From positions 29,923 to 93,922 of the forward strand of contig JAEZMD010000003.1 in the NCBI GenBank assembly GCA_023435745.1: a stretch of DNA of 64,000 nt, written 5' to 3'. This stretch comes from Bacillota bacterium (GTDB lineage Bacteria > Bacillota > Clostridia > Acetivibrionales > DTU013). Each line of letters starts with the position of its first letter. Within the stretch, counting starts at the first letter, position 1. A program made the translations under genes and the position numbers. The notes beneath the pieces were generated by a model. That model ran no database searches. It saw nothing but the letters and a program-made list of their open reading frames with translations, and was not told the origin of the DNA. Shown here piece by piece: positions 1 through 64,000 of the stretch.

Positions 1-356
1 ATTTTATCATTTTCTACAAAATTGTATTCCCTCTGTGTCTGCCTGCAATAGCAACACTATCGCTGTTTATTGCGGTCGGGCATTGGAACTCCTGGCTCGA
101 CACGTACCTGTATAACGGATCAAACAAGAACCTCACCACATTGCAGTTTGAATTACAGAAGATATTGCTGAGTTCTCAGTCTTCGGGCAGACAGGATATT
201 TACGGTTCTTCGGATATGGTTGCACAGAAACGTGTCTCGCCTGAGTCGATCAGAATGGCAATGACCATTGTTGCGACGGTACCCATCCTTTTAGTATATC
301 CCTTCGTTCAGAAGTATTTCATGAAGGGCCTGACGCTTGGCGCCGTTAAATCTTGA
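1..356 (+). CDS. ABC sugar-transporter permease (LplC/YtcP-like), 3' fragment; 5' end lies outside the window
   Basis: Frame 3 is open from the window edge (FIIFYKIVFPLCLPAIATLSLFIAVGHWNSW...VPILLVYPFVQKYFMKGLTLGAVKS*). It is hydrophobic. Its C-terminal end resembles the permease at 58849..59748 (..LPILAVYPYIQKYFVKGVLVGSVKG*). A solute-binding protein gene follows. Confidence 0.8.
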   Translation, partial: FIIFYKIVFPLCLPAIATLSLFIAVGHWNSWLDTYLYNGSNKNLTTLQFELQKILLSSQSSGRQDIYGSSDMVAQKRVSPESIRMAMTIVATVPILLVYPFVQKYFMKGLTLGAVKS

Positions 357-404
357 TTTTCAGCGGGATATCCCGTTGATTATAGAAAAAGAGGAGGTAT
401 TTTT

Positions 405-2126
405 ATGAAAAGAGTTCTTTACCTGGTTATGGCTGTTGTTATGCTTCTGTCTCTTGCAGTAGGCTGCGGCAAAGCAGCCGAACCAAAGGATGCCGTGACA
501 CCACCGGCTGATGCTGATACTGCAGCTGAAGGCGAAACTGGAGAAGTTGAGGAAGTATTGGAACCAATTACATTTACTATGTACAGTGTTGAAACCGATG
601 CGTATCCCGACACCGATTTTAGTAGCCCCGTAGCGAAAGAAATTCTCAGACAGACGGGAGTTACTCTGAAGATTGAAAATGCAATAAGTTCTGACGCAGG
701 CAAGCAGAAGCTTTCGCTTATGGCTGCCGCCGGTGACTATCCTGATTTAGTTTACGGAAAAGGAGATCTGAACATCCTTAAAAACGTCAACGCGATTCTC
801 AAGCTGGATGATCTGATAGAACAGTATGGACAGAATCTCAAGGCTTTCTATGGCGAGACCGACATAAAAAGACTCCGCTGGAGCCTTGAAGACCAGGGTA
901 TTTATGGTATTGGCGGCAAAGAAGTAGGTCTGGAAAACATGCAGCCAAATTCAGGCTTCCAGCTTCAACTGGGCGCTGTGAAGGAACTGGGCTTTCCAAA
1001 GATCAAAACTATACAGGATTACGAAAATGCAATCAAAGCTTATTATGAAGCGCATCCGACGACAGCTGACGGTCAAAAGATGATTCCACTGTCATTGCTT
1101 GCTGATGACTGGAGATTCATGATCAGCGTTTCTAATCCCGCAAACGCTGCGACAGGAAACAGTGATGACGGTGAATGGTATGTCAACCCTGAGACGCTTG
1201 AGTGTGTCAAGCATCTGACCAGAGAGGAAGACAAGGAATACTTCAGATGGCTCAACCACATGAACGCTATAGGCCTTCTGGATGATGAAAGCTTTGTTCA
1301 GAAGTATGACCAGTATAAGGCCAAGATCGCTTCGGGCAGAGTGCTTGCTCTTATTGATGCACGATGGGAAATTGACGAACCTGTAACAGCACTCAAGAAG
1401 GATGGGAAACTTGACGCAACATACGGTTACTTCCCTGTAACGCTCAATGAATCAATTAAATATGCCGACTTCCAGAGCTCTGGCTATCTGGGCGGCTGGG
1501 GACTTGCTATTACGACGAACTGCGCGGATCCTGTAAGAGCAATGAAATTCTTTGACTGGATGTGCAAAGAAGAGTCGCAGATACTGACTCACTGGGGTAT
1601 TGAAGGCGAACACTATACTATTGAGAACGGCAAGAGAGTTTTGAAGCCGGAAGTTCTTGCTATGAGAGATGCAGACCCGGCTTGGCAGCAGAAGACTGGA
1701 ATTAAGAAGTACATGTACCCGTTCCCAACTTACGGCATTCCTGTGAAGGATTCTACAGGTCAATATTTTGAAGCATTTGATACGCTCGAATCGATCATTG
1801 CATTACAGTCCCCCGTCGAGAATGAAGTGCTGGCAGCCTATGGTGTCAGAGCGTGGAAAGAATTGTATCCACAGTCCAGTGACTTCCCGGTCAAATCCTA
1901 TGGCGCGGCATGGCTGGTCAACATCGAAGATGCTGAATGGAAAGCGGCTGACGACAAGATCCTGAAGCTCGGCTACAAGATGATCCCGCAAGCCATATTG
2001 GCGGATCCGTCCCAGTTCGACGCGAAGTGGGAGGAGTACCAGAAAGCATTGAAGGATGCGGGCATTGATGAAGTCAGCGCCACATTCACAAAAGCTCTGC
2101 AGGACAGATCAGTTCTGTGGCAGTAA
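405..2126 (+). CDS. extracellular solute-binding lipoprotein (large LplA-type, ABC sugar uptake)
   Basis: 573 aa with a GAGGAGG RBS at 391..397. Lipoprotein signal MKRVLYLVMAVVMLLSLAVGC. Size and sequence style match large family-1 sugar-binding proteins, with the same architecture as 59869..61476. Confidence 0.85.
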   Translation: MKRVLYLVMAVVMLLSLAVGCGKAAEPKDAVTPPADADTAAEGETGEVEEVLEPITFTMYSVETDAYPDTDFSSPVAKEILRQTGVTLKIENAISSDAGKQKLSLMAAAGDYPDLVYGKGDLNILKNVNAILKLDDLIEQYGQNLKAFYGETDIKRLRWSLEDQGIYGIGGKEVGLENMQPNSGFQLQLGAVKELGFPKIKTIQDYENAIKAYYEAHPTTADGQKMIPLSLLADDWRFMISVSNPANAATGNSDDGEWYVNPETLECVKHLTREEDKEYFRWLNHMNAIGLLDDESFVQKYDQYKAKIASGRVLALIDARWEIDEPVTALKKDGKLDATYGYFPVTLNESIKYADFQSSGYLGGWGLAITTNCADPVRAMKFFDWMCKEESQILTHWGIEGEHYTIENGKRVLKPEVLAMRDADPAWQQKTGIKKYMYPFPTYGIPVKDSTGQYFEAFDTLESIIALQSPVENEVLAAYGVRAWKELYPQSSDFPVKSYGAAWLVNIEDAEWKAADDKILKLGYKMIPQAILADPSQFDAKWEEYQKALKDAGIDEVSATFTKALQDRSVLWQ

Positions 2127-2181
2127 TTTTAGATAAGAACTGGCGGATATGAAGTACATTATTTGAATAAATGAATCAGGG

Positions 2182-2220
2182 GCAGGCTGTCGGACTGAAA
2201 TACCGACAGCCTGCTTTTGT
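2182..2220 (+). terminator. intrinsic terminator after the binding-protein gene
   Basis: GCAGGCTGTCGG (2182..2193) pairs perfectly with CCGACAGCCTGC (2203..2214). The loop is 9 nt and TTTTGTTTG follows. Confidence 0.85.
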
Positions 2221-2257
2221 TTGCATCCATAATGTATCATGAATTTTTGTATTTTCA

Positions 2258-2266
2258 TGATATAAT
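2258..2266 (+). promoter_or_regulatory. extended -10 element (TGATATAAT) upstream of sbcD
   Basis: TGn plus a perfect TATAAT about 37 nt upstream of the preferred sbcD start. There is no convincing -35, so support is the extended -10 only. Confidence 0.35.
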
Positions 2267-2302
2267 ATCCTCATATAAATTTATTTGCGGGGGGACGGTA
2301 AA

Positions 2303-3805
2303 TTGCGAATATTGCATACATCCGACTGGCATCTTGGAAGGAGCCTTGAACAAATCAGCCGTCTCGATGAGCAGCGTGAGTTCGTTGACGGCCTTTGCCG
2401 GCTGGTTGATGAGCAAAATATCGATATGGTGCTCATTGCCGGTGATATCTACGATACATATAACCCCTCTGCAGCAGCGGAGGAGCTTTTCTACGACGCA
2501 ATCGACAGGTTGAATAATGGAGGGAAGCGGGCGGTAGTAGTCATTGCCGGCAATCATGACAACCCTGAAAGACTCTGTGCCGCAAGCCCCCTGGCATCGA
2601 AACGCGGTATATTTCTTCTCGGGTATCCGGGAAGTGATGCAGGCGGCAGGGGAAATGAGGATGAGCCGGACATGCCGGATAAGCCGGATAAGCCGGACAA
2701 ACCGGAAGGTACTGACAAATCGGACGGTACGGACAAGCCATACAATTCTGACAAGCTGGATATCGTCGGTATTGCGGATTGCGGGCCGGGCTGGATGGAG
2801 CTTTGCATACCCGGCTGCGGTCATTCTGCATTGATCATCACGATGCCTTATCCGTCAGAATCCAGGTTGGAAGAGCTTTTAGCAGTCGAGGCGGATGAAG
2901 CGGTATTGCAAAACGCTTATTCAGATAAGATTGGAAGCATTTTTTCTGCGTTGTCAGAAAAATTTCGTGATGATACGGTTAATCTGATCGTTGCGCACCT
3001 TTTTTTGATGGGAGGCACGTCTTCTGATTCCGAGAGAACGCTGCAGGTGGGCGGAGCCATGACTGTGAGCCCCGGTGTGATTCCTCAGAAAGCGCACTAT
3101 GCCGCGTTGGGACATCTGCACCGTCCGCAGGAAATGAAAAGTGCGGCCTGTCCCACTTACTACTCAGGCTCTCCTCTGGCATACAGCTTTTCTGAATCGG
3201 ACTACAGCAAGGCAGTCATGATCGTAGATGCAGTCCCGGGAGAAAATGCTGTTGTGACACCGGTATACCTCGACTGCGGGAAGCCGCTAAAGAGATGGTT
3301 TGCCGATGAAGGCATCGGACAGGCTATACAATGGTGTGAAGAGGGAAAGGATGCCAATACCTGGATCGACCTTGAAATTGCTACAGACAGGCCATTTACA
3401 ACTGAAGAGCAAAAAACGTTGAGACATTTGCATGGCGGTATTATTAATATCAGACCGAGAATAAAAAACGACGCTGTTGAGATATTCGATCCAAGGAGCC
3501 GGGAAGGTCGGAGGATTGATGAGCTTTTCGGCGATTATTATCAATATAGGATGGGAACAGAGATTCCTGATGAATTAATGAACGTTTTTCTGGAGATTGT
3601 AAATGATGACATTGATGCCAGTGACAGCTTTCGCAGTGACAGTGTCGGATGTAGTGAAGAAAGCGATGCCGGTAATGGCGATAGCAGCGTTAACGGCAGC
3701 AACGATATCAAGGATAACGGCAGCATAGACGGCAACAGAGACGGCAGTGAGCATAGTGTAAGTGTTGCGGGGGAGGTGAATCCGGGTGAAACCGAAGCTT
3801 CTTGA
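2303..3805 (+). CDS. sbcD: SbcD/Mre11-family nuclease subunit
   Basis: Phosphoesterase motifs appear in order: LHTSDWHLG, IAGDIYD, IAGNHDNP, VAHLFLMGG, ALGHLHRPQ. The ORF-track start 2285 is TTG. I prefer TTG 2303 (LRILHTSDWHLG), just after the G-rich RBS GGGGGGACGG. The gene is followed by and overlaps sbcC. Confidence 0.9.
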   Translation: MRILHTSDWHLGRSLEQISRLDEQREFVDGLCRLVDEQNIDMVLIAGDIYDTYNPSAAAEELFYDAIDRLNNGGKRAVVVIAGNHDNPERLCAASPLASKRGIFLLGYPGSDAGGRGNEDEPDMPDKPDKPDKPEGTDKSDGTDKPYNSDKLDIVGIADCGPGWMELCIPGCGHSALIITMPYPSESRLEELLAVEADEAVLQNAYSDKIGSIFSALSEKFRDDTVNLIVAHLFLMGGTSSDSERTLQVGGAMTVSPGVIPQKAHYAALGHLHRPQEMKSAACPTYYSGSPLAYSFSESDYSKAVMIVDAVPGENAVVTPVYLDCGKPLKRWFADEGIGQAIQWCEEGKDANTWIDLEIATDRPFTTEEQKTLRHLHGGIINIRPRIKNDAVEIFDPRSREGRRIDELFGDYYQYRMGTEIPDELMNVFLEIVNDDIDASDSFRSDSVGCSEESDAGNGDSSVNGSNDIKDNGSIDGNRDGSEHSVSVAGEVNPGETEAS

Positions 3806-6800
3806 AATTGAAGGGCTGCAGAGCTTTACAGATGCTCAGAGGATTGATTTTGAAGAACTGAGTGAATCAGGCCTGTTCGGTATATTCGGTCCGACAGGAA
3901 GCGGAAAATCCACGATACTCGATGCGATCACCTTCGCTTTGTATGGGCGGGTGAAACGTGCGGAAGGCGGTACCCAGGGGATCATCAATTCCAGCCGAAA
4001 CACAGCCAGGGTTTCCTTTACCTTTGAACTGCTAAGAGACGGACGCCGGAGAACATACAGGGCTGAGAGGGTCTATCAGCGGAAGAAGAATTCGCCTAAT
4101 GCCTGTGAGCCAAAGATAACAAGGCTTATAGAGGTTACCGGCGCTGGAGACATTCCTCTGTGTGACAAGGCCATGGAGATGAGCAATTATATCAAGGATC
4201 TCCTGGGACTTGGTAACGATGATTTTACTCGTGCGGTCGTGCTGCCTCAGAACAGCTTTCAGGAGTTTTTACTGCTCAACAACTCGGATCGGCGGGGCAT
4301 GCTGGAGAGAATATTTTACCTTGAAGAGTACGGAAAGCAGCTGACGGAAAAGCTTGGGCGCAAAATGGCCGGGCTGAAAAGCAGACTGGATATAATAACA
4401 GGAGAATTGAGAGGTTATGCGGACGCCTCGGATGAGGCCCTTCATGAAGCTGAAAAAGCGGCGGAAACAGCTGCCGCAGAGAAGGATAATGTTTTAAAGG
4501 CGCTAAAGAAGCTGGAAGCAAAGTATAAAGAGGCAAAAGAGGTCTGGGGTATAACAGAGGAATTGGCCGAATTTGAGCGGAAAGAGGCGGAGCATACAGC
4601 CTTTAAGGCTCAGTTTGATCAAAAGAGGCTCCGGCTTGAAAAGGCAATAAAGGCTGATGGCCTCAGTGAAATGATCCACAAAAACAGGGAGCTTCATGAA
4701 AATATCGAACAGACGAGGGATAGGCTGGAAGAAGTTCTGGCTGTAATTCCGGGAGTATTTACCTCATTGAATGAAACAAAAGAGGGATATGAACGAATAA
4801 AAAAGGAAGCAGCCGCGGAACAGCCGGAGCTTCTCGGCCGCAGGGCAAGGCTGGCGGATGCATTGGAAATAAAGGAAGAGATCGAAGGCATTTCGGCCGG
4901 AATCATCAAGCTTGATTCGGAAAGAGCCGGACTGAATGAGGATATTGCTCAGAAAGAAAAGCAGATAATGGATGAAGCAGAGCGGTTTACCCTGCTCGTT
5001 AAGGATATTGACAGGCTCTCACAGGAAATAGAGCGGCTAAAAACCGATCCGGAATACAGACAGCAGCTCCAGGAGGGTGTAAAGCTGGAAAGCGAAGCTG
5101 CCATGATGAAGGACAGCGTAAAAGAACTTGAGAGCAGACTCAGCGGGATGATAGGTTCTGCGGAAGGTATTGAGCAAAGACTGGATAGAATAAAGAAAGA
5201 AACTGAAGAATGTATTAAAGCCATGGATACACTGACTGTTGAAAAGCAATTGCATGAAGCGGCTAAACCCGGTGATAAGAATGCGGTGCTCAAAGCTGTG
5301 GAGCGTATACATTCAGTAGAAGGAACGGTTCAGGTACTCAAGCTGAGATATAGTGAATTGACACAGCAAAAAGTCAAGCTTGAACAGCGGCGGGTCGATT
5401 TGATACAGCTGGAGCAGACAGCCGACAAACTGAACGCAGCCATGGCCGTTGCTGCTGAAAAGTTCAGGCAGTGCAGACTTGATTATGATAATGCTGAAAA
5501 GGAACGCAACAGAAATACGGCCGCAGTACTTGCGGAAGGCTTGACAGAGGGGCAAGCCTGCCCTGTCTGTGGTTCTACACAGCATCCTGTGCCTGCTGCT
5601 CATGTGGAGGGGTTTGAATTATCTATACTCGAAAAGGCGATAGAAGAAACCGGAAAAATGCTGGCGGATGCTGAAGCGGATTTTAAAGCGGCGGAGCGGG
5701 AAGCTCTTGTTAGCGAAGAACAGGTCAGGACTTCCAGGAAGCAGATTGAACTGGCAAAGCAGGAAGTGGAGCAGAAGACTGTCGAATATGAAGAGGCGAG
5801 ACAGAAGCTGCCCGAAAAGCTGCGGGGGCTTGAACCGGATCAGGTATGCCAGGAAGTGGAGAAGGCGAAATCGTCCTATAAACAGAAGCTGGAGGACATC
5901 GAGGCATGGGAACTGAAGCAAGAGGAATATAAGAAAAATCTGAGCAAACACAATGAGACGCTGTCTGAAAAGCGTTTGATTGAAAATGGATTTGTCACAG
6001 AACTAAAGGTGAGTCTTGAAGGACTTGGACAGATCCGGGAATCAACCGTGAAGGCTAATAAAACGCTGGATGAGGCGCAATTGAAGTATTCGGCATTTCT
6101 GGCACAGCATCATATTGATGATGTTGGCACAGAGCTAAAAAGGATTGTGCAGAATGACCGAACACAGCAGACATTGCTGAAGGAATTGGAGAAAACCCGT
6201 GAAGCTTCCGATATTTGCAGAGGCCGGACGGATAAGCTGAACAGTGAGCTGCGGCAGCTAAATAATGACCATGTCAGGCTTGATGTACAGCTGAATGAGT
6301 TGAAAAAACAGAAGCAGGCAGGAGAAATCAAGCTGAAGGAACTGACAGGTGAGGCAGATATTCAGGACGAGATCAGACGCATTGATGAGAAGCTTCAGGC
6401 GTATGCCGGGCAGGAGGAGGAGCTTGCCAATACAATCGCGTTGCTTGACAGGCGGTATAATGAATTGTCAGGGCGGAAGTCAATGCTGGAAAATCAGCTG
6501 AATATATATACAACGAGTTTGGAAAAGGAAGAGAACAGACTTGGCGCAATACTTGCTGAAAAAGGATTCGCAGATGCCGGAGATGTTGAGAATTCAATTC
6601 TATCGAAAGAAGCTCAGAGGGGATTGAAGGAGAGTCTGGAGGAATATGACCGGGTACTGGTAAACCTTCAGGCGCAGACAGCGTTACTGAGAAAGAGGCT
6701 GAATACCCGCAGCATTACAGAAGATGAGTGGGAAAGGACCAACAGGGAGTATACGGAACTTGAAGCATACAAGCTGGATTGTATATCAAACGCCGAGGTG

Positions 6801-7409
6801 GCCAAAAACACGCTTAACAGCCTTAAGAAGAAGCATGAGATATGGCTTGAGCTGGGTAGAACGTTCAATGAAATGAGTCACAGGATGGGCCTGCTTGAGC
6901 AGATTCAGAGAATTTTGAAGGCCGAGCACCGGAAGGACAACAGTTTTATCGACTACATTGCAGAGGAGCGGCTGAGATATGTTGCGGCTAGAGCCTCTGA
7001 AACGCTTGGTTTGATGACGAACCACAGGTATGGACTGGAACTGGATACGCAGTCGGGTTTCATAATAAGAGATCAGTCAAGCGGAGGAGCGCACAGGATG
7101 GTTACATCCCTCTCAGGCGGGGAGATATTTTTAACGTCTTTGTCGCTTGCACTGGCGCTCTCGGAGCAGATCCAGCTGAAGGGACAGAGCCCGCTGGAAT
7201 TCTTTTTTCTTGATGAAGGGTTTGGAACACTGGATCAGGATCTTCTGGACACAGTAATCGATTCGTTGGAGCGGCTGAGCAGCAGGGATCGAGTGATCGG
7301 TCTGATTAGCCATGTTCCTGAACTGAAAAGCAGAATCATCCGCAGGTTGATTGTAAACCCGCCAACATTGCAGGGCGATGGCAGCAGGATCAGAATCGAA
7401 AAGGCGTAA
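3786..7409 (+). CDS. sbcC: SbcC/Rad50-family ATPase subunit
   Basis: 1207 aa. Walker A GPTGSGKST, a very long coiled coil, a central zinc-hook CPVC (5559..5570), signature LSGGE and Walker B FFFLDEGFGTLD near the C-terminus. GTG start sits behind GGGGGAGGTG and overlaps sbcD by 20 nt. Confidence 0.9.
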   Translation: MKPKLLEIEGLQSFTDAQRIDFEELSESGLFGIFGPTGSGKSTILDAITFALYGRVKRAEGGTQGIINSSRNTARVSFTFELLRDGRRRTYRAERVYQRKKNSPNACEPKITRLIEVTGAGDIPLCDKAMEMSNYIKDLLGLGNDDFTRAVVLPQNSFQEFLLLNNSDRRGMLERIFYLEEYGKQLTEKLGRKMAGLKSRLDIITGELRGYADASDEALHEAEKAAETAAAEKDNVLKALKKLEAKYKEAKEVWGITEELAEFERKEAEHTAFKAQFDQKRLRLEKAIKADGLSEMIHKNRELHENIEQTRDRLEEVLAVIPGVFTSLNETKEGYERIKKEAAAEQPELLGRRARLADALEIKEEIEGISAGIIKLDSERAGLNEDIAQKEKQIMDEAERFTLLVKDIDRLSQEIERLKTDPEYRQQLQEGVKLESEAAMMKDSVKELESRLSGMIGSAEGIEQRLDRIKKETEECIKAMDTLTVEKQLHEAAKPGDKNAVLKAVERIHSVEGTVQVLKLRYSELTQQKVKLEQRRVDLIQLEQTADKLNAAMAVAAEKFRQCRLDYDNAEKERNRNTAAVLAEGLTEGQACPVCGSTQHPVPAAHVEGFELSILEKAIEETGKMLADAEADFKAAEREALVSEEQVRTSRKQIELAKQEVEQKTVEYEEARQKLPEKLRGLEPDQVCQEVEKAKSSYKQKLEDIEAWELKQEEYKKNLSKHNETLSEKRLIENGFVTELKVSLEGLGQIRESTVKANKTLDEAQLKYSAFLAQHHIDDVGTELKRIVQNDRTQQTLLKELEKTREASDICRGRTDKLNSELRQLNNDHVRLDVQLNELKKQKQAGEIKLKELTGEADIQDEIRRIDEKLQAYAGQEEELANTIALLDRRYNELSGRKSMLENQLNIYTTSLEKEENRLGAILAEKGFADAGDVENSILSKEAQRGLKESLEEYDRVLVNLQAQTALLRKRLNTRSITEDEWERTNREYTELEAYKLDCISNAEVAKNTLNSLKKKHEIWLELGRTFNEMSHRMGLLEQIQRILKAEHRKDNSFIDYIAEERLRYVAARASETLGLMTNHRYGLELDTQSGFIIRDQSSGGAHRMVTSLSGGEIFLTSLSLALALSEQIQLKGQSPLEFFFLDEGFGTLDQDLLDTVIDSLERLSSRDRVIGLISHVPELKSRIIRRLIVNPPTLQGDGSRIRIEKA

Positions 7410-7575
7410 AATTGGATAGTGGCCTGAAATATATATTATTACAGGCTTTCATGGTATAAAGTTTGCAATTATAACCATATTATTATATAATTACAATTGT
7501 CAGCTAATGCTTAACGTCATTACAGGTTATTTTCATTTTTTTTATAATCCATTATTGCATTAAGGGAGTGATGAA

Positions 7576-7932
7576 ATGGCGGTTAAAAAAGAAAAAGATG
7601 CAGTTAATACTGAAGTGCGGGAAAAAAAGCCCGTAAAAAAGGTTCAGACAGATAATGATGTAAAGCGTAAGGCCGCGAAGCTGGTAGTCGCACATCTGAA
7701 AAAGAAGCTGCCTGAAGGTGATTTTATAGGTAAAGATCACATCACAAACTGGATCGGTGAAATGGAGGAGCTGCTGCTCAAGGAGGAGTTTGTGCTGATC
7801 GAGTATATACAGATGAGACGTAGCCTTAACGATGTTATTGAACGCACAGTTGATGAAGAATTAAGATTCAAGATGCGGGACTCATGGTATAGTCTGGGTA
7901 AGGCCCTCGACAAGAAGGTCAAACAAAGATAA
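7576..7932 (+). CDS. hypothetical small protein (118 aa, Lys-rich N-terminus)
   Basis: AAGGGAG RBS at 7562..7568, 7 nt before the ATG. TATAAT at 7543..7548 upstream and a clean terminator directly downstream. I recognise no family. Confidence 0.6.
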   Translation: MAVKKEKDAVNTEVREKKPVKKVQTDNDVKRKAAKLVVAHLKKKLPEGDFIGKDHITNWIGEMEELLLKEEFVLIEYIQMRRSLNDVIERTVDEELRFKMRDSWYSLGKALDKKVKQR

Positions 7933-7944
7933 ACCAGATGCATG

Positions 7945-7969
7945 AGCCCGGTGAATCCGGGTTTTTTTA
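7945..7969 (+). terminator. intrinsic terminator of the 118-aa gene
   Basis: AGCCCGG / CCGGGTT stem with loop TGAAT, followed by a run of seven T (7962..7968). Confidence 0.8.
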
Positions 7970-8234
7970 TTTGCGGTAACTACCGCGACACTAGTTTAAA
8001 GACATGACCACCCGTTTTACGGGTGGTTTGCTTTGCAGTCATTCCGCCATAGCGGAATCTGACTAAAATCGAGTGAGGCTCTATGCCCCCGAGATTTTTA
8101 TTTAAAAAGAAAAAAATCAACGATACGACCGAAACAGACCCCACTACTCGTTTTTACAGTTTTAGGACTATATTAGCTGAGAATAGGTCTCATTTTATGG
8201 ATATTTGGCTATAATATAGGCTTTTTTATGATTT

Positions 8235-9611
8235 TTACATTATACCCATATGCTTGCGGCCGTTTTCAATGGAGGCTTTTACACTTTCTAATGCGGGGCC
8301 TCCCGGGAGGTTTCTGCCGGAGACACATTTTTCAAGGCTGATCTCCGTATATATATCTTCTTCGATTTTATCCGAGAATCCCTTAAATTCCTGCATGGAC
8401 AGCTCTTCTATAGCCTTGCCGCTGTTGATGCAGTACAACACCATCTTTCCGATGATTTCATGGGCGCTGCGGAAGGGGATGCCCTTTTTAACCAGGTAAT
8501 CTGCAACGTCGGTGGCATTGGTGAAGCCTCCCTGAGCTGCTTTATACATATTTTCCTTTTTGATTTTCATAGTCGCAAGCATCTTTGTGAATACCGGCAG
8601 GCACATTTTAGCCGTATCAACAGCGTCAAAGATGGCTTCCTTGTCCTCCTGCATGTCCTTGTTATAAGCTAGCGGGAGCGCCTTCATCACTGTCAGCAGT
8701 GTCATCAGGGAACCATAGGCTCTGCCGGTTTTTCCCCTAACCAGCTCGGCAACATCGGGATTTTTTTTCTGAGGCATAATGCTGCTGCCTGTGCTGAAGG
8801 CGTCATCCATTTCGACAAAGGAAAACTCACCCGAGGACCAGAGCACCAGCTCTTCGCTGAACCGGCTAAGGTGCATCATTATCATTGAGATGCAGGAGGC
8901 CAGCTCGATAGCAAAGTCTCTGTCACTCACTCCATCCAGACTGTTCTCAGTAATGGCTGAAAACCCAAGCTTCTCTGCGACGAATTGTCTGTCCAACGGA
9001 TAGGTTGTGCCTGCAAGAGCGCCGGAACCAAGCGGCATGACATCCATGCGTTTATAGCAGTCTTCAAGCCTTCCGATGTCCCGCTTGAACATCTGGAAAT
9101 ATGCCATCATGTGATGAGCGAGGGTAACGGGCTGTGCTCTCTGCAAATGGGTGTAGCCCGGCAGGATGGTGTTCAGGTGCTTTTCGGATATGTCAAGCAG
9201 AGTGTTTAAAAGGTCGGCAAGCATGGCCTTTATCGTGACGGTCTCAGCTTTTAAGTACATGCGGATGTCAAGCGCTACCTGATCGTTGCGGCTCCTGCCG
9301 GTGTGAAGCCTTTTGCCGGGTTCGCCTATTCGGGATATCAATATTTTTTCAATATTCATATGAATATCTTCCGCATCAATCTCGAAATGCACCTTGCCGT
9401 TTTCAATATCAGCCAATATTTCGTTGAGTGCTGTAGAAATCAAGTCCGCATCTTGAGCAGGAATGATTCCGCATTTGCCCAGCATCTGAGCATGGGCGAT
9501 ACTGCCTTCAATATCCTGTTTATAGAGTCTTGCATCAAACCGGATTGAAGAGTTGAAATCGTCTGTGGCTTTATCCGTACCTGTGGTAAACCTTCCACCC
9601 CAAAGTTTCAC
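8235..9611 (-). CDS. argH: argininosuccinate lyase
   Basis: [26 protein letters not shown]... is a typical ArgH N-terminus, and the fumarate-lyase signature [12 protein letters not shown] is present. I trimmed the ORF-track start (9689) to GTG 9611, which follows AAGAGG. The gene lies downstream of argG. Confidence 0.93.
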
Positions 9612-9725
9612 AATACACACCTCTTTTTTAATACAAGAGAACAGCCCCTCTGTCTGTCCCCGTATAAGCTCACGTGCGACCACTTTCAAGAACCGTTCCC
9701 AGTGTTAGTCCCCTGTATTATATTC

Positions 9726-10946
9726 TTATTCCTTCCCCTTTTCCTTCTCCATCATCAGTGCTCTGACCTTAATCGGCAGACCGAACAGATTGATGAAGCC
9801 CTCTGCATCCTTCTGATTGTAAACCGCATCCCTTCCAAAGGTGGAGAGCTCCTCACTATACAGGGAATATGGCGATTGCGCACCGGCCGGCATACAGTTA
9901 CCCTTGTAGAGCTTCATGCGCACTGTGCCGGTGACAGTCTTCTGCGTGCTGTCAACAAAAGCGGAAAGCGCTTCTCTGAGCGGAGTGTACCATTGCCCGA
10001 AATAGACCAGCTCGGCAAACCTCTGTGATACTATGTCCTTGTAATGCAGCGTGTCTCTGTCAAGGCAAAGCAGCTCAAGTTCTCTGTGCGCCGCATAGAG
10101 GATTGTGCCGCCCGGTGTTTCATATACGCCTCTGGATTTCATACCCACAAGTCTGTTTTCAACCATGTCGATTATCCCTACGCCATTGGCGCCGCCGAGC
10201 CTGTTGAGCACGTCTATCAATTCGATGGGAGCATATTCTATACCATTGACCTTTTTCGGGATACCCTGCTCAAAATATATTTCAACATAGGTTGGCTTAT
10301 CGGGAGCCTTTTCCGGTGAAACCATGAGCTTGAGCAGCCTGTCATACTGAGGCTCGTTCCAGGGATCCTCCAGGTCGGAGCCTTCATGGCTAAGGTGCCA
10401 GAGGTTCCTGTCCATGCTGTAGTTATCCTTTTTTGTAACCGGTATCGGAATATTTCTGGCTGTCGCATAGTCAATGGCATCTTCTCTGGATTTGATGTCC
10501 CATATCCTCCAGGGAGCTATGATTTTCAAATGCGGAGCAAGCGCTTTGACAGTCAGCTCAAAACGCACCTGGTCGTTGCCCTTGCCGGTTGCGCCATGGC
10601 AAATGGCTGTCGCGCCTTCCTTCAAAGCTATCTCAACCATTCTTTTGGCGATGATCGGCCTTGCAAAGGAAGTGCCCAGAAGGTATTTTCCTTCATAAAC
10701 CGCATTTGCCTTCAGCGTGGGATAAATAAAGTCAGTGATGAATTCTTCCTGAAGGTCCTCAATATATATTTTGCTGGCGCCTGTTTTGATCGCCTTTTCA
10801 TTCAGCGGAGCCAGTTCTTCACCCTGTCCCACATCTCCTGCCATTGCGATGACCTCGTAATCATAGTTTTCCTTCAGCCACGGAATGATAATTGATGTAT
10901 CCAAACCGCCTGAGTATGCAAGCACTACTTTTTCCTTCCGACTCAT
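9726..10946 (-). CDS. argG: argininosuccinate synthase
   Basis: [18 protein letters not shown] (ATP pyrophosphatase motif), and 406 aa collinear with ArgG throughout. GGAGGA RBS lies before the ATG. Confidence 0.95.
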
Positions 10947-11007
10947 ATGAATTCCTCCGTAACTATGCTAAAATGTTAACAAGTACTATTTTACTCAATA
11001 TGGTACC

Positions 11008-11055
11008 ATTATACAACACGATGCATAAATATGCAACACTAATTATAAATATACA
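11008..11055 (-). promoter_or_regulatory. argGH promoter with two ARG-box-like operators (candidate ArgR/AhrC site)
   Basis: Minus strand: -35 TTGCAT (11036..11031), 17-nt spacer, -10 TATAAT (11013..11008). A perfect palindrome TGCATAaaTATGCA (11022..11035) overlaps the -35. A degenerate copy ATTATAAATATACA (11042..11055, 10/14) lies 20 bp away. The resemblance to ARG boxes is from memory of the consensus. Confidence 0.5.
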
Positions 11056-11102
11056 CAAAGGTATCAGGAGGCACCGAATAACCCGGACAAGGATGTGTAC
11101 AA

Positions 11103-11594
11103 ATGATTATTATGGGGATCGACCCTGGATTTGCAATAACGGGATATGGTATAGTAAAATATGAGGGGAACAAATTTTCGCCCCTGGAATACGGCGCGGT
11201 GCTGACAAAGGCCGAAACGCCTTTTGCGAAGAGACTTTTACAGTTGGATGAAGAGCTTGCTCAGGTGATTAATAAATACAGGCCGCAGGCAATATCGGTG
11301 GAGGAGCTGTTTTTCAGCAAAAACATCAAAACGGCAATCATGGCTGCCCACGGCAGGGGAATTGCAATGGCCGCGGCTGCCAGATCAGGCGCCGAGGTTT
11401 TCGAGTATACGCCGTTGCAGGTGAAGCAGGCGGTGGTGGGCTATGGCCGGGCGGAGAAGGCACAGGTACAGCAGATGGTGAAGGCGATCCTCAATTTGCC
11501 TGCCGTCCCAAAACCGGATGATGTGGCGGATGCGCTTGCGGTTGCCATATGTCATGGCCACTCGGCAAAGCTTGCGGGGTTGGGTTACCAATAG
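11103..11594 (+). CDS. ruvC: Holliday-junction resolvase RuvC
   Basis: [18 protein letters not shown]... with the catalytic Asp-containing N-terminus, and ...[12 protein letters not shown] near the C-terminus. 163 aa. Confidence 0.9.
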
Positions 11595-11689
11595 AATAAG
11601 GGGATAGAACAGTGGACAGTTCTCTGTTCTGACTCCGGGGTACATTATAAAATAGAGAACCGTCCCCGGTTCTAAAGCGGAGGATCAAC

Positions 11690-12295
11690 ATGTATGCATA
11701 CATAAAAGGTAGTCTGGAAGCCAGAGGCAAGGATCATATCATTATTGAAGCCGGCGGAATCGGCTATAAGGTTTTTGTCCCTCTGACCACTTTGGAGGCG
11801 GCAGGACAACCGGGACATGAATTCAAGATTTTCACGTATCTCTATGTCAGAGAGGATATCATGAGCCTGTTTGGATTTGCCACACAGGAGGAGCTTGGAA
11901 TGTTTGAACTGCTGCTCACTGTATCGGGGGTCGGTCCAAAGGTCGCGCTGTCACTGCTGTCAGCGGTTTCTCCATCCAGATTCGGACTTGCCGTAATCAC
12001 AGACGACGCCAAAACTCTGACCATGGCGCAGGGTGTTGGTGCAAAGGTAGCTCAGAGGATCATCCTGGAACTGAAGGACAAGATCAAGAAGGAGCAATTG
12101 GCTATGGCAGCCGGGATCGGACCGGATAAATCCAAAGCCTCGCCGGGAGGATCCAGACTTTCAGAAGCAGTCAGCGCGCTTATGGTCCTGGGCTATTCAC
12201 CTGCTGAAGCCAGCAATGCGGTGGCTTCAGTGTACTCGGATGAACTTGATCTGGAGACGATTATAAGGAGTTCTTTGAAGGGACTGATACGATGA
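11690..12295 (+). CDS. ruvA: Holliday-junction branch-migration protein RuvA
   Basis: MYAYIKGSLE...GIGYKVFVP, the HhH region LLTVSGVGPKVALSLLS, and a C-terminal domain III. 201 aa, located upstream of ruvB. Confidence 0.9.
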   Translation: MYAYIKGSLEARGKDHIIIEAGGIGYKVFVPLTTLEAAGQPGHEFKIFTYLYVREDIMSLFGFATQEELGMFELLLTVSGVGPKVALSLLSAVSPSRFGLAVITDDAKTLTMAQGVGAKVAQRIILELKDKIKKEQLAMAAGIGPDKSKASPGGSRLSEAVSALMVLGYSPAEASNAVASVYSDELDLETIIRSSLKGLIR

Positions 12296-12356
12296 GAAGC
12301 AGAGGGCATTACCCGGCTCCTGCCTGTGTATTAATACTTAAACGGGGGAAGTACAG

Positions 12357-13388
12357 ATGGATGAAGAGAGACTGATTGAAGCGAATCCTGTCAGTGAAGA
12401 CATTGATGATACCAGCTTGCGGCCGAAAAAATTCGATGAATATATTGGACAGACAAAAGCGAAGGAAAACCTGAATATTTTCATTGAAGCCGCCAAAAAG
12501 CGTAAGGAAGCATTGGACCATGTCCTGCTTTATGGACCGCCCGGACTTGGCAAGACCACTTTGGCTGGCATTATAGCTTCGGAATTGGGCGTGAATCTCA
12601 GGATTACCTCCGGTCCCGCTATAGAAAAGCCCGGCGACCTGGCGGCTATATTGACCAACCTTGGCAGCTACGATGTGCTTTTCATCGATGAGATTCACCG
12701 GCTTAACAGGAGCGTTGAGGAGATTTTGTACCCGGCAATGGAGGATTACGCCCTTGATATCATCATAGGCAAGGGGCCAAGCGCCCGCTCTATCAGGTTA
12801 GATCTTCCGAAATTTACTCTGGTCGGAGCGACAACAAGAGCGGGATTGCTGACAGCTCCGCTGCGAGACAGGTTTGGCGTTATCAACAGACTGGAAATGT
12901 ACAATAATGAAGAATTGACGCGTATTGTAAAACGTTCCGCGGGCATACTGAACATTGCCACAGAGGAGAAGGGCGCCATGGAAATTGCCCGCAGATCCAG
13001 GGGGACTCCCAGAATTGCCAACAGGCTGCTTAAAAGGGTGCGCGATTTTGCGCAGGTCAAGGCCGACGGCATCATTGACGAGTCAGTGGCAGCGATTGCG
13101 CTCAGCGCTTTGGAAATCGATGAGATTGGACTGGACAACAACGACAGGTGCATGCTATGCAGCATTATTGAGAAATTTGACGGAGGGCCGGTGGGTCTGG
13201 ACACGTTGGCAGCCTGCATCGGAGAGGAGTCGGAAACCATCGAAGATGTTTACGAGCCGTATCTGCTGCAGCTGGGCTTTATCAATAAAACACCGAGGGG
13301 CCGGATGGCGACGAAATTGGCGTATGACCATCTGGGATTTAAAATGAAAAAGGAACCCTATGGGCAGGAGGAAATGAAGTTCGAATGA
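12357..13388 (+). CDS. ruvB: Holliday-junction ATP-dependent DNA helicase RuvB
   Basis: [12 protein letters not shown], Walker [10 protein letters not shown], Walker [10 protein letters not shown], and sensor [18 protein letters not shown]. 343 aa. Confidence 0.95.
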
Positions 13389-13404
13389 AGCTACTGATGC
13401 ATAT
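13374..13404 (+). repeat. direct repeat copy 1 (ATGAAGTTCGAATGAAGCTACTGATGCATAT)
   Basis: 30/31 identical to 16521..16551 in the same orientation. It contains the last ruvB codons plus the TGA. On the other strand it contains the last codons and stop of the GT-C gene. Confidence 0.9.
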
Positions 13405-15034
13405 CAACTGTGTCAATGAGCTTCAACATATTGAAACCGTCAACATCAGCGGCTTCAATATAATTGTGTACAATGAAATCCTCCCACTGCTGCTTGTTGT
13501 CTAGAAACCCCAGAAATTCCTCATACCATAAGGGATCTACAATCAGCATTACCGGATGCCTTTGCAACAACTCGCTCACAGCCTCTGCTACCATCTCTTT
13601 TCTCCTCTGCGTTGTAAAGGACTCAAGATTTATTGGAAGGTAGCTGTATTTTGACGCAGCTAAACGTTTCGCCCTGTAGAGTACTGTAGTTGCTCCTGAA
13701 TAAGTGAGGAAGTATATACGGTCATCCGGTTCTGTATTTTCAACAATATAACGACTTAGCTTATAAGATATCGTATCTTGAATATAAGCGGCTTTTTGCA
13801 GGCTGGTGATTATGACCTTGTTATTGCTTTGGATATTATTAAGCGAAAGAGACAGGCAAATTCCGGAGATAACAACAATAGAAGTAAATTTCAGTCCGGC
13901 AGCTTTTTTATTCAGTATCAGGAGCAGCTTTAGAACCAGCTTGTATAATATGTCCCAGAAGATAACGGAAGGTATCAAAATGATAGGTATAAAGCTCATA
14001 TAATAATGCGGATGGTACACTCCTGAGATTGAGTTCGCATAGATATTTAGAGCAAAAGCAAAAGTTGAAGAAATTAACAACAACAGCCTTTCGATTTTGA
14101 TTTGCTTTCTTGTTGACGCCATATAGACTGCTGTGATTATAAAGAAAAAAAACAATATGTAAAGATATGAATTGTTCAACTTGGCCATCATCCGCAATGT
14201 GACCTTCAGCTTTACATGCACAGTAGGAGGATTAAAGCCTTTCATTACGCCAAGATATGCACTATTCAGGCATGCGGTAAGTGCATTGTTTCTATACAAG
14301 TAAAAAGCTATCGGAATGGCAACCGAAATCATACCGGTCAAAACCAGTAATCCGTAGTTTATGATTGCCATATAATTTCGCTCTACAATCAGCACGGTTA
14401 TTAAAACCAACCCAAATGCTGCAAATGCTGCAACGAGATTTGCACGCAATAAAAACGCTCCGGCAAACATGGCGCCGGATATAGTACATTGATACCATTT
14501 CAGAGAATAGTTCTGAAAATAGAATTTTGATAAAATATAAATACCGGCACAAATAAAAGGAAGTGCGTACTCCTCCGAAAGGTTACCCCTTTCCAGCAGC
14601 AGTGGGAGCATTAAAAAAGTGTATATTACAGAAATAACCGATACACCTCGCCCTGCAAACAGTCTTGCCGTATTGTATGCAAACAGTACAGCAATATATA
14701 GCGAAAGTAATTCAATCAGGAATATTCCATATCTCTCATGTATCAAAACTCCAAAAAAGTTAATGAAATAAAGCAGAGGGCCCTTGTTTTCCCACAGTTC
14801 TGTGTAAAGCACAAGCCCTTTCTTAATTCCAAAGCCGATATATGCAAAAATACCGGCATCATGTCCGAGATTAAAATCCGAAAAAGGCATGAAATGGCTT
14901 TGCAGAGAAAGATACAATGCAAGAATTAACATGAACATGTAAATTAATACATCACGAAATCGAGAAAATGTTTCAGCTCCCTTGGCGAATTGGCCTTGTG
15001 GCATTATACCTCCTGATTTTTCTTTGATAATCAT
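13391..15034 (-). CDS. polytopic membrane glycosyltransferase, GT-C-like (ArnT/PMT/GtrC-type partner)
   Basis: 547 aa. Many hydrophobic helices span roughly the first 400 aa, followed by a soluble C-terminal domain of about 130 aa. An Asp-containing early loop reads FNLGHDAGIFAYIG. It lies immediately downstream of the GtrA-like and GT2 genes. The family call rests on architecture and context, not motif-level homology. An alternative start is ATG 15004, behind AGGAGG. Confidence 0.6.
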   Translation of the reverse strand: MIIKEKSGGIMPQGQFAKGAETFSRFRDVLIYMFMLILALYLSLQSHFMPFSDFNLGHDAGIFAYIGFGIKKGLVLYTELWENKGPLLYFINFFGVLIHERYGIFLIELLSLYIAVLFAYNTARLFAGRGVSVISVIYTFLMLPLLLERGNLSEEYALPFICAGIYILSKFYFQNYSLKWYQCTISGAMFAGAFLLRANLVAAFAAFGLVLITVLIVERNYMAIINYGLLVLTGMISVAIPIAFYLYRNNALTACLNSAYLGVMKGFNPPTVHVKLKVTLRMMAKLNNSYLYILFFFFIITAVYMASTRKQIKIERLLLLISSTFAFALNIYANSISGVYHPHYYMSFIPIILIPSVIFWDILYKLVLKLLLILNKKAAGLKFTSIVVISGICLSLSLNNIQSNNKVIITSLQKAAYIQDTISYKLSRYIVENTEPDDRIYFLTYSGATTVLYRAKRLAASKYSYLPINLESFTTQRRKEMVAEAVSELLQRHPVMLIVDPLWYEEFLGFLDNKQQWEDFIVHNYIEAADVDGFNMLKLIDTVDMHQ

Positions 15035-15042
15035 TTACTTCT

Positions 15043-15798
15043 TTATATTATTCCTAGACGAAGTTTAAAAGCAGTGATAATACTGCTCTTTATGGTCTTC
15101 ATGACACTCAGTTTACTTTTGCCCTGTTTGAAATCATATCTTAGGATAAACGGAACTTCAGAAAATTCTGCTCCGGACTTGTATAGCTTATAAAGTATTT
15201 CCATCATACAGGCGAAGGAATTCTGGGTAATAATACTGTCTCCATATAAATTGAAAGACCTTCTTAAAATATCATAGGTATATGCCCTGTATCCACAGGT
15301 ATAATCCTTTACCGAAGGTATAGGTAGTAAGAGCTTATAATAAAATTTTGCTCCAAGACTCAGAAAATTCCGGTAACCCGGTACGCCAACAACATCTGAA
15401 CCTTGAAGATAACGTGATGCAATAGTGCAGTCAAAACCCTGCTCAAGTTTGTCCAGCAGGGCTGCCGCATATTTGGGGTCATGGGTATTATCTCCATCCA
15501 TGACAAAACATATATCACCAGACCTGAACTCATCAAGAAAATATCTGAATCCAGTAGATATTGCACCACCTAGTCCGGTGTTTTTCTCATGCGCAATTAG
15601 AATGACTCTCTCATTTTGTCCGGCTAATTTTTCGACTATAGCTTTTGTAGAATCAGTACTCTTGTCATCAATCACGAGAATGTAAAGTTCATAACCTTTT
15701 TGTCCCAGCTTATCTGTTTCATTCAGCCAGGCGTTTACCAAATCACGAATATTTTTCTCCTCATTATAGCAAGGTAGAATCGCTAGTATTTTTTCCAT
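15043..15798 (-). CDS. GT2 polyprenyl-phosphate sugar synthase (GtrB/CsbB/DPM1-like)
   Basis: ILPCYNEEKNI, VIDDKSTD and FVMDGDNTHDP (DxD) match the classic GT2 family-2 fold. 251 aa. Confidence 0.85.
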   Translation of the reverse strand: MEKILAILPCYNEEKNIRDLVNAWLNETDKLGQKGYELYILVIDDKSTDSTKAIVEKLAGQNERVILIAHEKNTGLGGAISTGFRYFLDEFRSGDICFVMDGDNTHDPKYAAALLDKLEQGFDCTIASRYLQGSDVVGVPGYRNFLSLGAKFYYKLLLPIPSVKDYTCGYRAYTYDILRRSFNLYGDSIITQNSFACMMEILYKLYKSGAEFSEVPFILRYDFKQGKSKLSVMKTIKSSIITAFKLRLGII

Positions 15799-16237
15799 CC
15801 GTATCCCCGCCTCTTTTTTTAATTAGATTAAAAAGAAGTTTTCTTATTTCATAAAGTACGAAAAATGGTATTGCTATGGAAAACCCCTTACTTATAAGCA
15901 GATTCAGGTTCTTATCAAGACTGTGCGGAAGTGATTCGCTAGAAAGCCAAATAATCCAGTCCGCCAACAGCAAACCAAATAGAAATGTTCCGATAAATAT
16001 AAGAAAACCTGGAATTCCGTACTCTATAAAAAACACATATCTGGAAACCAGAAAGTACTGTAAAATAGAGCCTGAGACCACACCAATCGTATTCGCCCCT
16101 ACAATTCCCATGTTAAGACTATTACGCAATATCCATACAATAGATATATCCAGAATAGTAACAATTACGGAAATACAAAAATAATTAATGATATTTCTAT
16201 TCTTTTTAACCAAGCCGGTTAATTTATCAACAAACAT
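15764..16237 (-). CDS. GtrA/GtcA-family small membrane protein
   Basis: 157 aa with four hydrophobic helices. It is the first gene of the three-gene unit and overlaps the GT2 start by 35 nt. Size, topology and context fit the GtrA family. Confidence 0.75.
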   Translation of the reverse strand: MFVDKLTGLVKKNRNIINYFCISVIVTILDISIVWILRNSLNMGIVGANTIGVVSGSILQYFLVSRYVFFIEYGIPGFLIFIGTFLFGLLLADWIIWLSSESLPHSLDKNLNLLISKGFSIAIPFFVLYEIRKLLFNLIKKRGGDTDGKNTSDSTLL

Positions 16238-16287
16238 AATCCACCAAATAATGACAATTTAATATTTGATTTCTTTAATCTTGACAA

Positions 16288-16316
16288 ATTTTATATTAAT
16301 TATGCACAAAAGTCAA
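16288..16316 (-). promoter_or_regulatory. sigma-A-like promoter for the GtrA/GT2/GT-C unit
   Basis: Minus strand: TTGACT (16316..16311), 17-nt spacer, TAAAAT (16293..16288), about 50 nt upstream of the GtrA-like ATG. The context is AT-rich, so a chance match is possible. Confidence 0.35.
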
Positions 16317-16520
16317 TAGTGTACATATTATAAGTAATTCGTCTTAAATTTGTGAGTAATTTGTCTACGTAATTCACGCCTGCTCATTTTCTGAACTCTC
16401 ACGTAAATAATTTGAGTCTTTGCAGGGAAACAAAAAAAGGCGGAGAAATGTTTAAGATATAGTAGTATAATGTATTGAATGAAACAGAATCCGAAATATT
16501 AAGAAATTGCTTTTGGGGAG

Positions 16521-16551
16521 ATGAAGTTCGAATGAAGCTATTGATGCATAT
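16521..16551 (+). repeat. direct repeat copy 2 (ATGAAGTTCGAATGAAGCTATTGATGCATAT)
   Basis: 30/31 identical to 13374..13404. It contains the queH ATG (16532) and first codons. In another frame it holds a relic ..MKFE* identical to the ruvB C-terminus. Confidence 0.9.
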
Positions 16552-17047
16552 GTGCTGCGCTCCGTGCTCCACATACCCTCTTTCCGTACTGAGGAAGGAG
16601 GGAATCGAGCCGACGGGCGTTTATTTCAACCCCAACATCCACCCGATCGAGGAGTTCCAGAGACGAAGCGCTACCATAAAAAAGTTTGCGGCTATTAAAG
16701 GCTTGACGGTCCAATATTTCGACGATTTCATGCAGCCGGACTGGGAGAAATTTAATGGGCCGGAGGATGCCAGGTGTGCCATGTGCTATGCCATTCGTCT
16801 TCAAAAGTCAGCCGAGCTGGCGGCTTCAGGGGGCTATGAGGCTTTTACGACATCTCTTCTTGTCAGCCCTTATCAAAAACATGATCTTATCAGGCAGCTG
16901 GGTGAAAAATATGCCGGTCAGTATGGCGTCGTCTTCTATTACAGTGATTTCCGACCAGGCTTCAGGAAGGGCCAGTCGGAGGCAAGGGAATTAGGCCTCT
17001 ATCGCCAGAAATATTGCGGTTGCATCATTTCGCTCAAAGGAAAATAG
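16532..17047 (+). CDS. queH: epoxyqueuosine reductase QueH (DUF208)
   Basis: The N-terminal MKLLMHMCCAPCS and the C-terminal YRQKYCGCIIS Cys cluster form the QueH/DUF208 signature. I trimmed the ORF-track start 16475 to ATG 16532. Confidence 0.88.
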   Translation: MKLLMHMCCAPCSTYPLSVLRKEGIEPTGVYFNPNIHPIEEFQRRSATIKKFAAIKGLTVQYFDDFMQPDWEKFNGPEDARCAMCYAIRLQKSAELAASGGYEAFTTSLLVSPYQKHDLIRQLGEKYAGQYGVVFYYSDFRPGFRKGQSEARELGLYRQKYCGCIISLKGK

Positions 17048-17180
17048 TGCCTTAACATTCATATTACAATATAGTTAAAATATATTTAAAACTATAGAAA
17101 TATAATCTATTCCGTCGAATTATCTGTTATGATGATATAAACAAACGATAATCTTTTGTAAAATACGACGGGGTGCCATC

Positions 17181-18836
17181 ATGAAGAGGTTCTTATCTGC
17201 CATTCTCACCATTATGCTAATTTTCATGCCAACTGCAAATGCATCTGTTTTTGCGCAAACGGTAGTGGACGCAAACAATGTCAAAGGAGTATTGAAGGAG
17301 GTCCGATATGCGCCGGAGAATGGGTATGAAGTAATCCGACTGTCCATAGACGGGTTTTCGGGCTACACCTATATGGAGTTGGCGGATCCGTATCGAATTG
17401 TGATTGATCTGAATAATACCTCATTAACAAGAAAACCAAATACACTTAAAGCGGGAGGCAAATTGGTCAGCCGCGTCAGGTATGCCCAATTTACCACGAC
17501 CACGACCCGTGTTGTTCTGGATGTGAACGAGGGCTATGATTTCTCCATTGAGACAACTGATACAGGACTTGCCGTTTATGTTGAGGAAAAGAAGACGCCT
17601 GAAGCCCTGAATGACGCCAAGGCTATCATGTTCAGCAAGGAACTGGGTATCAGGTATGTCAAAGACGGATCAAACGATGCGGTATCTTTAACATTGGGTA
17701 AAGTTGACGGGTACAGCGTGTCAAGACTGACAGGTCCGGACAGACTTGTGCTTAACATTCCTGACGCCGGGGTTGTCAGCACGGATAAACAGGTGAAAAC
17801 AGGCTCGGATCAGATCCAGTCCATCAGTTATGAGAAAACCGGAAAAACAGGCGCAAGTATTACATTGGGACTGAGCGGCCAGTACGGGTATGGCTTTGAA
17901 GATTCCGAAAACGGTCTGGTTATGACGGTGCAGAGCCCTTCCTACAAAAATATTGAATATCACAGCTACAGCGACAGGATTCACTTTACACTGAATAATG
18001 CGATGCTCACTGAGGGAGATAAAGAATTGAAGCCTCTGTATGAAGCCGTATACAGTGATAAATCAAGACGGTATACAGTGACCTTTCCTACAGAGCAGGC
18101 GGATCTTGGCGAGGGGATACTTGACATAAACGATTCTTATCTTAAATCCCTTGAGATCAGGAAAAACAATGAGGAAGGCACAACTTCGCTGATATTTACC
18201 AGCAGGGCGAAGAATTCTTATCTTGTTTACACGAGAAGCTCTGGAACAACGGCTATCACAGTAATCAAGCCTGCGGCGGAAAATAAAAAGCCGGTGGTGA
18301 TCGATGCAGGTCATGGCGGTTCTGCAATCGGCACAGCATACGGAAAATTGACAGAGAAGGAGCTGACGCTGGACATTGCGAAGCGTCTGGACACTCTGCT
18401 TGAGAAAAAGGGGATCAATACTTATATGATCAGGTCCGAGGACTGTAATGTGGACAATTACGAGAGGGCATATATTGCGAACATGATAAATGCAAGGCTT
18501 TTTGTCAGCGTGCATATCAACGGTATGGAGTCAAGGAGCTTCAAGGGCACCATGACGTTATACTGCCCCTCCGAGAGCAAAGACTTCACAGGTATGGACC
18601 TGGCAGCCATTGTTCAGAAAAATATGATCAAAGCACTGAAAACAGAGGACATAGGCCTCAGGTCGAGGCCGGATCTGATCGTACTGAGGGAAACCGCTAT
18701 GCCTGCTGTTTTAGCAGAGATTGCCTGTATTACAAACAGCTCTGACAGAGCAAAGCTGCAGACGGAATCCTTCAGACAGAAAGCGGCACAGTCATTATGT
18801 GATTCCGTAGTGGAGGCGCTGCCAAAGGTAAAATGA
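17181..18836 (+). CDS. N-acetylmuramoyl-L-alanine amidase (Amidase_3) with signal peptide and AMIN-like N-terminal domain
   Basis: Signal peptide MKRFLSAILTIMLIFMPTANA. AMIN-like segment ..VIRLSIDGFSGYTYMELADPYRIVIDLNNT. The C-terminal catalytic domain has VVIDAGHGGSAIGT, FVSVHINGM and AVLAEIACITN. It sits upstream of gerM, a CwlD-like context. Confidence 0.85.
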   Translation: MKRFLSAILTIMLIFMPTANASVFAQTVVDANNVKGVLKEVRYAPENGYEVIRLSIDGFSGYTYMELADPYRIVIDLNNTSLTRKPNTLKAGGKLVSRVRYAQFTTTTTRVVLDVNEGYDFSIETTDTGLAVYVEEKKTPEALNDAKAIMFSKELGIRYVKDGSNDAVSLTLGKVDGYSVSRLTGPDRLVLNIPDAGVVSTDKQVKTGSDQIQSISYEKTGKTGASITLGLSGQYGYGFEDSENGLVMTVQSPSYKNIEYHSYSDRIHFTLNNAMLTEGDKELKPLYEAVYSDKSRRYTVTFPTEQADLGEGILDINDSYLKSLEIRKNNEEGTTSLIFTSRAKNSYLVYTRSSGTTAITVIKPAAENKKPVVIDAGHGGSAIGTAYGKLTEKELTLDIAKRLDTLLEKKGINTYMIRSEDCNVDNYERAYIANMINARLFVSVHINGMESRSFKGTMTLYCPSESKDFTGMDLAAIVQKNMIKALKTEDIGLRSRPDLIVLRETAMPAVLAEIACITNSSDRAKLQTESFRQKAAQSLCDSVVEALPKVK

Positions 18837-18912
18837 TTGCAACACAGCTATAATGCGTTTGTAACAAGGCTATTTCAAACAAAAGAAATAGATAAATATT
18901 TATAAAAATACT

Positions 18913-18946
18913 CAGCAGAATTTATGAATTCTACTGATATTTTTTA
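18913..18946 (+). terminator. probable intrinsic terminator after the amidase gene
   Basis: CAGCAGAATT / AATTCTACTG stem (9 of 10 bp), loop TATG, then ATATTTTTT. Confidence 0.5.
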
Positions 18947-19103
18947 TGGGATTCCTGTGATAACATTAGAATAGGATATGAGCACATTGATTTTAGCTTA
19001 AATGTGATTGATAAATGAATATAAACGGTATAAATATCGTGGGAAATAATAGAAATCTTCGAAGTTGTCCATAATCTCTATAGAGTTTAACAAGGAGGAC
19101 GAT

Positions 19104-20429
19104 ATGAGAAGATTCATCGTTGTGTTTCTCGCGATACATATGCTTTTGCTGACAGGGTGTACGATTCCTTTTTTCGGGAAGTCAGAGAATGACCCCACGG
19201 TTGTTACAGATGAGAGTGGGCTGGTCAGCGTTGATGACAATGACCGGGAGGGGGAACAGATCGGCGGGCTGGACGGTGCAGGTACCGATCTTGGTATTGA
19301 TTCTGAATCCAGTTCCGATTCTGAGTCCGTCGCCGATCTCGAATCCACTGCGGATACCGGATACGGTTTTCCAGATAATGACGGCCTTGTGGCAGACGAC
19401 GCCGCAGAACTGCCGGAGACGGAAACAACCGGAACAACCGGAGCAACCGGAGAGGAAGCTGCAGACAGTGTGTTATACATAACAGATCCGACCGGCACGG
19501 GTGATGAAACAGGAGTACTGGCTGCTCAAAGTGATTCGGGCAGCAGCGTATTTTTTTCAGAACCAAGGCGTTCTGTCACTGTATATTATCAGGACGGGGA
19601 TGGATATCTAGTCCCGATGACCAGATGGATCGAAACGCAGCCAGGTATAGCAAGGGCTTCTCTGAATCTGGTGATCGACAGTGCACTGAACCGGGAAGAA
19701 CTGGCATATTACGGGGTGTACCCGGTTATACCGGAGAATACCGAGATACAGGGCATAGATATCAGAGAGGGCATAGCGACTGTCGATTTTAACAGGCATC
19801 TGCTCAATTATGACAGCGCGTTGTCAGAGAGAAATATTGTCGCTTCGATTGTTTATACAATGACGGAGTTTGAGACAATTGAACGAGTTAGAATCTTGAT
19901 CAATGGCTATCCGCAGGGCTTCCTGAAGTATGGGACCGACCTTGGAAAGCCGTTGGGGCGTGATGACGTAATGATCAATGGGGAGCTTGCACTGACACCG
20001 GCTGAAACGTCCAAGGTTGATGTTTTTATGATGAAGCAGGCAAATACCGGCTTTATCTACCCGGTTCCGCTTTCTGCAGTAGATACGACCGATGCCGATT
20101 ATCTGCCGGAGATCCTGGTAAAGCAGTTGCTGGACACGAAAACGGAAGGTCTGCTGGTCAGTGAGATTCCGCAGGATGTTGTTTTGTTAGATACAAGCAT
20201 TGTGAATGGAATTATTACGCTGAATTTTAGTGAAGAATTTATGAACTATGGCGGCACTGCACGTGAAGAGGGGATTCTAAAGCAACTGGCCTATACGCTG
20301 CGGCAGTGCAATGGGATCAGAAGGTTGAGGATTATAGTTGGGGGACGCGAGGTCGAATTGCCTGAGGGAACGGATATATCACAGGGATTGGCGATCCCTG
20401 TTACAATAAATGATGTGATCGACAGATAA
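19104..20429 (+). CDS. gerM: GerM-like sporulation/germination lipoprotein (two GerMN-type domains)
   Basis: AGGAGG RBS before ATG 19104. Lipoprotein signal MRRFIVVFLAIHMLLLTGC. An acidic linker is followed by two similar modules (VTVYYQDGDGYLVPMTRWI.. and VDVFMMKQANTGFIYPVPLS..). The following rdgB and ysnB-like genes match my recollection of the B. subtilis gerM region. Confidence 0.75.
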   Translation: MRRFIVVFLAIHMLLLTGCTIPFFGKSENDPTVVTDESGLVSVDDNDREGEQIGGLDGAGTDLGIDSESSSDSESVADLESTADTGYGFPDNDGLVADDAAELPETETTGTTGATGEEAADSVLYITDPTGTGDETGVLAAQSDSGSSVFFSEPRRSVTVYYQDGDGYLVPMTRWIETQPGIARASLNLVIDSALNREELAYYGVYPVIPENTEIQGIDIREGIATVDFNRHLLNYDSALSERNIVASIVYTMTEFETIERVRILINGYPQGFLKYGTDLGKPLGRDDVMINGELALTPAETSKVDVFMMKQANTGFIYPVPLSAVDTTDADYLPEILVKQLLDTKTEGLLVSEIPQDVVLLDTSIVNGIITLNFSEEFMNYGGTAREEGILKQLAYTLRQCNGIRRLRIIVGGREVELPEGTDISQGLAIPVTINDVIDR

Positions 20430-20502
20430 TGAAGCCGACAGATAAAAAGAAAGAAGATGCTTTGTTTTGCACATAAATGAGAAAATGTCAGGGTCAAAGA
20501 AT

Positions 20503-21114
20503 ATGAGGCTGATTGCAGCTACGAGGAACAAGGGGAAGCTGGAGGAGATCGCACAAATCCTGGAACAGTTTCCCTTCAATGTTGTTTCAATGACCGAGGC
20601 AGGCATGACAGACGATATAGAGGAAACCGGAAGTACCTTTGAGGAAAATGCGCTAATTAAGGCAAAAAAGGTCTGGGAGGCCACAGGCACGGGTGAAATA
20701 GTATTGGCTGACGATTCGGGGCTGGAGGTAGATTATTTGAACGGAGCTCCCGGCGTTTATTCTGCAAGATATGCAGGCGAGGGAGCTTCTGATGCGGATA
20801 GAAACAGGAAGCTTATCGGCGCACTTGCAGGAGTGCCCGCAGACAAAAGAAGCGCAAGATTCGTATGTGCTATAGCGATGGTTTTCCCGGACGATACTGA
20901 TCTTGTTGTCAGAGGAACCTGTGAGGGAATGATTGCATTAGAACCTGCGGGCAGCAATGGCTTTGGATATGATCCGCTGTTTTATATTCCGTCCATTGGA
21001 TTGACAATAGCGCAGATGGATGCGGAAACGAAGAACGGCATAAGCCATCGGGGGAATGCTCTCAGACAGCTGGCTGAAAAGCTGAAGCATATTTGGCAGT
21101 CTTTGGAAGGGTAA
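20503..21114 (+). CDS. rdgB: non-canonical purine NTP pyrophosphatase (RdgB/HAM1)
   Basis: MRLIAATRNKGKLEEI, DDSGLEVDYLNGAPGVYSARYAG, and GFGYDPLFY..SHRG. Start is uncertain (ATG 20485 or 20503). Confidence 0.9.
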   Translation: MRLIAATRNKGKLEEIAQILEQFPFNVVSMTEAGMTDDIEETGSTFEENALIKAKKVWEATGTGEIVLADDSGLEVDYLNGAPGVYSARYAGEGASDADRNRKLIGALAGVPADKRSARFVCAIAMVFPDDTDLVVRGTCEGMIALEPAGSNGFGYDPLFYIPSIGLTIAQMDAETKNGISHRGNALRQLAEKLKHIWQSLEG

Positions 21115-21203
21115 GGAAGTCGGCGGCATGATAAAGCCGACCGGGCGGTTGAGTTATAATTGACTATTAAGATTGGACAGTGTTTTGTGGGGGTTCATGA
21201 TAT

Positions 21204-21683
21204 ATGAAGATTTTGGTTATAAGTGATACGCACGGTGATATTAGTAAGGCTGAAGAAGCCATTAATTTTAATAAAGATATCGATTTGATCATCCATCTCG
21301 GCGATTATTTCAGGGATGCTATGAAACTATCCAACCTGTTTCCGGATATACCTTTTGAGTATATCTATGGCAACAGTGATTTCATGATTGAAAATGTTCC
21401 CGCCGAGAAGCTGCTGGATATATGCGGAAAGAAGATATTTATCACGCATGGGCACAGATATTCTGTTAAGTGGGATTATGAAAAGCTGTTCAGGAAAGCA
21501 GAGGAGCTTAGTGCCGATATGGTCCTGTTTGGACATACTCATTGTCCTGATATAGTGACAAGGGGTCGGCACCTTATTTTAAATCCCGGCAGCACCAGTG
21601 ACCCAAGGGATGATTCTGATGAATCCTATGCGATCATTGAAATTGATAACGAACAGATCAAACCCCGGATATACCGTATCTGA
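21204..21683 (+). CDS. YfcE/YsnB-type metallophosphoesterase
   Basis: MKILVISDTHGD, HLGDY, ITHGHRY and VLFGHTH are calcineurin-like phosphoesterase motifs. 159 aa. Confidence 0.85.
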   Translation: MKILVISDTHGDISKAEEAINFNKDIDLIIHLGDYFRDAMKLSNLFPDIPFEYIYGNSDFMIENVPAEKLLDICGKKIFITHGHRYSVKWDYEKLFRKAEELSADMVLFGHTHCPDIVTRGRHLILNPGSTSDPRDDSDESYAIIEIDNEQIKPRIYRI

Positions 21684-21795
21684 AGCCCTTTGCAGGCTGT
21701 CTGACGGAACTGCCGGGAAATGTTGTCCGAGATTTTTTGAAACATATTAGTATCAATACTCGTCAAACAAAAGACTTGTTTTTGAGATAAATATA

Positions 21796-24573
21796 ATGCG
21801 GGGTGAAATATTGATACATAATAAACGTTTTTTCAAAGTCCTTTTGATTCCTGTTACTTTTCTTTTAGCAATTACATTGATTTTATCGCCTAAAGTATAT
21901 TCTGCTGATTCAGAGGCCGATGTTACCGTTGAAGTTAAGGGCGGTTTTGATGGAGTGGCAAGACTGGGGGCGTATATTCCCTATAGAATCATGCTCATTA
22001 ATAAGGGAAGGGCTGTTGAGGGAGAAGTACAGGTCGAAATCAAGATTGACAGTCAGAACAAAACCGTTTTCTCCAAGCCGGTATCCCTTGCCGAAGGCGT
22101 TGTCAAGGAGGTAGTAATCGACGCGCCTGTCTTTACCGCAAGAAAAGGAGTAAAGATCAAGTTCCAGGAGAATGGTAAAACCATAAAAGAGTTGGAATAC
22201 AACTTTTTAAAATTAATTCCTCCCGAGATGAAAACCATTGGCGTATTAAGCTCGGATAATGCTGCATACGACTTTTTGAATGGTATGACGATACCACAAT
22301 CAAACGGTGATATGGCATATGATGAAAAAATGAAGCTGATGCAGGCCGCCGGAATGTATCCGGGCGCTTCCGTCGCAACTGCTCAAGCCGTACCGGTTGG
22401 TTCTATAACGGAATCGGAAAGCATACTAATTCCGCTGGACGGTGGGAGCTTTCCTGACGATATCAGGATCATGAATGGGTTTGATATTCTGATTATCAGC
22501 AATTATGATACTGAAACATTGTCTGAAAATCAAATGAGTGTGCTTGAAAGTTGGACCGAGAGCGGAGGCACACTGGTCATTGGAACCGGTGCAAATTGGA
22601 AGAAGGTTTACTCTTCTCTGCCTGAGGCCATGCAAAGGTTTTCTGTATCAGGCACATCCTCCGCCGTTCCGCCGGAAGAGCTGGAAAACTATGCGGGAGC
22701 AGCTTTTTCAGGCGATGTGATTCTTGATACTGTTACGGGGGAGATCGGTTTTGAATATGCACAGCCTGTAGCAGACAGTACGGACGGGTCAAATGAGGAT
22801 GAGAATAACGCGGTCGGCAAGAATGCAAGCGTTGATGCGGATGAAGAGAAGCAATGGGTTTATAGTTCAAATATTGATGAGGTGATCATAGGGGATAGCG
22901 GCAGCCCTCTGGCGGTGAAATATATTCACAAATCCGGGCGGATACTTTTTCTGGCTTTTGATCCCGGAATGGAGCCTGTTGCAAGCTGGCAGGGGAAACA
23001 GTCCTTCTGGGAAAATCTTCTGTATCATAGCGGCAATTCTAACAGAGTATACGAAAGAGGCCGGGGATATTACTATTCCAATCAAGACATCTACTACACG
23101 AACAGTCTGACATCTCAGGTGCCGGACGACAGGACGCCGCCGTTCCTGTTTATGTTTATAACGATCGGAGTATATATCATTATTGCCGGGCCTGCCATGT
23201 ACATCTTCTTGAAGCGAAAGGACAAGAGGGATTTCAGCTGGCTTGCGGTACCTGCTGCTGCTCTATTATGTCTTGTTGTCATATACTTTGTTGGATTTAA
23301 AACAAGATATAAGACAGCGGTTTTTAATACAGCCTCGATGATCCATCTGGATATGGAGAACCAAAAGGCTGATATCACAACAGGTATGGGCATTTTCAAC
23401 AATAAGAGAGGTGATCTGAAGCTCACCTACTCAGATGAGGATAACATAGAGTTTGATGTTACCCAGTCCGAAAATCGTAGTTATGTTGTATATGAGGACG
23501 GGAGGGAGCCTGAGGGCAAGGTCGTAAGCAAGCTTGTGTTCAGTGAACCAATGAATTATATGCTTTATGACGTTTCAATGTGGGAACCCAAATATCTTTC
23601 CGCAAAAAAAAGCGAGCCCTTCACAGATCAAATAATCGGCTCTGTTAAAATTGAGGACGGTAAATTCAGAGCAGTAATAAGCAACAGGACCAAATATGAC
23701 TTTATGGAAGCATTTATCACAGTGGGAAACAACTTTATCAGTGCCGGGGACATCCTTTCAGGGAAAGAAAAAACGATCGAAGCGGATTTTAATTCAGACG
23801 GAGTACTTCATAGCTTTGAGGAATACCTGAACGCACAGTATGGCCGGACAAGCTATCCCTCCAATACGGCGCTTTCTGATGATTTTAAAGAAAGGTACAG
23901 GAAAAGAATGACAGTTGAACAGCTTCTCGAGCCTATGCTCTACAGCCTGAGAGGGCAGACCAAAATAGGGTTGTTCGCATTGAATAATCAAAACCTCGGC
24001 TTTAATATTACAATAAATGATGAGACACCTGTATCCTATTATACAAATGGAATATTTACAAGTGTCGATATGATTTTTGAAAAGGGCAGCGAGGTAGATA
24101 TCCCCGCAGGTGTCATACTACCGCAGATCGATGAATATAGCCAAAACGTTGCAAGTACTGAAGGGGACAACGGAGTCAGAATAAGAAATAAAGGCGATAT
24201 CGATTTTACATATTCACTGCCCGAGGGTATCCTGTCAACCGGATTTTCTCTTAAATTTGATACTTATGTACCTCTTCATGTTAAGTACAATATGGAAGAT
24301 ATGGCGGCGCAAAACAGTAATGTGCAGACAAGGATCCTGCAAAATCAGTATGAATATTTTCTGTATAACAAAGCGTCTGATAACTGGGAGCAAATAGAGG
24401 ACAATCATGGCGTGGCTGAAAAAGCCGATCAATATATTGATGATGAAAACAGGCTCAAGGTCCGCGTAAAGGTAGTGGAAATTGCGGAAGCGGACATGAA
24501 ATCCAATGATGGATATGTCGAGACTGAGCGGCTGGCGTTCCCGGCGCTGCAACTGAAGGGGGTGGTGCGGTAA
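21796..24573 (+). CDS. large envelope protein of unknown function (about 920 aa), possible GldG-like auxiliary component of the adjacent ABC-2 transporter
   Basis: Signal peptide (..FLLAITLILSPKVYSADSE). Two central TM helices lie around 23130..23300, separated by KRKDKRD, giving two large extracytoplasmic halves. The segment DILIISNYDTETLSENQMSVLESWTESGGTLVIGTG resembles ABC-auxiliary/GATase1-like modules. The real start may be TTG 21811 behind GGGGTGA, because TATAAT abuts ATG 21796. The stop overlaps the ABC ATPase start (TAATG). Confidence 0.7.
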   Translation: MRGEILIHNKRFFKVLLIPVTFLLAITLILSPKVYSADSEADVTVEVKGGFDGVARLGAYIPYRIMLINKGRAVEGEVQVEIKIDSQNKTVFSKPVSLAEGVVKEVVIDAPVFTARKGVKIKFQENGKTIKELEYNFLKLIPPEMKTIGVLSSDNAAYDFLNGMTIPQSNGDMAYDEKMKLMQAAGMYPGASVATAQAVPVGSITESESILIPLDGGSFPDDIRIMNGFDILIISNYDTETLSENQMSVLESWTESGGTLVIGTGANWKKVYSSLPEAMQRFSVSGTSSAVPPEELENYAGAAFSGDVILDTVTGEIGFEYAQPVADSTDGSNEDENNAVGKNASVDADEEKQWVYSSNIDEVIIGDSGSPLAVKYIHKSGRILFLAFDPGMEPVASWQGKQSFWENLLYHSGNSNRVYERGRGYYYSNQDIYYTNSLTSQVPDDRTPPFLFMFITIGVYIIIAGPAMYIFLKRKDKRDFSWLAVPAAALLCLVVIYFVGFKTRYKTAVFNTASMIHLDMENQKADITTGMGIFNNKRGDLKLTYSDEDNIEFDVTQSENRSYVVYEDGREPEGKVVSKLVFSEPMNYMLYDVSMWEPKYLSAKKSEPFTDQIIGSVKIEDGKFRAVISNRTKYDFMEAFITVGNNFISAGDILSGKEKTIEADFNSDGVLHSFEEYLNAQYGRTSYPSNTALSDDFKERYRKRMTVEQLLEPMLYSLRGQTKIGLFALNNQNLGFNITINDETPVSYYTNGIFTSVDMIFEKGSEVDIPAGVILPQIDEYSQNVASTEGDNGVRIRNKGDIDFTYSLPEGILSTGFSLKFDTYVPLHVKYNMEDMAAQNSNVQTRILQNQYEYFLYNKASDNWEQIEDNHGVAEKADQYIDDENRLKVRVKVVEIAEADMKSNDGYVETERLAFPALQLKGVVR

Positions 24574-25508
24574 TGCTGAAGATTACAAATCTTGTTAAGA
24601 GGTATGGCAAATTTACCGCAGTCGACAATTTGTCCATGGAAATCAGCGAAGGCCAGATTTTCGGCTTTGTAGGGGCGAACGGAGCGGGGAAAACAACAAC
24701 AATGAGGATTGTTGCCGGGTTATTGCAGCCAACATCCGGAGAAATTCTAGTGGATGGTACAGATATTTTATCCTCCTCGAGAAAAGTGAAAAAGAAGATC
24801 GGATATATGCCCGATTTCTTTGGCGTATATGATGATCTAAAGGTAGTTGAATACATGAATTTCTATTCCGGCATTTATGGAATCCCATACCGCGAAAGGA
24901 AGGGAATATCGGATCAACTGCTGGAGCTGGTTGATCTCAGCCATAAAAAGGATTTTTATGTTGACAGCCTAAGCAGGGGTATGAAGCAAAGGCTTTGCCT
25001 TGCAAGAAGCCTGATCCATGATCCAAGACTGTTAATCCTTGACGAACCGGCTTCAGGACTGGATCCTAGAGCAAGGGTTGAGATGAAAAACATATTAAGA
25101 GAATTGAAAAATATGGGGAAGACCATTCTCATAAGCTCCCACATCCTTTCGGAGCTTGCTGAGATGTGCACAGTCATTGGTATTATTGATAAGGGAAGAC
25201 TGTCTGCTTGTGGGTCGGTTAAGGAAATCATTGATAAACTGACCCGCACGGGGAAACTGAAGATAAAGGTCAGGGACAGGGTGGAGCAAGCCGTAAAATT
25301 GCTGCAGGAGCAGCCTTCTATTGGAGAAATTGTCGTAAATGGAGATATTGTTGAAGCTGATACCGGCGCTGATGAGCAGTTGCTTTCGGAAATGCTTAAG
25401 AGGCTTGTGACCCAGGATATTCCCGTCGTAACCTTTGCACGGGAGGGCGGAAGTCTTGAGTCCGTCTTTATGCAGCTTACGGAAGGGAGTGAAGAACATG
25501 ATGCTTAA
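24573..25508 (+). CDS. ABC transporter ATP-binding protein (ABC-2 type)
   Basis: Walker A GANGAGKTT, signature LSRGMKQRL, Walker B LLILDEPASGLD, H-loop SSHIL, and a C-terminal extension of about 90 aa. Confidence 0.92.
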   Translation: MLKITNLVKRYGKFTAVDNLSMEISEGQIFGFVGANGAGKTTTMRIVAGLLQPTSGEILVDGTDILSSSRKVKKKIGYMPDFFGVYDDLKVVEYMNFYSGIYGIPYRERKGISDQLLELVDLSHKKDFYVDSLSRGMKQRLCLARSLIHDPRLLILDEPASGLDPRARVEMKNILRELKNMGKTILISSHILSELAEMCTVIGIIDKGRLSACGSVKEIIDKLTRTGKLKIKVRDRVEQAVKLLQEQPSIGEIVVNGDIVEADTGADEQLLSEMLKRLVTQDIPVVTFAREGGSLESVFMQLTEGSEEHDA

Positions 25509-26445
25509 CCCCATTATTGAAAAGGATCTGAAAACAAAAATGAGAGGGTGGCGCACACCTATTCTGTTAAGTCTGTATCTGCTGTTTCTGGCGGCTGTTC
25601 TATTTATATTTTTTATATCCAACAACCAGATATACGGCAGATATGGTTACTCGAGCTTCAATCCAAGGATAGCCGTAAATGCTTATAATGTCATAGCTCT
25701 GTTTCAATTCGCACTTCTAATGCTTATTGTACCTGCTCTCACAGCTACTGCTATCAGCGGTGAGAGGGAAAGACAGACATTAGATCTGATGCTTTGCTCC
25801 GATATATCAATATGGTCGGTCATCATGGGAAAGCTTGTTGTGTCCATAGCCCATATAATGTTTCTGGTGGTTGCTTCCCTGCCTGTCTTGGGGATGGTGT
25901 TTCTCTTTGGAGGAATAACCTTTGGAGAGTTGTTGCTCCTGTTTTTGTTCTATCTTATGACTGCACTTATGGTAGCCAGCCTTGGTATTTTTCTGTCAAC
26001 CCTTTTTCGCAGGAACGTTACAGCGATCATTACAGCATACATCAGCCTGGGACTTCTGGGTCTGGGCCCTGTGATAGTGCTGCTCATCTATGGAATATTT
26101 GGTAGTATGCGCAATGTGCAAATCACCTACAGTACCATTGCCGGATTCATGTTTCCTTCACCTGTTTTTGGATTTATATCCTTCATGACAGGCGGGCAAA
26201 GCAGTGTATTTGGAGGCGCTTTCAGCGAAGTACAGAATCTTGCCGACAGGGATACCGGCTGGCTCAGATATTTAAAGCCATGGATGATCAACGGCTTGTT
26301 TAACATTATTTTTTCAGGTATTCTTTTATCTCTAAGTGCGTGGAAGCTGAAACCTGTGAAAAAAATGAAGAGTAAAAGTAAGAGTAAGAACGAGAAAAAA
26401 CAAGAGCAGAAAGAAAATTATCAGCAGACGAAAGCACTAGATTGA
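25498..26445 (+). CDS. ABC-2 family permease (NosY/GldF-like)
   Basis: About 315 aa from ATG 25498, which overlaps the ATPase stop by 11 nt. Six hydrophobic helices and a Lys-rich C-terminal tail. It lies directly after the ATPase. Confidence 0.8.
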   Translation: MMLNPIIEKDLKTKMRGWRTPILLSLYLLFLAAVLFIFFISNNQIYGRYGYSSFNPRIAVNAYNVIALFQFALLMLIVPALTATAISGERERQTLDLMLCSDISIWSVIMGKLVVSIAHIMFLVVASLPVLGMVFLFGGITFGELLLLFLFYLMTALMVASLGIFLSTLFRRNVTAIITAYISLGLLGLGPVIVLLIYGIFGSMRNVQITYSTIAGFMFPSPVFGFISFMTGGQSSVFGGAFSEVQNLADRDTGWLRYLKPWMINGLFNIIFSGILLSLSAWKLKPVKKMKSKSKSKNEKKQEQKENYQQTKALD

Positions 26446-26469
26446 AAGTAAGCTTAAGAAGGTGGGCTG

Positions 26470-28128
26470 ATGTATATAAGAGATATTATAAAGATGCTCA
26501 GGCCTCTGAGAAACCGAATGCATGTCAACTGTGGAATATTTCGGCTTTTAGCCTGCCTGTGTATAGGAGGGGCTGCGGGTATGCTGCTGGCATATGCTTC
26601 ACTTTGGATGCCTGTTCCGTTTCTCATGCGCAGCATACTGTATATCTATGGCGTATCTGCAGTTGCGGGCATAGTTATATCTATATTTTCAATTCCCCGG
26701 ACGAAGGGACTCATTGAGGCTGCTGATGCTCTTGGACTTAAGGAAAGATTGATCACTGCATGGCAGCTTAAGGAGGAAGATACCGTTATTGCCGAATTAC
26801 AGAGGCGTGATACGATTAAAGCTGTCTCATCTGCCGATTTTAAAAGACTCTATCCCATACGGTTCCCTGCGAAGCTGGGCGTTGTACTCGGGGCTTGTAT
26901 TGTACTTACATCCGTATCATTTATCATACCGGCGTATGCACGCGAGACAGCTGAGCAGATAGAGAAGCTGCAGGGAGTAGTTGAGGAACAGCTTGAAGAA
27001 TTGGAGAAGGTAAGTGAAGAGCTAAAAAACAACGGAGATCTGGAGCAGGCTGAGTTGGACAGAATCCTTGATGAAGCGGCAAGGCTCACAGAGGAGCTTA
27101 AGCGGGCAAGAACTGAAGAGGAGGCAATGAAGGCGCTATCCCGGGCTGAAAATGAACTCGAGAAGCTGGATATGCAAAAGCAGCTCAGCAAGCTGGGAGA
27201 TGCAATGAACCAAAATGATATGACAAGCGGTATCGGAAAAGCGGTTCAGGACGGAAATATGACCGATTTGAAGCAAGCGCTGGAGCAGCTGAAGCAGCAG
27301 CTTGAGCAGGGTGAAATATCATCCCGGGAGCTTGCGGAAATGCTTGAGCAGGCAGCTGAGCGGATGGAGAACAAGGAACTGGCAGAGAAACTGGAGCAGG
27401 CGGCCGAAGGGCTTGGTTCCGACGCTATAGAGGATCAGAATGCAGCGCTGGGAAGTCTGGGAGATGCACTGTCGGACATGATGAGTTCACAGGAGGGCAA
27501 TGGCATAGGACAGGCTGTTGGAAAGCTTTCCCAGGCTGTGCAACAGGCTAAGAGCAGCGTGTCTCAGGTGGACAGCAATATATCAGCAGGTAATGGATAC
27601 AGCCCGGGAGAGTCGGGACAAGGATCAGGTCAGCCATCGGGACTTCAGGCTGCGCAGGGGGACGGGCAGTCGTCAGGCTCAGGCGAGGGCACAGGTTCAG
27701 GCCAGGGCACAGGTTCAAGCCAGACAGGTCAAGGCCAGGGACAAGGCCAGGGAAAGGGAGCAGGTCAAGGCGGCAGCTCGGGAGCAGGAGAAGGCTCAAC
27801 CAACAAGGATTCGGGATATACAGGAAGCGAGGGCTACGGAGGCGGACGCAAAGCAGGTGAGGGCAGGGAAGAAGAATTTGAGATGCTATACGATCCTGAG
27901 CACTTGGGAGGAGACGCCGATCCCAGCTATGTCACCGGGCAGAAGCAAGATGGCGGACAAAGCAGCTATTCACAGACGGATCAGATTCCTGCTGAAAAAG
28001 GAGCAATCCTGCCTTATCATGAGGTGTTAAACCGATATGGAGAGAAAGCTGCATCATATATTGAGGAGACAGAGATTCCTCCGGCGATGAAGGAAATTGT
28101 TCGAGAGTATTTTAAATCATTGGAGTAG
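26470..28128 (+). CDS. membrane-anchored coiled-coil protein with Gly/Ser/Gln low-complexity region, unknown function
   Basis: 552 aa. Three N-terminal hydrophobic helices are followed by a heptad-rich acidic coiled coil of about 200 aa (..EQLEELEKVSEELKNNGDLEQAELDRILDEAARLTEELKRA..). A GQGSGQ...GQGQGQGQGKGAGQGGSSGAGEG tract follows, then a short conserved-looking C-terminal end. Confidence 0.7.
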   Translation: MYIRDIIKMLRPLRNRMHVNCGIFRLLACLCIGGAAGMLLAYASLWMPVPFLMRSILYIYGVSAVAGIVISIFSIPRTKGLIEAADALGLKERLITAWQLKEEDTVIAELQRRDTIKAVSSADFKRLYPIRFPAKLGVVLGACIVLTSVSFIIPAYARETAEQIEKLQGVVEEQLEELEKVSEELKNNGDLEQAELDRILDEAARLTEELKRARTEEEAMKALSRAENELEKLDMQKQLSKLGDAMNQNDMTSGIGKAVQDGNMTDLKQALEQLKQQLEQGEISSRELAEMLEQAAERMENKELAEKLEQAAEGLGSDAIEDQNAALGSLGDALSDMMSSQEGNGIGQAVGKLSQAVQQAKSSVSQVDSNISAGNGYSPGESGQGSGQPSGLQAAQGDGQSSGSGEGTGSGQGTGSSQTGQGQGQGQGKGAGQGGSSGAGEGSTNKDSGYTGSEGYGGGRKAGEGREEEFEMLYDPEHLGGDADPSYVTGQKQDGGQSSYSQTDQIPAEKGAILPYHEVLNRYGEKAASYIEETEIPPAMKEIVREYFKSLE

Positions 28129-28140
28129 GGGGGACAGGAG

Positions 28141-29124
28141 TTGGATATCAATGAAAAGGATATTCTGCAGGTTACGGAAACAGTGCAAAAAATTGAGTCG
28201 GAAGTTGCAAAGCAAATGGTCGGACAAAAGGAGCTTATCCGACAGGTGCTGATTTGCATGCTGGCCGGAGGAAATATTCTTCTGGAGGGCGTACCGGGAT
28301 TGGGCAAGACCCGTCTTGTAAATACTCTCGGGCAGGTTATGGGGCTTCAGTTCTCCAGAATCCAGTTTACACCGGATCTGATGCCTGCCGACGTGGTGGG
28401 GACCAATATTATCACAAGGGATCAATCGGAACACGGAATGTTTAAATTTCAGCAGGGACCCATATTCAGCAACATTGTACTGGCGGACGAGATAAACCGT
28501 GCAACTCCGAAGACCCAGAGCGCTATGCTGCAGGCAATGCAGGAAAAGCTTGTCACCGTAGCTAATACAACTTATCAGCTTCCAAAGCCCTTCTTTGTCC
28601 TTGCAACGCAGAACCCCATAGAAATGGAAGGAACCTATCCGTTACCTGAAGCGCAAATGGACAGGTTTTTGTTTAAGCTGAACGTGCCTTTTCCTTCCGC
28701 ACAGGAACTGGCCGAAATAGTCACCATGACAACAGGAAGTATCCGGACAGAGCTGAGAGCGGTAACGGGAAGTGATGAACTGATGAGCATTATGGAAACA
28801 GTGAAGGAAATACCTGTGGCGGTGCCGGTCCTGGACTTTGCTTTGAAGCTTGTGCTGGCAACTCACCCCGGAACTAAAGATGCAGCCGCAATTGCTGAGA
28901 AATATGTACGTTTTGGAGCAAGCCCCCGCGGAGCACAGGCGATAATATCTACGTCAAAAGTCAGAGCGGTGCTTGAGGGCCGCTACAATGTCGCGTTCGA
29001 AGATATTTACTACACAGCATACCCCGCCCTTCGACATCGTTTGTTTATGAATTTTGAAGGTTCATCGGAAGGTCTGACAGCGGATGACATCATTTCGGAA
29101 ATAATCAAGGAGATAGGCAGGTAG
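28141..29124 (+). CDS. MoxR-family AAA+ ATPase (AAA_3)
   Basis: VGQKELIRQVLICMLAGGNILLEGVPGLGKT (Walker A), ILADEINRATPKTQSAMLQAMQE (Walker B region), ATQNPIEMEGTYPLPEAQMDRF. TTG start 6 nt after GGGGGGA. Confidence 0.92.
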   Translation: MDINEKDILQVTETVQKIESEVAKQMVGQKELIRQVLICMLAGGNILLEGVPGLGKTRLVNTLGQVMGLQFSRIQFTPDLMPADVVGTNIITRDQSEHGMFKFQQGPIFSNIVLADEINRATPKTQSAMLQAMQEKLVTVANTTYQLPKPFFVLATQNPIEMEGTYPLPEAQMDRFLFKLNVPFPSAQELAEIVTMTTGSIRTELRAVTGSDELMSIMETVKEIPVAVPVLDFALKLVLATHPGTKDAAAIAEKYVRFGASPRGAQAIISTSKVRAVLEGRYNVAFEDIYYTAYPALRHRLFMNFEGSSEGLTADDIISEIIKEIGR

Positions 29125-29126
29125 AA

Positions 29127-29987
29127 ATGAGCCAATTATTTGACAGTACATTTCTGCAGAAAATACAACGGCTTTCGCTAAACGCCCGATTTCTACTGGA
29201 CGGCGCGGCTGCCGGCAACCGTAAATCGCGAAGCAAGGGAAGCTCTGTGGAATTTTCCGATTACCGTGAGTATGCACCCGGGGATGATTTCCGGCGACTG
29301 GACTGGAATGCGTATGGCAGATTCGAAAAGCTTTTTATCAAGCTCTTTATGGAGGAAAGAGAAGCTCCTGTTACTATTTTTCTCGATGTAAGCAGGTCAA
29401 TGGATTGGGGCGAACCGAATAAATCGATTTCCTCCAGAAGGCTGACCGCCGCATTGGCATATATCAGCCTCGCCAATTTCGACAGGGTGACCATGTGTTG
29501 TATTGATGAGCGTCAGCGGCAAATGTGCAGTAATGTGCGGGGCAAAAACTTCTTCCACAGGATTACAGATATTCTTGAGAACATTCAATTTACAGGAAGC
29601 AGCAGTATTCAAAAGGCTGTAGAAGACTGCCGCATACGATGGGCACGCGGTATTACGGTTCTGATTTCTGATTTTTTCACCCGGGGGGATATCGGTGAAT
29701 TATTAAAATATCTCTCATACCACAAACAGACAGTGTATGTATGTCATATACTCAGTCCCCAGGAGCTCCGACCGGATGTCAGTGAATCTGTCAGGCTTGT
29801 TGACAGTGAAACCGGTGAGACGATGGATATAACAGTGACGCCTTCTCTTTTAGACTTGTATGGAAGGGCGCTGGATCATTTCAGGAGCCGGATTGAGAAA
29901 AACTGTACCAAATGGGGAGCTTTTTATTTTCATTTTTCCTCCGAAGCTGCGGTGGAGGAGATGGTAAAGGAAGTGGCAGAGCATTGA
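29127..29987 (+). CDS. DUF58-family protein (MoxR partner)
   Basis: GSSVEFSDYREYAPGDDFRRLDWNAYGRFEKLFIKLF is the hallmark DUF58 motif. The gene starts 2 nt after the MoxR stop. Confidence 0.88.
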   Translation: MSQLFDSTFLQKIQRLSLNARFLLDGAAAGNRKSRSKGSSVEFSDYREYAPGDDFRRLDWNAYGRFEKLFIKLFMEEREAPVTIFLDVSRSMDWGEPNKSISSRRLTAALAYISLANFDRVTMCCIDERQRQMCSNVRGKNFFHRITDILENIQFTGSSSIQKAVEDCRIRWARGITVLISDFFTRGDIGELLKYLSYHKQTVYVCHILSPQELRPDVSESVRLVDSETGETMDITVTPSLLDLYGRALDHFRSRIEKNCTKWGAFYFHFSSEAAVEEMVKEVAEH

Positions 29988-31804
29988 TTTTGCACAATCC
30001 ATGGGGACTTCTTGCGTTGCTGGCCGTACCTGTGATTATCCTTTTGTATCTATTAAAGCAGAAGCATGAGGAGTACATCACATCCAGCCTTCAGCTATGG
30101 CAGAGCGCCTTGCAGGATGTAGAAGCTAATGCGCCATGGCAGAGATTAAAGAAAAACATACTGATGATTATTCAGATATTCGCTGTCATACTCCTGGCAA
30201 TGATACTGTCGGAGCCTTTCCTTCAAGGCGGAGGCAATAAGGGCGGATCAGTTATGCTTGTAATAGACTGCTCGCTGAGCATGCAGTCCACCGATATGCA
30301 GCCGAGCAGATTTGAAGCAGCTAAAAAGGACGCTTTGAAGCTGGTGGAAGCCGGCAGCCCGGGAACAAGCTTTTCACTGATTGCTTCCGCCCATACGCCA
30401 TCTATTATTTTTCACAAAGTCAATGATAAAAACAGAGCGATACAGGAAATAAAAAATCTGAAAGTGATTGATACGGCTGAGAATCCGGAGAAAACGGCAG
30501 AATTGGTAAATTCGCTTATCAGAGAGGATCCGGGAATACAGACAAGCTGGTTCAGCGACGGAGTCCGCTCCACTCTAGCAGATAGTGCCAGTTACTACTC
30601 CTACAACAGAAATGGTGATAATTACGCAGTAACGCTGCTTGCACAACGCAAGCTGCAAAGCGGCCGGAGAATTGCGGCGCTGAGCCGGATTGCAAATTTT
30701 TCACTGCACGAGGCAGAATTGGATGTCAGCCTTTATGCAGACGGGAATTTTGTTGATGCCCGCAGGGTATCTGTTGAGGCCGGAAAAAGTGAAAGCGTTT
30801 ATTGGGACGGCATACCTGAATCGGCTTTGAAGCTGGAATGTACTATTGATACAGAAGATGTTCTGATGAAGGATAATACCGCAGGGGTGACGGTTTATTC
30901 AAACAAATCGGCAAGGGTGCTGCTTGCAACAGAAAAAAATATATTTTTGGAAAAGGTACTGACCCTGATACCAGGTCTGGAGCTATACAGAACAGACATG
31001 GAGGATATGGAGGCGTTTACGGGATATGATTTATACGTTTTTGACGGAGAAATACCTGAGGAACTGCCCGATGACGGACATGTCGTGCTTTTTAATCCGC
31101 CCCAAAACAGGTACTTTTCCTCTGTGGGCCTGTCCGAATACACCGAAATTCATTCTACAGATCATGAGATCTATAATAATCTGAAGCAGGAAATTTCCTT
31201 CAATGCTTTGAAAACAGATTTGTATCAACTGCCCGAGTGGGGTGTTCCGCTTATGGAAGATAACAATGGATTCACAGCCTTTGAAGGCTATATAAAGAAC
31301 AGGCGGATCATGGTTTTCGGCTTTGATCTGCATGAAACCAACCTGCCGGTGCAGCCGTTCTTCCCTGTAATTATGACAAGGGCTATACAGGAGCTGCTTC
31401 CGGGTGATGTCAATAAAATCTCTGCAGTAAATGCCGGAGACGCTATTGAGCTTTCGATTGACCCTGAATCAAAAGAAGTATACGTGATAGCCCCGGACGG
31501 GAATAAAACGCTGATAGCTCCGCCGTTTCCGGCGACCGCTTTTGATGAAACAACACAGATCGGATCTTATACAATAGAACAGCGGCTGGAAAATGAGACT
31601 GAAAATCAGCGGTTTTTTGTGAATGCGCCTTCGGAGAGAGAATTTGCTTTGTCAAACAGGACTGAAGCCGATGAGCCAAATCATGGAGCGGATGCACGAA
31701 GTATGCCGCCTGTCGGATGGAGCCTGAAAACACCCTTATTATGGCTGCTGCTGGCGATATTATTAATAGAATGGTGGGTTTATACCAATGGCATTACAGT
31801 TTGA
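29984..31804 (+). CDS. BatA-like membrane protein with von Willebrand factor A domain
   Basis: The N-terminal double-TM aerotolerance-type motif (LHNPWGLLALLAVPVIILLYLLKQK) begins at TTG 29984, which overlaps the DUF58 stop as TTGA. The ORF-track start 29912 would overlap DUF58 by 76 nt. vWA MIDAS motif VMLVIDCSLSM and a C-terminal TM anchor are present. Confidence 0.8.
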   Translation: MILHNPWGLLALLAVPVIILLYLLKQKHEEYITSSLQLWQSALQDVEANAPWQRLKKNILMIIQIFAVILLAMILSEPFLQGGGNKGGSVMLVIDCSLSMQSTDMQPSRFEAAKKDALKLVEAGSPGTSFSLIASAHTPSIIFHKVNDKNRAIQEIKNLKVIDTAENPEKTAELVNSLIREDPGIQTSWFSDGVRSTLADSASYYSYNRNGDNYAVTLLAQRKLQSGRRIAALSRIANFSLHEAELDVSLYADGNFVDARRVSVEAGKSESVYWDGIPESALKLECTIDTEDVLMKDNTAGVTVYSNKSARVLLATEKNIFLEKVLTLIPGLELYRTDMEDMEAFTGYDLYVFDGEIPEELPDDGHVVLFNPPQNRYFSSVGLSEYTEIHSTDHEIYNNLKQEISFNALKTDLYQLPEWGVPLMEDNNGFTAFEGYIKNRRIMVFGFDLHETNLPVQPFFPVIMTRAIQELLPGDVNKISAVNAGDAIELSIDPESKEVYVIAPDGNKTLIAPPFPATAFDETTQIGSYTIEQRLENETENQRFFVNAPSEREFALSNRTEADEPNHGADARSMPPVGWSLKTPLLWLLLAILLIEWWVYTNGITV

Positions 31805-34487
31805 AAATCCATGGCTGCTGCTGCTCATAATACCTGCGGCTGCATTTATGTATTATACTGCAAAGAACATGATTCGGCTGGTGCGTTGGAGAAGGACATC
31901 CATTGTGCTGGTTCGCAGTCTTGTTCTGCTGTTGGTTATTTTACTCCTTTCCGGCGTTTCATTACTGCAGGTCTCTTCTTCGACGACTACCTTGTTTCTG
32001 GTGGATTCTTCGGACAGTATACTTCAGAAGGAGCAGAGCGCCGACTTTGTCAGCGATGCAATAAAAAGTATGGGGAGAAAGGATGAGGCAGGGGTCATCA
32101 ATTTTGGCGGCAGCTCATCCATTGAAGTGCTTCCGGTGAAAAATCCACTGTTTGACGGTTTGCAAACGTACATTGATTCTTCTTTCACCGATATGGAAAA
32201 TGCCCTTCTATCTGCCCAGTCCATTATACCGTGGGATCATCAGAAGAGAGTGGTACTTCTGACCGATGGGAGAGAGAACACGGGGAATGCAATACGACAG
32301 GTCAGACAGATGAGAGCAAAGGGCTACGCTGTCGACGTCTACCCGATCAGCTCAGGCTTTTGGAACGAGGTTCAGCTTCAGGAGCTGAAGATACCGAATT
32401 CAGTTCATTTGAATGAACAATTCGAGATTGCCGTTAACGTAAAAAGCAACATAAACACCAAGGCTGTTCTTCAATTGTACAGTAACCGTATGTTGACTGC
32501 GCAAAAAGAGGTTGTGCTAAATAAAGGAGAAAATCAATTTATTTTTTTGGATAAGGCTTCGGATGGGGGAATGGTGACATACAGAGCGGAGGTACTCGCC
32601 GATACTGATACTGTTACGCAGAACAATACTCTTTCCTCCTACACCTATGTCAAGGATATTCCTCAGATCATGGTAATCCAGGATGCTGATGAAGCAGGTG
32701 AAAACATTGCGGATATTTTGAATACCGATATGCGGGTGACTTTACTCAATCCAAAACAGGTTCCTGTTGAGCTGGCAGAATTGCTTAAGTACGACGCCTT
32801 TGTACTGGCCAATGTTTCTGCCGACAGTCTTAATCAGACTTTTCTCGACAATATGGAAACGGCTGTAAGCCATCAGGGTAAGGGTCTGCTTGTGACAGGC
32901 GGAGATAACAGCTATGGTCCGGGAGGCTATTATAAAACCACACTGGAGAAGCTGCTGCCTGTCAATATGGATATTAAGCCAAAGGAAGAAGAGCCGAACC
33001 TGGCGCTTATGCTTGTTATTGACAAATCAGGGAGCATGTCAGGAGGAGATTTTGGTATTGCAAAGATGGAGCTGGCAAGGGAGGCGGCGATACGATCAAC
33101 AGAGGTGCTCAACCAGAATGATATGATTGGAGTGCTTACTTTTGACGATGCATATAAATGGGTCGTAGAGCCTCAGAGCCTTGATAATTTGCAGGCTATT
33201 CAGGATGCGATCGGTACAATCCGCTCCGGCGGAGGCACTCAGATACTTCCCCCGCTGGAAGCTGCATATAATGCAATACAGGAACTGGATACCAAACTTA
33301 AACACATTATTCTTTTAACAGACGGTCAGGCGGAGAAGGAAGGGTATGAGCCTTTGATCGAAGGCTTAAGGGAAAAGGAAATTACACTTTCAACGGTGGC
33401 GGTAGGCCGGGGGGCTGATTCTCTTCTGATGAAGGCGCTTGCTTACGGAGGTAAAGGAAGGTTTTATCAGACGGATGAATTCACCGATATTCCGAAGATT
33501 TTTGCAAAGGAGGTGTTTTTGGCAGGGAAAAAATATCTCACCAACAGGACGTTTGCCCCCAGAGCCGCCGGCTCCTCAGATATTCTTAAAGGCATTGATT
33601 CGGTGCCGCAGCTTGACGGATATGTTACAACCACAGCAAAACAAACAGCAAATGTAATACTGGAAAGCGATGAGGAGGATCCTGTTCTGGCAAGCTGGCA
33701 ATATGGACTTGGCAGGACCGTCGCCTGGACACCTGATGCTCAGGGGATCTGGACATATGACTGGATGAATTGGGAGGATTCAGGGAAGTTTTGGAAGAAT
33801 ACGATATCCTGGCTGGTTCAGCAGAACATGAGTCAGGGGTATACCGTAGAATCTGATATTGAAGGCAGGGTGGGCTCAATAACAGTTAAGGCTGAGGATG
33901 ACGCATTTATGACGGCGACTGATGTCAAGGGGACCCTCGTTGGGCCTGACGGCAGCAAACAGGATATTGAGCTGTTGCCCGGAGCCCCGGGAGAGTACAG
34001 TGGTTCCTTCAGCAACCTCAAAAGCGGTGTTTATATTGCGGACATTACACTTACAGGCAGTGGTGAAAGAAGCGAACGAATCAGTACAGGCCTGATCATG
34101 CCTTATTCGGCGGAATATAATTTGCTGGAGGGCAGCAATGAGGCGCTGCTTCAAAGGATCGCACATGAGGGAGGCGGACGCATGCTTGACGATCCTGCCC
34201 AGGTCTTTAACAGTGCATTGCCGCCGGTTGAAGGGAAAGCAGATCCCACTCATGCGCTATATAAAACTGTATTTATTCTATTTATGCTTGATATTGCGCT
34301 CAGACGGCTCAATTTACATGTGAATTTGTGGAAGAAAAAACCGGTGCAAGCGGTGGCCGCAGGTAATGCTGCTGCGGCTCCGGGTAAGGCTGTGGAATCT
34401 GCGAATAAATCAGTTAAGCCGGACCAAGAACAATATTCTCACATTTCCAGGTTGTTGGATAAGAAACAGATGTGGCGTAAGAAGTAA
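31788..34487 (+). CDS. BatA/BatB-like membrane protein with two vWA domains and a Trp-rich C-terminal module
   Basis: The N-terminus MALQFENPWLLLLIIPAAAFMYY is the same double-TM motif. MIDAS motifs are LFLVDSSDS and LMLVIDKSGSMSG. A Trp-rich module (LASWQYGLGRTVAWTPD..WMNWEDSGKFWKNTISWL) and a C-terminal TM anchor follow. The start overlaps the previous gene by 17 nt. Confidence 0.8.
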   Translation: MALQFENPWLLLLIIPAAAFMYYTAKNMIRLVRWRRTSIVLVRSLVLLLVILLLSGVSLLQVSSSTTTLFLVDSSDSILQKEQSADFVSDAIKSMGRKDEAGVINFGGSSSIEVLPVKNPLFDGLQTYIDSSFTDMENALLSAQSIIPWDHQKRVVLLTDGRENTGNAIRQVRQMRAKGYAVDVYPISSGFWNEVQLQELKIPNSVHLNEQFEIAVNVKSNINTKAVLQLYSNRMLTAQKEVVLNKGENQFIFLDKASDGGMVTYRAEVLADTDTVTQNNTLSSYTYVKDIPQIMVIQDADEAGENIADILNTDMRVTLLNPKQVPVELAELLKYDAFVLANVSADSLNQTFLDNMETAVSHQGKGLLVTGGDNSYGPGGYYKTTLEKLLPVNMDIKPKEEEPNLALMLVIDKSGSMSGGDFGIAKMELAREAAIRSTEVLNQNDMIGVLTFDDAYKWVVEPQSLDNLQAIQDAIGTIRSGGGTQILPPLEAAYNAIQELDTKLKHIILLTDGQAEKEGYEPLIEGLREKEITLSTVAVGRGADSLLMKALAYGGKGRFYQTDEFTDIPKIFAKEVFLAGKKYLTNRTFAPRAAGSSDILKGIDSVPQLDGYVTTTAKQTANVILESDEEDPVLASWQYGLGRTVAWTPDAQGIWTYDWMNWEDSGKFWKNTISWLVQQNMSQGYTVESDIEGRVGSITVKAEDDAFMTATDVKGTLVGPDGSKQDIELLPGAPGEYSGSFSNLKSGVYIADITLTGSGERSERISTGLIMPYSAEYNLLEGSNEALLQRIAHEGGGRMLDDPAQVFNSALPPVEGKADPTHALYKTVFILFMLDIALRRLNLHVNLWKKKPVQAVAAGNAAAAPGKAVESANKSVKPDQEQYSHISRLLDKKQMWRKK

Positions 34488-34646
34488 CAACATCCCCCAG
34501 GCTGCAGTTACGAATCCGCAAATCTCGCAGAGAAACAATACATAAAATAAAAATATGAAGTATTGGAGGAATTAACCTGTAATTGTAGAATTATTAATCT
34601 GATTTACTATTCGGGAAACGGCCGGAAGGTTACAGATATTAGTTTT

Positions 34647-36413
34647 ATGAATAATATTTACAGGTTTATTCAAAAACGGATGGAAGTCCTTAAAATAAGC
34701 ACAAAAATAATGCTGTTTTATTTTATTCTGCTCATGTTTACTATTGCGGTGAGCAGCTTTTTTTACCAGCGGATATATTACAATATTATATCCGGCAAAG
34801 TTAGCGAAATGTCCATGCAAACCCTCTACTCCATCAGTGCTAATATTGATTCGGTCATTGAAAATGCCGACAACTATTCAAAAGCGATCTTTACCAACGA
34901 CGACCTTCAGAACATGCTGAAAGGCTCAAAGCCTTATATGGATCTCGTCACACAGGAAAGGGTCAGGGCTTATCTCATCAAACTCACTGAAACGATACCC
35001 AGTATAACTTCGGTATACCTTTTTGATAATTACGGCAACAGATTCTCAATGGACAAAGCTACTAATAAAAACCTCACAATAAGCAACATATCCAGGGCAT
35101 CCTGGTACAGGCAAGTCAGCCAAAGCAGAGGATACTATATTCTTCGGCTCAATGCCGGAGGGGTTTTTGAAAAAACAAACAAAGAAAATTACTTATCTCT
35201 GATCAGGGTCATAAACGATCTGCAGGATCAGCAGCCCATAGGGATCATTATCATTAACCTGCCGGAGGCTTCTTTTATAAACGCATACAGTGATCTGGTC
35301 AGCAAATATGGAATGCAGGTCATTTTACTTGACGAGAATAATGAGAAAATAATTGGGACCGGAAGCGAGGAATTTGACAGCTTCATACCCGGTATAACCG
35401 ACGGCAGTGAGTCAAATACCAGGATTGTTAGAATCAATAATCAGGAATTCCTGATGTCATATCTTAAAATAAATTACAATTGGAAAATAATCAGTGTCGC
35501 TCCCTTCAGCGAACTGTCCAGAGAATCAAAGATTTTCAGTCTCATAGCCTTTATTGTAATCATACTCAACAGCGTCCTGCTGTTTCTGGGATCAATTTTT
35601 ATATCCAGACTCATCACAAACCCCGTTAAAAAGCTTTTACGTGCAATGAAAGGCGTTGAAAATAATGAATTCGGCATGGTGGATCTGAGAATGGGCAGCA
35701 GTGAATTTGAGAAGCTGCAGGACGGTTACAACAGAATGGTCACTGAAATACAAAAGCTGATCAAAAGGATCATGGAAGAACAGAAAATCAAACGAAAGGC
35801 TGAGCTTGACGTGCTTCAGGCTCAAATTAAACCCCATTTCCTGTACAACACCTTCGATGCGATCAGCTACCTCGCGCTCGAAGGCAGGAGCGAGGAAGTA
35901 TATACAATAATGAAGGCGCTGGGGAGCTACTATAGGACGAGTCTAAACAAAGGAAGCGAAGTAATCACTCTGAAGGAAGAGGTAGAGGTAGTAAGAAACT
36001 ATCTGACGATACAAAAGATCAGGTACAACGATATATTTACCGACAGCTATGATATTGAAACCGAGATAGAAAATATCAGGATATTGAAGCTCGTCCTGCA
36101 GCCGCTGGCTGAAAATGCTCTTTACCACGGGATCAAGCCCAGTGGGGAACCGGGACATATCGGGATAACAGCTGTAAAGGAAGGCGAATTTATTAAAATA
36201 ACCGTTAAGGACAATGGTGTTGGAATGCCGGAGGAAAGCATAAAAAATATATTCAACGGCAGAAAAAGCTGTGAAGAAACAAGCTTCGGGCTCAAAGGTA
36301 CCATTGAACGGCTGCGGATTTTTTACGGGGTCGAAAATGTATTGTCCATTGTGAGTACACCCGGCGGCGGGACCGAGGTTATACTGACGATACCGGCGGA
36401 AAGGCGGGATTAG
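34647..36413 (+). CDS. YesM-type sensor histidine kinase
   Basis: Two TM helices flank an extracellular domain of about 270 aa. Then come HAMP, the H-box QIKPHFLYNTFD, and HATPase_c (LQPLAENALYHG, VKDNGVGM, FGLKG). Start is uncertain (34563 TTG, 34647 ATG or 34680 ATG). Confidence 0.85.
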   Translation: MNNIYRFIQKRMEVLKISTKIMLFYFILLMFTIAVSSFFYQRIYYNIISGKVSEMSMQTLYSISANIDSVIENADNYSKAIFTNDDLQNMLKGSKPYMDLVTQERVRAYLIKLTETIPSITSVYLFDNYGNRFSMDKATNKNLTISNISRASWYRQVSQSRGYYILRLNAGGVFEKTNKENYLSLIRVINDLQDQQPIGIIIINLPEASFINAYSDLVSKYGMQVILLDENNEKIIGTGSEEFDSFIPGITDGSESNTRIVRINNQEFLMSYLKINYNWKIISVAPFSELSRESKIFSLIAFIVIILNSVLLFLGSIFISRLITNPVKKLLRAMKGVENNEFGMVDLRMGSSEFEKLQDGYNRMVTEIQKLIKRIMEEQKIKRKAELDVLQAQIKPHFLYNTFDAISYLALEGRSEEVYTIMKALGSYYRTSLNKGSEVITLKEEVEVVRNYLTIQKIRYNDIFTDSYDIETEIENIRILKLVLQPLAENALYHGIKPSGEPGHIGITAVKEGEFIKITVKDNGVGMPEESIKNIFNGRKSCEETSFGLKGTIERLRIFYGVENVLSIVSTPGGGTEVILTIPAERRD

Positions 36414-38027
36414 GTGAACGAGGGAGCCATAAAGGTGATTGTCGTAGATGATGAATATATGGTGCGGGGACTGCTTAGAAGATGTATCAATTGGAAAGAG
36501 CTCGGGATGGAGATCGTAGGTGAGGCATCCTGTGCGCAGGAAGCGCTTGAAATGGTAGATAGGCTGAAACCCGACATCATTTATACGGATATCTGCATGC
36601 CTTATACGGACGGGATCGAATTGAGCAGACTTGTGTTTGAAAAATACCCCAATATAAAGATCATAGTACTGACGGGCTATGAAGAATTCGAATATGCGAA
36701 GAGAAGCGTCAAGCTCGGAATAGCGGACTTTCTGCTCAAGCCGATCAATGATGACGAAATCAGAAAATCGGCGCTTGCCATGAGGGAAAAAATCAAATCG
36801 GAGAGAACTCATTCAAACGAATATAAAAGGCTTAAATTGCTGCTTGATGAGAACCGTCCGTATCTCAGGGAAAAGTTTCTGAATGAACTCGTACAGGGGG
36901 AATTGTCAGCGGAGGAAATCAACGAAAAGCTTGCTTATTTTGATCTGGACTTCGGCTCCGGATTGTTTCAGGCGGCATTGCTCGAAACCTGGCATCCGGG
37001 CGCAGGTGTCAGTCAGAGTACGGAAGAAAAGCTTATTTTGCAGATGCAGGGTATGGAATCTGTCAGGATGTATTTCAGGAACGATTCAAAAATAGCGATG
37101 TTTTTTGACAATAACCACAAAACAGTGATACTTAATGCGGATCCTGAAATCGATTTTACAGAATGCTGCGAAACCCTGCGGATCATGCTTGCCAACAAAA
37201 TCAAGTGCATTGTGAGCATCGGGGTTGGGAATTCCTGCAAAGGGCTCGAAAACATACGGCAGACATGCAGGGAAGCGTATTACGCATTAAGCTACAGCGC
37301 CATTCTCGGGAAAAACCAGGTCATCTGCTTCAGCGCCGTGGACCTGTCGCAGAAGAAGCCTCTGCGTATGCAGAATAAGCAATATGACGAGTTTGAATTT
37401 TGCCTGAAGGCCGGTCTTGCCGAAAAGGCCGGAGAACTTTTCTCCAGCTTCTGCGAAGGGATAAGGCCTGACGGCGGAAATGCAATCGAGACAATATGGG
37501 TGATAGCATCAAATGTCATTTCTGTGATCCTGTCGGTAATTAATGAATCCGGTCTGAAAATAAATAATATTTTTGAGGATGGAGACGAGCCTTTCAAGCA
37601 TGTTTTCAGGATACGCTCCTTGCCGGAAATGAGAGATTATATGGATTCTGTCATTCGCAGAACCGCTAACCTCATGGAAAAGCTGAAATCTAAAAAGGTC
37701 AACAAGACGATAGACGAAATTAAAGATTACATAAACGGCAATATTGCTTCGACGGGTCTTTCTCTGCCTGCAGTTGCGGCAAAATTTTATCTTAATCCCA
37801 GCTATCTTAGCCGTATATTCAAACAGGAAACGGGGCAGACCTTCATCGAGTACACTACAAAAGCAAGGATGGAGCTGGCTGTCAGGCTTCTGGGCCAAAC
37901 GGAAATGAGGGCCTATGAAGTAGCTGAAAGAGTAGGGATACAGGATCCTCATTATTTCAGTATCTGCTTTAAAAAATACACGGGAATATCAATCAACGAC
38001 TATAGGAAATCTTCTTCCAATCCGTAA
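36414..38027 (+). CDS. YesN-type response regulator (REC + AraC-family HTH)
   Basis: VIVVDDEYMVRGLL..DIIYTDICMPYTDG..LLKP (receiver domain), a YesN-type middle region, and a C-terminal AraC HTH (LNPSYLSRIFKQETG.., YFSICFKKYTGISINDYRK). GTG 36414 abuts the kinase stop. GTG 36435 behind GAGGGAG is an alternative start. Confidence 0.88.
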   Translation: MNEGAIKVIVVDDEYMVRGLLRRCINWKELGMEIVGEASCAQEALEMVDRLKPDIIYTDICMPYTDGIELSRLVFEKYPNIKIIVLTGYEEFEYAKRSVKLGIADFLLKPINDDEIRKSALAMREKIKSERTHSNEYKRLKLLLDENRPYLREKFLNELVQGELSAEEINEKLAYFDLDFGSGLFQAALLETWHPGAGVSQSTEEKLILQMQGMESVRMYFRNDSKIAMFFDNNHKTVILNADPEIDFTECCETLRIMLANKIKCIVSIGVGNSCKGLENIRQTCREAYYALSYSAILGKNQVICFSAVDLSQKKPLRMQNKQYDEFEFCLKAGLAEKAGELFSSFCEGIRPDGGNAIETIWVIASNVISVILSVINESGLKINNIFEDGDEPFKHVFRIRSLPEMRDYMDSVIRRTANLMEKLKSKKVNKTIDEIKDYINGNIASTGLSLPAVAAKFYLNPSYLSRIFKQETGQTFIEYTTKARMELAVRLLGQTEMRAYEVAERVGIQDPHYFSICFKKYTGISINDYRKSSSNP

Positions 38028-38127
38028 AAATAGTTACTATTCGTGTAAAATATTTGAATTCTTTTTATCCCGGCCATAAGCTAGTATTTATTTTAGATGC
38101 TATTTATATTATGAAGGAGGAAAATTT

Positions 38128-39486
38128 ATGAAAAAGAGTGCCCTTAGGATTCTCAGCATTCTGTTGAGTGTAATGCTGATTATTGGACTGGTTGCCTGCC
38201 AGAAAAACCAGCCGGCCGATAACAATGCTCCGGTGGATGAGGTCACAGACGTTCCTGAAGATAAGACGCCGGCAGAACCTGAGCCTGCCGAACCGGAAGT
38301 TGCAGAGCCGGTTACTTTGAAGCTCTGGCATATGTTCGTATCTGACGGAGACGGAAATAAAAAACCCTTCGAAGCCGTTTTGAAGCACGCGGGAGAACAG
38401 CTTTCCGATGTAAAGCTTGAAATCGACGGTGTTGACAACGAATCCTACAAGACAAAGATCAAGACTGCTATTGCAGCAAATGACGCTCCGGATATATTCT
38501 TTACATGGGCGGCAGGTTTTTCGAAGCCGTTTGTTGATTCGGGGAAGGTGCTCTGCCTGGATGAATATCTCGGCGATATCAATGATAAACTGCTACCGGG
38601 AATTACAACCAATATGACTTATGACGGCAAGGTATATGGCCTGCCCTTCCAGATGCAGGTCGGAGCGCTGTTTTGCAACAAGGAGCTGTTTGATAACAAT
38701 GGTGTTAAGATTCCCGAAACTTATGCGGAACTGCTTGCCGCAATCAAAACCTTCAATGAAAAGGGGATCACTCCCATGACCTGCGGCGCTGCTGATAAAT
38801 GGCCTTCAATGTGGTACTATGACATCATAGCTCTGCGTACGGCGGGTGCACAGCTCTGCAACGACGCTCTTCTCAAGAAGGCGCCCTTCAATTCCCCCGA
38901 ATTCACTGATGCCGCAGCCAAAATGAAGGAACTGGCAGATGCAGGCGCTTTCGGCAAGAATGCACTGGGAACCTCATGGGATGAAGCCCAGATAGCATTT
39001 GCAGAGGGAAAGGCGGCCATGATCTATAACGGTAACTGGGTAGCCGGGCTTGCGGAAGGTGAGACCTCCAAAGTTAAGGGTAAGGTAGTTGCAGTAAGAT
39101 TCCCGCTGATAGACGGCGGCAAGGGTACAATGACGGAATACTTCGGCGGATCGGGAGACGGCTTCATGGTCGGCGCGAACACTGTTGACAAGGAAAAAGC
39201 TGTCAAGACCGTTAAGTTCATATGTGAGGATATGGCGAAAGAGTCCTATCTGGCCGGTTCAGGTATGCCCGGCTGGAAGGTAGACGTTGATGATTCGCAG
39301 GTTTCACCGCTGATCAAAGAGCTCGTCACCATGACAAAAGACGCTACCGGATGGGTTCTCTGGTGGGATGTATTCCTCGAAGGCGCCGACGCCGATACTC
39401 ACAAGAATCTTGCTACCGAAGTACTTGCAGGAACCAAGACTCCTGAAGAATATTCGGCTGAAATGCAGAAGCTCAGCGAGAAATAA
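38128..39486 (+). CDS. CUT1-family sugar ABC solute-binding lipoprotein
   Basis: GGAGGA RBS and lipoprotein signal MKKSALRILSILLSVMLIIGLVAC. 452 aa, typical family-1 SBP, followed by MalF/MalG-type permeases. Confidence 0.9.
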   Translation: MKKSALRILSILLSVMLIIGLVACQKNQPADNNAPVDEVTDVPEDKTPAEPEPAEPEVAEPVTLKLWHMFVSDGDGNKKPFEAVLKHAGEQLSDVKLEIDGVDNESYKTKIKTAIAANDAPDIFFTWAAGFSKPFVDSGKVLCLDEYLGDINDKLLPGITTNMTYDGKVYGLPFQMQVGALFCNKELFDNNGVKIPETYAELLAAIKTFNEKGITPMTCGAADKWPSMWYYDIIALRTAGAQLCNDALLKKAPFNSPEFTDAAAKMKELADAGAFGKNALGTSWDEAQIAFAEGKAAMIYNGNWVAGLAEGETSKVKGKVVAVRFPLIDGGKGTMTEYFGGSGDGFMVGANTVDKEKAVKTVKFICEDMAKESYLAGSGMPGWKVDVDDSQVSPLIKELVTMTKDATGWVLWWDVFLEGADADTHKNLATEVLAGTKTPEEYSAEMQKLSEK

Positions 39487-39547
39487 TCAGGTTACCAATC
39501 AGATTTAAGTAAGTTATCAATCAAATTACAGTATGAAGTAGAGCCGA

Positions 39548-39570
39548 CGGTCGTGGGTTTCCCGCGGCCG
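39548..39570 (+). terminator. GC-rich intercistronic hairpin (partial terminator or mRNA stabiliser) between SBP and permease genes
   Basis: CGGTCGTGGG / CCCGCGGCCG forms a 10-bp stem with two G-U pairs and loop TTT, followed by CCGGTTTAT. The U-tract is weak. Confidence 0.35.
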
Positions 39571-39671
39571 CCGGTTTATAACAAGGCGGCAAAACATCCG
39601 CTACATCTACAGATGGTGTGGCGTAACAAATAAGCCGCATGCAGCGCAATAACGGGGAACGCGGAGGTAAA

Positions 39672-40556
39672 ATGAACAGGGTTCTTGGAGATAGAAAAGC
39701 GATCTGTGTATTTGTATTACCGGCATTGATTGTATTTCTGGCAATCGTTGTTACACCGGTTTTCATGTCGGGCTATTACAGTCTGCTTGAATGGGACGGT
39801 ATAGGGAAGAGCACGTTTGTGGGCATGGAGAATTATGTAAAATTATTCACGGATTCTTCAACCAATTTCATAAAGGCGATAGGCAATTCCTTTATCCTGG
39901 CCGGACTTTCGATACTGATTCAGCTTCCGGTCGCCATGATATTGGCGCTAATACTTGCACGGGGCATAAAGCTGGAAAACTTTTACCGAACAGTATACTT
40001 TATACCTGTGATCATTTCAACCGTAGTTATTGGGCAACTGTGGAGAAAGGTATATCATTACGACTACGGACTGCTAAACAGTCTTTTCAAGGGCATCGGG
40101 CTGCAAGCGCATCAGCAGGAGTGGCTTGGCAATATGGATACTGCGCTTATGGCTGTTTTGGTGCCGATTATATGGCAATATATGGGGTATCACCTGCTGC
40201 TTTTCTATTCGGCGGCAAAATCCGTACCCGTTGAACTGAATGAAGCTGCGATGCTGGACGGCGCCTCAGGCTTCAAGACATCACTTTTTATTACTATACC
40301 GATGATAAGACCAATGATAAATGTTTGTGTGACTTTTTCACTGATAGGATCGCTGAAGGTCTTCGACCTCATATATGTCCTGACGAACGGCGGACCTGTG
40401 CATTCTACGGAAGTTCCAAGCACACTTATGTTCAATACCATATTTTCCAGATACCAGTACGGCTATGGCAGTTCAATGGCCATTTTCATAATAGTCGAGT
40501 GTCTTTTGCTCACGGTATTGATACAAAGAATGTTCAAATCTGATAATGCGGCATAG
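39672..40556 (+). CDS. sugar ABC permease (MalF/UgpA-like)
   Basis: GGAGG RBS before ATG 39672 (MNRVLGDRKAICVFVLPALIVFL..). Six TM helices and an EAA-type loop (AAKSVPVELNEAAMLDGASGFKT). Confidence 0.9.
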   Translation: MNRVLGDRKAICVFVLPALIVFLAIVVTPVFMSGYYSLLEWDGIGKSTFVGMENYVKLFTDSSTNFIKAIGNSFILAGLSILIQLPVAMILALILARGIKLENFYRTVYFIPVIISTVVIGQLWRKVYHYDYGLLNSLFKGIGLQAHQQEWLGNMDTALMAVLVPIIWQYMGYHLLLFYSAAKSVPVELNEAAMLDGASGFKTSLFITIPMIRPMINVCVTFSLIGSLKVFDLIYVLTNGGPVHSTEVPSTLMFNTIFSRYQYGYGSSMAIFIIVECLLLTVLIQRMFKSDNAA

Positions 40557-40603
40557 CTTGGTTAAAATTAGACAATGCCTTGATGACAGGGAATGAAAGG
40601 ATC

Positions 40604-41488
40604 ATGATGAATACGGAGATAAAAAAGATCGTTGCCGATACCGAAATGAACAGGTATATTTATAAAAACAAATTAAAATCAGCCATTATCAATATCGTGA
40701 TCATGGTTATCGCTCTTGTGCAGATGTATCCTCTTGTCTGGCTTCTGCTGTTTTCTCTCAAGGACAACAGCGAGATTTTCGGCGAGAACATCGTCGGGCT
40801 GCCGCGGCGTTTCCTGTGGCAGAATTATGCGGACGCATTGTCACAGGGCAATGTTGGACGGTATCTAATTAATAGTATAATCGTTACCGGAATAACAATT
40901 CTTCTATCGGGAGTGTTAGGCGTAAGCGCTTCCTATGCAATAGCCAGAATGAAGTGGAAGCTGAGGAAACCGGTGCTTGTCGTTTTCCTGATGGGCATGA
41001 TGGTGCCGCTGCATGCAGCTTTGCTGCCCCTGTTCCTGATATTGAAAAATTTGAAGCTGTACAACACCTATTGGGCTCTGATCGTACCCTATACGGCATT
41101 TGCGCTGTCCATGGGCATATTTGTGTTTGTGGGATTCTTGCAAAGCCTCCCAAAGGAGCTTGAGGAATCTGCTCTTATCGATGGATGCTCAATTTACAGG
41201 GCATTTGTCAGTATCATCCTTCCACTCATCAAGCCGGCGATAGCCACTGTTTCCATATTCACATATCTTTCTGCCTGGAATGAGCTGATGTTTGCCATCC
41301 AGTTCATAAGCAAGCAGGAATATAAGACCCTCACTGTCGGAATCATGGCGATGGTTGGTCAGTATTCCACCAACTGGGGGCCTATCGGGGCTGGTCTGGT
41401 GATTGCGACGGCGCCTACTCTCGTCATCTATATCCTGATGAGCAAGCAGGTTCAGAAGAGCTTCATAACCGGCGCCGTAAAGGGCTAA
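40604..41488 (+). CDS. sugar ABC permease (MalG/UgpE-like)
   Basis: EAA-type loop LQSLPKELEESALIDGCSIYRAF and six TM helices. Start is uncertain (40583, 40604 or 40607). Confidence 0.9.
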   Translation: MMNTEIKKIVADTEMNRYIYKNKLKSAIINIVIMVIALVQMYPLVWLLLFSLKDNSEIFGENIVGLPRRFLWQNYADALSQGNVGRYLINSIIVTGITILLSGVLGVSASYAIARMKWKLRKPVLVVFLMGMMVPLHAALLPLFLILKNLKLYNTYWALIVPYTAFALSMGIFVFVGFLQSLPKELEESALIDGCSIYRAFVSIILPLIKPAIATVSIFTYLSAWNELMFAIQFISKQEYKTLTVGIMAMVGQYSTNWGPIGAGLVIATAPTLVIYILMSKQVQKSFITGAVKG

Positions 41489-41685
41489 GGGGTGATGGGG
41501 ATTCCATAACTGATGGAATCACTAAACTCACCCTCGAATCTTGTGTCAATGATATTGAGGTCGCTGCCCTCTTCTATTTTCTTTTGCAGCTGCGCAGGAG
41601 AGAGTAGCTTTATGCCCCTGTTAATGGCATTGTCCAGAATCATGCCGGTATACATGCGTGCCAAGGCCTGAAACAATACGTTCAT
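41485..41685 (-). pseudogene. remnant of a rhodanese-domain gene (possibly the C-terminal junction of a CoA-disulfide-reductase/NADH-oxidase-rhodanese fusion)
   Basis: The 66-aa ORF ..GMILDNAINRGIKLLSPAQLQKKIEEGSDLNIIDTRFEGEF.. reads like the start of a rhodanese domain. It breaks off before the active-site loop and runs into the 3' end of the permease gene. A stop lies two codons upstream of its ATG. Confidence 0.4.
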
Positions 41686-42013
41686 GCATCATGAGGACGC
41701 TTTGTATTACAAACTGCTCAAACGATGTCGACAAGCCAATGGAGAATTTGGAATCAAAGTATAAAGATCATATAATTTTTCCTTTATTTTATGTATATTA
41801 TTTAATAAAGTGAAAGCGTATAATTAAAGATGAAATATCAAAGGACCAAGTAGTAAATGCGTTAGGAAACAGTGTAGGAGCAATACATCTTCAGGGTGCT
41901 ATGTTAAATAACAGAAAAAAGTCAAAATAGTTATGAAACAGTGAACATAATATTTCCAGCCGATGGATATTGGGATACAGGCGTGTGCCGTTCTTGAAAA
42001 GTTGGAGGTTAGT

Positions 42014-44329
42014 GTGCATAATAAACAATATAGCCGCTATTTTGTAAAGATGTTTTTATACACTGCCGCATTATTTATAATTGCTGTAGTGGCGATATTC
42101 GGGATTTTTTACAATAGCACACAAAAAAGCATGCAGGAACAGGTTACCACTTTAAGTATGGAAACATTAAGGCAATCTACACATGCTATTGACACATTCC
42201 TTACAGAGGTCGTTAATGAATCTCTGCCTCTGATTTATGATAATGATATTAATCAGTACATTAATGGCGCAAAGGACGGAGAAGTAAGCAGGGAACTAAG
42301 AATTATCGATAAGGTCAATTCAGTAAAGCTGCTGAAAGATTCCATATCCAATATATATGTTTATTCGGCAAAAAAAAGCGCGTTATTGGATACTCGAGGG
42401 AAATGGTACATAAAGGGTTTTTATGATACAGAGTGGATAAAGTATATGGAGAACGATCCGTCAAAACTATACTGGCTTGAGACAAGAAAAGTAAATAATC
42501 CTTATTCAAAGGTCTATAGAAAAGCATTTTCTTTATTCAAAATTTTTTCGAAAGACGGAAAAATTGCAGGGGCTCTTCTTATTAATATAGAAGAGGACAA
42601 GATTCTTAAACTGATTAATAATGCAGATTCCAATTGGGAAGAATATTATTTTATCGTTGATGAGCAGGGAAATGTAATTACAAGCAGTAATGCTATAGCT
42701 ACAGGTAATAGAGACCGAATCAAAGATATAACAGAAGGGCTTGAATTTATGGCGGATAAGGGTTCATACAGATACGCCGATATTGAAAATCCCATGTATG
42801 TAATGTATACGACATCCAATGTTACAGGATGGAAAATTGTTAAGGTGGTATCTATTAATCATCTGTTTTCTAGAATAAATGCTACGGTTGCTTTACTAAT
42901 AAAAGTATCTATATTTGTATTAATTCTTGGCATAATGATTTCTCTGATTATTTCAAGAAAGCTGTCAACTCCATTGATCAATCTTGTATATACAGTGAAA
43001 AGCCTGGTGAAGAGTGAAGACAGCATATATGTAAAGGATGAGGTTAATTATCTTGATACGGTGTTTAGCAGTATTATTGTAAGAAATAAAGATCTTGAAA
43101 GTGTTTATAATGAAAATCTGCCAATATTACGTGACAGAGCTGTTAAAAACCTTTTGATGAGGCCTATGGAGATGAATAACCTTCATACCCTTAAAAAATT
43201 GGCTTTTTTGAAAGCTGATATTTTTTCAGGCTTTTACAGAGTGATGATAGCAGAGCTTGAATATAGTGACGACACTACCGCGGCCAGAGTGGGCAAAGAA
43301 TTAACAGAAATTGAGATAAGGAACAGTATAGAGAGAGAGTTTGATGAGTGCAAACTTTTGTTTACTGAAATTGATAATGATCTGATTGCCATTTTGGTTA
43401 CATACGATCATATGTATGATTCTGTAGGCGGCGAAGATATTGAAAAATGTCAGAACATTATTAATGCGATTTTTGATGAATTCAATGTCTCTATAACCAT
43501 AGGTCTCGGAAAGGTTTACGATGACATAGCGAAAGTTAGGGCTTCATGTGAGGAAGCAAAGGAGGCACTAAACTATCAAATTGTTACTGGTGAAAAGAAG
43601 CCTATATACTACGAAGATGTGTGTGGCCATGGAGAGGTACATAGAATAAATTATCCTATTAAAGAAGAAAAGCTTTTGATAAATGGTTTAAAGACGAACG
43701 ATATTGAAACGGTCGAAAAATCAATTTGTTCAATATTTAATTATTATAAAAGCGGATGGGTTAACGCTGTTGATCAGGTAACAAATCAAATCTTCCAATT
43801 ATTTATCGTTTCTTTACGCACCATTATGGAAAAGGGGATTGAATTAGATAAAATTTATGGGGAATCCTTTAACCCCTATAGCGAGTTTCAAAAAAATGAT
43901 ATGCTCGATGAAATGAAAGAGTGGCTTCTCAGATTCTATAACGACGTAATCGAATACAATCGCAGACATCAGACATATAAGCATGAGCAGCTCATGCATA
44001 GCGTAATTAAATATATTGAAACCAGTTATGATAAGGAGTTGAGTTTGGAAACTGTAGCTGAAAGTGTGTATTTATCGCCTCAATATTTTAATAAACTGTT
44101 TAAGGACTATACAGGAAGGCCTTTTGGAGATTATCTGGTTAATTACAGACTGAAGAAAGCTTCAGAAATGCTTGAAAGTACAGCGTTACAAGTGAATGAG
44201 ATTGCAGAGGAAACAGGCTTCAATAGTCCTCAGTACTTTACGAGGGCTTTCAGAAAAGTGTATGGCATTTCACCTAATGAGTATAGGAAGAGAGCAGCGA
44301 GCAAGCGTCTTATGGATGAAATATGTTAA
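42014..44329 (+). CDS. membrane-anchored one-component regulator: YesM-like sensor N-terminus fused to YesN-like middle domain and AraC HTH
   Basis: GTG 42014 lies 5 nt after GGAGG. The order is TM helix, extracellular domain of about 270 aa, second TM (ALLIKVSIFVLILGIMISLIIS), and a HAMP-like RKLSTPLINLV segment. These lead directly into LPILRDRAVKNLL.. and a C-terminal AraC HTH (LSPQYFNKLFKDYTG.., YFTRAFRKVYGISPNEYRK). There is no H-box, HATPase or REC domain. Confidence 0.8.
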   Translation: MHNKQYSRYFVKMFLYTAALFIIAVVAIFGIFYNSTQKSMQEQVTTLSMETLRQSTHAIDTFLTEVVNESLPLIYDNDINQYINGAKDGEVSRELRIIDKVNSVKLLKDSISNIYVYSAKKSALLDTRGKWYIKGFYDTEWIKYMENDPSKLYWLETRKVNNPYSKVYRKAFSLFKIFSKDGKIAGALLINIEEDKILKLINNADSNWEEYYFIVDEQGNVITSSNAIATGNRDRIKDITEGLEFMADKGSYRYADIENPMYVMYTTSNVTGWKIVKVVSINHLFSRINATVALLIKVSIFVLILGIMISLIISRKLSTPLINLVYTVKSLVKSEDSIYVKDEVNYLDTVFSSIIVRNKDLESVYNENLPILRDRAVKNLLMRPMEMNNLHTLKKLAFLKADIFSGFYRVMIAELEYSDDTTAARVGKELTEIEIRNSIEREFDECKLLFTEIDNDLIAILVTYDHMYDSVGGEDIEKCQNIINAIFDEFNVSITIGLGKVYDDIAKVRASCEEAKEALNYQIVTGEKKPIYYEDVCGHGEVHRINYPIKEEKLLINGLKTNDIETVEKSICSIFNYYKSGWVNAVDQVTNQIFQLFIVSLRTIMEKGIELDKIYGESFNPYSEFQKNDMLDEMKEWLLRFYNDVIEYNRRHQTYKHEQLMHSVIKYIETSYDKELSLETVAESVYLSPQYFNKLFKDYTGRPFGDYLVNYRLKKASEMLESTALQVNEIAEETGFNSPQYFTRAFRKVYGISPNEYRKRAASKRLMDEIC

Positions 44330-44335
44330 TAATGG

Positions 44336-45286
44336 CTAATAGCTTTCAAGACACTTCCGATATTCAGACGGAGTCATCTTTTTCTCATTCTTAAAGCTTC
44401 GGCTGAAATGACCGGCTGAACTATAGTTAAGTATAGCAGCGATTTCATTTATGGACTTACCGGTGCTTCTGAGATATTCACAGCTTTTCATGATTTTAAG
44501 CTTATAAAAATACTGGCCAAGAGTCAGACCTGTCTTATGCTTAAAATATGCACATAAATAGATTGAGCTGTAATTTGTATATGCTGCAAGATCTGCAAGG
44601 GAAAGACTATCATAAACCTTGCTTTGGAGGTATTGTATGATACGTTCGAGCAATTCTTCGCCTTTTTTAATTTCAGGGCTGATATCCTGAAGGAAAGTAA
44701 TTGAAAGGTAAAAATCCCAGAAAAATTTTGAGAAATAGTTAAACCAATTACGGCGTTCATCAACATAATTTTCTTTAAATGAGTTTATTTCAAGGAATTT
44801 AAGCTTTCCCAAAGCATTCGAAAATGAATTTATTGAAAGCAAGATTTTGTCCCAGAGAAGCTGCTCATATGTAAAATAAATATCTTTCACTTTGAAATCG
44901 AAAATATCCTGCAGCTTTGCTGTTTCTGCTATTTTTTCAATTGCATCATTTTGTACATTATTCATTAGGTATTGAGTAATGAAGCCCTTTTCGCATTTAT
45001 TTACGTCCAGAAGATAGAAATTGAAGGTGTAATAGGTAAAGCCCTCATTGGAGGAGAAAATATGCTTTTCGTTGGGATTGATTAAAAATATATTTTTTAC
45101 CTGCAATGGATATTTTGACGTATCGTTTTCTAATATCCCGCTGCCTTCAGTTACAAACATCATATGATATACGGGATGGATATGAAAACGCGTAAGCACG
45201 TTTTTCCCAACGGTAGTATAGTTTGAACATATCGGAATCAAATAGTACTCAGTATTCGTTTTGTTTGAGAAAAAAGTAATATTCAT
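44336..45286 (-). CDS. AraC-family transcriptional regulator (cupin-like N-terminal domain + HTH)
   Basis: N-terminal segment HIHPVYHMMFVTEGSG..INPNEKHIF. C-terminal HTH LSLADLAAYTNYSSIYLCAYFKHKTG.. and GHFSRSFKNEKKMTPSEYRK. It is divergent from the oxidoreductase operon. Confidence 0.85.
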   Translation of the reverse strand: MNITFFSNKTNTEYYLIPICSNYTTVGKNVLTRFHIHPVYHMMFVTEGSGILENDTSKYPLQVKNIFLINPNEKHIFSSNEGFTYYTFNFYLLDVNKCEKGFITQYLMNNVQNDAIEKIAETAKLQDIFDFKVKDIYFTYEQLLWDKILLSINSFSNALGKLKFLEINSFKENYVDERRNWFNYFSKFFWDFYLSITFLQDISPEIKKGEELLERIIQYLQSKVYDSLSLADLAAYTNYSSIYLCAYFKHKTGLTLGQYFYKLKIMKSCEYLRSTGKSINEIAAILNYSSAGHFSRSFKNEKKMTPSEYRKCLESY

Positions 45287-45474
45287 AATCTAATTATATA
45301 TAAAAAATTTTTTTTTTCAATATTGCCAAATTTCCATTCCACTTAGCAGCCGATAAGCGCGTATGATATGGAGCAAGAGTTGACGATATTTATTAAATAC
45401 AAATCAAAATAAAATAATCCCCATTTGCAACGATGTAATATTAATATGGTATAAATTAAACTTAATCAGGTACA

Positions 45475-45502
45475 TTTACTTCCGATGGAGATATCTTATA
45501 AT
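45475..45502 (+). promoter_or_regulatory. sigma-A-like promoter of the TIM-barrel/oxidoreductase operon
   Basis: TTTACT (45475..45480), 16-nt spacer, perfect TATAAT (45497..45502), about 50 nt upstream of ATG 45555. Confidence 0.35.
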
Positions 45503-45554
45503 TGTTTACATAGAATGGTTCTCCAAAATGAAAAATGTAAGGGGTGCAACAATA

Positions 45555-46349
45555 ATGTCAAATCGGGACTTTTCATTTTATGTGTTTACAAAGCCATGGA
45601 AGACGCAGTCCATTGATGAACTTGGAAAATTTATCAGTGGTCTGGGATTCGATGGTATTGAATTTCCGCTGAGGGAGGGCTACCAGATAGAGCCGGCAAA
45701 TGCTGAAAAAGGGCTTCCTCAATTGGTCAAACAGTTGGGTGAATATGGATTGAAGGTGAATAGTGTCGCAAGTACGACAGATGAAAAGGTGTTTGCCGGT
45801 TGTGCGGCGGCAGGGATTCCCGTCATCAGGATTATGGCGAGAAATAATCTGAATACCAGCTATATGGAAGCCATTGAAAAAAAGAAGAAAGAAATTGAAA
45901 GTATTATTCCTTTGTGTGAAAAATATGGCATTAAGGTAGGGGTACAGCATCATTATGGCCCAGGTGTGAATAATTCCATGGAACTGCGGCATCTGGTGGG
46001 AGAGTTTGACCCAAAATACATAGGAGCCATCTGGGATGCCGCACATAGCGGACTGGCCGGAGAAGAGCCCGAGCAGGGATTGGACATTGTATGGTCCCAT
46101 CTATGCATGGTCAATTTAAAAAATGCATTTTATAAGCGTGTGAGCGGACCGGAAGCAAAAACAGCCGAATGGGAACGTTACTTTACTACAGGCAAGCATG
46201 GCCTTGCATCGTGGACCAGAGTATCTGACTATTTAAAGAGCAGACAGTATAAAGGCGCGATCTGTCTGACGGCGGAATACTCTGACGAAGAACAGGTAGA
46301 GAGACTGATAGCGGAAGATATTGTATACGCAAAATCATTATTTGAATAA
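45555..46349 (+). CDS. xylose-isomerase-like TIM-barrel protein (sugar phosphate isomerase/epimerase family)
   Basis: ..GFDGIEFPLREGYQIEP.., IKVGVQHHYG and IWDAAHSG show the AP_endonuc_2-type metal-ligand pattern. AAGGGG RBS lies before ATG 45555. Confidence 0.85.
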   Translation: MSNRDFSFYVFTKPWKTQSIDELGKFISGLGFDGIEFPLREGYQIEPANAEKGLPQLVKQLGEYGLKVNSVASTTDEKVFAGCAAAGIPVIRIMARNNLNTSYMEAIEKKKKEIESIIPLCEKYGIKVGVQHHYGPGVNNSMELRHLVGEFDPKYIGAIWDAAHSGLAGEEPEQGLDIVWSHLCMVNLKNAFYKRVSGPEAKTAEWERYFTTGKHGLASWTRVSDYLKSRQYKGAICLTAEYSDEEQVERLIAEDIVYAKSLFE

Positions 46350-46368
46350 TGGGTAGGAGAGGATGTAT

Positions 46369-47352
46369 ATGAGTAACGGTAAATTCCGTGTGGTAATGAT
46401 TGGTGCCGGTGATAGAGCAAACAAGGTGATTTACCCGGCCTTTGCTTCACTTGAGGATGTGGAGATTGCGGCTATCTGTGATATTGATAAGGACCGGCTG
46501 AACAAAACTGCTGATAAATACGGTGTAGAGAAACGGTATGGCGATTCAGTGTTCGCTTACAGAGAAATGATCTCGGAAGTAAAACCGGATGCGGTGGTTG
46601 CTGTTGGGCAGCCCCATATTATGTATGACATATGGATGTGGTGTCTGGAACAAGGGATGAACCTGTACATTGAAAAACCATTGGCGCTCAGTATCCATCA
46701 GGCGCGTATGCTGGCAGCTATGGCGGAGGAAAAAGGGTGCATTACCCAGGTAAGTTTTCAGCGCCGCTACACTCCAATGATTGAAGCATTAAGGGAAGAA
46801 TGTCTGAAGCGTGGTGCAATCACCCATGCAGTATGCAAATTTTACAAATGTGAAATGCAACCTTTCATGGGGGCAAGAGACCATATGATGGACGATTGCG
46901 TTCACTCAATAGATACTTTGCGCTGGATATGCGGCGGTGAGGTAGTCAAGATTGAAAGCATGACAAAACGCGTGAAGGTTCCCGATATCAATTTCATATC
47001 TGCCACATTGCATTTTGATAACGGTTCTTTGGGGTATCTAATCAACAGCTGGACCAGCGGAAGAAGGATATTTGCGGTTGAAATGCATGCTCCCGGTATA
47101 TGTGTTGAGGCTGAGCATGAGGGAAAAGGATATCTTTACGCAGATGGGGATACTAAAGGGATTGAATTCGATACAAGAGTTGTTTCAGGAAGTCAGGAAT
47201 TTTATATATTCACAGGTGTCAGGGCTGCAGCCCGACAATTTGTAGATTGCTGCAAAAATGGTACACTGCCTGCATCTCATTTCGGCGATGCGCTGAAAAC
47301 AATGGAGGTCGCCGAAAAAATACTGGCTCAGGCAATACTGGACGGGAGATAA
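46369..47352 (+). CDS. Gfo/Idh/MocA-family oxidoreductase
   Basis: Rossmann motif FRVVMIGAGDRANKVIYPA and the EKP motif (NLYIEKPLAL). About 327 aa. Confidence 0.88.
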   Translation: MSNGKFRVVMIGAGDRANKVIYPAFASLEDVEIAAICDIDKDRLNKTADKYGVEKRYGDSVFAYREMISEVKPDAVVAVGQPHIMYDIWMWCLEQGMNLYIEKPLALSIHQARMLAAMAEEKGCITQVSFQRRYTPMIEALREECLKRGAITHAVCKFYKCEMQPFMGARDHMMDDCVHSIDTLRWICGGEVVKIESMTKRVKVPDINFISATLHFDNGSLGYLINSWTSGRRIFAVEMHAPGICVEAEHEGKGYLYADGDTKGIEFDTRVVSGSQEFYIFTGVRAAARQFVDCCKNGTLPASHFGDALKTMEVAEKILAQAILDGR

Positions 47353-47372
47353 GATCGTACAATCAAAGATGA

Positions 47373-48404
47373 ATGGGGCGTTGCGTGTTGAATAATAAAA
47401 AATTATCCATTGGTGTAATTGGTGTCGGCGGGATTGCCAATGGAGTTCATTTCCCCAGCTTGATGAATATTGACAATGTTGCCATAACAGCTGTTTGCGA
47501 TATTATTGAGGAGCGGGCGGCAGAAGCGGCTGCAAAGTATTCAATTCCGTCTTTTTATTCCAACTATAGAGAAATGATTAAGAAAGAAACGCTGGATGCG
47601 GTATTTGTCCTGGTTCAACCAGATCAGATATTCAGGATAACTCTTGACTGTCTAAACCAAGGATTAGACGTTTTTGCCGAGAAGCCTTCCGGAATAACTT
47701 CATATCAGGCGCAGACCTTACTGCGTAAGTCCAGGGAAACGGACAGAATCCTGCAGATAGGGTTGAACCGGCGATATATACCATTAGTACGTCATGTGGT
47801 TCGTTTGATGAAAGAAACAACAAAAATAACACAGGTTGAAGGAACCTTCATCAAACATGCCTCCGCTGACTTTTATGACGGATGTGCCAACGCCCTTGAA
47901 TGCGATACCATTCATTCCATCGACCTTGTCCGCTGGATTGCGGGCGGAAATCCTGTGAAAGCCGCTACGGTTATGGGAAAGGTAAATAGTGAGGTTCCTA
48001 ACCTGTGGAGTTCGGTTTTCCTATTTGACAATGATGTAACCGGCATAATTAAAGCGAACTATCAGGCGGGCGGGCGCGTACACACCTTTGAGATACATGG
48101 TCCGGGAGCCAGCGCTTTTATCAATATCGGGTTTGGTGACGCAGCCTGTGAGGCAGACATTATCTATGCCGACGGAAAAGGAACCCATTCTATTTCGGCA
48201 GCAGGATCCGGTGATCTGAAAAGAGTTCATATTGATGGAATGGAGCTGGCAGGAGGCAAGGATTATTACCGGTATTATGGGTATTATCATGAGGATGCGG
48301 AGTTTATTGAATGTGTAAGAACCCGAAAGCGCCCTCTTGCAGATATTGAAGAAGCGGTAAAGACAATGCACCTTGTAGATTTGTTAAACAACAGTCGGAT
48401 ATAG
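47373..48404 (+). CDS. Gfo/Idh/MocA-family oxidoreductase
   Basis: LSIGVIGVGGIANGVHFPS and DVFAEKPSGI. It is a paralogue-like neighbour of the preceding gene. Confidence 0.88.
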   Translation: MGRCVLNNKKLSIGVIGVGGIANGVHFPSLMNIDNVAITAVCDIIEERAAEAAAKYSIPSFYSNYREMIKKETLDAVFVLVQPDQIFRITLDCLNQGLDVFAEKPSGITSYQAQTLLRKSRETDRILQIGLNRRYIPLVRHVVRLMKETTKITQVEGTFIKHASADFYDGCANALECDTIHSIDLVRWIAGGNPVKAATVMGKVNSEVPNLWSSVFLFDNDVTGIIKANYQAGGRVHTFEIHGPGASAFINIGFGDAACEADIIYADGKGTHSISAAGSGDLKRVHIDGMELAGGKDYYRYYGYYHEDAEFIECVRTRKRPLADIEEAVKTMHLVDLLNNSRI

Positions 48405-48460
48405 GGGAGAGATAGACCAGGCCAGTAAATAGCAATCAATACATGAGAGGATGTATAGTT

Positions 48461-49513
48461 ATGGAAAAAAGAAGATTGGGTGATTCGAACCTTTTCGTCT
48501 CCGATTTAGGAATGGGATGCTGGGCATACGGAGGGGGGAAGTATTGGGGAAATCAAAATCAAAAAGATGTTGATGATATGGTACAGGTCGCTTTAGATCA
48601 GGGAATTAATTATTTTGATACCGCTGAAGTATATAATGACGGTCAAAGTGAGATTTCTTTGGGATTAGCGCTGAAGGGAAGACGTCGTGAGGCAATCATA
48701 GGGACTAAAGTAAGCACATCAAACACAGAACCGGCCACACTCGTGAAGCATTGCGAGGCTAGCTTGAAACGGCTTGGGACGGATTATATTGACATATATA
48801 TGCTTCACTGGCCAATTAATAAAAAATCAATCGAGCATTTTACAAATGACAGTAATTTGATAGAATCACCGCCTTCCGTTGAGAAAGCCTTTGAAGCATT
48901 AATGAAGCTTCAGAAGGAAGGTAAAATTCTGGAAATTGGTATTAGCAACCATGGAGTAGAGCAAATGAAAGAGGTTCAAAGGACCGGCGCTCGCGTGATT
49001 GTCAATGAACTTCCCTATAATCTGATTTCCAGAGGAATAGAAAGCAGCATTCTGCCCTATTGTAAGCAGAATAATATAGGGATTTTCGGATATATGGCGA
49101 TGCAGCAAGGGGTTCTGGCGGGGATATATCCTTCCGTCGAATCTATTCCTGCCCCACAGGCACATTCAAGGCATTTTCACTACAGCTGGGGGGGAGAGCT
49201 GTCAAGGCATCGGGAAGAGGGCGCCGAAGAAGAAATATTCCAAATGCTATCGGGAATGGAAAAGATAGCAAAGGAGATTAATTCCATAACTCCGGCGTTA
49301 TCTCTTGCGTGGGCCATGGCGAATGACGGCATTAGCTGCACTTTAGTCGGGTCCCGTACTGTAAATGAATTGAAAATGAACATTGAAACATCTCTTTTAA
49401 AACTGCCGCCGGATATTATTGAGGAACTCAACCGTCTAAGCGATCCGGTACTTAAAAAATTAGGACCGGACATCGATTATTATGAAAGCAGAGAGAAGAG
49501 CCGAATTTTTTAA
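48461..49513 (+). CDS. aldo/keto reductase
   Basis: MEKRRLGDSNLFVSDLGMGCW.., GINYFDTAEVYNDGQSE, IGTKV and YMLHWP are AKR hallmarks. Confidence 0.9.
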   Translation: MEKRRLGDSNLFVSDLGMGCWAYGGGKYWGNQNQKDVDDMVQVALDQGINYFDTAEVYNDGQSEISLGLALKGRRREAIIGTKVSTSNTEPATLVKHCEASLKRLGTDYIDIYMLHWPINKKSIEHFTNDSNLIESPPSVEKAFEALMKLQKEGKILEIGISNHGVEQMKEVQRTGARVIVNELPYNLISRGIESSILPYCKQNNIGIFGYMAMQQGVLAGIYPSVESIPAPQAHSRHFHYSWGGELSRHREEGAEEEIFQMLSGMEKIAKEINSITPALSLAWAMANDGISCTLVGSRTVNELKMNIETSLLKLPPDIIEELNRLSDPVLKKLGPDIDYYESREKSRIF

Positions 49514-49562
49514 ATATGGATACAAATCATATCAAGGTGTTTGAATAATTGGAGGGATCAGT

Positions 49563-50594
49563 ATGAAAGCATTGGTTTTAAAAGAATATAATAAGTTTTC
49601 CTTTGAGGAGGTACCGATGTCTGAATACGGCCCGGATGATGTCCTAGTCAGAGTGAAAGCGTGTGCGGTTTGCGGCAGTGATGTGCATGGGATGGATGGC
49701 AGTACCGGAAGACGTATCCCCCCTATTGTGATGGGACACGAAGCTTCCGGGATTATTGAAAGGATTGGCGCTAATGTTGAGAAATATAAAGTAGGAGACA
49801 GAGTTACTTTTGACTCTACTGTCTACTGTGGTAAATGCTATTATTGCCGAAGAGGGGAGATTAACCTGTGTGACAACAGAAGAGTACTCGGCGTTTCGTG
49901 CGGCGAATACAGGTATCATGGCGCTTTTGCCGAATATGTACGCGTGCCCCAGCATATTCTTTACCCACTGCCCCAAAGCGTATCTTTTGAGCAGGCAGCC
50001 ATGGTTGAGCCTCTTTCGATTGCTTTTCACGCCGTAAGACGTTCCCCTGTTTCACTCAACAATACGGCGGTGGTTATCGGGACGGGAATGATAGGGCTGT
50101 TGGTTATTCAGATGCTGAAAATTGCCGGATGCGGCAAAATAATTGCTGTTGACATGCTAAAGGACAAGCTGGACATAGCTAAAAAATTCGGCGCCGATGT
50201 TTGTCTTAAGGCAGACGAGTGCGATGTTGGAGCGGAGGTTTACAGGCTGACTGAAAACAGGGGCGCCGATGTTGCCTTCGAAGTGGTTGGAATTACACCA
50301 ACTATCCAAAATGCTATCGCGTCTGTAAAGAAAGGCGGTTCCCTGACGCTTGTAGGAAATCTGAAGCCAATGGTAGATTTTCCCTTGCAGTCTGTAGTAA
50401 CGCGACAGATTTCGCTGTACGGTTCCTGCGCTTCCGCCGGGGAATATCCGGACTGTCTTGATTTGATAGCGTCCGGCAAAGTGGACGTTGATTCATTTAT
50501 CAGTGCGGTTGCGCCGCTTTCCGAAGGGGCGTCCTGGTTTGCGCGCCTTTATGCATCAGAGCCCGGCTTAATGAAGGTAATACTGGTTCCCTGA
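49563..50594 (+). CDS. zinc-dependent alcohol/polyol dehydrogenase (MDR family)
   Basis: VKACAVCGSDVH, GHEASGII, the structural-Zn Cys cluster CGKCYYCRRGEINLC, and GTGMIGLL as the NAD motif. Confidence 0.9.
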   Translation: MKALVLKEYNKFSFEEVPMSEYGPDDVLVRVKACAVCGSDVHGMDGSTGRRIPPIVMGHEASGIIERIGANVEKYKVGDRVTFDSTVYCGKCYYCRRGEINLCDNRRVLGVSCGEYRYHGAFAEYVRVPQHILYPLPQSVSFEQAAMVEPLSIAFHAVRRSPVSLNNTAVVIGTGMIGLLVIQMLKIAGCGKIIAVDMLKDKLDIAKKFGADVCLKADECDVGAEVYRLTENRGADVAFEVVGITPTIQNAIASVKKGGSLTLVGNLKPMVDFPLQSVVTRQISLYGSCASAGEYPDCLDLIASGKVDVDSFISAVAPLSEGASWFARLYASEPGLMKVILVP

Positions 50595-50622
50595 AGTAGC
50601 GAGTAATGGAAGGAGAAAAAAT

Positions 50623-51711
50623 ATGAAGAAGATTAAAACAGGAATAATCGGATGCGGAAAAGTCGGGCATATGCATGCAAATGCTTTAAAAAATCTTCCC
50701 GAATCGGAATTCACTGCTGTTTGCGATAGAAATATGGATAGGGCAGCTGCTTTTGCCGGACAGTATAATGTTAAAGCATGTTCGAGGGTTGAGGATATGG
50801 CTGATGCCGGGGTTGAATTGGTTACAATATGCACGCCTCACCCGCTTCACGCGGAATTGGCGATAGCCGCCGCCAATGCGGGAATGCATGTGCTGGTTGA
50901 AAAGCCGCTTGCATCCTCGCTGGAGGATTGCGATGCTATAATAAATGCTGCCAGGGACAATAAAGTGGTATTAGGCACCGTGTGCCAGAGACGATTTTAT
51001 GCCCCGGTACAAAGAATGAAACGTGCGATAGATGAAGGAAAAATCGGAAGGCCTATATTCGGAAGTGTCAATATGCTTGGCTGGAGAGATGCCGCCTATT
51101 ACAACAGTGATCCGTGGCGCGGCACCTGGAAGGGTGAAGGCGGGGGGGTACTGGTCAACCAGGCGCCTCATCAGCTGGATCTTCTGCAATGGTTTATGGG
51201 ACCTATTGACGAGCTTTATGGAAATTGGGCCAATCTAAACCATCCGTATATTGAAGTTGAGGATACTGCTATAGCCGTAGTCAAATTTAAGAATGGCGGT
51301 ATGGGAAGTATCATTGTGAGTAATTCAATGAATCCTGCGCTCTTTGGGAAGGTGCATGTTCATGGGGAGAACGGAGCATCCATAGGCGTTCAGACAGATG
51401 GAGGCGCTATGTTTATCGCGGGAATGTCCGGCATTACTGAACCGCCTTACAACGATCTTTGGACAGTCCCGAGGGAAGAGAGTATGTTGGAAACATGGAA
51501 AAAGGACGATTCTGATATCTTTAACAGCATTGATGCGATTATGTACTATCATGAAAGGCAGATTGAAGACTTTATAAGAGCTGTCCTAAACGGTACAAAG
51601 CCTTTGATTGACGGGGAGGATGGAAGAAAGACAGTAGAGATCTTTACCGCAATCTATCGATCAAATCGGGATAAACGGCCTGTGAAATTTCCGCTTCAGC
51701 CGGAACATTAA
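50623..51711 (+). CDS. Gfo/Idh/MocA-family oxidoreductase
   Basis: IKTGIIGCGKVGHMHA and HVLVEKPLAS. 362 aa. Confidence 0.9.
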   Translation: MKKIKTGIIGCGKVGHMHANALKNLPESEFTAVCDRNMDRAAAFAGQYNVKACSRVEDMADAGVELVTICTPHPLHAELAIAAANAGMHVLVEKPLASSLEDCDAIINAARDNKVVLGTVCQRRFYAPVQRMKRAIDEGKIGRPIFGSVNMLGWRDAAYYNSDPWRGTWKGEGGGVLVNQAPHQLDLLQWFMGPIDELYGNWANLNHPYIEVEDTAIAVVKFKNGGMGSIIVSNSMNPALFGKVHVHGENGASIGVQTDGGAMFIAGMSGITEPPYNDLWTVPREESMLETWKKDDSDIFNSIDAIMYYHERQIEDFIRAVLNGTKPLIDGEDGRKTVEIFTAIYRSNRDKRPVKFPLQPEH

Positions 51712-51744
51712 CGAGTTAGAAACAAAAAGAAAGGCAGACTTAAA

Positions 51745-52176
51745 ATGTTAATCGGGATTCCTGCAATCATTTCTCCTTCATTGATGAAGGCGCTCATGGA
51801 AATGGGACATGGAGATGAAATTGTTTTAGCCGATGGTAATTTTCCGGCCAGCAGTTGTGCAAAAAGATTAATACAGGCCGATGGTCATGGGATTGTGCCT
51901 CTTCTTGATGCAATACTGAAATTTTTTCCGCTGGATTACGCGGTTGATTATAATGTTGCTTTGATGGCTGTTCCGAAGGGGGTACAAGAAAAACCTGCCA
52001 TCTGGGATGAGTATTCCGCTATATTACAAAAGCGCAGCGGGGAATTCAAAGGATATGAATACATGGATCGACTCAGCTTTTACGAGCGATCTCAAAAGGC
52101 GTATGCCATAGTAGCGACAAGTGAAAGCGCTCGTTTTTCTAATATTATTCTGAAAAAGGGTATCATACGAATTTAG
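51745..52176 (+). CDS. RbsD/FucU-family sugar mutarotase (FucU-like)
   Basis: MLIGIPAIISPSLMKALMEMGHGDEIVLADGNFPA closely matches my recollection of the FucU N-terminus. 143 aa. Confidence 0.85.
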   Translation: MLIGIPAIISPSLMKALMEMGHGDEIVLADGNFPASSCAKRLIQADGHGIVPLLDAILKFFPLDYAVDYNVALMAVPKGVQEKPAIWDEYSAILQKRSGEFKGYEYMDRLSFYERSQKAYAIVATSESARFSNIILKKGIIRI

Positions 52177-52235
52177 CTATTTCGAGAATCGAAGTTTTCG
52201 AGAGAGTAATAAATTATATTATTGGAGGTTATAGT

Positions 52236-53732
52236 ATGAAAGCAATTATGTTGATGTTTGATTCGTTGAACCGTCGTATGCTCCCGCCTTATGGATGTGA
52301 ATGGATAAAAGCTCCCAACTTCCAAAGGCTTGCCGAAAGAACGGTCTGTTTCGATAACAGCTATGTAGGGAGTATGCCGTGCATGCCTGCCAGAAGAGAG
52401 ATCCATACAGGTAGATATAACTTTTTGCATAGAAGTTGGGGACCAATAGAGCCGTTTGATGATTCTATGCCGGAAATTCTAAAAAAGAACGGCGTATATT
52501 CACATCTTGTAAGTGATCATTATCATTACTGGGAGGCAGGCGGCTGTACATATCATACAAAATACAGCTCATGGGAAATAAGCCGCGGTCAGGAAGGTGA
52601 TGCATGGATAGGTCAGGTCAAAGACCCAGTTATTCCTGAAGGTGCAAAGTGGCGTAGGGATAATCTTGCAAAGATAGCACCGGAAATGTGGAGGCAGGAC
52701 TGGGTAAATAGGGAATATATGAAAGAGCAGGAGTGTCATCCTCAGCACAAAACATTCGAAATGGGTATTGAGTTTCTTAAAAGAAACTGCAAAGAGGATA
52801 GGTGGTTTATCCAGATTGAGACATTTGACCCCCATGAGCCGTTTTTCTCATATAAAAAATATAAAGATCTGTATGCACATGATTATTCAGGGCCGCACTT
52901 TGATTGGCTGCCATATGACGCTGTTTCAGAACCTGATGATCAGGTGCGGCACCTGCGGTTGGAATATGCGGCGCTTTTGAGCATGTGCGATGATTATCTG
53001 GGGAAAGTCCTTGATGTTATGGATGAACTGAATCTGTGGAAGGACACAATGCTAATCGTAAATACAGATCACGGGATATTGTTAGGTGAGCACGGATGGT
53101 GGGGGAAATCTAACATGCCCCTATATAATGAAATTGCATTGACGCCATTATTTATCTGGGATCCAAGATGTGGCAAACATAATGAAAGAAGACAGTCCTT
53201 TGTTCAGACCATAGATCTGGCGCCAACAATTCTGGAATACTTTGGAATTGAAATACCGAAAGATATGCAGGGAAAGCCATTGAAGGAAACTATTGCATCC
53301 GATAAACCTGCGAGGGAATGCGGCCTTTTAGGGTACTTCGGGAAGCATGTTAATGTAACGGATGGCAGATATATTTACATGCGGGCACCTGTCAGAGAAG
53401 ATAACCAGCCTCTGTTTGAATATACACACATGCCGACGCACATGCGCACGCCGTTCCATATTAATGAACTGCAGGATATCCAATTAGGCGGACCTTTTTC
53501 TTTTACAAAAGGATGCCGCATGATGAAAATAAATTCAAAAGGAAACTCTTACTATAAAACGTATGAATATCAAACGGGAAATCTGCTGTTTGATATTAAA
53601 AATGATCCTGCACAGGAAAATCCAATCAAGGATCCGCAGATAGAGGAAAGAATGATTCAGCTTATGATTAAGTTAATGGAGGAGAATGACACGCCTGCAG
53701 AACAATATGAAAGATTGGGTTTAAGTAAATAA
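52236..53732 (+). CDS. Cys-type sulfatase (S1 family), cytoplasmic
   Basis: Formylglycine motif SMPCMPARREIHTGR (CxPxR), with MLMFDSLN, FDPHEPF and NTDHG also present. The catalytic fold starts at residue 4, so there is no signal peptide. Confidence 0.9.
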   Translation: MKAIMLMFDSLNRRMLPPYGCEWIKAPNFQRLAERTVCFDNSYVGSMPCMPARREIHTGRYNFLHRSWGPIEPFDDSMPEILKKNGVYSHLVSDHYHYWEAGGCTYHTKYSSWEISRGQEGDAWIGQVKDPVIPEGAKWRRDNLAKIAPEMWRQDWVNREYMKEQECHPQHKTFEMGIEFLKRNCKEDRWFIQIETFDPHEPFFSYKKYKDLYAHDYSGPHFDWLPYDAVSEPDDQVRHLRLEYAALLSMCDDYLGKVLDVMDELNLWKDTMLIVNTDHGILLGEHGWWGKSNMPLYNEIALTPLFIWDPRCGKHNERRQSFVQTIDLAPTILEYFGIEIPKDMQGKPLKETIASDKPARECGLLGYFGKHVNVTDGRYIYMRAPVREDNQPLFEYTHMPTHMRTPFHINELQDIQLGGPFSFTKGCRMMKINSKGNSYYKTYEYQTGNLLFDIKNDPAQENPIKDPQIEERMIQLMIKLMEENDTPAEQYERLGLSK

Positions 53733-53804
53733 TCAATAAGATAAATTAATCACTCGGAATCTGCGGGAGCACATAAAATAATGATGTGAGGACAGTGGCC
53801 GGTT

Positions 53805-55526
53805 TTGGGTAAAATAATAACAAGCAAACTTTTTAAGTACATACCTATAATAGAGACGATAAAGACTTATAAGAAAAACACTTTTAAGCGGGATTTGACT
53901 TCAGCTCTGACAGTTGCCGTGGTAGCGATACCACAGTCCATGGCGTATGCTATCATTGCTGGAGTTAATCCTGTATACGGGCTATATACGGCAATTGTAT
54001 CAACGATTCTAAGCTCGGCTTTTGGAAGCTCAAATCATTTGATTGCAGGCCCGACAAACGCAATTTCTCTTTTAATTGCCAGCAATATGAAATATTTTAT
54101 GGAACGGGACAATGCCTATGAAATGTTGTTCCTGTTGACATTTATGGTGGGTGTGATACAAGTTCTGTTTGGAGTTTTTAAAATGGGTAAAGCTCTGAAC
54201 TATGTATCACATGCGGTGATAGTTGGGTTTACTGCCGGCGCTGGCGTGCTGATTGCGTTAGGTCAATTAAATCAGCTCTTTGGAATTCCCACTAATAACT
54301 CAGCTCAAATACCAACACTGGAGAAGGTTTTCTATGTGGTTACTCATCTTGATAGCACCAATATATTGGCACTTGGGCTTGGTTTGTTTACTATCGCCAT
54401 TATTCTGGTATGTAAGAAGATTAACGATAAGCTGCCGGGAGCATTAATCGGCATTGTCTTATCAATGATTCTTGTTTTAATTTTTGAATTGGAGAGATCA
54501 GGGATAAAGTTAACCGGAGATATCCCAAACACTCTGCCGGCATTTAAGATGATCCGTTTTGATATGAACTTGGCCGCAGAGGTCTTCAGCGGCGCGCTTG
54601 CTATTGCAGTAATAGGCTTGGTAGAGGCTTTATCCATTTCAAGATCCATTGCCGCTGTTTCCCATCAGAAAATCAACGTAAACCATGAATTCATTAGTCA
54701 GGGAGTAACTAACACTGTTGCAGCTTTTTTTCAGTGCTTTGCAGGCTCGGGTTCTTTTACGCGTTCTGCCATAAACTACTTCAGCGGCGCTGTCACCCGG
54801 ATGTCGGGTGTTTTATCAGGCATAACTGTGGCGGTAATCCTGATTTTCTTTGCTCCTTATGCTAAGTATATCTCCATGCCCAGCCTAGCGGGAGTTATCA
54901 TGGTGATTGCTTATAGTATGGTGAACAAGAAGGAAATGAGAAAAATCAGCAAAGCAGGCAAATCTGACTCCATTGCCATGTGGGTGACCTTTAGTGCGAC
55001 GGTACTGATGCCTAACTTGGATTGGGCCATTTATGCGGGTATTTTCATTTCCATAGTGCTTTACCTTAGGAATACCGGCAAGGTGCCTGCCAAAATTCTT
55101 GTCAATTCGAATGAAAAGAACGGGTGCTTTATAGAAAAAGAGCTAGATACGGTTGATAGCAGAACAGAAATTTTACTTATCCAGATTGAAGGAAATTTAT
55201 ATTTTGGATCAGCCTGTGACCTTGAGAGCAAATTGGATATAATAATTAATAAATCAAAAATATTTATATTAAGAATGCGAAGAGTTGTAACGATTGATAT
55301 AACATCACTGGAGGTATTAAGGGTATTCAGCCGCAAAGTCAGGGATTCCGGAGGTACGGTTATTGTTTGCGGCGTAAACCCAGGATTGCTTTCATTGATT
55401 TTGGATTCGGGGTTTGCAGAAGAAATAGGAAGGGATAATATATTCTCTTCCGAGGATGAAATATTTGTTTCCACAGACAAAGCTCTTGGAAAAGCCAGAG
55501 AGGCTTTAAATGAAGAGAAGAAATAA
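53805..55526 (+). CDS. SulP-family anion (sulfate) permease with C-terminal STAS domain
   Basis: 573 aa. AVVAIPQSMAYAIIAGVNPVYGLYTA, many TM helices, and a STAS-like C-terminus (ILLIQIEGNLYFGS..ILRMRRVVTIDITS). TTG start. Confidence 0.9.
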   Translation: MGKIITSKLFKYIPIIETIKTYKKNTFKRDLTSALTVAVVAIPQSMAYAIIAGVNPVYGLYTAIVSTILSSAFGSSNHLIAGPTNAISLLIASNMKYFMERDNAYEMLFLLTFMVGVIQVLFGVFKMGKALNYVSHAVIVGFTAGAGVLIALGQLNQLFGIPTNNSAQIPTLEKVFYVVTHLDSTNILALGLGLFTIAIILVCKKINDKLPGALIGIVLSMILVLIFELERSGIKLTGDIPNTLPAFKMIRFDMNLAAEVFSGALAIAVIGLVEALSISRSIAAVSHQKINVNHEFISQGVTNTVAAFFQCFAGSGSFTRSAINYFSGAVTRMSGVLSGITVAVILIFFAPYAKYISMPSLAGVIMVIAYSMVNKKEMRKISKAGKSDSIAMWVTFSATVLMPNLDWAIYAGIFISIVLYLRNTGKVPAKILVNSNEKNGCFIEKELDTVDSRTEILLIQIEGNLYFGSACDLESKLDIIINKSKIFILRMRRVVTIDITSLEVLRVFSRKVRDSGGTVIVCGVNPGLLSLILDSGFAEEIGRDNIFSSEDEIFVSTDKALGKAREALNEEKK

Positions 55527-55588
55527 AGTTGTGACTAGAAAACACTCTATCCTAAGAAGGTGTAGAACAAATGGAAGGAGAATGACGT

Positions 55589-56704
55589 ATGCCCCCTCTT
55601 AGCTTACTAATAAAACCGGCTTCCAGCGAATGCAATTTGAGATGCAAATACTGCTTTTATCATTCTATCTCGAAGAGCAGGAGTATTGAATCCTTCGGCA
55701 TAATGAAGGAAGATACCCTGGAACTGCTTGTTAAAAAAGGGCTTGAGTATGCAGATGGCTCCTGTACTTTCGCTTTTCAGGGAGGTGAGCCAACGCTCAC
55801 CGGTCTGAATTTTTACAGGAAATTCATAGAATATCAAAAAAAATATAACACGAAAAAAACTCAAGTACATAATGTGATTCAAACCAATGGGATCGTCATT
55901 ATTGATGAATGGGCGGAATTTTTTGCGAAAAACAATTTTCTTGTGGGGATATCTCTGGACGGATTCAAGGATATTCATGATATGAATCGGGTTGACGCCA
56001 GAAATTCCGGCTCCTTCACCCGGGTGATGAATGCAATTGGTTTTTTTAACAAACATAAGGTTGAATATAATATCTTAACCGTTGTAAATTCTGTAACTGC
56101 CAGACATATCGGCAAGGTGTACAACTTTTTCAGAAAGAATGGTTTCAATTACCTGCAGTTTATTCCATGTCTTGATCCGATAAATGAAAAGCCTGGCGGT
56201 CACGGATATTCACTGACCCCGGAGAAATATGCCTATTTTCTGAAAACTTTATTTGATCTTTGGTATAAGGATTTTGTAAATGGAAATAGGATCAGCATCC
56301 GTTATTTTGACAATTTAATAGGTATGTTGATGGGATATCCGCCTGAATCCTGCGGTATGACAGGCTTCTGTAAATGCTACTACGTTGTGGAATCAGATGG
56401 GAGCACTTATCCCTGCGATTTTTATGTGATGGATCAATGGCGTCTTGGCAACATTAAAGAAATGAGTTTTCAAGATATGCAAAATTCTGATACAGCTGTT
56501 CAATTTCTTGAAGTGTCCAAATATATTGACCCGGAATGCAGCAATTGTGAATGGTTCCAACTCTGCAGAGGCGGTTGCAGAAGATCGAGAGAGCCTTTTG
56601 AAAATGGAAGACCCGTTTTAAACTATTACTGCCCATCGTATAAGGAGTTTTTTAGTTATGCTGGCGAAAGGATGATAGAAATTGCGAAAAAGTTATCGGT
56701 ATGA
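55589..56704 (+). CDS. anaerobic sulfatase-maturating enzyme (radical SAM / SPASM)
   Basis: MPPLSLLIKPASSECNLRCKYCFY (CX3CX2C), FQGGEPTL, and C-terminal Cys clusters (CGMTGFCKCYYVVESDGSTYPCDF, CSNCEWFQLCRGGCRR). Confidence 0.92.
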   Translation: MPPLSLLIKPASSECNLRCKYCFYHSISKSRSIESFGIMKEDTLELLVKKGLEYADGSCTFAFQGGEPTLTGLNFYRKFIEYQKKYNTKKTQVHNVIQTNGIVIIDEWAEFFAKNNFLVGISLDGFKDIHDMNRVDARNSGSFTRVMNAIGFFNKHKVEYNILTVVNSVTARHIGKVYNFFRKNGFNYLQFIPCLDPINEKPGGHGYSLTPEKYAYFLKTLFDLWYKDFVNGNRISIRYFDNLIGMLMGYPPESCGMTGFCKCYYVVESDGSTYPCDFYVMDQWRLGNIKEMSFQDMQNSDTAVQFLEVSKYIDPECSNCEWFQLCRGGCRRSREPFENGRPVLNYYCPSYKEFFSYAGERMIEIAKKLSV

Positions 56705-57503
56705 GAACCTGATTTTGTTAAATGCGCGAAGCTGGGTTGACGATCCGGAAAACATGAGTAATGGCAGGAGTGTTGAGAAAAGAATAGTATGGGATCCATC
56801 AAAGACTGCGGCGGTTATTTCCGATATGTGGGACAGACATTGGTGTAAAGGCGCGACAGAACGCGTTGCGGAAATGGCTCCGCATATGAATGAATTTATA
56901 GAGGCTCTGCGAATAAAAGGTGTTACAATACTTCACGGACCAAGTGATACCATGAGCTTTTACGAAGGCCATCCCGGCCGTATTCTTGCCCGGTCGGCAC
57001 TGCCTGCTGAAACAACTGTACCGCTTCAAAAATGGGTATATTTTGATGCTTCAAAGGAGGAAGCGCTGCCTTTTAATACCGCGCGCGATAAATGCGACTG
57101 TGAAACTCCATGTAATGCAGGAAAAGTCTGGACTCGTCAGATAGATACACTAGAAATAGCAGAAGGGGATCTCATTACCGATAGCGAAGAAGCATTTTAT
57201 TTTATTAGACAGAAGGGTATTGAAAACGTATTTATTATGGGCGTCCACACTAATATCTGTGTTCTGGGACGACCATTTGGGATACGTCAGCTAGTAAATC
57301 AGGGCCTTAATGTAGTGCTTGTCCGTGATTTGACCGATACGATGAATGACGGGCTTTCCGAATCATATGCCGGACATTTTGCCGGTACCGAATTAATAGT
57401 GCGGCACATTGAAAAGTATTGGTGCCCAACTATTACCAGTAACCAGATTCTTGGCGGCAGGCCGTTTCATTTTAAGGGTGATAACCACACAATGCTAACC
57501 TGA
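56682..57503 (+). CDS. isochorismatase-family (cysteine hydrolase-like) protein
   Basis: AAVISDMWDRHW (Asp region) and VFIMGVHTNICVLG (nucleophile Cys region). An internal Cys-rich insert reads RDKCDCETPCNAG. TTG 56682 overlaps the maturase gene by 23 nt, and ATG 56754 is an alternative start. Confidence 0.6.
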   Translation: MRKSYRYENLILLNARSWVDDPENMSNGRSVEKRIVWDPSKTAAVISDMWDRHWCKGATERVAEMAPHMNEFIEALRIKGVTILHGPSDTMSFYEGHPGRILARSALPAETTVPLQKWVYFDASKEEALPFNTARDKCDCETPCNAGKVWTRQIDTLEIAEGDLITDSEEAFYFIRQKGIENVFIMGVHTNICVLGRPFGIRQLVNQGLNVVLVRDLTDTMNDGLSESYAGHFAGTELIVRHIEKYWCPTITSNQILGGRPFHFKGDNHTMLT

Positions 57504-57831
57504 GTTCAAATCTTGTTTTTTCATCAAACGATACTTCAGCGGCCTCTGCCAGATTATTTTGAACATGGAGGGAGTCGCTTTTTTTATGCACTATAGACAC
57601 CTTTTTAACTGGTTTTCACGTGGATTTATGCAAATAGTACAATAATCTTCGAATTTGTACTTAGATTCATTTCACTGATTTTTTATCAATTCCTAATATA
57701 GTGCAATTACTTTCAGATATGAATATTTACTTTCTGACTAAAACAAGATAACTTGAAAATGGGTAATGGATTATTTGATTTTTGTCTATAAAGTTTCACT
57801 AAATTTCATAATTCAGAGAGGAATCATAAAG

Positions 57832-58803
57832 ATGGATCTTGAATATCAAGCACTGCAGAATAAAAGAGCAGTAGGAACAAAAAAGGATAAGTCAAAATCA
57901 TTCTTACTAATTATGAAGAAATATAAGTATTATTATCTTCTAATGCTACCCGGTATATTGTATTTTATTATCTATAAGTACATTCCAATGTTTGGCATTG
58001 TAATTGCGTTTAAAGATTATGTACCCTGGTATGGGTTTATTAATAGTGAATGGGTAGGATTTAAAAACTTTAATATGTTTTTTTCATCCGTATATTTTTG
58101 GAGATTGTTGCGTAATGCATTCGTGATAAACGGGTTAAAAATTATTTTTTCTTTTCCTTTACAGCTGATATTTGCTTTACTGCTCAATGAGGTACTTCAT
58201 TTAAAGTATAAAAAAATAGTTCAGACTGTTTCCTATCTTCCTCACTTTTTTTCATGGGTTGTATTGGGAGGTCTGATGTTTAATCTCTTCAACACAAACT
58301 ATGGAGTTATTCCCAAGGTCATGGAGAGTATCGGAATGCAGCCGGTTTCACTTTTAATGTCACCGGGGCTTTTCCGACCTTTATTGGTAATAACGGCGGC
58401 CTGGAGGTATATGGGATGGGGGGCTATAGTATATATAGCTGCATTAGCGGGAATTGATCCAAATCTGTATGAAGCAGCAGTGATCGATGGCGCAAATAAA
58501 TGGAAACAGATGATACATGTAACATTACCTTCAATTATACCATTATTCATAATAATGTTTATCATGAGATTAGGACAGGTATTGGGAAACGACTTCCAAC
58601 AGATTTTGGTATTAATGAATGAAAATGGGGTTCTTTTTGAAGTAGGCGATGTCTTTGAGACGTTTGTATACAGGATAGGAATACAACAGGGGAACTTTAG
58701 TTATGCTTCGGCAGTAGGCTTATTTCAAGGGATTGTGGGATTTGTGTTTGTTGTTTCGACAAACTATGCCGTAAAAAAGATGGGGCAGGATAGCTTATGG
58801 TAA
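57832..58803 (+). CDS. ABC sugar permease (LplB/YteP-like)
   Basis: GAGAGGA RBS before ATG 57832. ..KKYKYYYLLMLPGILYFIIYKYIPMFGIVIAFKDY is the typical LplB N-terminus. EAA loop AALAGIDPNLYEAAVIDGANKWKQ. Confidence 0.88.
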   Translation: MDLEYQALQNKRAVGTKKDKSKSFLLIMKKYKYYYLLMLPGILYFIIYKYIPMFGIVIAFKDYVPWYGFINSEWVGFKNFNMFFSSVYFWRLLRNAFVINGLKIIFSFPLQLIFALLLNEVLHLKYKKIVQTVSYLPHFFSWVVLGGLMFNLFNTNYGVIPKVMESIGMQPVSLLMSPGLFRPLLVITAAWRYMGWGAIVYIAALAGIDPNLYEAAVIDGANKWKQMIHVTLPSIIPLFIIMFIMRLGQVLGNDFQQILVLMNENGVLFEVGDVFETFVYRIGIQQGNFSYASAVGLFQGIVGFVFVVSTNYAVKKMGQDSLW

Positions 58804-58848
58804 ATCAGTGGCAGGACTAAAGAATGAATTTGGAAGGGAAGTGTAAAA

Positions 58849-59748
58849 ATGGCTGCAAGAAAAATGAAATTATCAAGAGGGTATAAAGTGTTCCTGACCT
58901 TTGATTATATACTTATGTTTTTTATTGCTTTTGTTACAATTCTTCCGTTTGTGTATGTAATATCAATTTCCCTGCTATCGCAGGAAGGATTAATGAAGTA
59001 TGGATTTACTCTTATCCCTCGTGAATTCAGCCTTGTGAATTATAAATACATTATTACCCGGAATATATCGACCTTTGCAAACGGATATAAAAACACAATA
59101 TTTATAACAGTTGTCGGCACGGCGATGAATTTACTGGTTACTGCAGGAGTGGCTTATCCATTGTCAAAAAAAAATCTGCCGGCGCGTAATTTAATAACAA
59201 TGTTTCTTTTCTTCACCATGCTCTTTGGCGGTGGATTGGTTCCGCTATATCTGGTGGTGAAGGGCACCGGACTAATGGATACAAGGTGGGCGCTTATAAT
59301 TCCTGAGCTGGTAAACGTATGGAATATGCTTATATTAAGAAACTTTTTCATGACTATACCTGATAGCATTGAAGAGTCTGCACAGATAGATGGATGTTCT
59401 CCGATGGGAATACTGTTCAGGATAATACTTCCCCTTTCACTTCCTTCAATTATGACCATTGGGTTGTTTTATGCGGTGTATCACTGGAATAATTGGTTTT
59501 CGGCCACAATATACATTTCTGACGCAGGTAAAAAGCCAATGATGCAGATATTGAGAGATATTCTCCTGTTGTCAAAGCTGGGCGAAGAAGACTCTTCTGT
59601 TGGAAATACAATACAGTCAATCACTGTACCAAGTGTAGGGATAGAAAACGCTTCAATAGTTATTGCGATTTTACCGATATTGGCAGTTTATCCTTATATT
59701 CAGAAATACTTTGTAAAAGGGGTCCTGGTTGGATCTGTCAAAGGCTGA
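58849..59748 (+). CDS. ABC sugar permease (LplC/YtcP-like)
   Basis: Six TM helices, EAA loop MTIPDSIEESAQIDGCSPMGILF, and a C-terminal end similar to the fragment at 1..356. Confidence 0.88.
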   Translation: MAARKMKLSRGYKVFLTFDYILMFFIAFVTILPFVYVISISLLSQEGLMKYGFTLIPREFSLVNYKYIITRNISTFANGYKNTIFITVVGTAMNLLVTAGVAYPLSKKNLPARNLITMFLFFTMLFGGGLVPLYLVVKGTGLMDTRWALIIPELVNVWNMLILRNFFMTIPDSIEESAQIDGCSPMGILFRIILPLSLPSIMTIGLFYAVYHWNNWFSATIYISDAGKKPMMQILRDILLLSKLGEEDSSVGNTIQSITVPSVGIENASIVIAILPILAVYPYIQKYFVKGVLVGSVKG

Positions 59749-59868
59749 AACCGATACTGTCACATGTCTTAAGAATGTTGGAGGCACGAGAAACCTCGAG
59801 CCTCGAAACATAACATCGAAGCCTATCTTGGGTTTTCGAAAGAAGCAAAAAATAAAAGGAGGGTTTTT

Positions 59869-61476
59869 ATGTTCAAGATGAAAAAAGCATTGTGCCTGGT
59901 CATGGTATTTGTATTCGCATTAGCGGCTGCATTAGCCGGTTGCGGCGCGAAAAATGCACCGGAGGAAAAACCCGCTGTAAATGCGGATACTACGAGTGCA
60001 ACTGACATCAAAGAGAGTGCTCCTGCTCCTGCCCCTTCAGAGAAACCGATAGAAATCGTTATGCTAAAGTCTTATATTGTACAAGGCAAGCAGGAACAGG
60101 CAGTGATTGATGCAATTCAGGAAAAAATACTTGAAGACCTGAATTTGAACATAAAATTTAAGTTTATTACATTCACGGATCAAGTTGAAACGTTGCAGAA
60201 GTTGATGCTGATGTCAGCTTCGGGCGAGCAGCTGGATATGTTTACAATATCCACCGTTGCCTTCAACGATATTATCTCAAAGCCTGGATTATTGGCGCCT
60301 CTTGATGAAGCTATCAGTAAATACGGAAGCAACTTGAAAAAGGTTATTCCGCAGGAGACCTTTGAGCGCTTCGAAGTAGATGGCAAAACGATATGCATAC
60401 CTAACAATTCGGGTACCCTTATTCAGGAAGGAATTATTATCCGTCAGGATTGGCTGGACAAGCTGGGATTGGAAATTCCCACATCTATTGAGGAATTGGA
60501 AAACGTTATGGAAGCGTTCAAGACGAGAGATCCTGATGGTAACGGCAAAAACGACACAGTACCGCTTGCGGTTATGGAAAATTACCTGAACCTTAATTTT
60601 TCTCCGGCTGTGACTAGACTTGCGCCATCGACATTTACAATGCCCGGAATCTGGGATTGCGCGGAAAGTGACGGTACCGTTAAACCAACTTTCTTGAATC
60701 CGGATTATGCGGACATGGTCAAGCTAATAAAAAAATGGTATGAAAAGGGATGGCTGAGCAAGGACTTTCTTGTTACTTCCAAAGAACAGTTTGATGAAAT
60801 GTTTAAAATGGGTAAGGCTGGCATTTATGCTCGCACATGGAAGAATATTGAGTATGAAGTTGAAATGCAGAAAGCAGACCCGAATGTTAAGCTGAGCTAT
60901 GTGCCGCCTCTGAGTGGCCCCAAAGGGAAAGTGGCACTCGGCAGATATAAAACAAATCAAATGGCTATGGTACCAAGCTTCAGCAAGAACCTGGATACTG
61001 TCATCAAGATACTTGATTGGTCTGTAATGAATGAAGAAAACTATATGCTGACGTTGTATGGAATCGAGGGTGTTACTTATAAAAAGGCAGGATCGATTAA
61101 GATTGATGCCCCTACTATTGAAGAAAGAGGAGAAACCTTATATTCCGGAATAATGAACAACATAGAGGTGCTGGACTGGATCAAATATCAGGCGGTTGTT
61201 TCAGATAAGTATATAGAAGTTGAAAAGTACGTCAACGAACCGGATTGTGATGTGATTTATGGCGATACGGCCGGGATGGCTATGGTGCTTGATGAATTCA
61301 ATAGCGTGAAGGCTCAGTGTGATACTATTAGAAAAGAATGGTTGACAAAGATGGCTATAGGTGAAATTTCCATTGATAAGTATAGCGATTTTATCAACGA
61401 ATGGACATCAAAGGGTGGAAATATCTATATTAAAGAGAAAACGGAACAGTATAAGAAGATTAAAGGAATCAAATAG
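59869..61476 (+). CDS. extracellular solute-binding lipoprotein (large LplA-type)
   Basis: AAAGGAGGG RBS and lipoprotein signal MFKMKKALCLVMVFVFALAAALAGC. 535 aa. Confidence 0.88.
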   Translation: MFKMKKALCLVMVFVFALAAALAGCGAKNAPEEKPAVNADTTSATDIKESAPAPAPSEKPIEIVMLKSYIVQGKQEQAVIDAIQEKILEDLNLNIKFKFITFTDQVETLQKLMLMSASGEQLDMFTISTVAFNDIISKPGLLAPLDEAISKYGSNLKKVIPQETFERFEVDGKTICIPNNSGTLIQEGIIIRQDWLDKLGLEIPTSIEELENVMEAFKTRDPDGNGKNDTVPLAVMENYLNLNFSPAVTRLAPSTFTMPGIWDCAESDGTVKPTFLNPDYADMVKLIKKWYEKGWLSKDFLVTSKEQFDEMFKMGKAGIYARTWKNIEYEVEMQKADPNVKLSYVPPLSGPKGKVALGRYKTNQMAMVPSFSKNLDTVIKILDWSVMNEENYMLTLYGIEGVTYKKAGSIKIDAPTIEERGETLYSGIMNNIEVLDWIKYQAVVSDKYIEVEKYVNEPDCDVIYGDTAGMAMVLDEFNSVKAQCDTIRKEWLTKMAIGEISIDKYSDFINEWTSKGGNIYIKEKTEQYKKIKGIK

Positions 61477-61516
61477 TCGAAATTCAAACTATTTATCTGA
61501 ACTAAGTTTATCTGAA

Positions 61517-61571
61517 GGAAGGAAAATCCGCACTGTTACTTCCGAACAGTCAACAGTGCGAATTTTCTTCC
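61517..61571 (+). terminator. long imperfect stem-loop between SBP and sulfatase genes (attenuator or mRNA-stabilising hairpin)
   Basis: GGAAGGAAAATCCGCACTGTT (61517..61537) pairs with AACAGTGCGAATTTTCTTCC (61552..61571). That gives 17 Watson-Crick pairs plus one G-U over 20 positions, with a 14-nt loop. The loop contains a second AACAGT that could pair alternatively. No clean U-tract follows. Confidence 0.5.
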
Positions 61572-61597
61572 TGTGTTAATGAATCGGGAGAGTTACG

Positions 61598-62893
61598 ATG
61601 AAGAAACCGAACATATTATGGATATTTTCTGATCAGCACAGAGCTCAGGCTCTTAGCTGCTATGGTGATGAAAATATTAACACGCCTAACCTTGACCGTT
61701 TAGCAAGGGAAGGAGCACGTTTCCAAAGAGCCTATTCAAATACCCCTCTTTGCTCGCCTTTCCGCGCAAATCTATATACGGGTAAATACTGTACTACAAA
61801 TGGAGTTACCTCTCTGCACAGGCCGCTTTTGCCCGTACACCGCACACTGGCGCAGGAATTGCAGGAATTTGGGTATTACACATCACATATGGGGAAATGG
61901 CATCTATCGGGAGGTGCCGCTCCGTGTCATTTTGCGTCTCCATATTTTCGTCAGGGATGGGACGAGTGGCTGGGCTGGGAAAATTCCAATTGTCCCTTTG
62001 AGACGGAATACTCTGTTGGGATGGGACCTCGGCCGCTTAAAAAGCTCGAAGGATACCAGACAGATATTTTAACAGATTTTACTGTAGAGTGGATAAAAAA
62101 TCAACCGGCAGATCGTCCATGGTTTCATGTTGTATCAATAGAACCGCCTCATCCTCCTAATGTAGCACCCGAACGCTTTATGGAGATGTTTAGGGACAAA
62201 GAGATCAAGCTCAGAGATAATGTTCCGCTGGATCATCCGCAACTTGAAGACTTTAAAGAAAGTATTAGATGTTATTATGCACAGATAGCGAATCTTGATT
62301 TTAATGTCGGAAGAATAATAAAAGCATTGGAGGAAACAAACCAGCTTGATGACACAATAATATTTTATTTTTCAGATCATGGAGACTTGATGGGAAGCCA
62401 TGGAAGAATGCACAAAGGCCGTCCGGAAAGTGAGTCAAGCCAGATCCCGATATTGATCAGATATCCATGGAAAGTTCCTCAGGGTCTGGTAACCGACGCA
62501 TTAATCAGTGCTGTTGATATTGCGCCTACTTTGCTGGGAATGATAGGAGCTCCGGTTCCTGATTATGTCGAAGGTGAAGATTTGAGCAAGGTTGTTTTCG
62601 GTTTGGTAAAGGAAGGCGCAAAGATGGTGTTGCTCCAGTATGAAAGCACATACTTTGCTGAAAATCCTGATGAGCGCTTCAGGTCGGTTATATCAAACCA
62701 ATGGATGTATACTGTTTTTGGGGCAAATCGACCATCGCAATTATTCGATATGGAAAAGGATCCGTACCAAATGAATAATATTGTAAACAAATCTGAATAT
62801 GCCGGTATTCAGCAAAAACTTCACAGATTGCTGGAAAATAAATTGGAGGAGATTGGAGACAATTTTCTAAAAGGGGGAAATGATAAGCTATGA
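61598..62893 (+). CDS. Cys-type sulfatase (S1 family), cytoplasmic
   Basis: MKKPNILWIFSDQHR, TPLCSPFRANLYTGK (CxPxR), and YFSDHGDLMGSHG. No signal peptide. Confidence 0.9.
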   Translation: MKKPNILWIFSDQHRAQALSCYGDENINTPNLDRLAREGARFQRAYSNTPLCSPFRANLYTGKYCTTNGVTSLHRPLLPVHRTLAQELQEFGYYTSHMGKWHLSGGAAPCHFASPYFRQGWDEWLGWENSNCPFETEYSVGMGPRPLKKLEGYQTDILTDFTVEWIKNQPADRPWFHVVSIEPPHPPNVAPERFMEMFRDKEIKLRDNVPLDHPQLEDFKESIRCYYAQIANLDFNVGRIIKALEETNQLDDTIIFYFSDHGDLMGSHGRMHKGRPESESSQIPILIRYPWKVPQGLVTDALISAVDIAPTLLGMIGAPVPDYVEGEDLSKVVFGLVKEGAKMVLLQYESTYFAENPDERFRSVISNQWMYTVFGANRPSQLFDMEKDPYQMNNIVNKSEYAGIQQKLHRLLENKLEEIGDNFLKGGNDKL

Positions 62894-64000
62894 ACGTAAT
62901 TGTAATTGTGTGCGATACCTTAAGAAGGGATCATTGCGGACCATATCATAAAGGTAGGCCGCTCAACATGTGCGGTCATCCCGAACAGCCGGATTGGGTT
63001 GTTCCAACTCCCAACATGGACAGGCTCGCAGCGAAAGGTACGGTTTTTGAAAATGCGTGGTGTGGTTCAACGCCGTGCATGCCCGCACGCCGGGATATAT
63101 ATACGGGAAGGTACGAATTCCTGGAGCGCGGATGGGGACCGCTTGAGGAAAGAGACCTTGATCTTCCCACTCAGGTTTCGGGCACCCCAAATGAATCAGT
63201 TGCTAAGATGATGCGGGATGGCAGACCTGTCAGTTATCTGGTTACGGACCACTTCCATTTATGGGAGAAAGGGTCGGGGAATTACCACATGGGATATACA
63301 GGCTTTGAATTTATCAGGGGGCATGAAGCAGATGCCTGGTATACCGATCCTGACGAATTCTTCTGTCCCGAAAAAGATAAATATTACAAAACCGAAAGAC
63401 ATTTCAGGGCGGCACATTTTGAACGCAAATCCGAGGAAGACTGGTTCGCTCCGAAGGTATTTACAAAGGCTTCCGAATGGCTGAGCCGAAATTATAAGCA
63501 TGACAGTTTCTATTTGCATATTGACTGCTTTGATCCGCACGAGCCATGGGATGCGCCTGAAGAGTATGTCAAGATGTTTGACCCCAGGGGATATGATGTT
63601 GAAGAATGGAGAGCGATGGCGCCTTACGATAAGTGGGCCAATAATATGACGGAAAGTGAGTTTTTGCATTTCAGAGCGCGCTATGCAGCTCATGTTACAC
63701 TTGTAGACAAGTGGCTCGGGAAGTTACTTGACAAGATGGATGAGCTGGGATTGTGGGAAAATACCATGGTAATATTGACAACCGACCACGGTACTTATAA
63801 TGGCGATCGCGGCCGTATGGGCAAAAGACAGACTCATGAGTTTGGTTCGGTAGGGCATATTCCTTTTATTGTATATCATCCGGAATATGGGCATGGCGAG
63901 AGACGCAGCCAACTAGTACAGCTTGTTGACATTTATCCTACTACTTTAAACGCATTATCCAGGCTCGTGCCTGCTGAAAGACACGGCATAAACCTTATTC
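62890..64000 (+). CDS. Cys-type sulfatase, 5' part (3' end outside the window)
   Basis: It is absent from the ORF track because no stop occurs in the window. I read frame 1 as open from ATG 62890 to 64000, and the ATG overlaps the previous stop as ATGA. MNVIVIVCDTLRRDH.., STPCMPARRDIYTGRYEF, CFDPHEPW and LTTDHG are present. It is a paralogue of 52236..53732. Confidence 0.85.
   Translation, partial: MNVIVIVCDTLRRDHCGPYHKGRPLNMCGHPEQPDWVVPTPNMDRLAAKGTVFENAWCGSTPCMPARRDIYTGRYEFLERGWGPLEERDLDLPTQVSGTPNESVAKMMRDGRPVSYLVTDHFHLWEKGSGNYHMGYTGFEFIRGHEADAWYTDPDEFFCPEKDKYYKTERHFRAAHFERKSEEDWFAPKVFTKASEWLSRNYKHDSFYLHIDCFDPHEPWDAPEEYVKMFDPRGYDVEEWRAMAPYDKWANNMTESEFLHFRARYAAHVTLVDKWLGKLLDKMDELGLWENTMVILTTDHGTYNGDRGRMGKRQTHEFGSVGHIPFIVYHPEYGHGERRSQLVQLVDIYPTTLNALSRLVPAERHGINLI

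Follow-up and report, generated by a model that had tools for sequence, protein, structure and literature searches.

The window, a stretch of 64 kb of DNA, contains a small island of three glycosylation genes between ruvB and queH, and the junction of ruvB and queH is duplicated on either side of it. The evidence largely shows that this islet is a 3.1-kb horizontally acquired insert in the ruvB-queH junction. The islet encodes no integrase, and we infer that the duplicated junction probably provides att-like homology for recombination mediated by the host. Every testable part of the original interpretation is supported.

ruvB (12357-13388, plus strand) is the final gene of ruvC-ruvA-ruvB. Its open reading frame encodes 343 amino acids and matches RuvB_N, AAA_lid_4, and RuvB_C from Pfam (E = 1e-83 to 4e-26). 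queH (16532-17047, plus strand) encodes an epoxyqueuosine reductase of 171 amino acids that begins with MKLLMH (PF02677, E = 1e-55). The original prediction was that the end of ruvB lies in one copy of a 31-nt direct repeat and the start of queH in the other, and the open reading frames agree (ruvB ends at 13388 and queH starts at 16532). Direct reading also gives the claimed pair: the core of copy 1 is ATGAAGTTCGAATGAAGCTACTGATGCATAT (13374-13404), the core of copy 2 is ATGAAGTTCGAATGAAGCTATTGATGCATAT (16521-16551), and the two are in direct orientation, 3147 nt apart, and identical at 30/31 positions. With a repeat finder, the pair grows to 35 nt (13370-13404 versus 16517-16551, 33/35 identical). 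There is no third match to the 31-mer in the 64 kb with up to 3 mismatches allowed, and 100 dinucleotide shuffles gave 0 matches, so none is expected by chance.

Copy 1 (plus strand) contains the end of ruvB with its stop codon (..MKFE*; the last 15 nt, ATGAAGTTCGAATGA, are inside the copy), followed by a duplicated queH start, ATGAAGCTACTGATGCATAT. Copy 2 (plus strand) contains GGAG, which is the ribosome-binding site of queH; then ATGAAGTTCGA, which is the predicted relic of the ruvB end (..MKFE*) and no longer codes; and then the real queH start, ATGAAGCTATTGATGCATAT. The C/T mismatch between the cores is synonymous twice: CTG/TTG (Leu) in the frame of queH and CAG/CAA (Gln) in the frame of the adjacent GT-C gene. 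All reading frames at the locus are intact.

Between the two copies are exactly three genes, all on the minus strand, and they are of the predicted types. The first (15764-16237) encodes a small membrane protein of the GtrA family with 157 amino acids and three to four hydrophobic segments (PF04138, 32.3 bits versus a cutoff of 26.1); the gene overlaps the start of the next one by 35 nt. The second (15043-15798) encodes a GT2 glycosyltransferase (GT-A fold) of 251 amino acids (PF00535, E = 4.5e-28). Its nearest NCBIfam models are PgfS, AglJ, ArnC, and PpgS, all with scores far under the curated cutoffs, and we found no hydrophobic or transmembrane segment in it. We presume that the GT2 is a polyprenyl-phosphate sugar synthase and that the GtrA-type protein is a flippase and/or the membrane partner of the GT2. 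The third gene (13391-15034) encodes a polytopic membrane glycosyltransferase with a GT-C fold, with a precomputed Pfam hit to PF27757 ("Ccs4_N"). The longest open reading frame has 547 amino acids, and the start chosen by gene callers (15004) gives 537. The protein has about 10 hydrophobic segments, and its invariant columns are D59 and 16 others. Its AlphaFold2 model (pLDDT 90.8, pTM 0.90) has ArnT (5f15; E = 1e-7, TM ~0.6), DPY19, STT3, AglB, PglB, and AftA as its best matches in Foldseek. Homologs include natural GT2-GT-C and GtrA-GT-C fusions.

It is largely shown that the islet is a complete three-component extracytoplasmic glycosylation system that decorates cell-surface sugars; systems of this type have been described (PMC8035078). 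Presumably, the GT2 would load a sugar onto undecaprenyl phosphate, the GtrA-type protein would flip the loaded sugar or act as a partner of the GT2, and the ArnT-like GT-C would move the sugar to a cell-wall glycopolymer on the outer side of the membrane.

The GT-C gene and ruvB are convergent. The open reading frames and our reading of the promoter and terminator region bear out the claim that the GT-C stop codon (13391-13393) is 2 nt from the ruvB stop, without a terminator between them. Read on the minus strand, the duplicated queH start in copy 1 gives the GT-C gene its final three codons and its stop (..DMHQ*), as had been claimed, and GT-C homologs elsewhere end 3-5 residues sooner. The island was clipped at the extreme end of the GT-C gene, which now reads three codons into copy 1 to reach a stop.

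The island had been judged AT-rich by eye, and both GC content and codon usage mark the insert as foreign. GC is 0.366 for 13405-16520, versus 0.491 for the left flank and 0.461 for the right flank, and GC3 is 0.32-0.40 in the island genes versus 0.52-0.60 in the flanking genes. The predicted empty site is found in at least 10 related lineages (L004, L089-L095, and L169-L181): ruvB abuts queH, the stop and start share ATGA, and there is a single copy of the sequence. (One empty-site lineage has TAGTG in place of ATGA.) None of these island-free relatives has both copies of the repeat. It is largely shown that in the ancestral state, ruvB and queH overlapped in ATGA, with the ribosome-binding site of queH within ruvB. 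Because the window is from a metagenome assembly, the duplication might have been an artefact of assembly. For practical purposes this is refuted: the same structure is present in an ENA scaffold and in a Logan contig of the same organism, which are independent assemblies from two pipelines, and in L084/85/86, L088/L182, and L183, three further diverged lineages recovered from different samples and studies, and no reading frame is broken.

The islet also brings its own divergent control region (16238-16516), which we examined with a promoter scan and with a three-way intergenic alignment of the window, L182, and L084. The promoter scan identified the predicted promoter-like sequence for the glycosyltransferase operon, which is TTGACT-17-TAAAAT on the minus strand (16316-16288). 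The alignment shows a block, GATATAGTAGTATAAT (16456-16471, with TATAAT at 16466-16471), that is conserved in 3/3 complete islands and lies about 60 nt upstream of the ATG of queH. Judging from its sequence, this block is likely to be a new putative promoter of queH: the insertion separated queH from the ruv operon, and the island supplies a promoter-like sequence for the orphaned gene. No Rfam family matches 16238-16516.

We did not find a recombinase among the island genes by examining open reading frames or by searching Pfam and NCBIfam, which agrees with the claimed absence of an integrase or transposase. Nor did we find a tRNA target or terminal inverted repeats at the islet, phage genes near it, or, among 2.9 million viral contigs and 50,697 phage genomes, any homolog. 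Searching for the island at other loci did identify a related cassette elsewhere in L087. That cassette has no flanking repeat, so the mechanism does not belong to the cassette in general.

A tree of ruvB places islands in two sister host clades whose ruvB genes are 82% identical. Clade A includes the window, which has the island; L088/L182, which also have it and are 92% identical to the window in nucleotides; and L170-173, which do not have it (89%). Clade B includes L084/85/86, which have the island, and L169, which does not (92% to L084). Thus, both island-bearing clades also contain a close relative that lacks it, and the islet is polymorphic among hosts of almost the same background. In both clades, the same islet is at the same nucleotide, in the same orientation, and with the same boundaries. 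The dS between clade A and clade B is 1.4-1.7 for the hosts, and the island dS is 0.35-0.49 for the window versus L084 and 0.60-0.79 for L088 versus L084. Third-position identity is 78% for the island and 52-56% for the flanks. Because the island dS (0.35-0.8) is far below the host dS, the islet passed from one clade to the other after their split. Within clade B, the islands of L084 and L086 have 1 difference in about 2830 nt, and the adjoining 330 nt of ruvB have 12 differences; the ruvB end of L086 is identical to island-free L169 at 327/330 positions. An identical island allele beside two ruvB alleles, one of which is 99% identical to an island-free genome, is a recent event. The flanks of L084 are of the clade B type up to 9 nt from the ruvB stop and again from nt 9 of queH, and the identity between the window and L088 falls off at copy 1.

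The repeat has its own history. At copy 1, the island boundary between ATGCATAT and CAACTGTG is common to L084, L085, L086, L088, and L182. At copy 2, whose sequence is known from three island lineages only, the left 11-15 nt are degraded to GGAGATGGA-CTGG in L182 and L084, and the match is limited to the 20-nt queH start. The ruvB relic in these sister islands is decayed (ATGGACTGG; ATGGA-CTGG[T/A]) and is common to different host clades. The near-perfect repeat in the window therefore reflects secondary homogenization. The 31-nt duplication is real, but it is not a fresh footprint of insertion, as the window's copy was made similar again later. Within the window and within L084, the two 20-mers are (nearly) identical; between these genomes, they differ at 3-4 sites. 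Both 20-mers of L084 have two derived changes not seen in island-free L169, and under any model, these shared changes need an extra conversion step. The 20-mers of L182 are unlike each other, with an island-linked CTA in copy 1 and a host-type CTG in copy 2. In L086, the 20-mer of copy 1 is L084-like, yet the ruvB flank is L169-like. L084 and L085 have 11 differences over 10 kb, of which 2 are within the 31-nt copy 1, which marks it as a hot spot. Island-free L169 and L170 have the ancestral 20-mer AAGCTGTTG, and their island-bearing sisters have derived ones, so these genomes are not recent excision products of the sister islands.

How might the islet move? Read straight from the sequence, the duplication of about 35 nt of the junction lets the host tolerate the insertion by sparing both genes: copy 1 completes ruvB, and copy 2 brings GGAG and the queH start. 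The first insertion was probably a single illegitimate event, and since then the islet would carry along its own copy of the junction. Gain, exchange, and loss would occur by the host's homologous recombination, at or right beside the duplicated junction. An excised circle might insert in the Campbell manner, or crossovers might halt at the boundary between homology and heterology, and the reverse reaction would be a precise deletion. The same recombination would keep the copies similar, and in the window it may have re-homogenized them to 30/31. Two parts of the repeat are linked to the island, namely the decayed relic in copy 2 and the 20-mer variant with CTA in copy 1. Two others are linked to the host in L182: the end of ruvB in copy 1 and the 20-mer in copy 2. 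This reciprocal arrangement is expected from a reciprocal crossover within the repeat. Efficient recombination by RecA requires a minimum of about 25 bp in E. coli and more in Bacillus. Since 20-35 nt is at or under this minimum, Campbell insertion guided by the repeat alone would be rare. Conventional long-flank recombination, followed by replacement of the flanks, can also produce sharp flank boundaries, and the data fit both a crossover inside the repeat and a crossover that ends at the heterology boundary.

The repeat had been described as att-like, which holds for its architecture (the site, orientation, boundaries, and reciprocal polymorphisms), but no site-specific recombinase is implicated. 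Could it be a true att site for a dedicated recombinase that is encoded elsewhere, by the host or a helper, with the islet as a non-autonomous integrative element? IMEX elements exploit the host's XerCD in this way, and dif and att cores are of comparable length to this repeat (31-35 nt). Such a recombinase would also explain an island that lacks one, a nucleotide, orientation, and boundaries that are constant across two host clades, and polymorphisms that are reciprocal (host-left/element-right and element-left/host-right). But no candidate recombinase adjoins the island, and on inspection the repeat looks unlike the dif of Firmicutes and has no inverted pair of arms around a spacer of 6-8 nt. 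Also, no repeats flank the related cassette in L087, and the left part of copy 2 has decayed by about 40% in L182 and L084, which is unexpected for a recombinase-binding arm in use. We consider this explanation unlikely, and ordinary homologous recombination accounts for the data at least as well. We disfavor more strongly, as improbable, a single ancient insertion with vertical descent, in which island-free relatives arose by precise deletion and the repeat is a passive scar. Direct repeats do permit a deletion that restores the ATGA overlap, and the same boundaries and a homologous relic in all islands imply that the founding duplication occurred once. But the island dS between the clades is 2-4 times below the host dS, island distances are star-like instead of tracking the host tree, the identical island allele lies beside ruvB alleles that are 3.6% apart, and L169 and L170 do not have their sisters' derived 20-mers.

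Two other explanations concern why the copies are alike. If selection on RNA pairing maintained them, then the 3' end of the glycosyltransferase mRNA would be antisense to ruvB in cis and to the queH initiation region in trans, and the output of queH would be coupled to transcription of the island. There are 31 contiguous potential pairs that span the queH start codon, the copies co-vary between genomes, and the only mismatches between copies (C/T in the window and A/G in L182) both leave a G-U wobble. Also, with the two stop codons so close, there is no room for a terminator, so the operon's mRNA must end in or past copy 1 and overlap in antisense. However, gene conversion predicts co-variation equally, both mismatches would be wobble-compatible by chance with a probability of about 0.25, L182 and L084 have lost the left 11 nt of the duplex, and queuosine maturation has no obvious biological connection to surface glycosylation. 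We give this slightly less credence than vertical descent. A little more doubtful again is that each insertion began with a staggered cut that was then filled in, through a transposase-like enzyme or the capture of a fragment by end joining, so that both copies were newly made from the recipient's sequence and are a true target-site duplication of 20-35 nt. This would explain why the 20-mers match within the window and within L084 but not between them. It does not fit with the absence of both a transposase and terminal inverted repeats, the island-linked relic in copy 2 that different host clades share, the mismatched 20-mers of L182, or the combination of flank and 20-mer in L086.

The islet resembles several known systems. 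Multi-component transmembrane glycosylation in Gram-positive bacteria includes CsbB-GtcA-YfhO, GtlA-GtcA-GtlB (lipoteichoic acid), CsdAB/CD/EF with CflA (Lactococcus), and GacI-GacJ-GacK-GacL (Streptococcus pyogenes) (PMC8035078; PMC7389260). Like these, the islet has an adjacent and co-oriented GT2 (GT-A), GtrA-type small membrane protein, and GT-C-fold transferase, and it is expected to decorate a wall polymer outside the cytoplasm, a modification on which phage adsorption typically depends. Unlike CsbB or GtrB, its GT2 has no transmembrane anchor, which is nearer to the variant with GacI plus a membrane partner, and unlike YfhO, GtrC, or PMT_2, its GT-C belongs to the uncharacterized PF27757 family. 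The host also differs: it is a Clostridium that resembles Ruminiclostridium/Acetivibrio, is uncultured, and comes from bioreactor-type metagenomes. The gtrABC genes of temperate phages of Shigella and Salmonella (flippase, bactoprenol glycosyltransferase, and GT-C) are likewise a small, AT-rich, mobile three-gene cassette for surface glycans, but those serotype-conversion cassettes are on prophages, beside an integrase and attP, and the islet has no phage genes nearby.

As with islands and prophages that target tRNA or tmRNA genes, the direct repeats come from duplication of part of the target, so the interrupted genes still work; the copy on the element drifts, selection acts on the part that belongs to the host, and precise excision restores the site. 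But the islet has neither an integrase nor a tRNA target. Like IMEX (XerCD at dif) and like circular DNA that integrates in the Campbell ("ends-in") manner through short homology, it has direct repeats of about 28-35 nt and no recombinase encoded by the element, although by inspection the repeat is not dif-like. Its target is a place where the stop of one protein-coding gene overlaps the start of another, so both have to be rescued by the duplication, including a ribosome-binding site that lies within the upstream gene. The duplication keeps both core genes intact, and it probably marks the place where a cassette that carries no recombinase gene enters, leaves, and is exchanged.

The 31-nt sequence ATGAAGTTCGAATGAAGCTA[C/T]TGATGCATAT is found at 13374-13404 (copy 1) and again at 16521-16551 (copy 2) of the window, as read directly from the sequence. 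These are the only two sites in the 64 kb if up to 3 mismatches are allowed, and there were none in 100 dinucleotide-preserving shuffles. A repeat finder lengthens each copy to 35 nt (13370-13404 versus 16517-16551, 33/35 identical), and the extension contributes GGA[A/G], a portion of the Shine-Dalgarno sequence. Copy 1 contains the end of ruvB (12357-13388, plus strand, ending in MKFE*), and copy 2 contains the start of queH (16532, plus strand, MKLLMH). The interval between the copies is filled by three minus-strand ORFs, which we will call the island. The distal one, the GT-C ORF (13391-15034), ends within copy 1 as DMHQ*, and its stop lies 2 nt from the stop of ruvB. The single mismatch between the two copies is synonymous in both the queH frame and the GT-C frame. 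The island is flanked by core genes (argG, ruvCAB, queH, and an amidase gene).

The insert is of foreign origin. Its GC content (13405-16520) is 0.366, compared to 0.491 and 0.461 in the flanks and 0.439 in the entire window, and GC3 is 0.32-0.40 in the three island genes versus 0.52-0.60 in argG, ruvC, ruvA, ruvB, queH, and the amidase gene. The step in composition is sharp at both repeat copies. Both the repeat positions and the AT-richness in the original prediction, the latter judged by eye, are thus borne out. Another stretch of the window, at ~41-45 kb, encodes AraC-type regulators and is as AT-rich as the island, so low GC by itself is not unique to the island. (This second stretch, 40000-45300, has 3.1-kb windows as low as GC 0.335. 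It contains two ABC-transporter permease genes and two AraC-family regulators, one of which is 788 aa long with dCache and GGDEF-like domains.)

To find ruvB-queH junctions without the island, which we will call empty sites, we scanned one genome per species for RuvB and metagenome contigs for QueH, and we also looked up the nearest QueH clusters. The one-genome-per-species set does not contain the window's species, and the best RuvB match there is 86% identical. Many related loci have the order ruvC-ruvA-ruvB-queH-amidase with no glycosyltransferase genes. The original prediction was that an empty site would have a stop and start that share ATGA and one copy of the repeat, and such sites are found in L089-L095 and L169-L181 (L-numbers are our identifiers for related loci or contigs). 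In L004, the stop and start share TAGTG. The part of the repeat that corresponds to the start of queH, a 20-mer, is present once in L169-L171, L174, L091, L092, and L095, and twice in L182 and L084, which have the island. More distant loci (L005, L006 from Ruminiclostridium papyrosolvens, L009, L010, and L012) have a short spacer between ruvB and queH and no overlap. Looking up the exact protein sequences of RuvB and QueH from the window gave only island-bearing contigs from the same organism, so we did not find an empty site from the same strain. Overall, the island is an insertion at a site that is empty in relatives, and the ruvB-queH junction is duplicated around it.

There are other differences in gene content in this neighborhood. 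L003 (8001-10705), which shares 86% RuvB identity with the window, lacks queH and the AMIN-amidase gene, and a gene with a Germane domain comes immediately after ruvB; thus, deletion has also occurred downstream of ruvB in this clade. A gene for a Uma2-family endonuclease (PF05685) adjoins argH in L084 (10672-11403) and L174 (1-732) and is absent from the equivalent position in the window's organism (L001), which is a further small presence/absence difference. Also, the window encodes a 925-aa ORF (21796-24573, plus strand) with no Pfam match at E ≤ 0.001; its positional counterpart in L083 and L182 is a gene of 925-937 aa that follows the Metallophos gene.

We found close relatives of the island in only four lineages: the window; L088/L182 (Logan SRR29988989/90); L084, L085, and L086 (ENA PRJEB12083 and Logan SRR8925726); and L183. 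L183 reaches neither flank; wherever a contig does include flanking sequence, ruvB and queH are the island's neighbors and its orientation is unchanged. The left boundary, where ATGCATAT meets CAACTGTG, is identical in all contigs that include copy 1. A cassette with 61-67% identity and the same gtrA-GT2-GT-C order is found at a different locus, in L087, in an unrelated context between genes for SNF2 and UvrD helicases. It has no flanking direct repeat above chance matches, which means that cassettes of this type are not generally marked by the duplication. We set aside a GtrA homolog from R. herbifermentans (54% identity) as uninformative because it belongs to a different, exosortase-linked cluster.

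The island does not share the history of its hosts. Based on ruvB, the hosts form two sister clades, A and B, that are 82% identical to each other, and all of the outgroups are empty. Clade A includes the window and L088/L182 (92% nucleotide identity), which have the island, and L170-L173 (89%), which do not. Clade B includes L084, L085, and L086, which have the island, and L169 (92%), which does not. Between the clades, dS (as estimated by the Nei-Gojobori method) is 1.4-1.7 for ruvB and queH. Island dS is only 0.35-0.49 between the window and L084 (GT-C, GT2, and gtrA) and 0.60-0.79 between L088 and L084 (GT-C and GT2). Within clade A, the window and L088 have dS of 0.44-0.64 for GT-C and GT2 and 0.34 for the 3' part of ruvB. 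Similarly, the third-position identity between the window and L084 is 78% in the island genes and 52-56% in the flanks. Island dS is far below host dS, and the distances among islands form a star-like pattern that does not match the host tree; we therefore reject a single ancient insertion followed by vertical descent with losses. Instead, the islet was transferred between the clades once they had separated, arriving at the identical nucleotide.

There has also been recent variation. The islands of L084 and L086 have 1 difference in ~2830 nt, while the adjoining 330 nt of ruvB have 12 differences. At its ruvB end, L086 matches island-free L169, from the same run series, at 327/330 positions. 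Thus, one island allele occurs in two different backgrounds, and one of these is also known in an island-free form: the island is recently present or absent on near-identical flanks. The switch in ancestry between L084 and L086 occurs within ~35-45 nt of the ruvB stop. The flanks of L084 are of clade-B type on the left until 9 nt short of the ruvB stop, and on the right from nt 9 of queH onward, and the identity between the window and L088 drops at copy 1. (L084 and L085 are 99.89% identical over 10 kb, with 11 differences, and two of these are within the 31-nt copy 1, at 7989 and 7997 in reverse-complement coordinates; one of the two turns the RuvB C-terminus MKFE into MKLE. Copy 1 may thus be a recombination hot spot, or the assembler may have collapsed heterogeneity in the population.)

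The repeat itself has island-linked and host-linked halves. In the window, copy 1 is GGAA-ATGAAGTTCGA-ATGAAGCTACTGATGCATAT and copy 2 is GGAG-ATGAAGTTCGA-ATGAAGCTATTGATGCATAT. The corresponding copies are GGAA-ATGAAGTTCGA-ATGAAGCTATTGATGCATAT and GGAG-ATGGA-CTGGT-ATGAAGCTGTTGATGCATAT in L182, and GGAA-ATGAAATTCGA-ATGAAACTGTTAATGCATAT and GGAG-ATGGA-CTGGA-ATGAAACTGTTAATGCATAT in L084. The empty sites of L170 and L169 have ATGAAGCTGTTGATGCATAT at their single junction. Islands from different host clades have in common a decayed, non-coding relic of the ruvB end, ATGGACTGG, in copy 2; therefore, the relic travels with the island, and the duplication is old and happened once. Judging from these alignments, the original duplication spanned at least ~35 nt, and the relic is perfect in the window because the host's own ruvB end replaced it later. 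The 30/31 identity that drew attention to this locus therefore reflects re-homogenization and not a recent insertion. In L182, copy 1 has the host-type ruvB end and an island-linked 20-mer (CTA, as in the window), while copy 2 has the island-type relic and a host-type 20-mer (CTG, as in L170). This combination of host-left/element-right and element-left/host-right looks like the product of a reciprocal crossover inside the repeat. The 20-mers of the window and of L084 have been made alike since then, which could have occurred by conversion between the two copies in one genome, by recombination with island-free DNA up to the heterology boundary, or by gap repair at integration.

How does the islet move? 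We found no recombinase domains in the three genes between the repeats (using ORF calls, Pfam, and NCBIfam), no ORF of 60 aa or more in the island's 294-nt intergenic region, no Pfam match to a transposase in the island, and no tRNA target. Terminal inverted repeats are not apparent either: comparing the left end to the reverse-complemented right end gives at best 22/60 matches, which is the chance level, and the repeat finder reported no such pair. Given the lack of a transposase or inverted ends, and a duplication of 31-35 nt instead of a short fixed 2-14 nt, we reject an IS element or transposon. We also reject a phage-borne gtrABC module, as the flanks are core genes and no relative of the GT-C protein was found in viral contigs or phage genomes; searches of plasmids with GT-C found nothing relevant either. 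By eye, the repeat does not resemble a dif site. The islet does resemble integrase-type islands with att sites in that direct repeats duplicate the target, relatives have a single-copy empty site, and independent lineages have repeated integration at one site. But those islands encode a tyrosine or serine recombinase and the islet does not. A recombinase that acts on the islet in trans seems unlikely to us.

We propose that the islet moves when the host's own homologous recombination acts on the duplicated junction or on sequence beside it, either by Campbell-type insertion and excision or by crossovers that end at the homology boundary. Two points count against movement guided purely by the repeat: the homology is short (20-35 nt), and recombination in long flanks that were then replaced would fit the data equally well. 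A more novel reading, which we consider unlikely, is that the ruvB/queH overlap is a site devoted to attachment of a minimal mobile cassette with no recombinase, comprising only cargo and a copy of the target junction. Such a cassette would pass from one species-level lineage to another through recombination within ~20-35 nt, and its exit would be scarless. We disfavor the idea that the target site was duplicated by fill-in at each insertion, given that the relic is island-linked across host clades, that the halves of the repeat in L182 show a reciprocal host/element pattern, and that L086 has an L084-like 20-mer in copy 1 on an L169-like flank. An assembly artefact is disfavored as well. As a low-probability addition, the repeat could have a role in RNA pairing, between the 3' end of the GT mRNA and the start of queH. 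The only mismatches between copies in the window and in L182 both leave a G-U wobble in the duplex, but two wobble-keeping mismatches would arise by chance with probability ~0.25.

The insertion has consequences for the adjacent genes. Homologs of the GT-C protein end 3-5 residues past an LKL/YKR motif, and the window's protein runs on into MHQ* from copy 1, so its gene was clipped at the extreme end. At the position of MHQ*, the GT-C of L084 reads MH*, because its 20-mer differs. No terminator is predicted between ruvB and the GT operon that converges on it, and there is no room for one; therefore, we expect overlapping transcripts. With low probability, the island's terminator-less mRNA could also act as an antisense regulator of queH via the duplicated junction. 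The ATGA overlap suggests that in relatives, queH is translationally coupled to ruvB. In the window, 3.1 kb of oppositely oriented genes lie between queH and the ruv promoter. A promoter scan found a promoter-like site for gtrA in the island's intergenic region (16316-16288, minus strand); owing to a weak -35, it called no sigma-70 site on the plus strand for queH. The block GATATAGTAGTATAAT (16456-16471) is conserved in 3/3 complete islands, in a spacer that is otherwise 74-80% identical. Based on this conservation, it is a putative replacement promoter for queH, with a transcription start predicted just past 16471. Rfam gave nothing credible within 11000-19500, so the new queH leader contains no known riboswitch or sRNA. 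As a separate observation, the window's queH (16532-17047) shows far more divergence from that of L170, an island-free sister lineage, than ruvB does (dS 1.06 and dN 0.079, versus 0.64 and 0.009 for ruvB), and at informative sites it is almost equidistant from the two clades (48 vs 42). This may be due to recombination in queH or to faster evolution once it was uncoupled from ruvB.

The three cargo genes are co-oriented and overlap or nearly abut. The 157-aa protein belongs to the GtrA family (PF04138, 32.3 bits versus a gathering score of 26.1) and has 3-4 hydrophobic segments. The 251-aa protein is a GT2 (PF00535, E = 4.5e-28) with DD and DGD motifs. Its closest NCBIfam models are PgfS, AglJ, ArnC, and PpgS, all of which use polyprenyl-phosphate (lipid-phosphate) acceptors; the scores of 34-65 bits are far below the equivalog cut-offs of 325-529. 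We found no hydrophobic segment in this protein and hence no C-terminal transmembrane anchor of the GtrB/CsbB kind. The 547-aa GT-C protein had no match in our Pfam or NCBIfam profile searches. Precomputed annotations place it in PF27757 (“Competence-induced Ccs4 N”), which is named for a pneumococcal protein whose biochemical function is not known (PMC6177246). A profile search against PDB sequences found nothing significant, so we turned to fold comparison. An AlphaFold2 model built with 38 homologs (pLDDT 90.8, pTM 0.90) had 24 significant Foldseek matches in the PDB, with E = 1e-7 to 7e-4. All of these were GT-C enzymes: ArnT was first (E = 1e-7, TM ~0.6), then DPY19, STT3, AglB, PglB, and AftA. 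This supports the initial description of the protein as GT-C-like. D59, just past the first loop, is invariant across the 38 homologs.

Some homologs of the GT-C protein are fused to GT2 (P0021, P0022, P0027, P0032, P0039, and P0054, ~750 aa) or to GtrA (P0056 and P0060, ~620 aa). These natural (“Rosetta-stone”) fusions support a functional link among the three island proteins. Given the domains, the GT-C fold, and the fusions, the cassette matches the three- or multi-component transmembrane glycosylation systems (PMC8035078), which have the same parts (GT2, GtrA-type, and GT-C) linked as a unit. Whereas GtrB and CsbB are GT2 proteins with C-terminal transmembrane helices, the island's GT2 lacks this anchor, as in the variant where a soluble GT-A enzyme is paired with a distinct membrane protein (PMC8035078). 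The cargo, a putative surface-glycan decoration system with an uncharacterized GT-C family (the Ccs4-like PF27757), adds a new member to a kind of system that is already known.

The architecture of the insertion is a variant of known themes, namely elements without an integrase and islands in which a duplication restores the target. What is unusual is that the target is the stop/start overlap of two protein-coding genes; our literature search found no earlier description of stop/start-overlap insertions or of integrase-less islets. We view this as a well-documented and moderately interesting case and not a new principle. The case is unusually clean, with an ancestral 4-nt overlap that is kept in many relatives and an insert that is compositionally foreign. 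Duplication of the junction explains how two overlapping core genes survived the insertion. It also illustrates that a near-perfect flanking repeat need not date an insertion: here it is a re-homogenized copy of an older, decayed duplication. Islets without mobility genes account for a large share of strain-level variation, and their entry is rarely documented; here, four island lineages compared with island-free sisters show repeated gain or exchange at one nucleotide position. If the overlap were truly a dedicated attachment site, this would be a simple and possibly widespread route for islets into overlapping-gene junctions. In the uncultured cellulolytic-type Clostridia of digesters, the cargo is probably a phage-receptor or serotype variable.

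Follow-up and report, generated by a model that had tools for sequence, protein, structure and literature searches.

The locus comprises eight co-directional open reading frames, here numbered g1 to g8, which span positions 21796–34487 on the forward (+) strand of the window, i.e., the whole 64,000-nucleotide stretch of DNA that was analyzed. An earlier note on this DNA had described eight co-directional genes with overlapping or very short junctions, and the number of frames, their coordinates, and the distances between them were exactly reproduced; from g1 to g8, the distances were −1 (TAATG), −11, +24, +12, +2, −4 (TTGA), and −17 nt. The domain content that it listed (ABC, ABC-2, MoxR, DUF58, and BatA/vWA) was likewise recovered in full by profile search. 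Spacing is looser at g3/g4, g4/g5, and g5/g6 than at the other junctions; those at g1/g2, g2/g3, g6/g7, and g7/g8, which are tight or overlapping, recur at distant loci. Purine runs resembling Shine–Dalgarno sequences lie upstream of the starts of g2–g8. In the case of g1, the ATG at 21796 lacks such a sequence, and GGGGTGA precedes an alternative TTG at 21811; the frame encodes 925 aa from the ATG, and the TTG start yields the 920 aa given previously. The start of g7 at 29984 is also a TTG, and it is supported because the BatA profile alignment begins at residue 1. The statement that no hairpin terminator lies inside the operon had to be softened, as a consensus scan listed terminator-like hairpins there, weak ones only, the best being at 25903–25929, midway through the permease gene. 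After g8, the hairpin scan found no convincing terminator.

The first gene, g1 (21796..24573), encodes a membrane protein with a predicted signal peptide, a 410-aa ectodomain, a TM hairpin (450–501), and a second ectodomain of 420 aa. The earlier description of it as bitopic does not hold, since it has both a signal peptide and a TM hairpin. The first ectodomain starts with a CARDB/Ig-like beta-sandwich (residues 43–136; 21922..22203), placed by the secondary structure of the model and by an hhalign alignment of g1 77–265 to g8 213–371, and continues with a non-catalytic GATase1-like (DUF4350/DUF7408) domain (residues 140–415; 22213..23040) that contains the motif PLAVKYIHKSGRILFLAFDPG..ASWQGKQSFWENLL. 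The hairpin, assigned to residues 450–504 (23143..23307) from topology and model, carries the cytoplasmic turn KRKDKRD and is followed by the beta-rich C-terminal ectodomain. The AF2 model of g1 (pLDDT 81.6) matched the ThuA-like structure 1t0b with a Foldseek probability of 1.0. Among 45 homologs of g1, 42 matched DUF7408 and 34 matched DUF4350 (PF14258, best 8e-6), one of them being pre-annotated with DUF4350; g1 of the window itself did not reach E 0.1 on PF14258, and its fold is backed by the ThuA-like match. The homologs matched only families of related fold, namely, DUF4350, DUF7408, ThuA, and GH42M, and no match to GldG (TIGR03521/ABC_transp_aux) was obtained with the window g1 and the 45 homologs at E ≤1 for NCBIfam or ≤0.1 for Pfam.

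The last two genes encode BatA-type membrane proteins. The 606-aa product of g7 (29984..31804) has an N-terminal double TM, a vWA domain (MIDAS D95), a beta-sandwich, a GATase1-like domain, another beta-sandwich, and a C-terminal TM segment, and it matched BatA (PF07584, 2.9e-14), VWA_2, and TIGR02226 (26.0 bits against a cutoff of 23.05). Its paralog g8 (31788..34487; 899 aa) ends in a TM segment and a basic tail, and profile search assigned it two VWA domains and GATase1_like. The first vWA domain (residues 57–190; 31956..32357; MIDAS D73/S75/S77) is of Bat type, with profile matches to BatB (3ibs) and the aerotolerance-related 4jdu and with Foldseek support. The second (residues 405–580; 33000..33527; MIDAS D412/S414/S416, T484, D512) is inserted within the GATase1-like domain, so that the matches of the g8 profile to GATase1-like proteins of solved structure (2gk3, 3soz, and 3rht) fall into two halves flanking it. 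The N-terminal half (residues 293–398; 32664..32981), delimited with the model, matches 3rht residues 37–113 and DUF7408, and the C-terminal half (residues 584–680; 33537..33827) matches PF07090 (1.2e-13), 2gk3, and 3soz residues 174–255 and contains the motif DPVLASWQYGLGRTVAWTPD..GKFWKNTISWL. Without the second vWA domain, g8 aligns end to end with g7 (558 columns, probability 99.3); judged from sequence, the two are full-length paralogs apart from this insertion. The three DxSxS MIDAS motifs noted earlier in these genes were all present, and they were invariant in 76–80 orthologs.

A recurring C-terminal module had been proposed to join g1, g7, and g8. The recurrence is real, but the module does not stand alone, being the C-terminal piece of a larger GATase1-like/DUF4350 domain that follows the beta-sandwich. 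Profile alignment upheld the relationship: the g8 domain with the second vWA removed aligned to g1 206–410 with an hhalign P of 1.3e-5, while five unrelated control families gave P of at least 0.12. At a probability of 81%, the g1–g8 homology is moderate and not decisive. Both g1 and g8 match the same stretch of Pfam DUF7408. As the invariant-column lists contained no Cys or His in the GATase1-like regions of g1 and g8, these domains are non-catalytic, and a class I glutamine amidotransferase with a Cys-His-Glu triad was ruled out.

Between these proteins lie the transporter genes. The ABC ATPase g2 (24573..25508; ABC_tran 1e-32) is of the DrrA/GldA-like ABC-2 type, with Walker A GANGAGKT and Walker B LLILDEP, and g3 (25498..26445) is an ABC-2 permease (ABC2_membrane_2, 6e-12) with a Lys-rich C-terminal tail. 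Similar to GldAFG of Flavobacterium, an ABC-2 ATPase and permease are accompanied by a large anchored extracytoplasmic auxiliary protein of GATase1/flavodoxin-like fold. However, the gene order differs, gliding and T9SS genes are lacking, and the hosts are Gram-positive. The g2 product scored 232.4 bits on GldA (TIGR03522) against a cutoff of 402.6, with the drrA subfamily scoring higher, and g3 scored 32 bits on GldF (TIGR03518) against 288.5. The description of a GldG-like module therefore survives as a likeness of fold, clan, and architecture, not as family membership, because the GldA, GldF, and GldG models all failed.

The fourth gene, g4 (26470..28128), encodes 552 aa with three TM segments, a long helical E/K/L-rich region, G/Q/S low complexity, and a conserved C-terminus (..IPxxMKxxVxxYFxxLE); a conserved motif, D86-x5-E92-R93-x2-T96, is predicted to be cytoplasmic. 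No Pfam family match was found for g4. Its two to three N-terminal TM segments, followed by a long Gln/Gly-rich low-complexity region predicted to lie outside, resemble DUF4175/TIGR02302, a group of low-complexity membrane proteins from Alphaproteobacteria. The window g4 gave no match to PF13779, and only 3 of 62 orthologs matched at E <0.01 (best 6.7e-8), in low-complexity/coiled-coil sequence of biased composition.

The MoxR AAA+ ATPase g5 (28141..29124) matched AAA_3 (PF07726, 1.3e-62) and AAA_lid_2 (PF17863, 8.7e-17), has Walker A GVPGLGKT and Walker B IVLADE, and lacks TM segments; the Walker sets of both g2 and g5 are conserved among orthologs. After a gap of 2 nt follows g6 (29127..29987), a vWA-like DUF58 protein (PF01882, 2.4e-31) whose D87/S89/S91 is the fourth invariant DxSxS motif of the operon, beyond the three in g7/g8. 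As g6 has no TM segment, the claim that every non-ATPase component is membrane-anchored was wrong. Positive-inside analysis predicted g5 and g6 to be cytoplasmic and the vWA domains of g7/g8 to be outside; thus, direct contact of MoxR with the latter is unlikely, and given this predicted arrangement the classical MoxR-vWA contact could not be made with them after their export. A secondary match of g5 to bpMoxR (PF20030, 9e-12) could point to a ternary MoxR-vWA system for phage defense or conflict. This is extremely improbable, as the AAA_3 match of g5 was far stronger (1e-62), PADLOC returned generic ATPase similarity only and nothing for g1, g3, g4, g6, g7, and g8, effector domains were absent, and the operon is conserved at species level in varied housekeeping contexts.

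The linkage of the genes was surveyed with g8 as the anchor, and the best 80 of 531 genome matches were inspected, which gave 60 distinct informative loci. Among these best matches, g1–g8 occurred in identical order at 44 of the 60 loci, and g1–g4 with g7–g8 but without MoxR/DUF58 at 13, where g4 abuts g7. The remaining three carried DUF58-g7-g8 (g6–g8) alone, without the ABC half nearby, so that, in genomic location at least, the vWA genes can be separate from it. Contig-truncated loci were all consistent with the linkage. In g1-anchored operons at 56, 35, 22, 22, and 19% identity, the full gene set was present in every one checked, and the complete genome of Acetivibrio clariflavus carries the operon. 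The flanking genes vary between loci, and no conserved ninth gene was found beside the operon across the compared loci. Therefore, it was concluded that the eight-gene set is a real, widespread unit that travels together across many Clostridia.

These data also bear on whether two independent systems have simply become neighbors, one being an ABC-2 exporter and its DUF4350 accessory (g1–g3, perhaps g4) and the other a Bat-like cluster of g5–g8. Each half does resemble a module found alone elsewhere (Bat operons; ABC-2/GldG-type transporters), the three looser junctions fall at g3/g4, g4/g5, and g5/g6, 1–1.4 kb of extra genes are inserted between g3 and g4 at some loci, and g6–g8 occur without ABC genes at three. 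However, g1–g4 lie directly upstream of g7–g8 in 57 of the 60 informative loci, in unrelated genomic contexts, and the ectodomain of g1 is common to g7 and g8. Moreover, where genes are missing, the ones lost are MoxR/DUF58. Synteny largely refutes such a split, which is very unlikely. The earlier view that the ABC half and the MoxR/vWA half form one system was borne out accordingly, and the adjacency is not confined to this genome. The boundary drawn between the halves was misplaced: because 13 loci lack MoxR/DUF58 but retain the rest, the natural division is a core of g1–g4 and g7–g8 with MoxR/DUF58 as a separable accessory pair. For the same reason, a machine driven by two different ATPases is not the general case. 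At loci lacking MoxR/DUF58, conservation of the cytoplasmic g7 loop and of the g4 motif on the same side is just as high, so neither can be claimed as a docking site for this pair.

The genomic context was also considered with regard to sporulation. Just upstream in the window lie a GerM-like gene with two Germane domains, an AMIN-amidase, and an rdgB/ysnB-like pair, and the hosts are spore-forming, as a sporulation or germination accessory apparatus would have it. Nevertheless, those neighbors adjoin the operon at no other compared locus, and, read by eye, many loci have a sigma-A-like TGnTATAAT upstream of g1 and not sigma-E/K/F/G-like boxes, which makes such a role highly improbable.

A function in the maturation of an enzyme was weighed as well. 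The NosFY-NosD system, in which a maturation factor in the periplasm draws its power from a complex of ABC-2 type, offers a parallel for the ABC-2 transporter with g1, and g3 belongs to ABC2_membrane_2, a family that also includes NosY. Together with MoxR/DUF58 acting like NorQ/NorD or CoxD/E/F, the operon would then insert metal centers or cofactors into an extracytoplasmic or membrane enzyme. The g5/g6 pair does resemble NorQ/NorD, CbbQ/CbbO, and RavA/ViaA in placing a cytoplasmic MoxR with intact Walker motifs beside a soluble vWA-like DUF58 with intact MIDAS, and the operon holds four invariant MIDAS motifs. MoxR/vWA pairs such as NorQ/NorD are remodelling chaperones, and a MoxR with a MIDAS vWA partner is their hallmark (PMC9976466 and PMC13036017). 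In contrast to those pairs, g5/g6 are missing from 13 of the 60 loci, which retain all else, and the other vWA domains of the operon are predicted to be extracytoplasmic. No candidate client enzyme in the style of NorQD, CbbQO, or CoxDEF was linked in any of about 65 loci, with no conserved neighbor beyond the eight genes, and profile search of the eight proteins revealed no metallochaperone or beta-helix NosD-like domain. The maturation reading is thus unlikely.

A likeness to Bat systems is also evident. The Bat clusters of Bacteroidota and Spirochaetes, RL3499-RL3502, and PA4317-23 share with this operon the succession of a MoxR (AAA_3), a DUF58 protein, and then membrane proteins with a BatA double-TM N-terminus and a MIDAS vWA; here, the MoxR has AAA_3, AAA_lid_2, and Walker A/B, and the DUF58 gene is adjacent. 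The vWA1 domain of g8 resembles the solved BatB and aerotolerance-related vWA structures, and the vWA domain of BatA-like BB0173 of Borrelia was found experimentally to be periplasmic (PMC5700661), facing outward as predicted for g7/g8. In contrast to Bat clusters, g7 (606 aa) and g8 (899 aa) carry additional beta-sandwich and GATase1-like domains and are much longer; the ABC-2 transporter, the DUF4350-like protein, and the coiled-coil/low-complexity protein form an integral part of the operon and are retained more constantly than MoxR/DUF58; and the hosts are Gram-positive. Neither TPR partners of the BatB/C/E type nor BatD were found among the eight proteins by profile search, nor was there a conserved extra neighbor. 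A role of Bat type in the aerotolerance or oxidative stress of anaerobes, in which the vWA proteins would take no part in transport, would suit the BatA domain, the Bat-type vWA1 (3ibs, 4jdu), and the carriers found, which are all anaerobic Clostridia; the Bat operon of B. fragilis was defined by reduced aerotolerance, as cited in PMC5700661. It is quite unlikely all the same, as the BatB–E type TPR proteins are absent, the obligate ABC-2/g1/g4 partners are left unexplained, and the abstract of PMC3557215 states that no specific function of Bat proteins had been experimentally shown. Among relatives, envelope and morphology defects result when RL3499-RL3502 of Rhizobium leguminosarum, an operon for MoxR, DUF58, and membrane proteins, is mutated (cited in PMC5700661), and PA4317-23 of P. 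aeruginosa, which include a MoxR-like ATPase and a vWF-domain protein, scored as a hit in a screen for defense against interbacterial antagonism (PMC8926400); these findings count in favor of the envelope reading given below.

The closest precedent is the archaeal DUF4350-MoxR-vWA system (arCOG01314) of Makarova, Galperin and Koonin 2015 (PMC5898192), a DUF4350/GldG-like ectoprotein with MoxR, vWA, and Ig-like membrane proteins that was predicted to be a secretion or membrane-remodelling complex. Both systems link an anchored ectoprotein with a flavodoxin/GATase1-like domain, which in g1 is probably of the DUF4350 kind, to MoxR and a vWA protein, and most components are predicted to be extracytoplasmic. 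A linked MoxR (COG0714) and vWA protein are present here as g5/g6 in the same operon, though absent from 13 of the 60 related loci. In contrast, the section of the source on the archaeal system reports no ABC transporter, BatA-type double-TM vWA proteins are absent from that system, and g1 has an additional TM hairpin and a 420-aa C-terminal domain. The eight proteins gave no family match to Ig-like S-layer membrane proteins (COG4743/PF07760); beta-sandwiches occur inside g1, g7, and g8.

With a probability of roughly 0.6, the eight genes form one conserved cytoplasmic-membrane system of Clostridia rather than two neighboring operons, working as follows. The core would consist of the ABC-2 transporter (g2 ATPase, g3 permease), the membrane-anchored ectoproteins g1, g7, and g8, each with the same unit of a beta-sandwich and then a non-catalytic GATase1-like/DUF4350 domain, and g4 with its long helical and low-complexity arm, predicted to be extracytoplasmic. 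The positive-inside rule and the one experimental precedent, BB0173, suggest that g7 and g8 display their three metal-binding vWA domains, and the GATase1-like parts, outside the membrane. The homologous ecto-modules would associate with one another and with the permease as a platform; there, g2 may use ATP hydrolysis to export a substrate or to drive a conformational change, and the MIDAS sites may engage an acidic wall or surface ligand. MoxR and DUF58 would be a dedicated AAA+/vWA remodelling pair on the cytoplasmic side, where their task would be to assemble or reset the membrane complex. The most likely physiological output is cell-envelope maintenance or remodelling.

No paper describing the ABC-linked form in Clostridia came up in the literature search, in line with the earlier remark that no description of the two halves joined in one operon of a spore-forming Firmicute was known; this putative envelope system is apparently undescribed. 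More tentatively, Bat-type vWA membrane proteins may do the extracytoplasmic work of an ABC-2 transporter, with the g1/g7/g8 modules assembled on the permease as a hetero-oligomeric platform, the ABC ATPase powering export or mechanical work at the MIDAS-bound wall or surface ligands, and MoxR/DUF58 only assembling or resetting the complex. If this were true, the clostridial operon would offer a first way into the mechanism of the MoxR-DUF58-BatA ("Bat") systems, whose first description dates from 1999 and which, to our knowledge, are still unexplained, and it would represent a new class of envelope machine with two ATPases in Gram-positive bacteria.

The eight co-directional genes that the earlier note had placed at 21796-34487 of the window were recovered at the same coordinates, and they encode, in order, a large ectoprotein (g1), an ABC ATPase (g2), an ABC-2 permease (g3), a three-TM coiled-coil/low-complexity protein (g4), MoxR (g5), DUF58 (g6), and two BatA-type vWA membrane proteins (g7 and g8). 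The junction distances from g1 to g8 were -1 (TAATG), -11, +24, +12, +2, -4 (TTGA), and -17 nt, and each of g2-g8 was preceded by a purine-rich Shine-Dalgarno-like run. In the case of g1, the ATG at 21796 lacked a Shine-Dalgarno sequence and its start codon was overlapped by a TATAAT (21796-21813); an alternative TTG at 21811 was found behind GGGGTGA with a 5-nt spacing. Therefore, translation of g1 may start at this TTG, five codons further downstream. The note had seen no hairpin terminator inside the operon, and a consensus scan likewise gave none convincing across the block; its best plus-strand match, an 11-bp hairpin followed by TTGTTGCT at 25903-25929, lay midway along the g3 coding sequence and is unlikely to be functional. 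Neither the consensus scan nor folding gave a convincing terminator 3' of g8, in a gap of 75 nt; the segment 34470-34660 folded no better than its shuffles (z = -0.75). No Rfam family, leader RNAs and riboswitches included, was matched across the entire window.

As the ABC genes were not to be presupposed, the neighbourhood search was anchored on g8 only, using an alignment of 16 homologs. The g8 family was found in at least 531 of 185,579 species-level genomes, and the best 80 of these 531 relatives were taken with 10 kb on either side, after which the gene content of each locus was determined with phmmer by comparing the eight window proteins with six-frame ORFs. Two loci (L006 and L061) were 100% identical and mirror-symmetric on DUMB01000040.1 (205,650 nt; 20755-43358 reversed, and 162293-184896); the palindromic form of this contig suggests an assembly artefact, so the duplicate was removed and the locus was counted once. 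All named organisms among the best 80 were Clostridia, namely, Acetivibrio (including cellulolytic carriers), Thermoclostridium, Ruminiclostridium, Petroclostridium, Vallitaleaceae, Epulonipiscium, Lachnospiraceae, Defluviitaleaceae, Tissierellales, Thermohalobacter, Sporosalibacterium, Wukongibacter, Proteiniborus, and the mouse-gut strain ASF356.

Among the 60 informative loci from these best 80 of 531, g1-g8 occurred in order in 44, while 13 carried g1-g2-g3-g4-g7-g8 without MoxR and DUF58 and three carried only g6-g7-g8. The 13 loci came from Epulonipiscium, Lachnospiraceae, Defluviitaleaceae, Anaerotignaceae, and Clostridium sp. ASF356 (NZ_CP097810.1; variant listed for L054, L055, L058, L060, L066, L068, L069, L076-L079, and L081-L083); in them g4 directly adjoined g7, and both a conserved g4 motif and the g7 loop predicted to be cytoplasmic were kept. 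The three loci with DUF58-g7-g8 alone (L033 from Petroclostridium sp. X23, NZ_CP124862.1, L034, and L043; about 3400-12800) lay directly downstream of iscR-iscS-iscU-mnmA-like genes, and the ABC genes, g4, and MoxR were absent from the 7 kb upstream. Every contig-truncated locus fitted one of the three arrangements. Consequently, the proposal that the ABC and MoxR halves belong to one system was borne out by the linkage of g1-g4 to g7-g8 in 57/60 loci, and g1-g8 are one inherited unit. MoxR and DUF58, however, are accessory rather than integral partners as proposed: the stable core is g1-g4 with g7-g8, and the MoxR/DUF58 pair is separable.

Moreover, loci anchored on g1 homologs at 56, 35, 22, 22, and 19% identity each carried the full set; a metagenome scan with a single g1 protein gave only three loci, none of which lacked any of the eight genes. 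Acetivibrio clariflavus DSM 19732, whose genome is complete, also carries the operon (CP003065.1, about 494.5-507.2 kb). The tight g1/g2, g2/g3, g6/g7, and g7/g8 junctions were seen again in distant loci. Additional small genes, occupying 1-1.4 kb, separated g3 from g4 in Sporosalibacterium, Vallitaleaceae, and one MAG (L001/L070, 14386-15373; also L013, L051, and L053), one encoding a DUF1232 protein and the others matching no family. The g1 family comprised 9,808 clusters at 50% identity with E <=1e-3 and 2,322 with E <=1e-30, and a third homolog search, queried with the g1 alignment, added only one marginal match to the 50 proteins already collected. A distant, 705-aa g1-like protein in a planctomycete-like context with N_methyl/SBP_bac_10 and an ECF sigma factor (L085, 10001-12118) matched the g1 family HMM at E 6e-40 across the GATase1-like domain and TM hairpin and into the C-terminal domain, which was covered in part; the other seven genes were absent within 10 kb.

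Comparison of the flanks of the collected loci gave no conserved ninth gene, and the genes flanking the window operon were found again beside it only in the closest relative. Upstream, at 16475-21683, the window encodes QueH, an AMIN-domain N-acetylmuramoyl-L-alanine amidase, a GerM-like protein with two Germane domains, a Ham1/RdgB NTP pyrophosphatase, and a YfcE/YsnB-like phosphoesterase. Together they form a gerM...rdgB-ysnB arrangement of a kind familiar in spore formers. None of these genes was conserved beside the operon in other loci, and a sporulation link was rejected on this ground. Downstream, at 34563-48404, a YesM/YesN-type dCache histidine kinase, an AraC-type response regulator, and a sugar ABC importer are encoded, and a low-GC stretch at 42-46 kb (34-36%) contains two further AraC-family regulator genes and sugar-phosphate isomerase/oxidoreductase-like genes; the region appears to serve carbohydrate utilisation and to be unconnected with the operon. 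In Acetivibrio clariflavus (CP003065.1; L087, 14168-19567), a Transposase_mut/MULE transposase gene lies directly downstream of the operon, together with a small ORF that encodes a GIIM domain, typical of group II intron maturases.

The domains of the eight proteins were assigned by Pfam and NCBIfam profile searches. The g2 protein matched ABC_tran (1e-32), with the drrA subfamily and then GldA as the best NCBIfam models, both under cutoff; g3 matched ABC2_membrane_2 (6e-12), g5 matched AAA_3 and AAA_lid_2 of MoxR (1e-62), and g6 matched DUF58 (2e-31). The g7 protein matched BatA (3e-14) and VWA_2, with the double-TM domain TIGR02226 exceeding its cutoff, and g8 matched two VWA domains and GATase1_like at residues 598-677 (1e-13). 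No Pfam or NCBIfam family exceeded the threshold in g1 and g4, while the same stretch of DUF7408 was weakly matched by g1 and g8 (positions 35-84 and 35-90). Walker A/B motifs were intact in both ATPases, g2 and g5. The three DxSxS MIDAS motifs reported earlier in g7 (D95) and g8 (D73 and D412) proved invariant across 76-80 orthologs, and a fourth invariant DxSxS was found at D87 of DUF58.

The earlier note had further described a recurring C-terminal module in g1, g7, and g8. Family alignments of the three proteins were built from the fetched loci and compared by hhalign. Residues 1-596 of g7 aligned with g8 minus its second vWA domain (vWA2; residues 399-583 removed) over 558 columns with a probability of 99.3 and E 9e-21, and g7 and g8 are therefore paralogs. 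Against solved GATase1-like proteins, the g8 profile matched in two pieces, one on each side of vWA2 (323-397 with 3rht 37-113; 598-679 with 2gk3 174-255; 605-674 with 3soz 174-243), and the AF2 model of g8 presented its secondary-structure blocks in the same order. Therefore, vWA2 has been inserted into the GATase1-like domain and splits it in two. The reconstituted domain aligned in one piece with g1 206-410 over 175 columns (probability 80.8, P 1.3e-5), while five control families gave P >=0.12, and the preceding beta-sandwich was also matched (g1 77-265 with g8 213-371, P 2e-4). The g8-g1 alignment paired the two motifs of the note exactly. The C-terminal module is real, but it is not free-standing, being the tail of a beta-sandwich + GATase1-like unit that, judged from the profiles, occurs three times in the operon, in g1, g7, and g8.

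The domain in g1 was also supported independently: among 45 g1 homologs, DUF7408 was matched in 42 and DUF4350 in 34, with sporadic matches to ThuA, GH42M, GATase1_like, and DUF4159. The g1 profile weakly matched 3soz on the same C-terminal segment, and its model resembled the ThuA-like 1t0b by Foldseek. Full-length models yielded mostly multi-domain noise for g1 (transglutaminases and GH2), with ThuA-like and mu-homology folds as the only domain-level matches, and mostly vWA matches for g8; no solved homologous complex was found by Foldseek with either. Since neither Cys nor His was invariant anywhere in the GATase1-like domain, a working amidotransferase was ruled out.

Topology was predicted from hydropathy, the positive-inside rule, and AF2 models. 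In g1, a signal peptide (cleavage-like YSA/D) would be followed by a ~410-aa ectodomain, a TM hairpin (450-501) whose turn reads KRKDKRD, and a second ectodomain of ~420 aa, rich in beta structure. For g4, a TM hairpin, a basic cytoplasmic segment (71-135), and a third TM are predicted, followed by a long, helical, G/Q/S-rich part outside the membrane. Both g7 and g8 are predicted to have a short external N-terminus, a basic cytoplasmic loop, a large external part, and a C-terminal TM, after which g8 would carry a basic tail. This orientation agrees with that of the BatA-like BB0173, whose vWA domain was shown by experiment to be periplasmic (PMC5700661). Neither a TM segment nor a signal peptide was present in g5 and g6; therefore, the claim that every non-ATPase component is membrane-anchored is wrong for DUF58, and MoxR/DUF58 and the g7/g8 vWA domains are predicted to lie in different compartments, a weak point for the mechanism proposed below.

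The 62 g4 orthologs were built alike, and eight of their residues were invariant; of these, four fall in the motif D86..E92-R93..T96, predicted to be cytoplasmic, and three close to the C-terminus (P537, Y547, and F548). DUF4175 was matched by only 3/62, in compositionally biased sequence, and the PDB matches were designed coiled coils only. The g7 cytoplasmic loop and the g4 motif were equally conserved in loci with and without MoxR/DUF58, so this comparison speaks neither for nor against the idea that either is a cytoplasmic MoxR/DUF58 docking site.

Similar to Bat-type clusters, the clostridial operon contains MoxR, DUF58, and BatA/vWA proteins; unlike them, it lacks TPR partners, encodes far larger proteins, and includes an ABC-2 module. 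The likeness to GldAFG is architectural, namely, ABC-2 with a big GATase1-like ectoprotein; the GldG-like module of the note thus holds as architecture but not as GldAFG membership, as all three equivalog models failed and a direct GldG test gave no match. A defence-system reading was also rejected, PADLOC yielding nothing specific. The closest published idea is the archaeal arCOG01314 system, in which a DUF4350/GldG-like ectoprotein accompanies MoxR and vWA proteins in a predicted secretion/membrane-remodelling complex; the section describing that system mentions no ABC transporter (PMC5898192). No paper on the clostridial operon was found in the published literature. The operon, which is widespread among Clostridia and seems undescribed, is a variant of the known Bat-like/DUF4350-MoxR-vWA type with an integral ABC-2 transporter.

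To our knowledge, few conserved gene sets whose mechanism is unknown are as widespread as the MoxR-DUF58-BatA/vWA clusters. Their reported phenotypes span aerotolerance, envelope integrity (PMC5700661), and defence against interbacterial antagonism (PMC8926400). We infer a complex in the cytoplasmic membrane, with the ABC-2 permease surrounded by the homologous g1, g7, and g8 ecto-modules; an acidic ligand outside the membrane would be bound at the vWA MIDAS sites, and the g2 ATPase would either export a substrate or drive movement. MoxR and its cytoplasmic vWA-like partner DUF58 may assemble or reset the complex, a role modelled on NorQ/NorD-type pairs (PMC9976466, PMC13036017). An envelope-maintenance role would fit the envelope phenotypes of the related MoxR-DUF58 operon RL3499-3502 of Rhizobium (as cited in PMC5700661) and the role of P. 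aeruginosa PA4317-23 in antagonism defence (PMC8926400). The original interpretation is borne out in part: one system and a shared domain remain, MoxR/DUF58 are accessory, the system does not belong to GldAFG, and the envelope function stays a suggestion.

In a large clade of Clostridia, the vWA membrane proteins are tied less closely to MoxR than to an ABC-2 transporter, a coiled-coil protein, and a DUF4350-like ectoprotein. This suggests that function should be sought in the transporter and the common ecto-domain, with concrete and testable partners, and a function, if found, would annotate thousands of genes.
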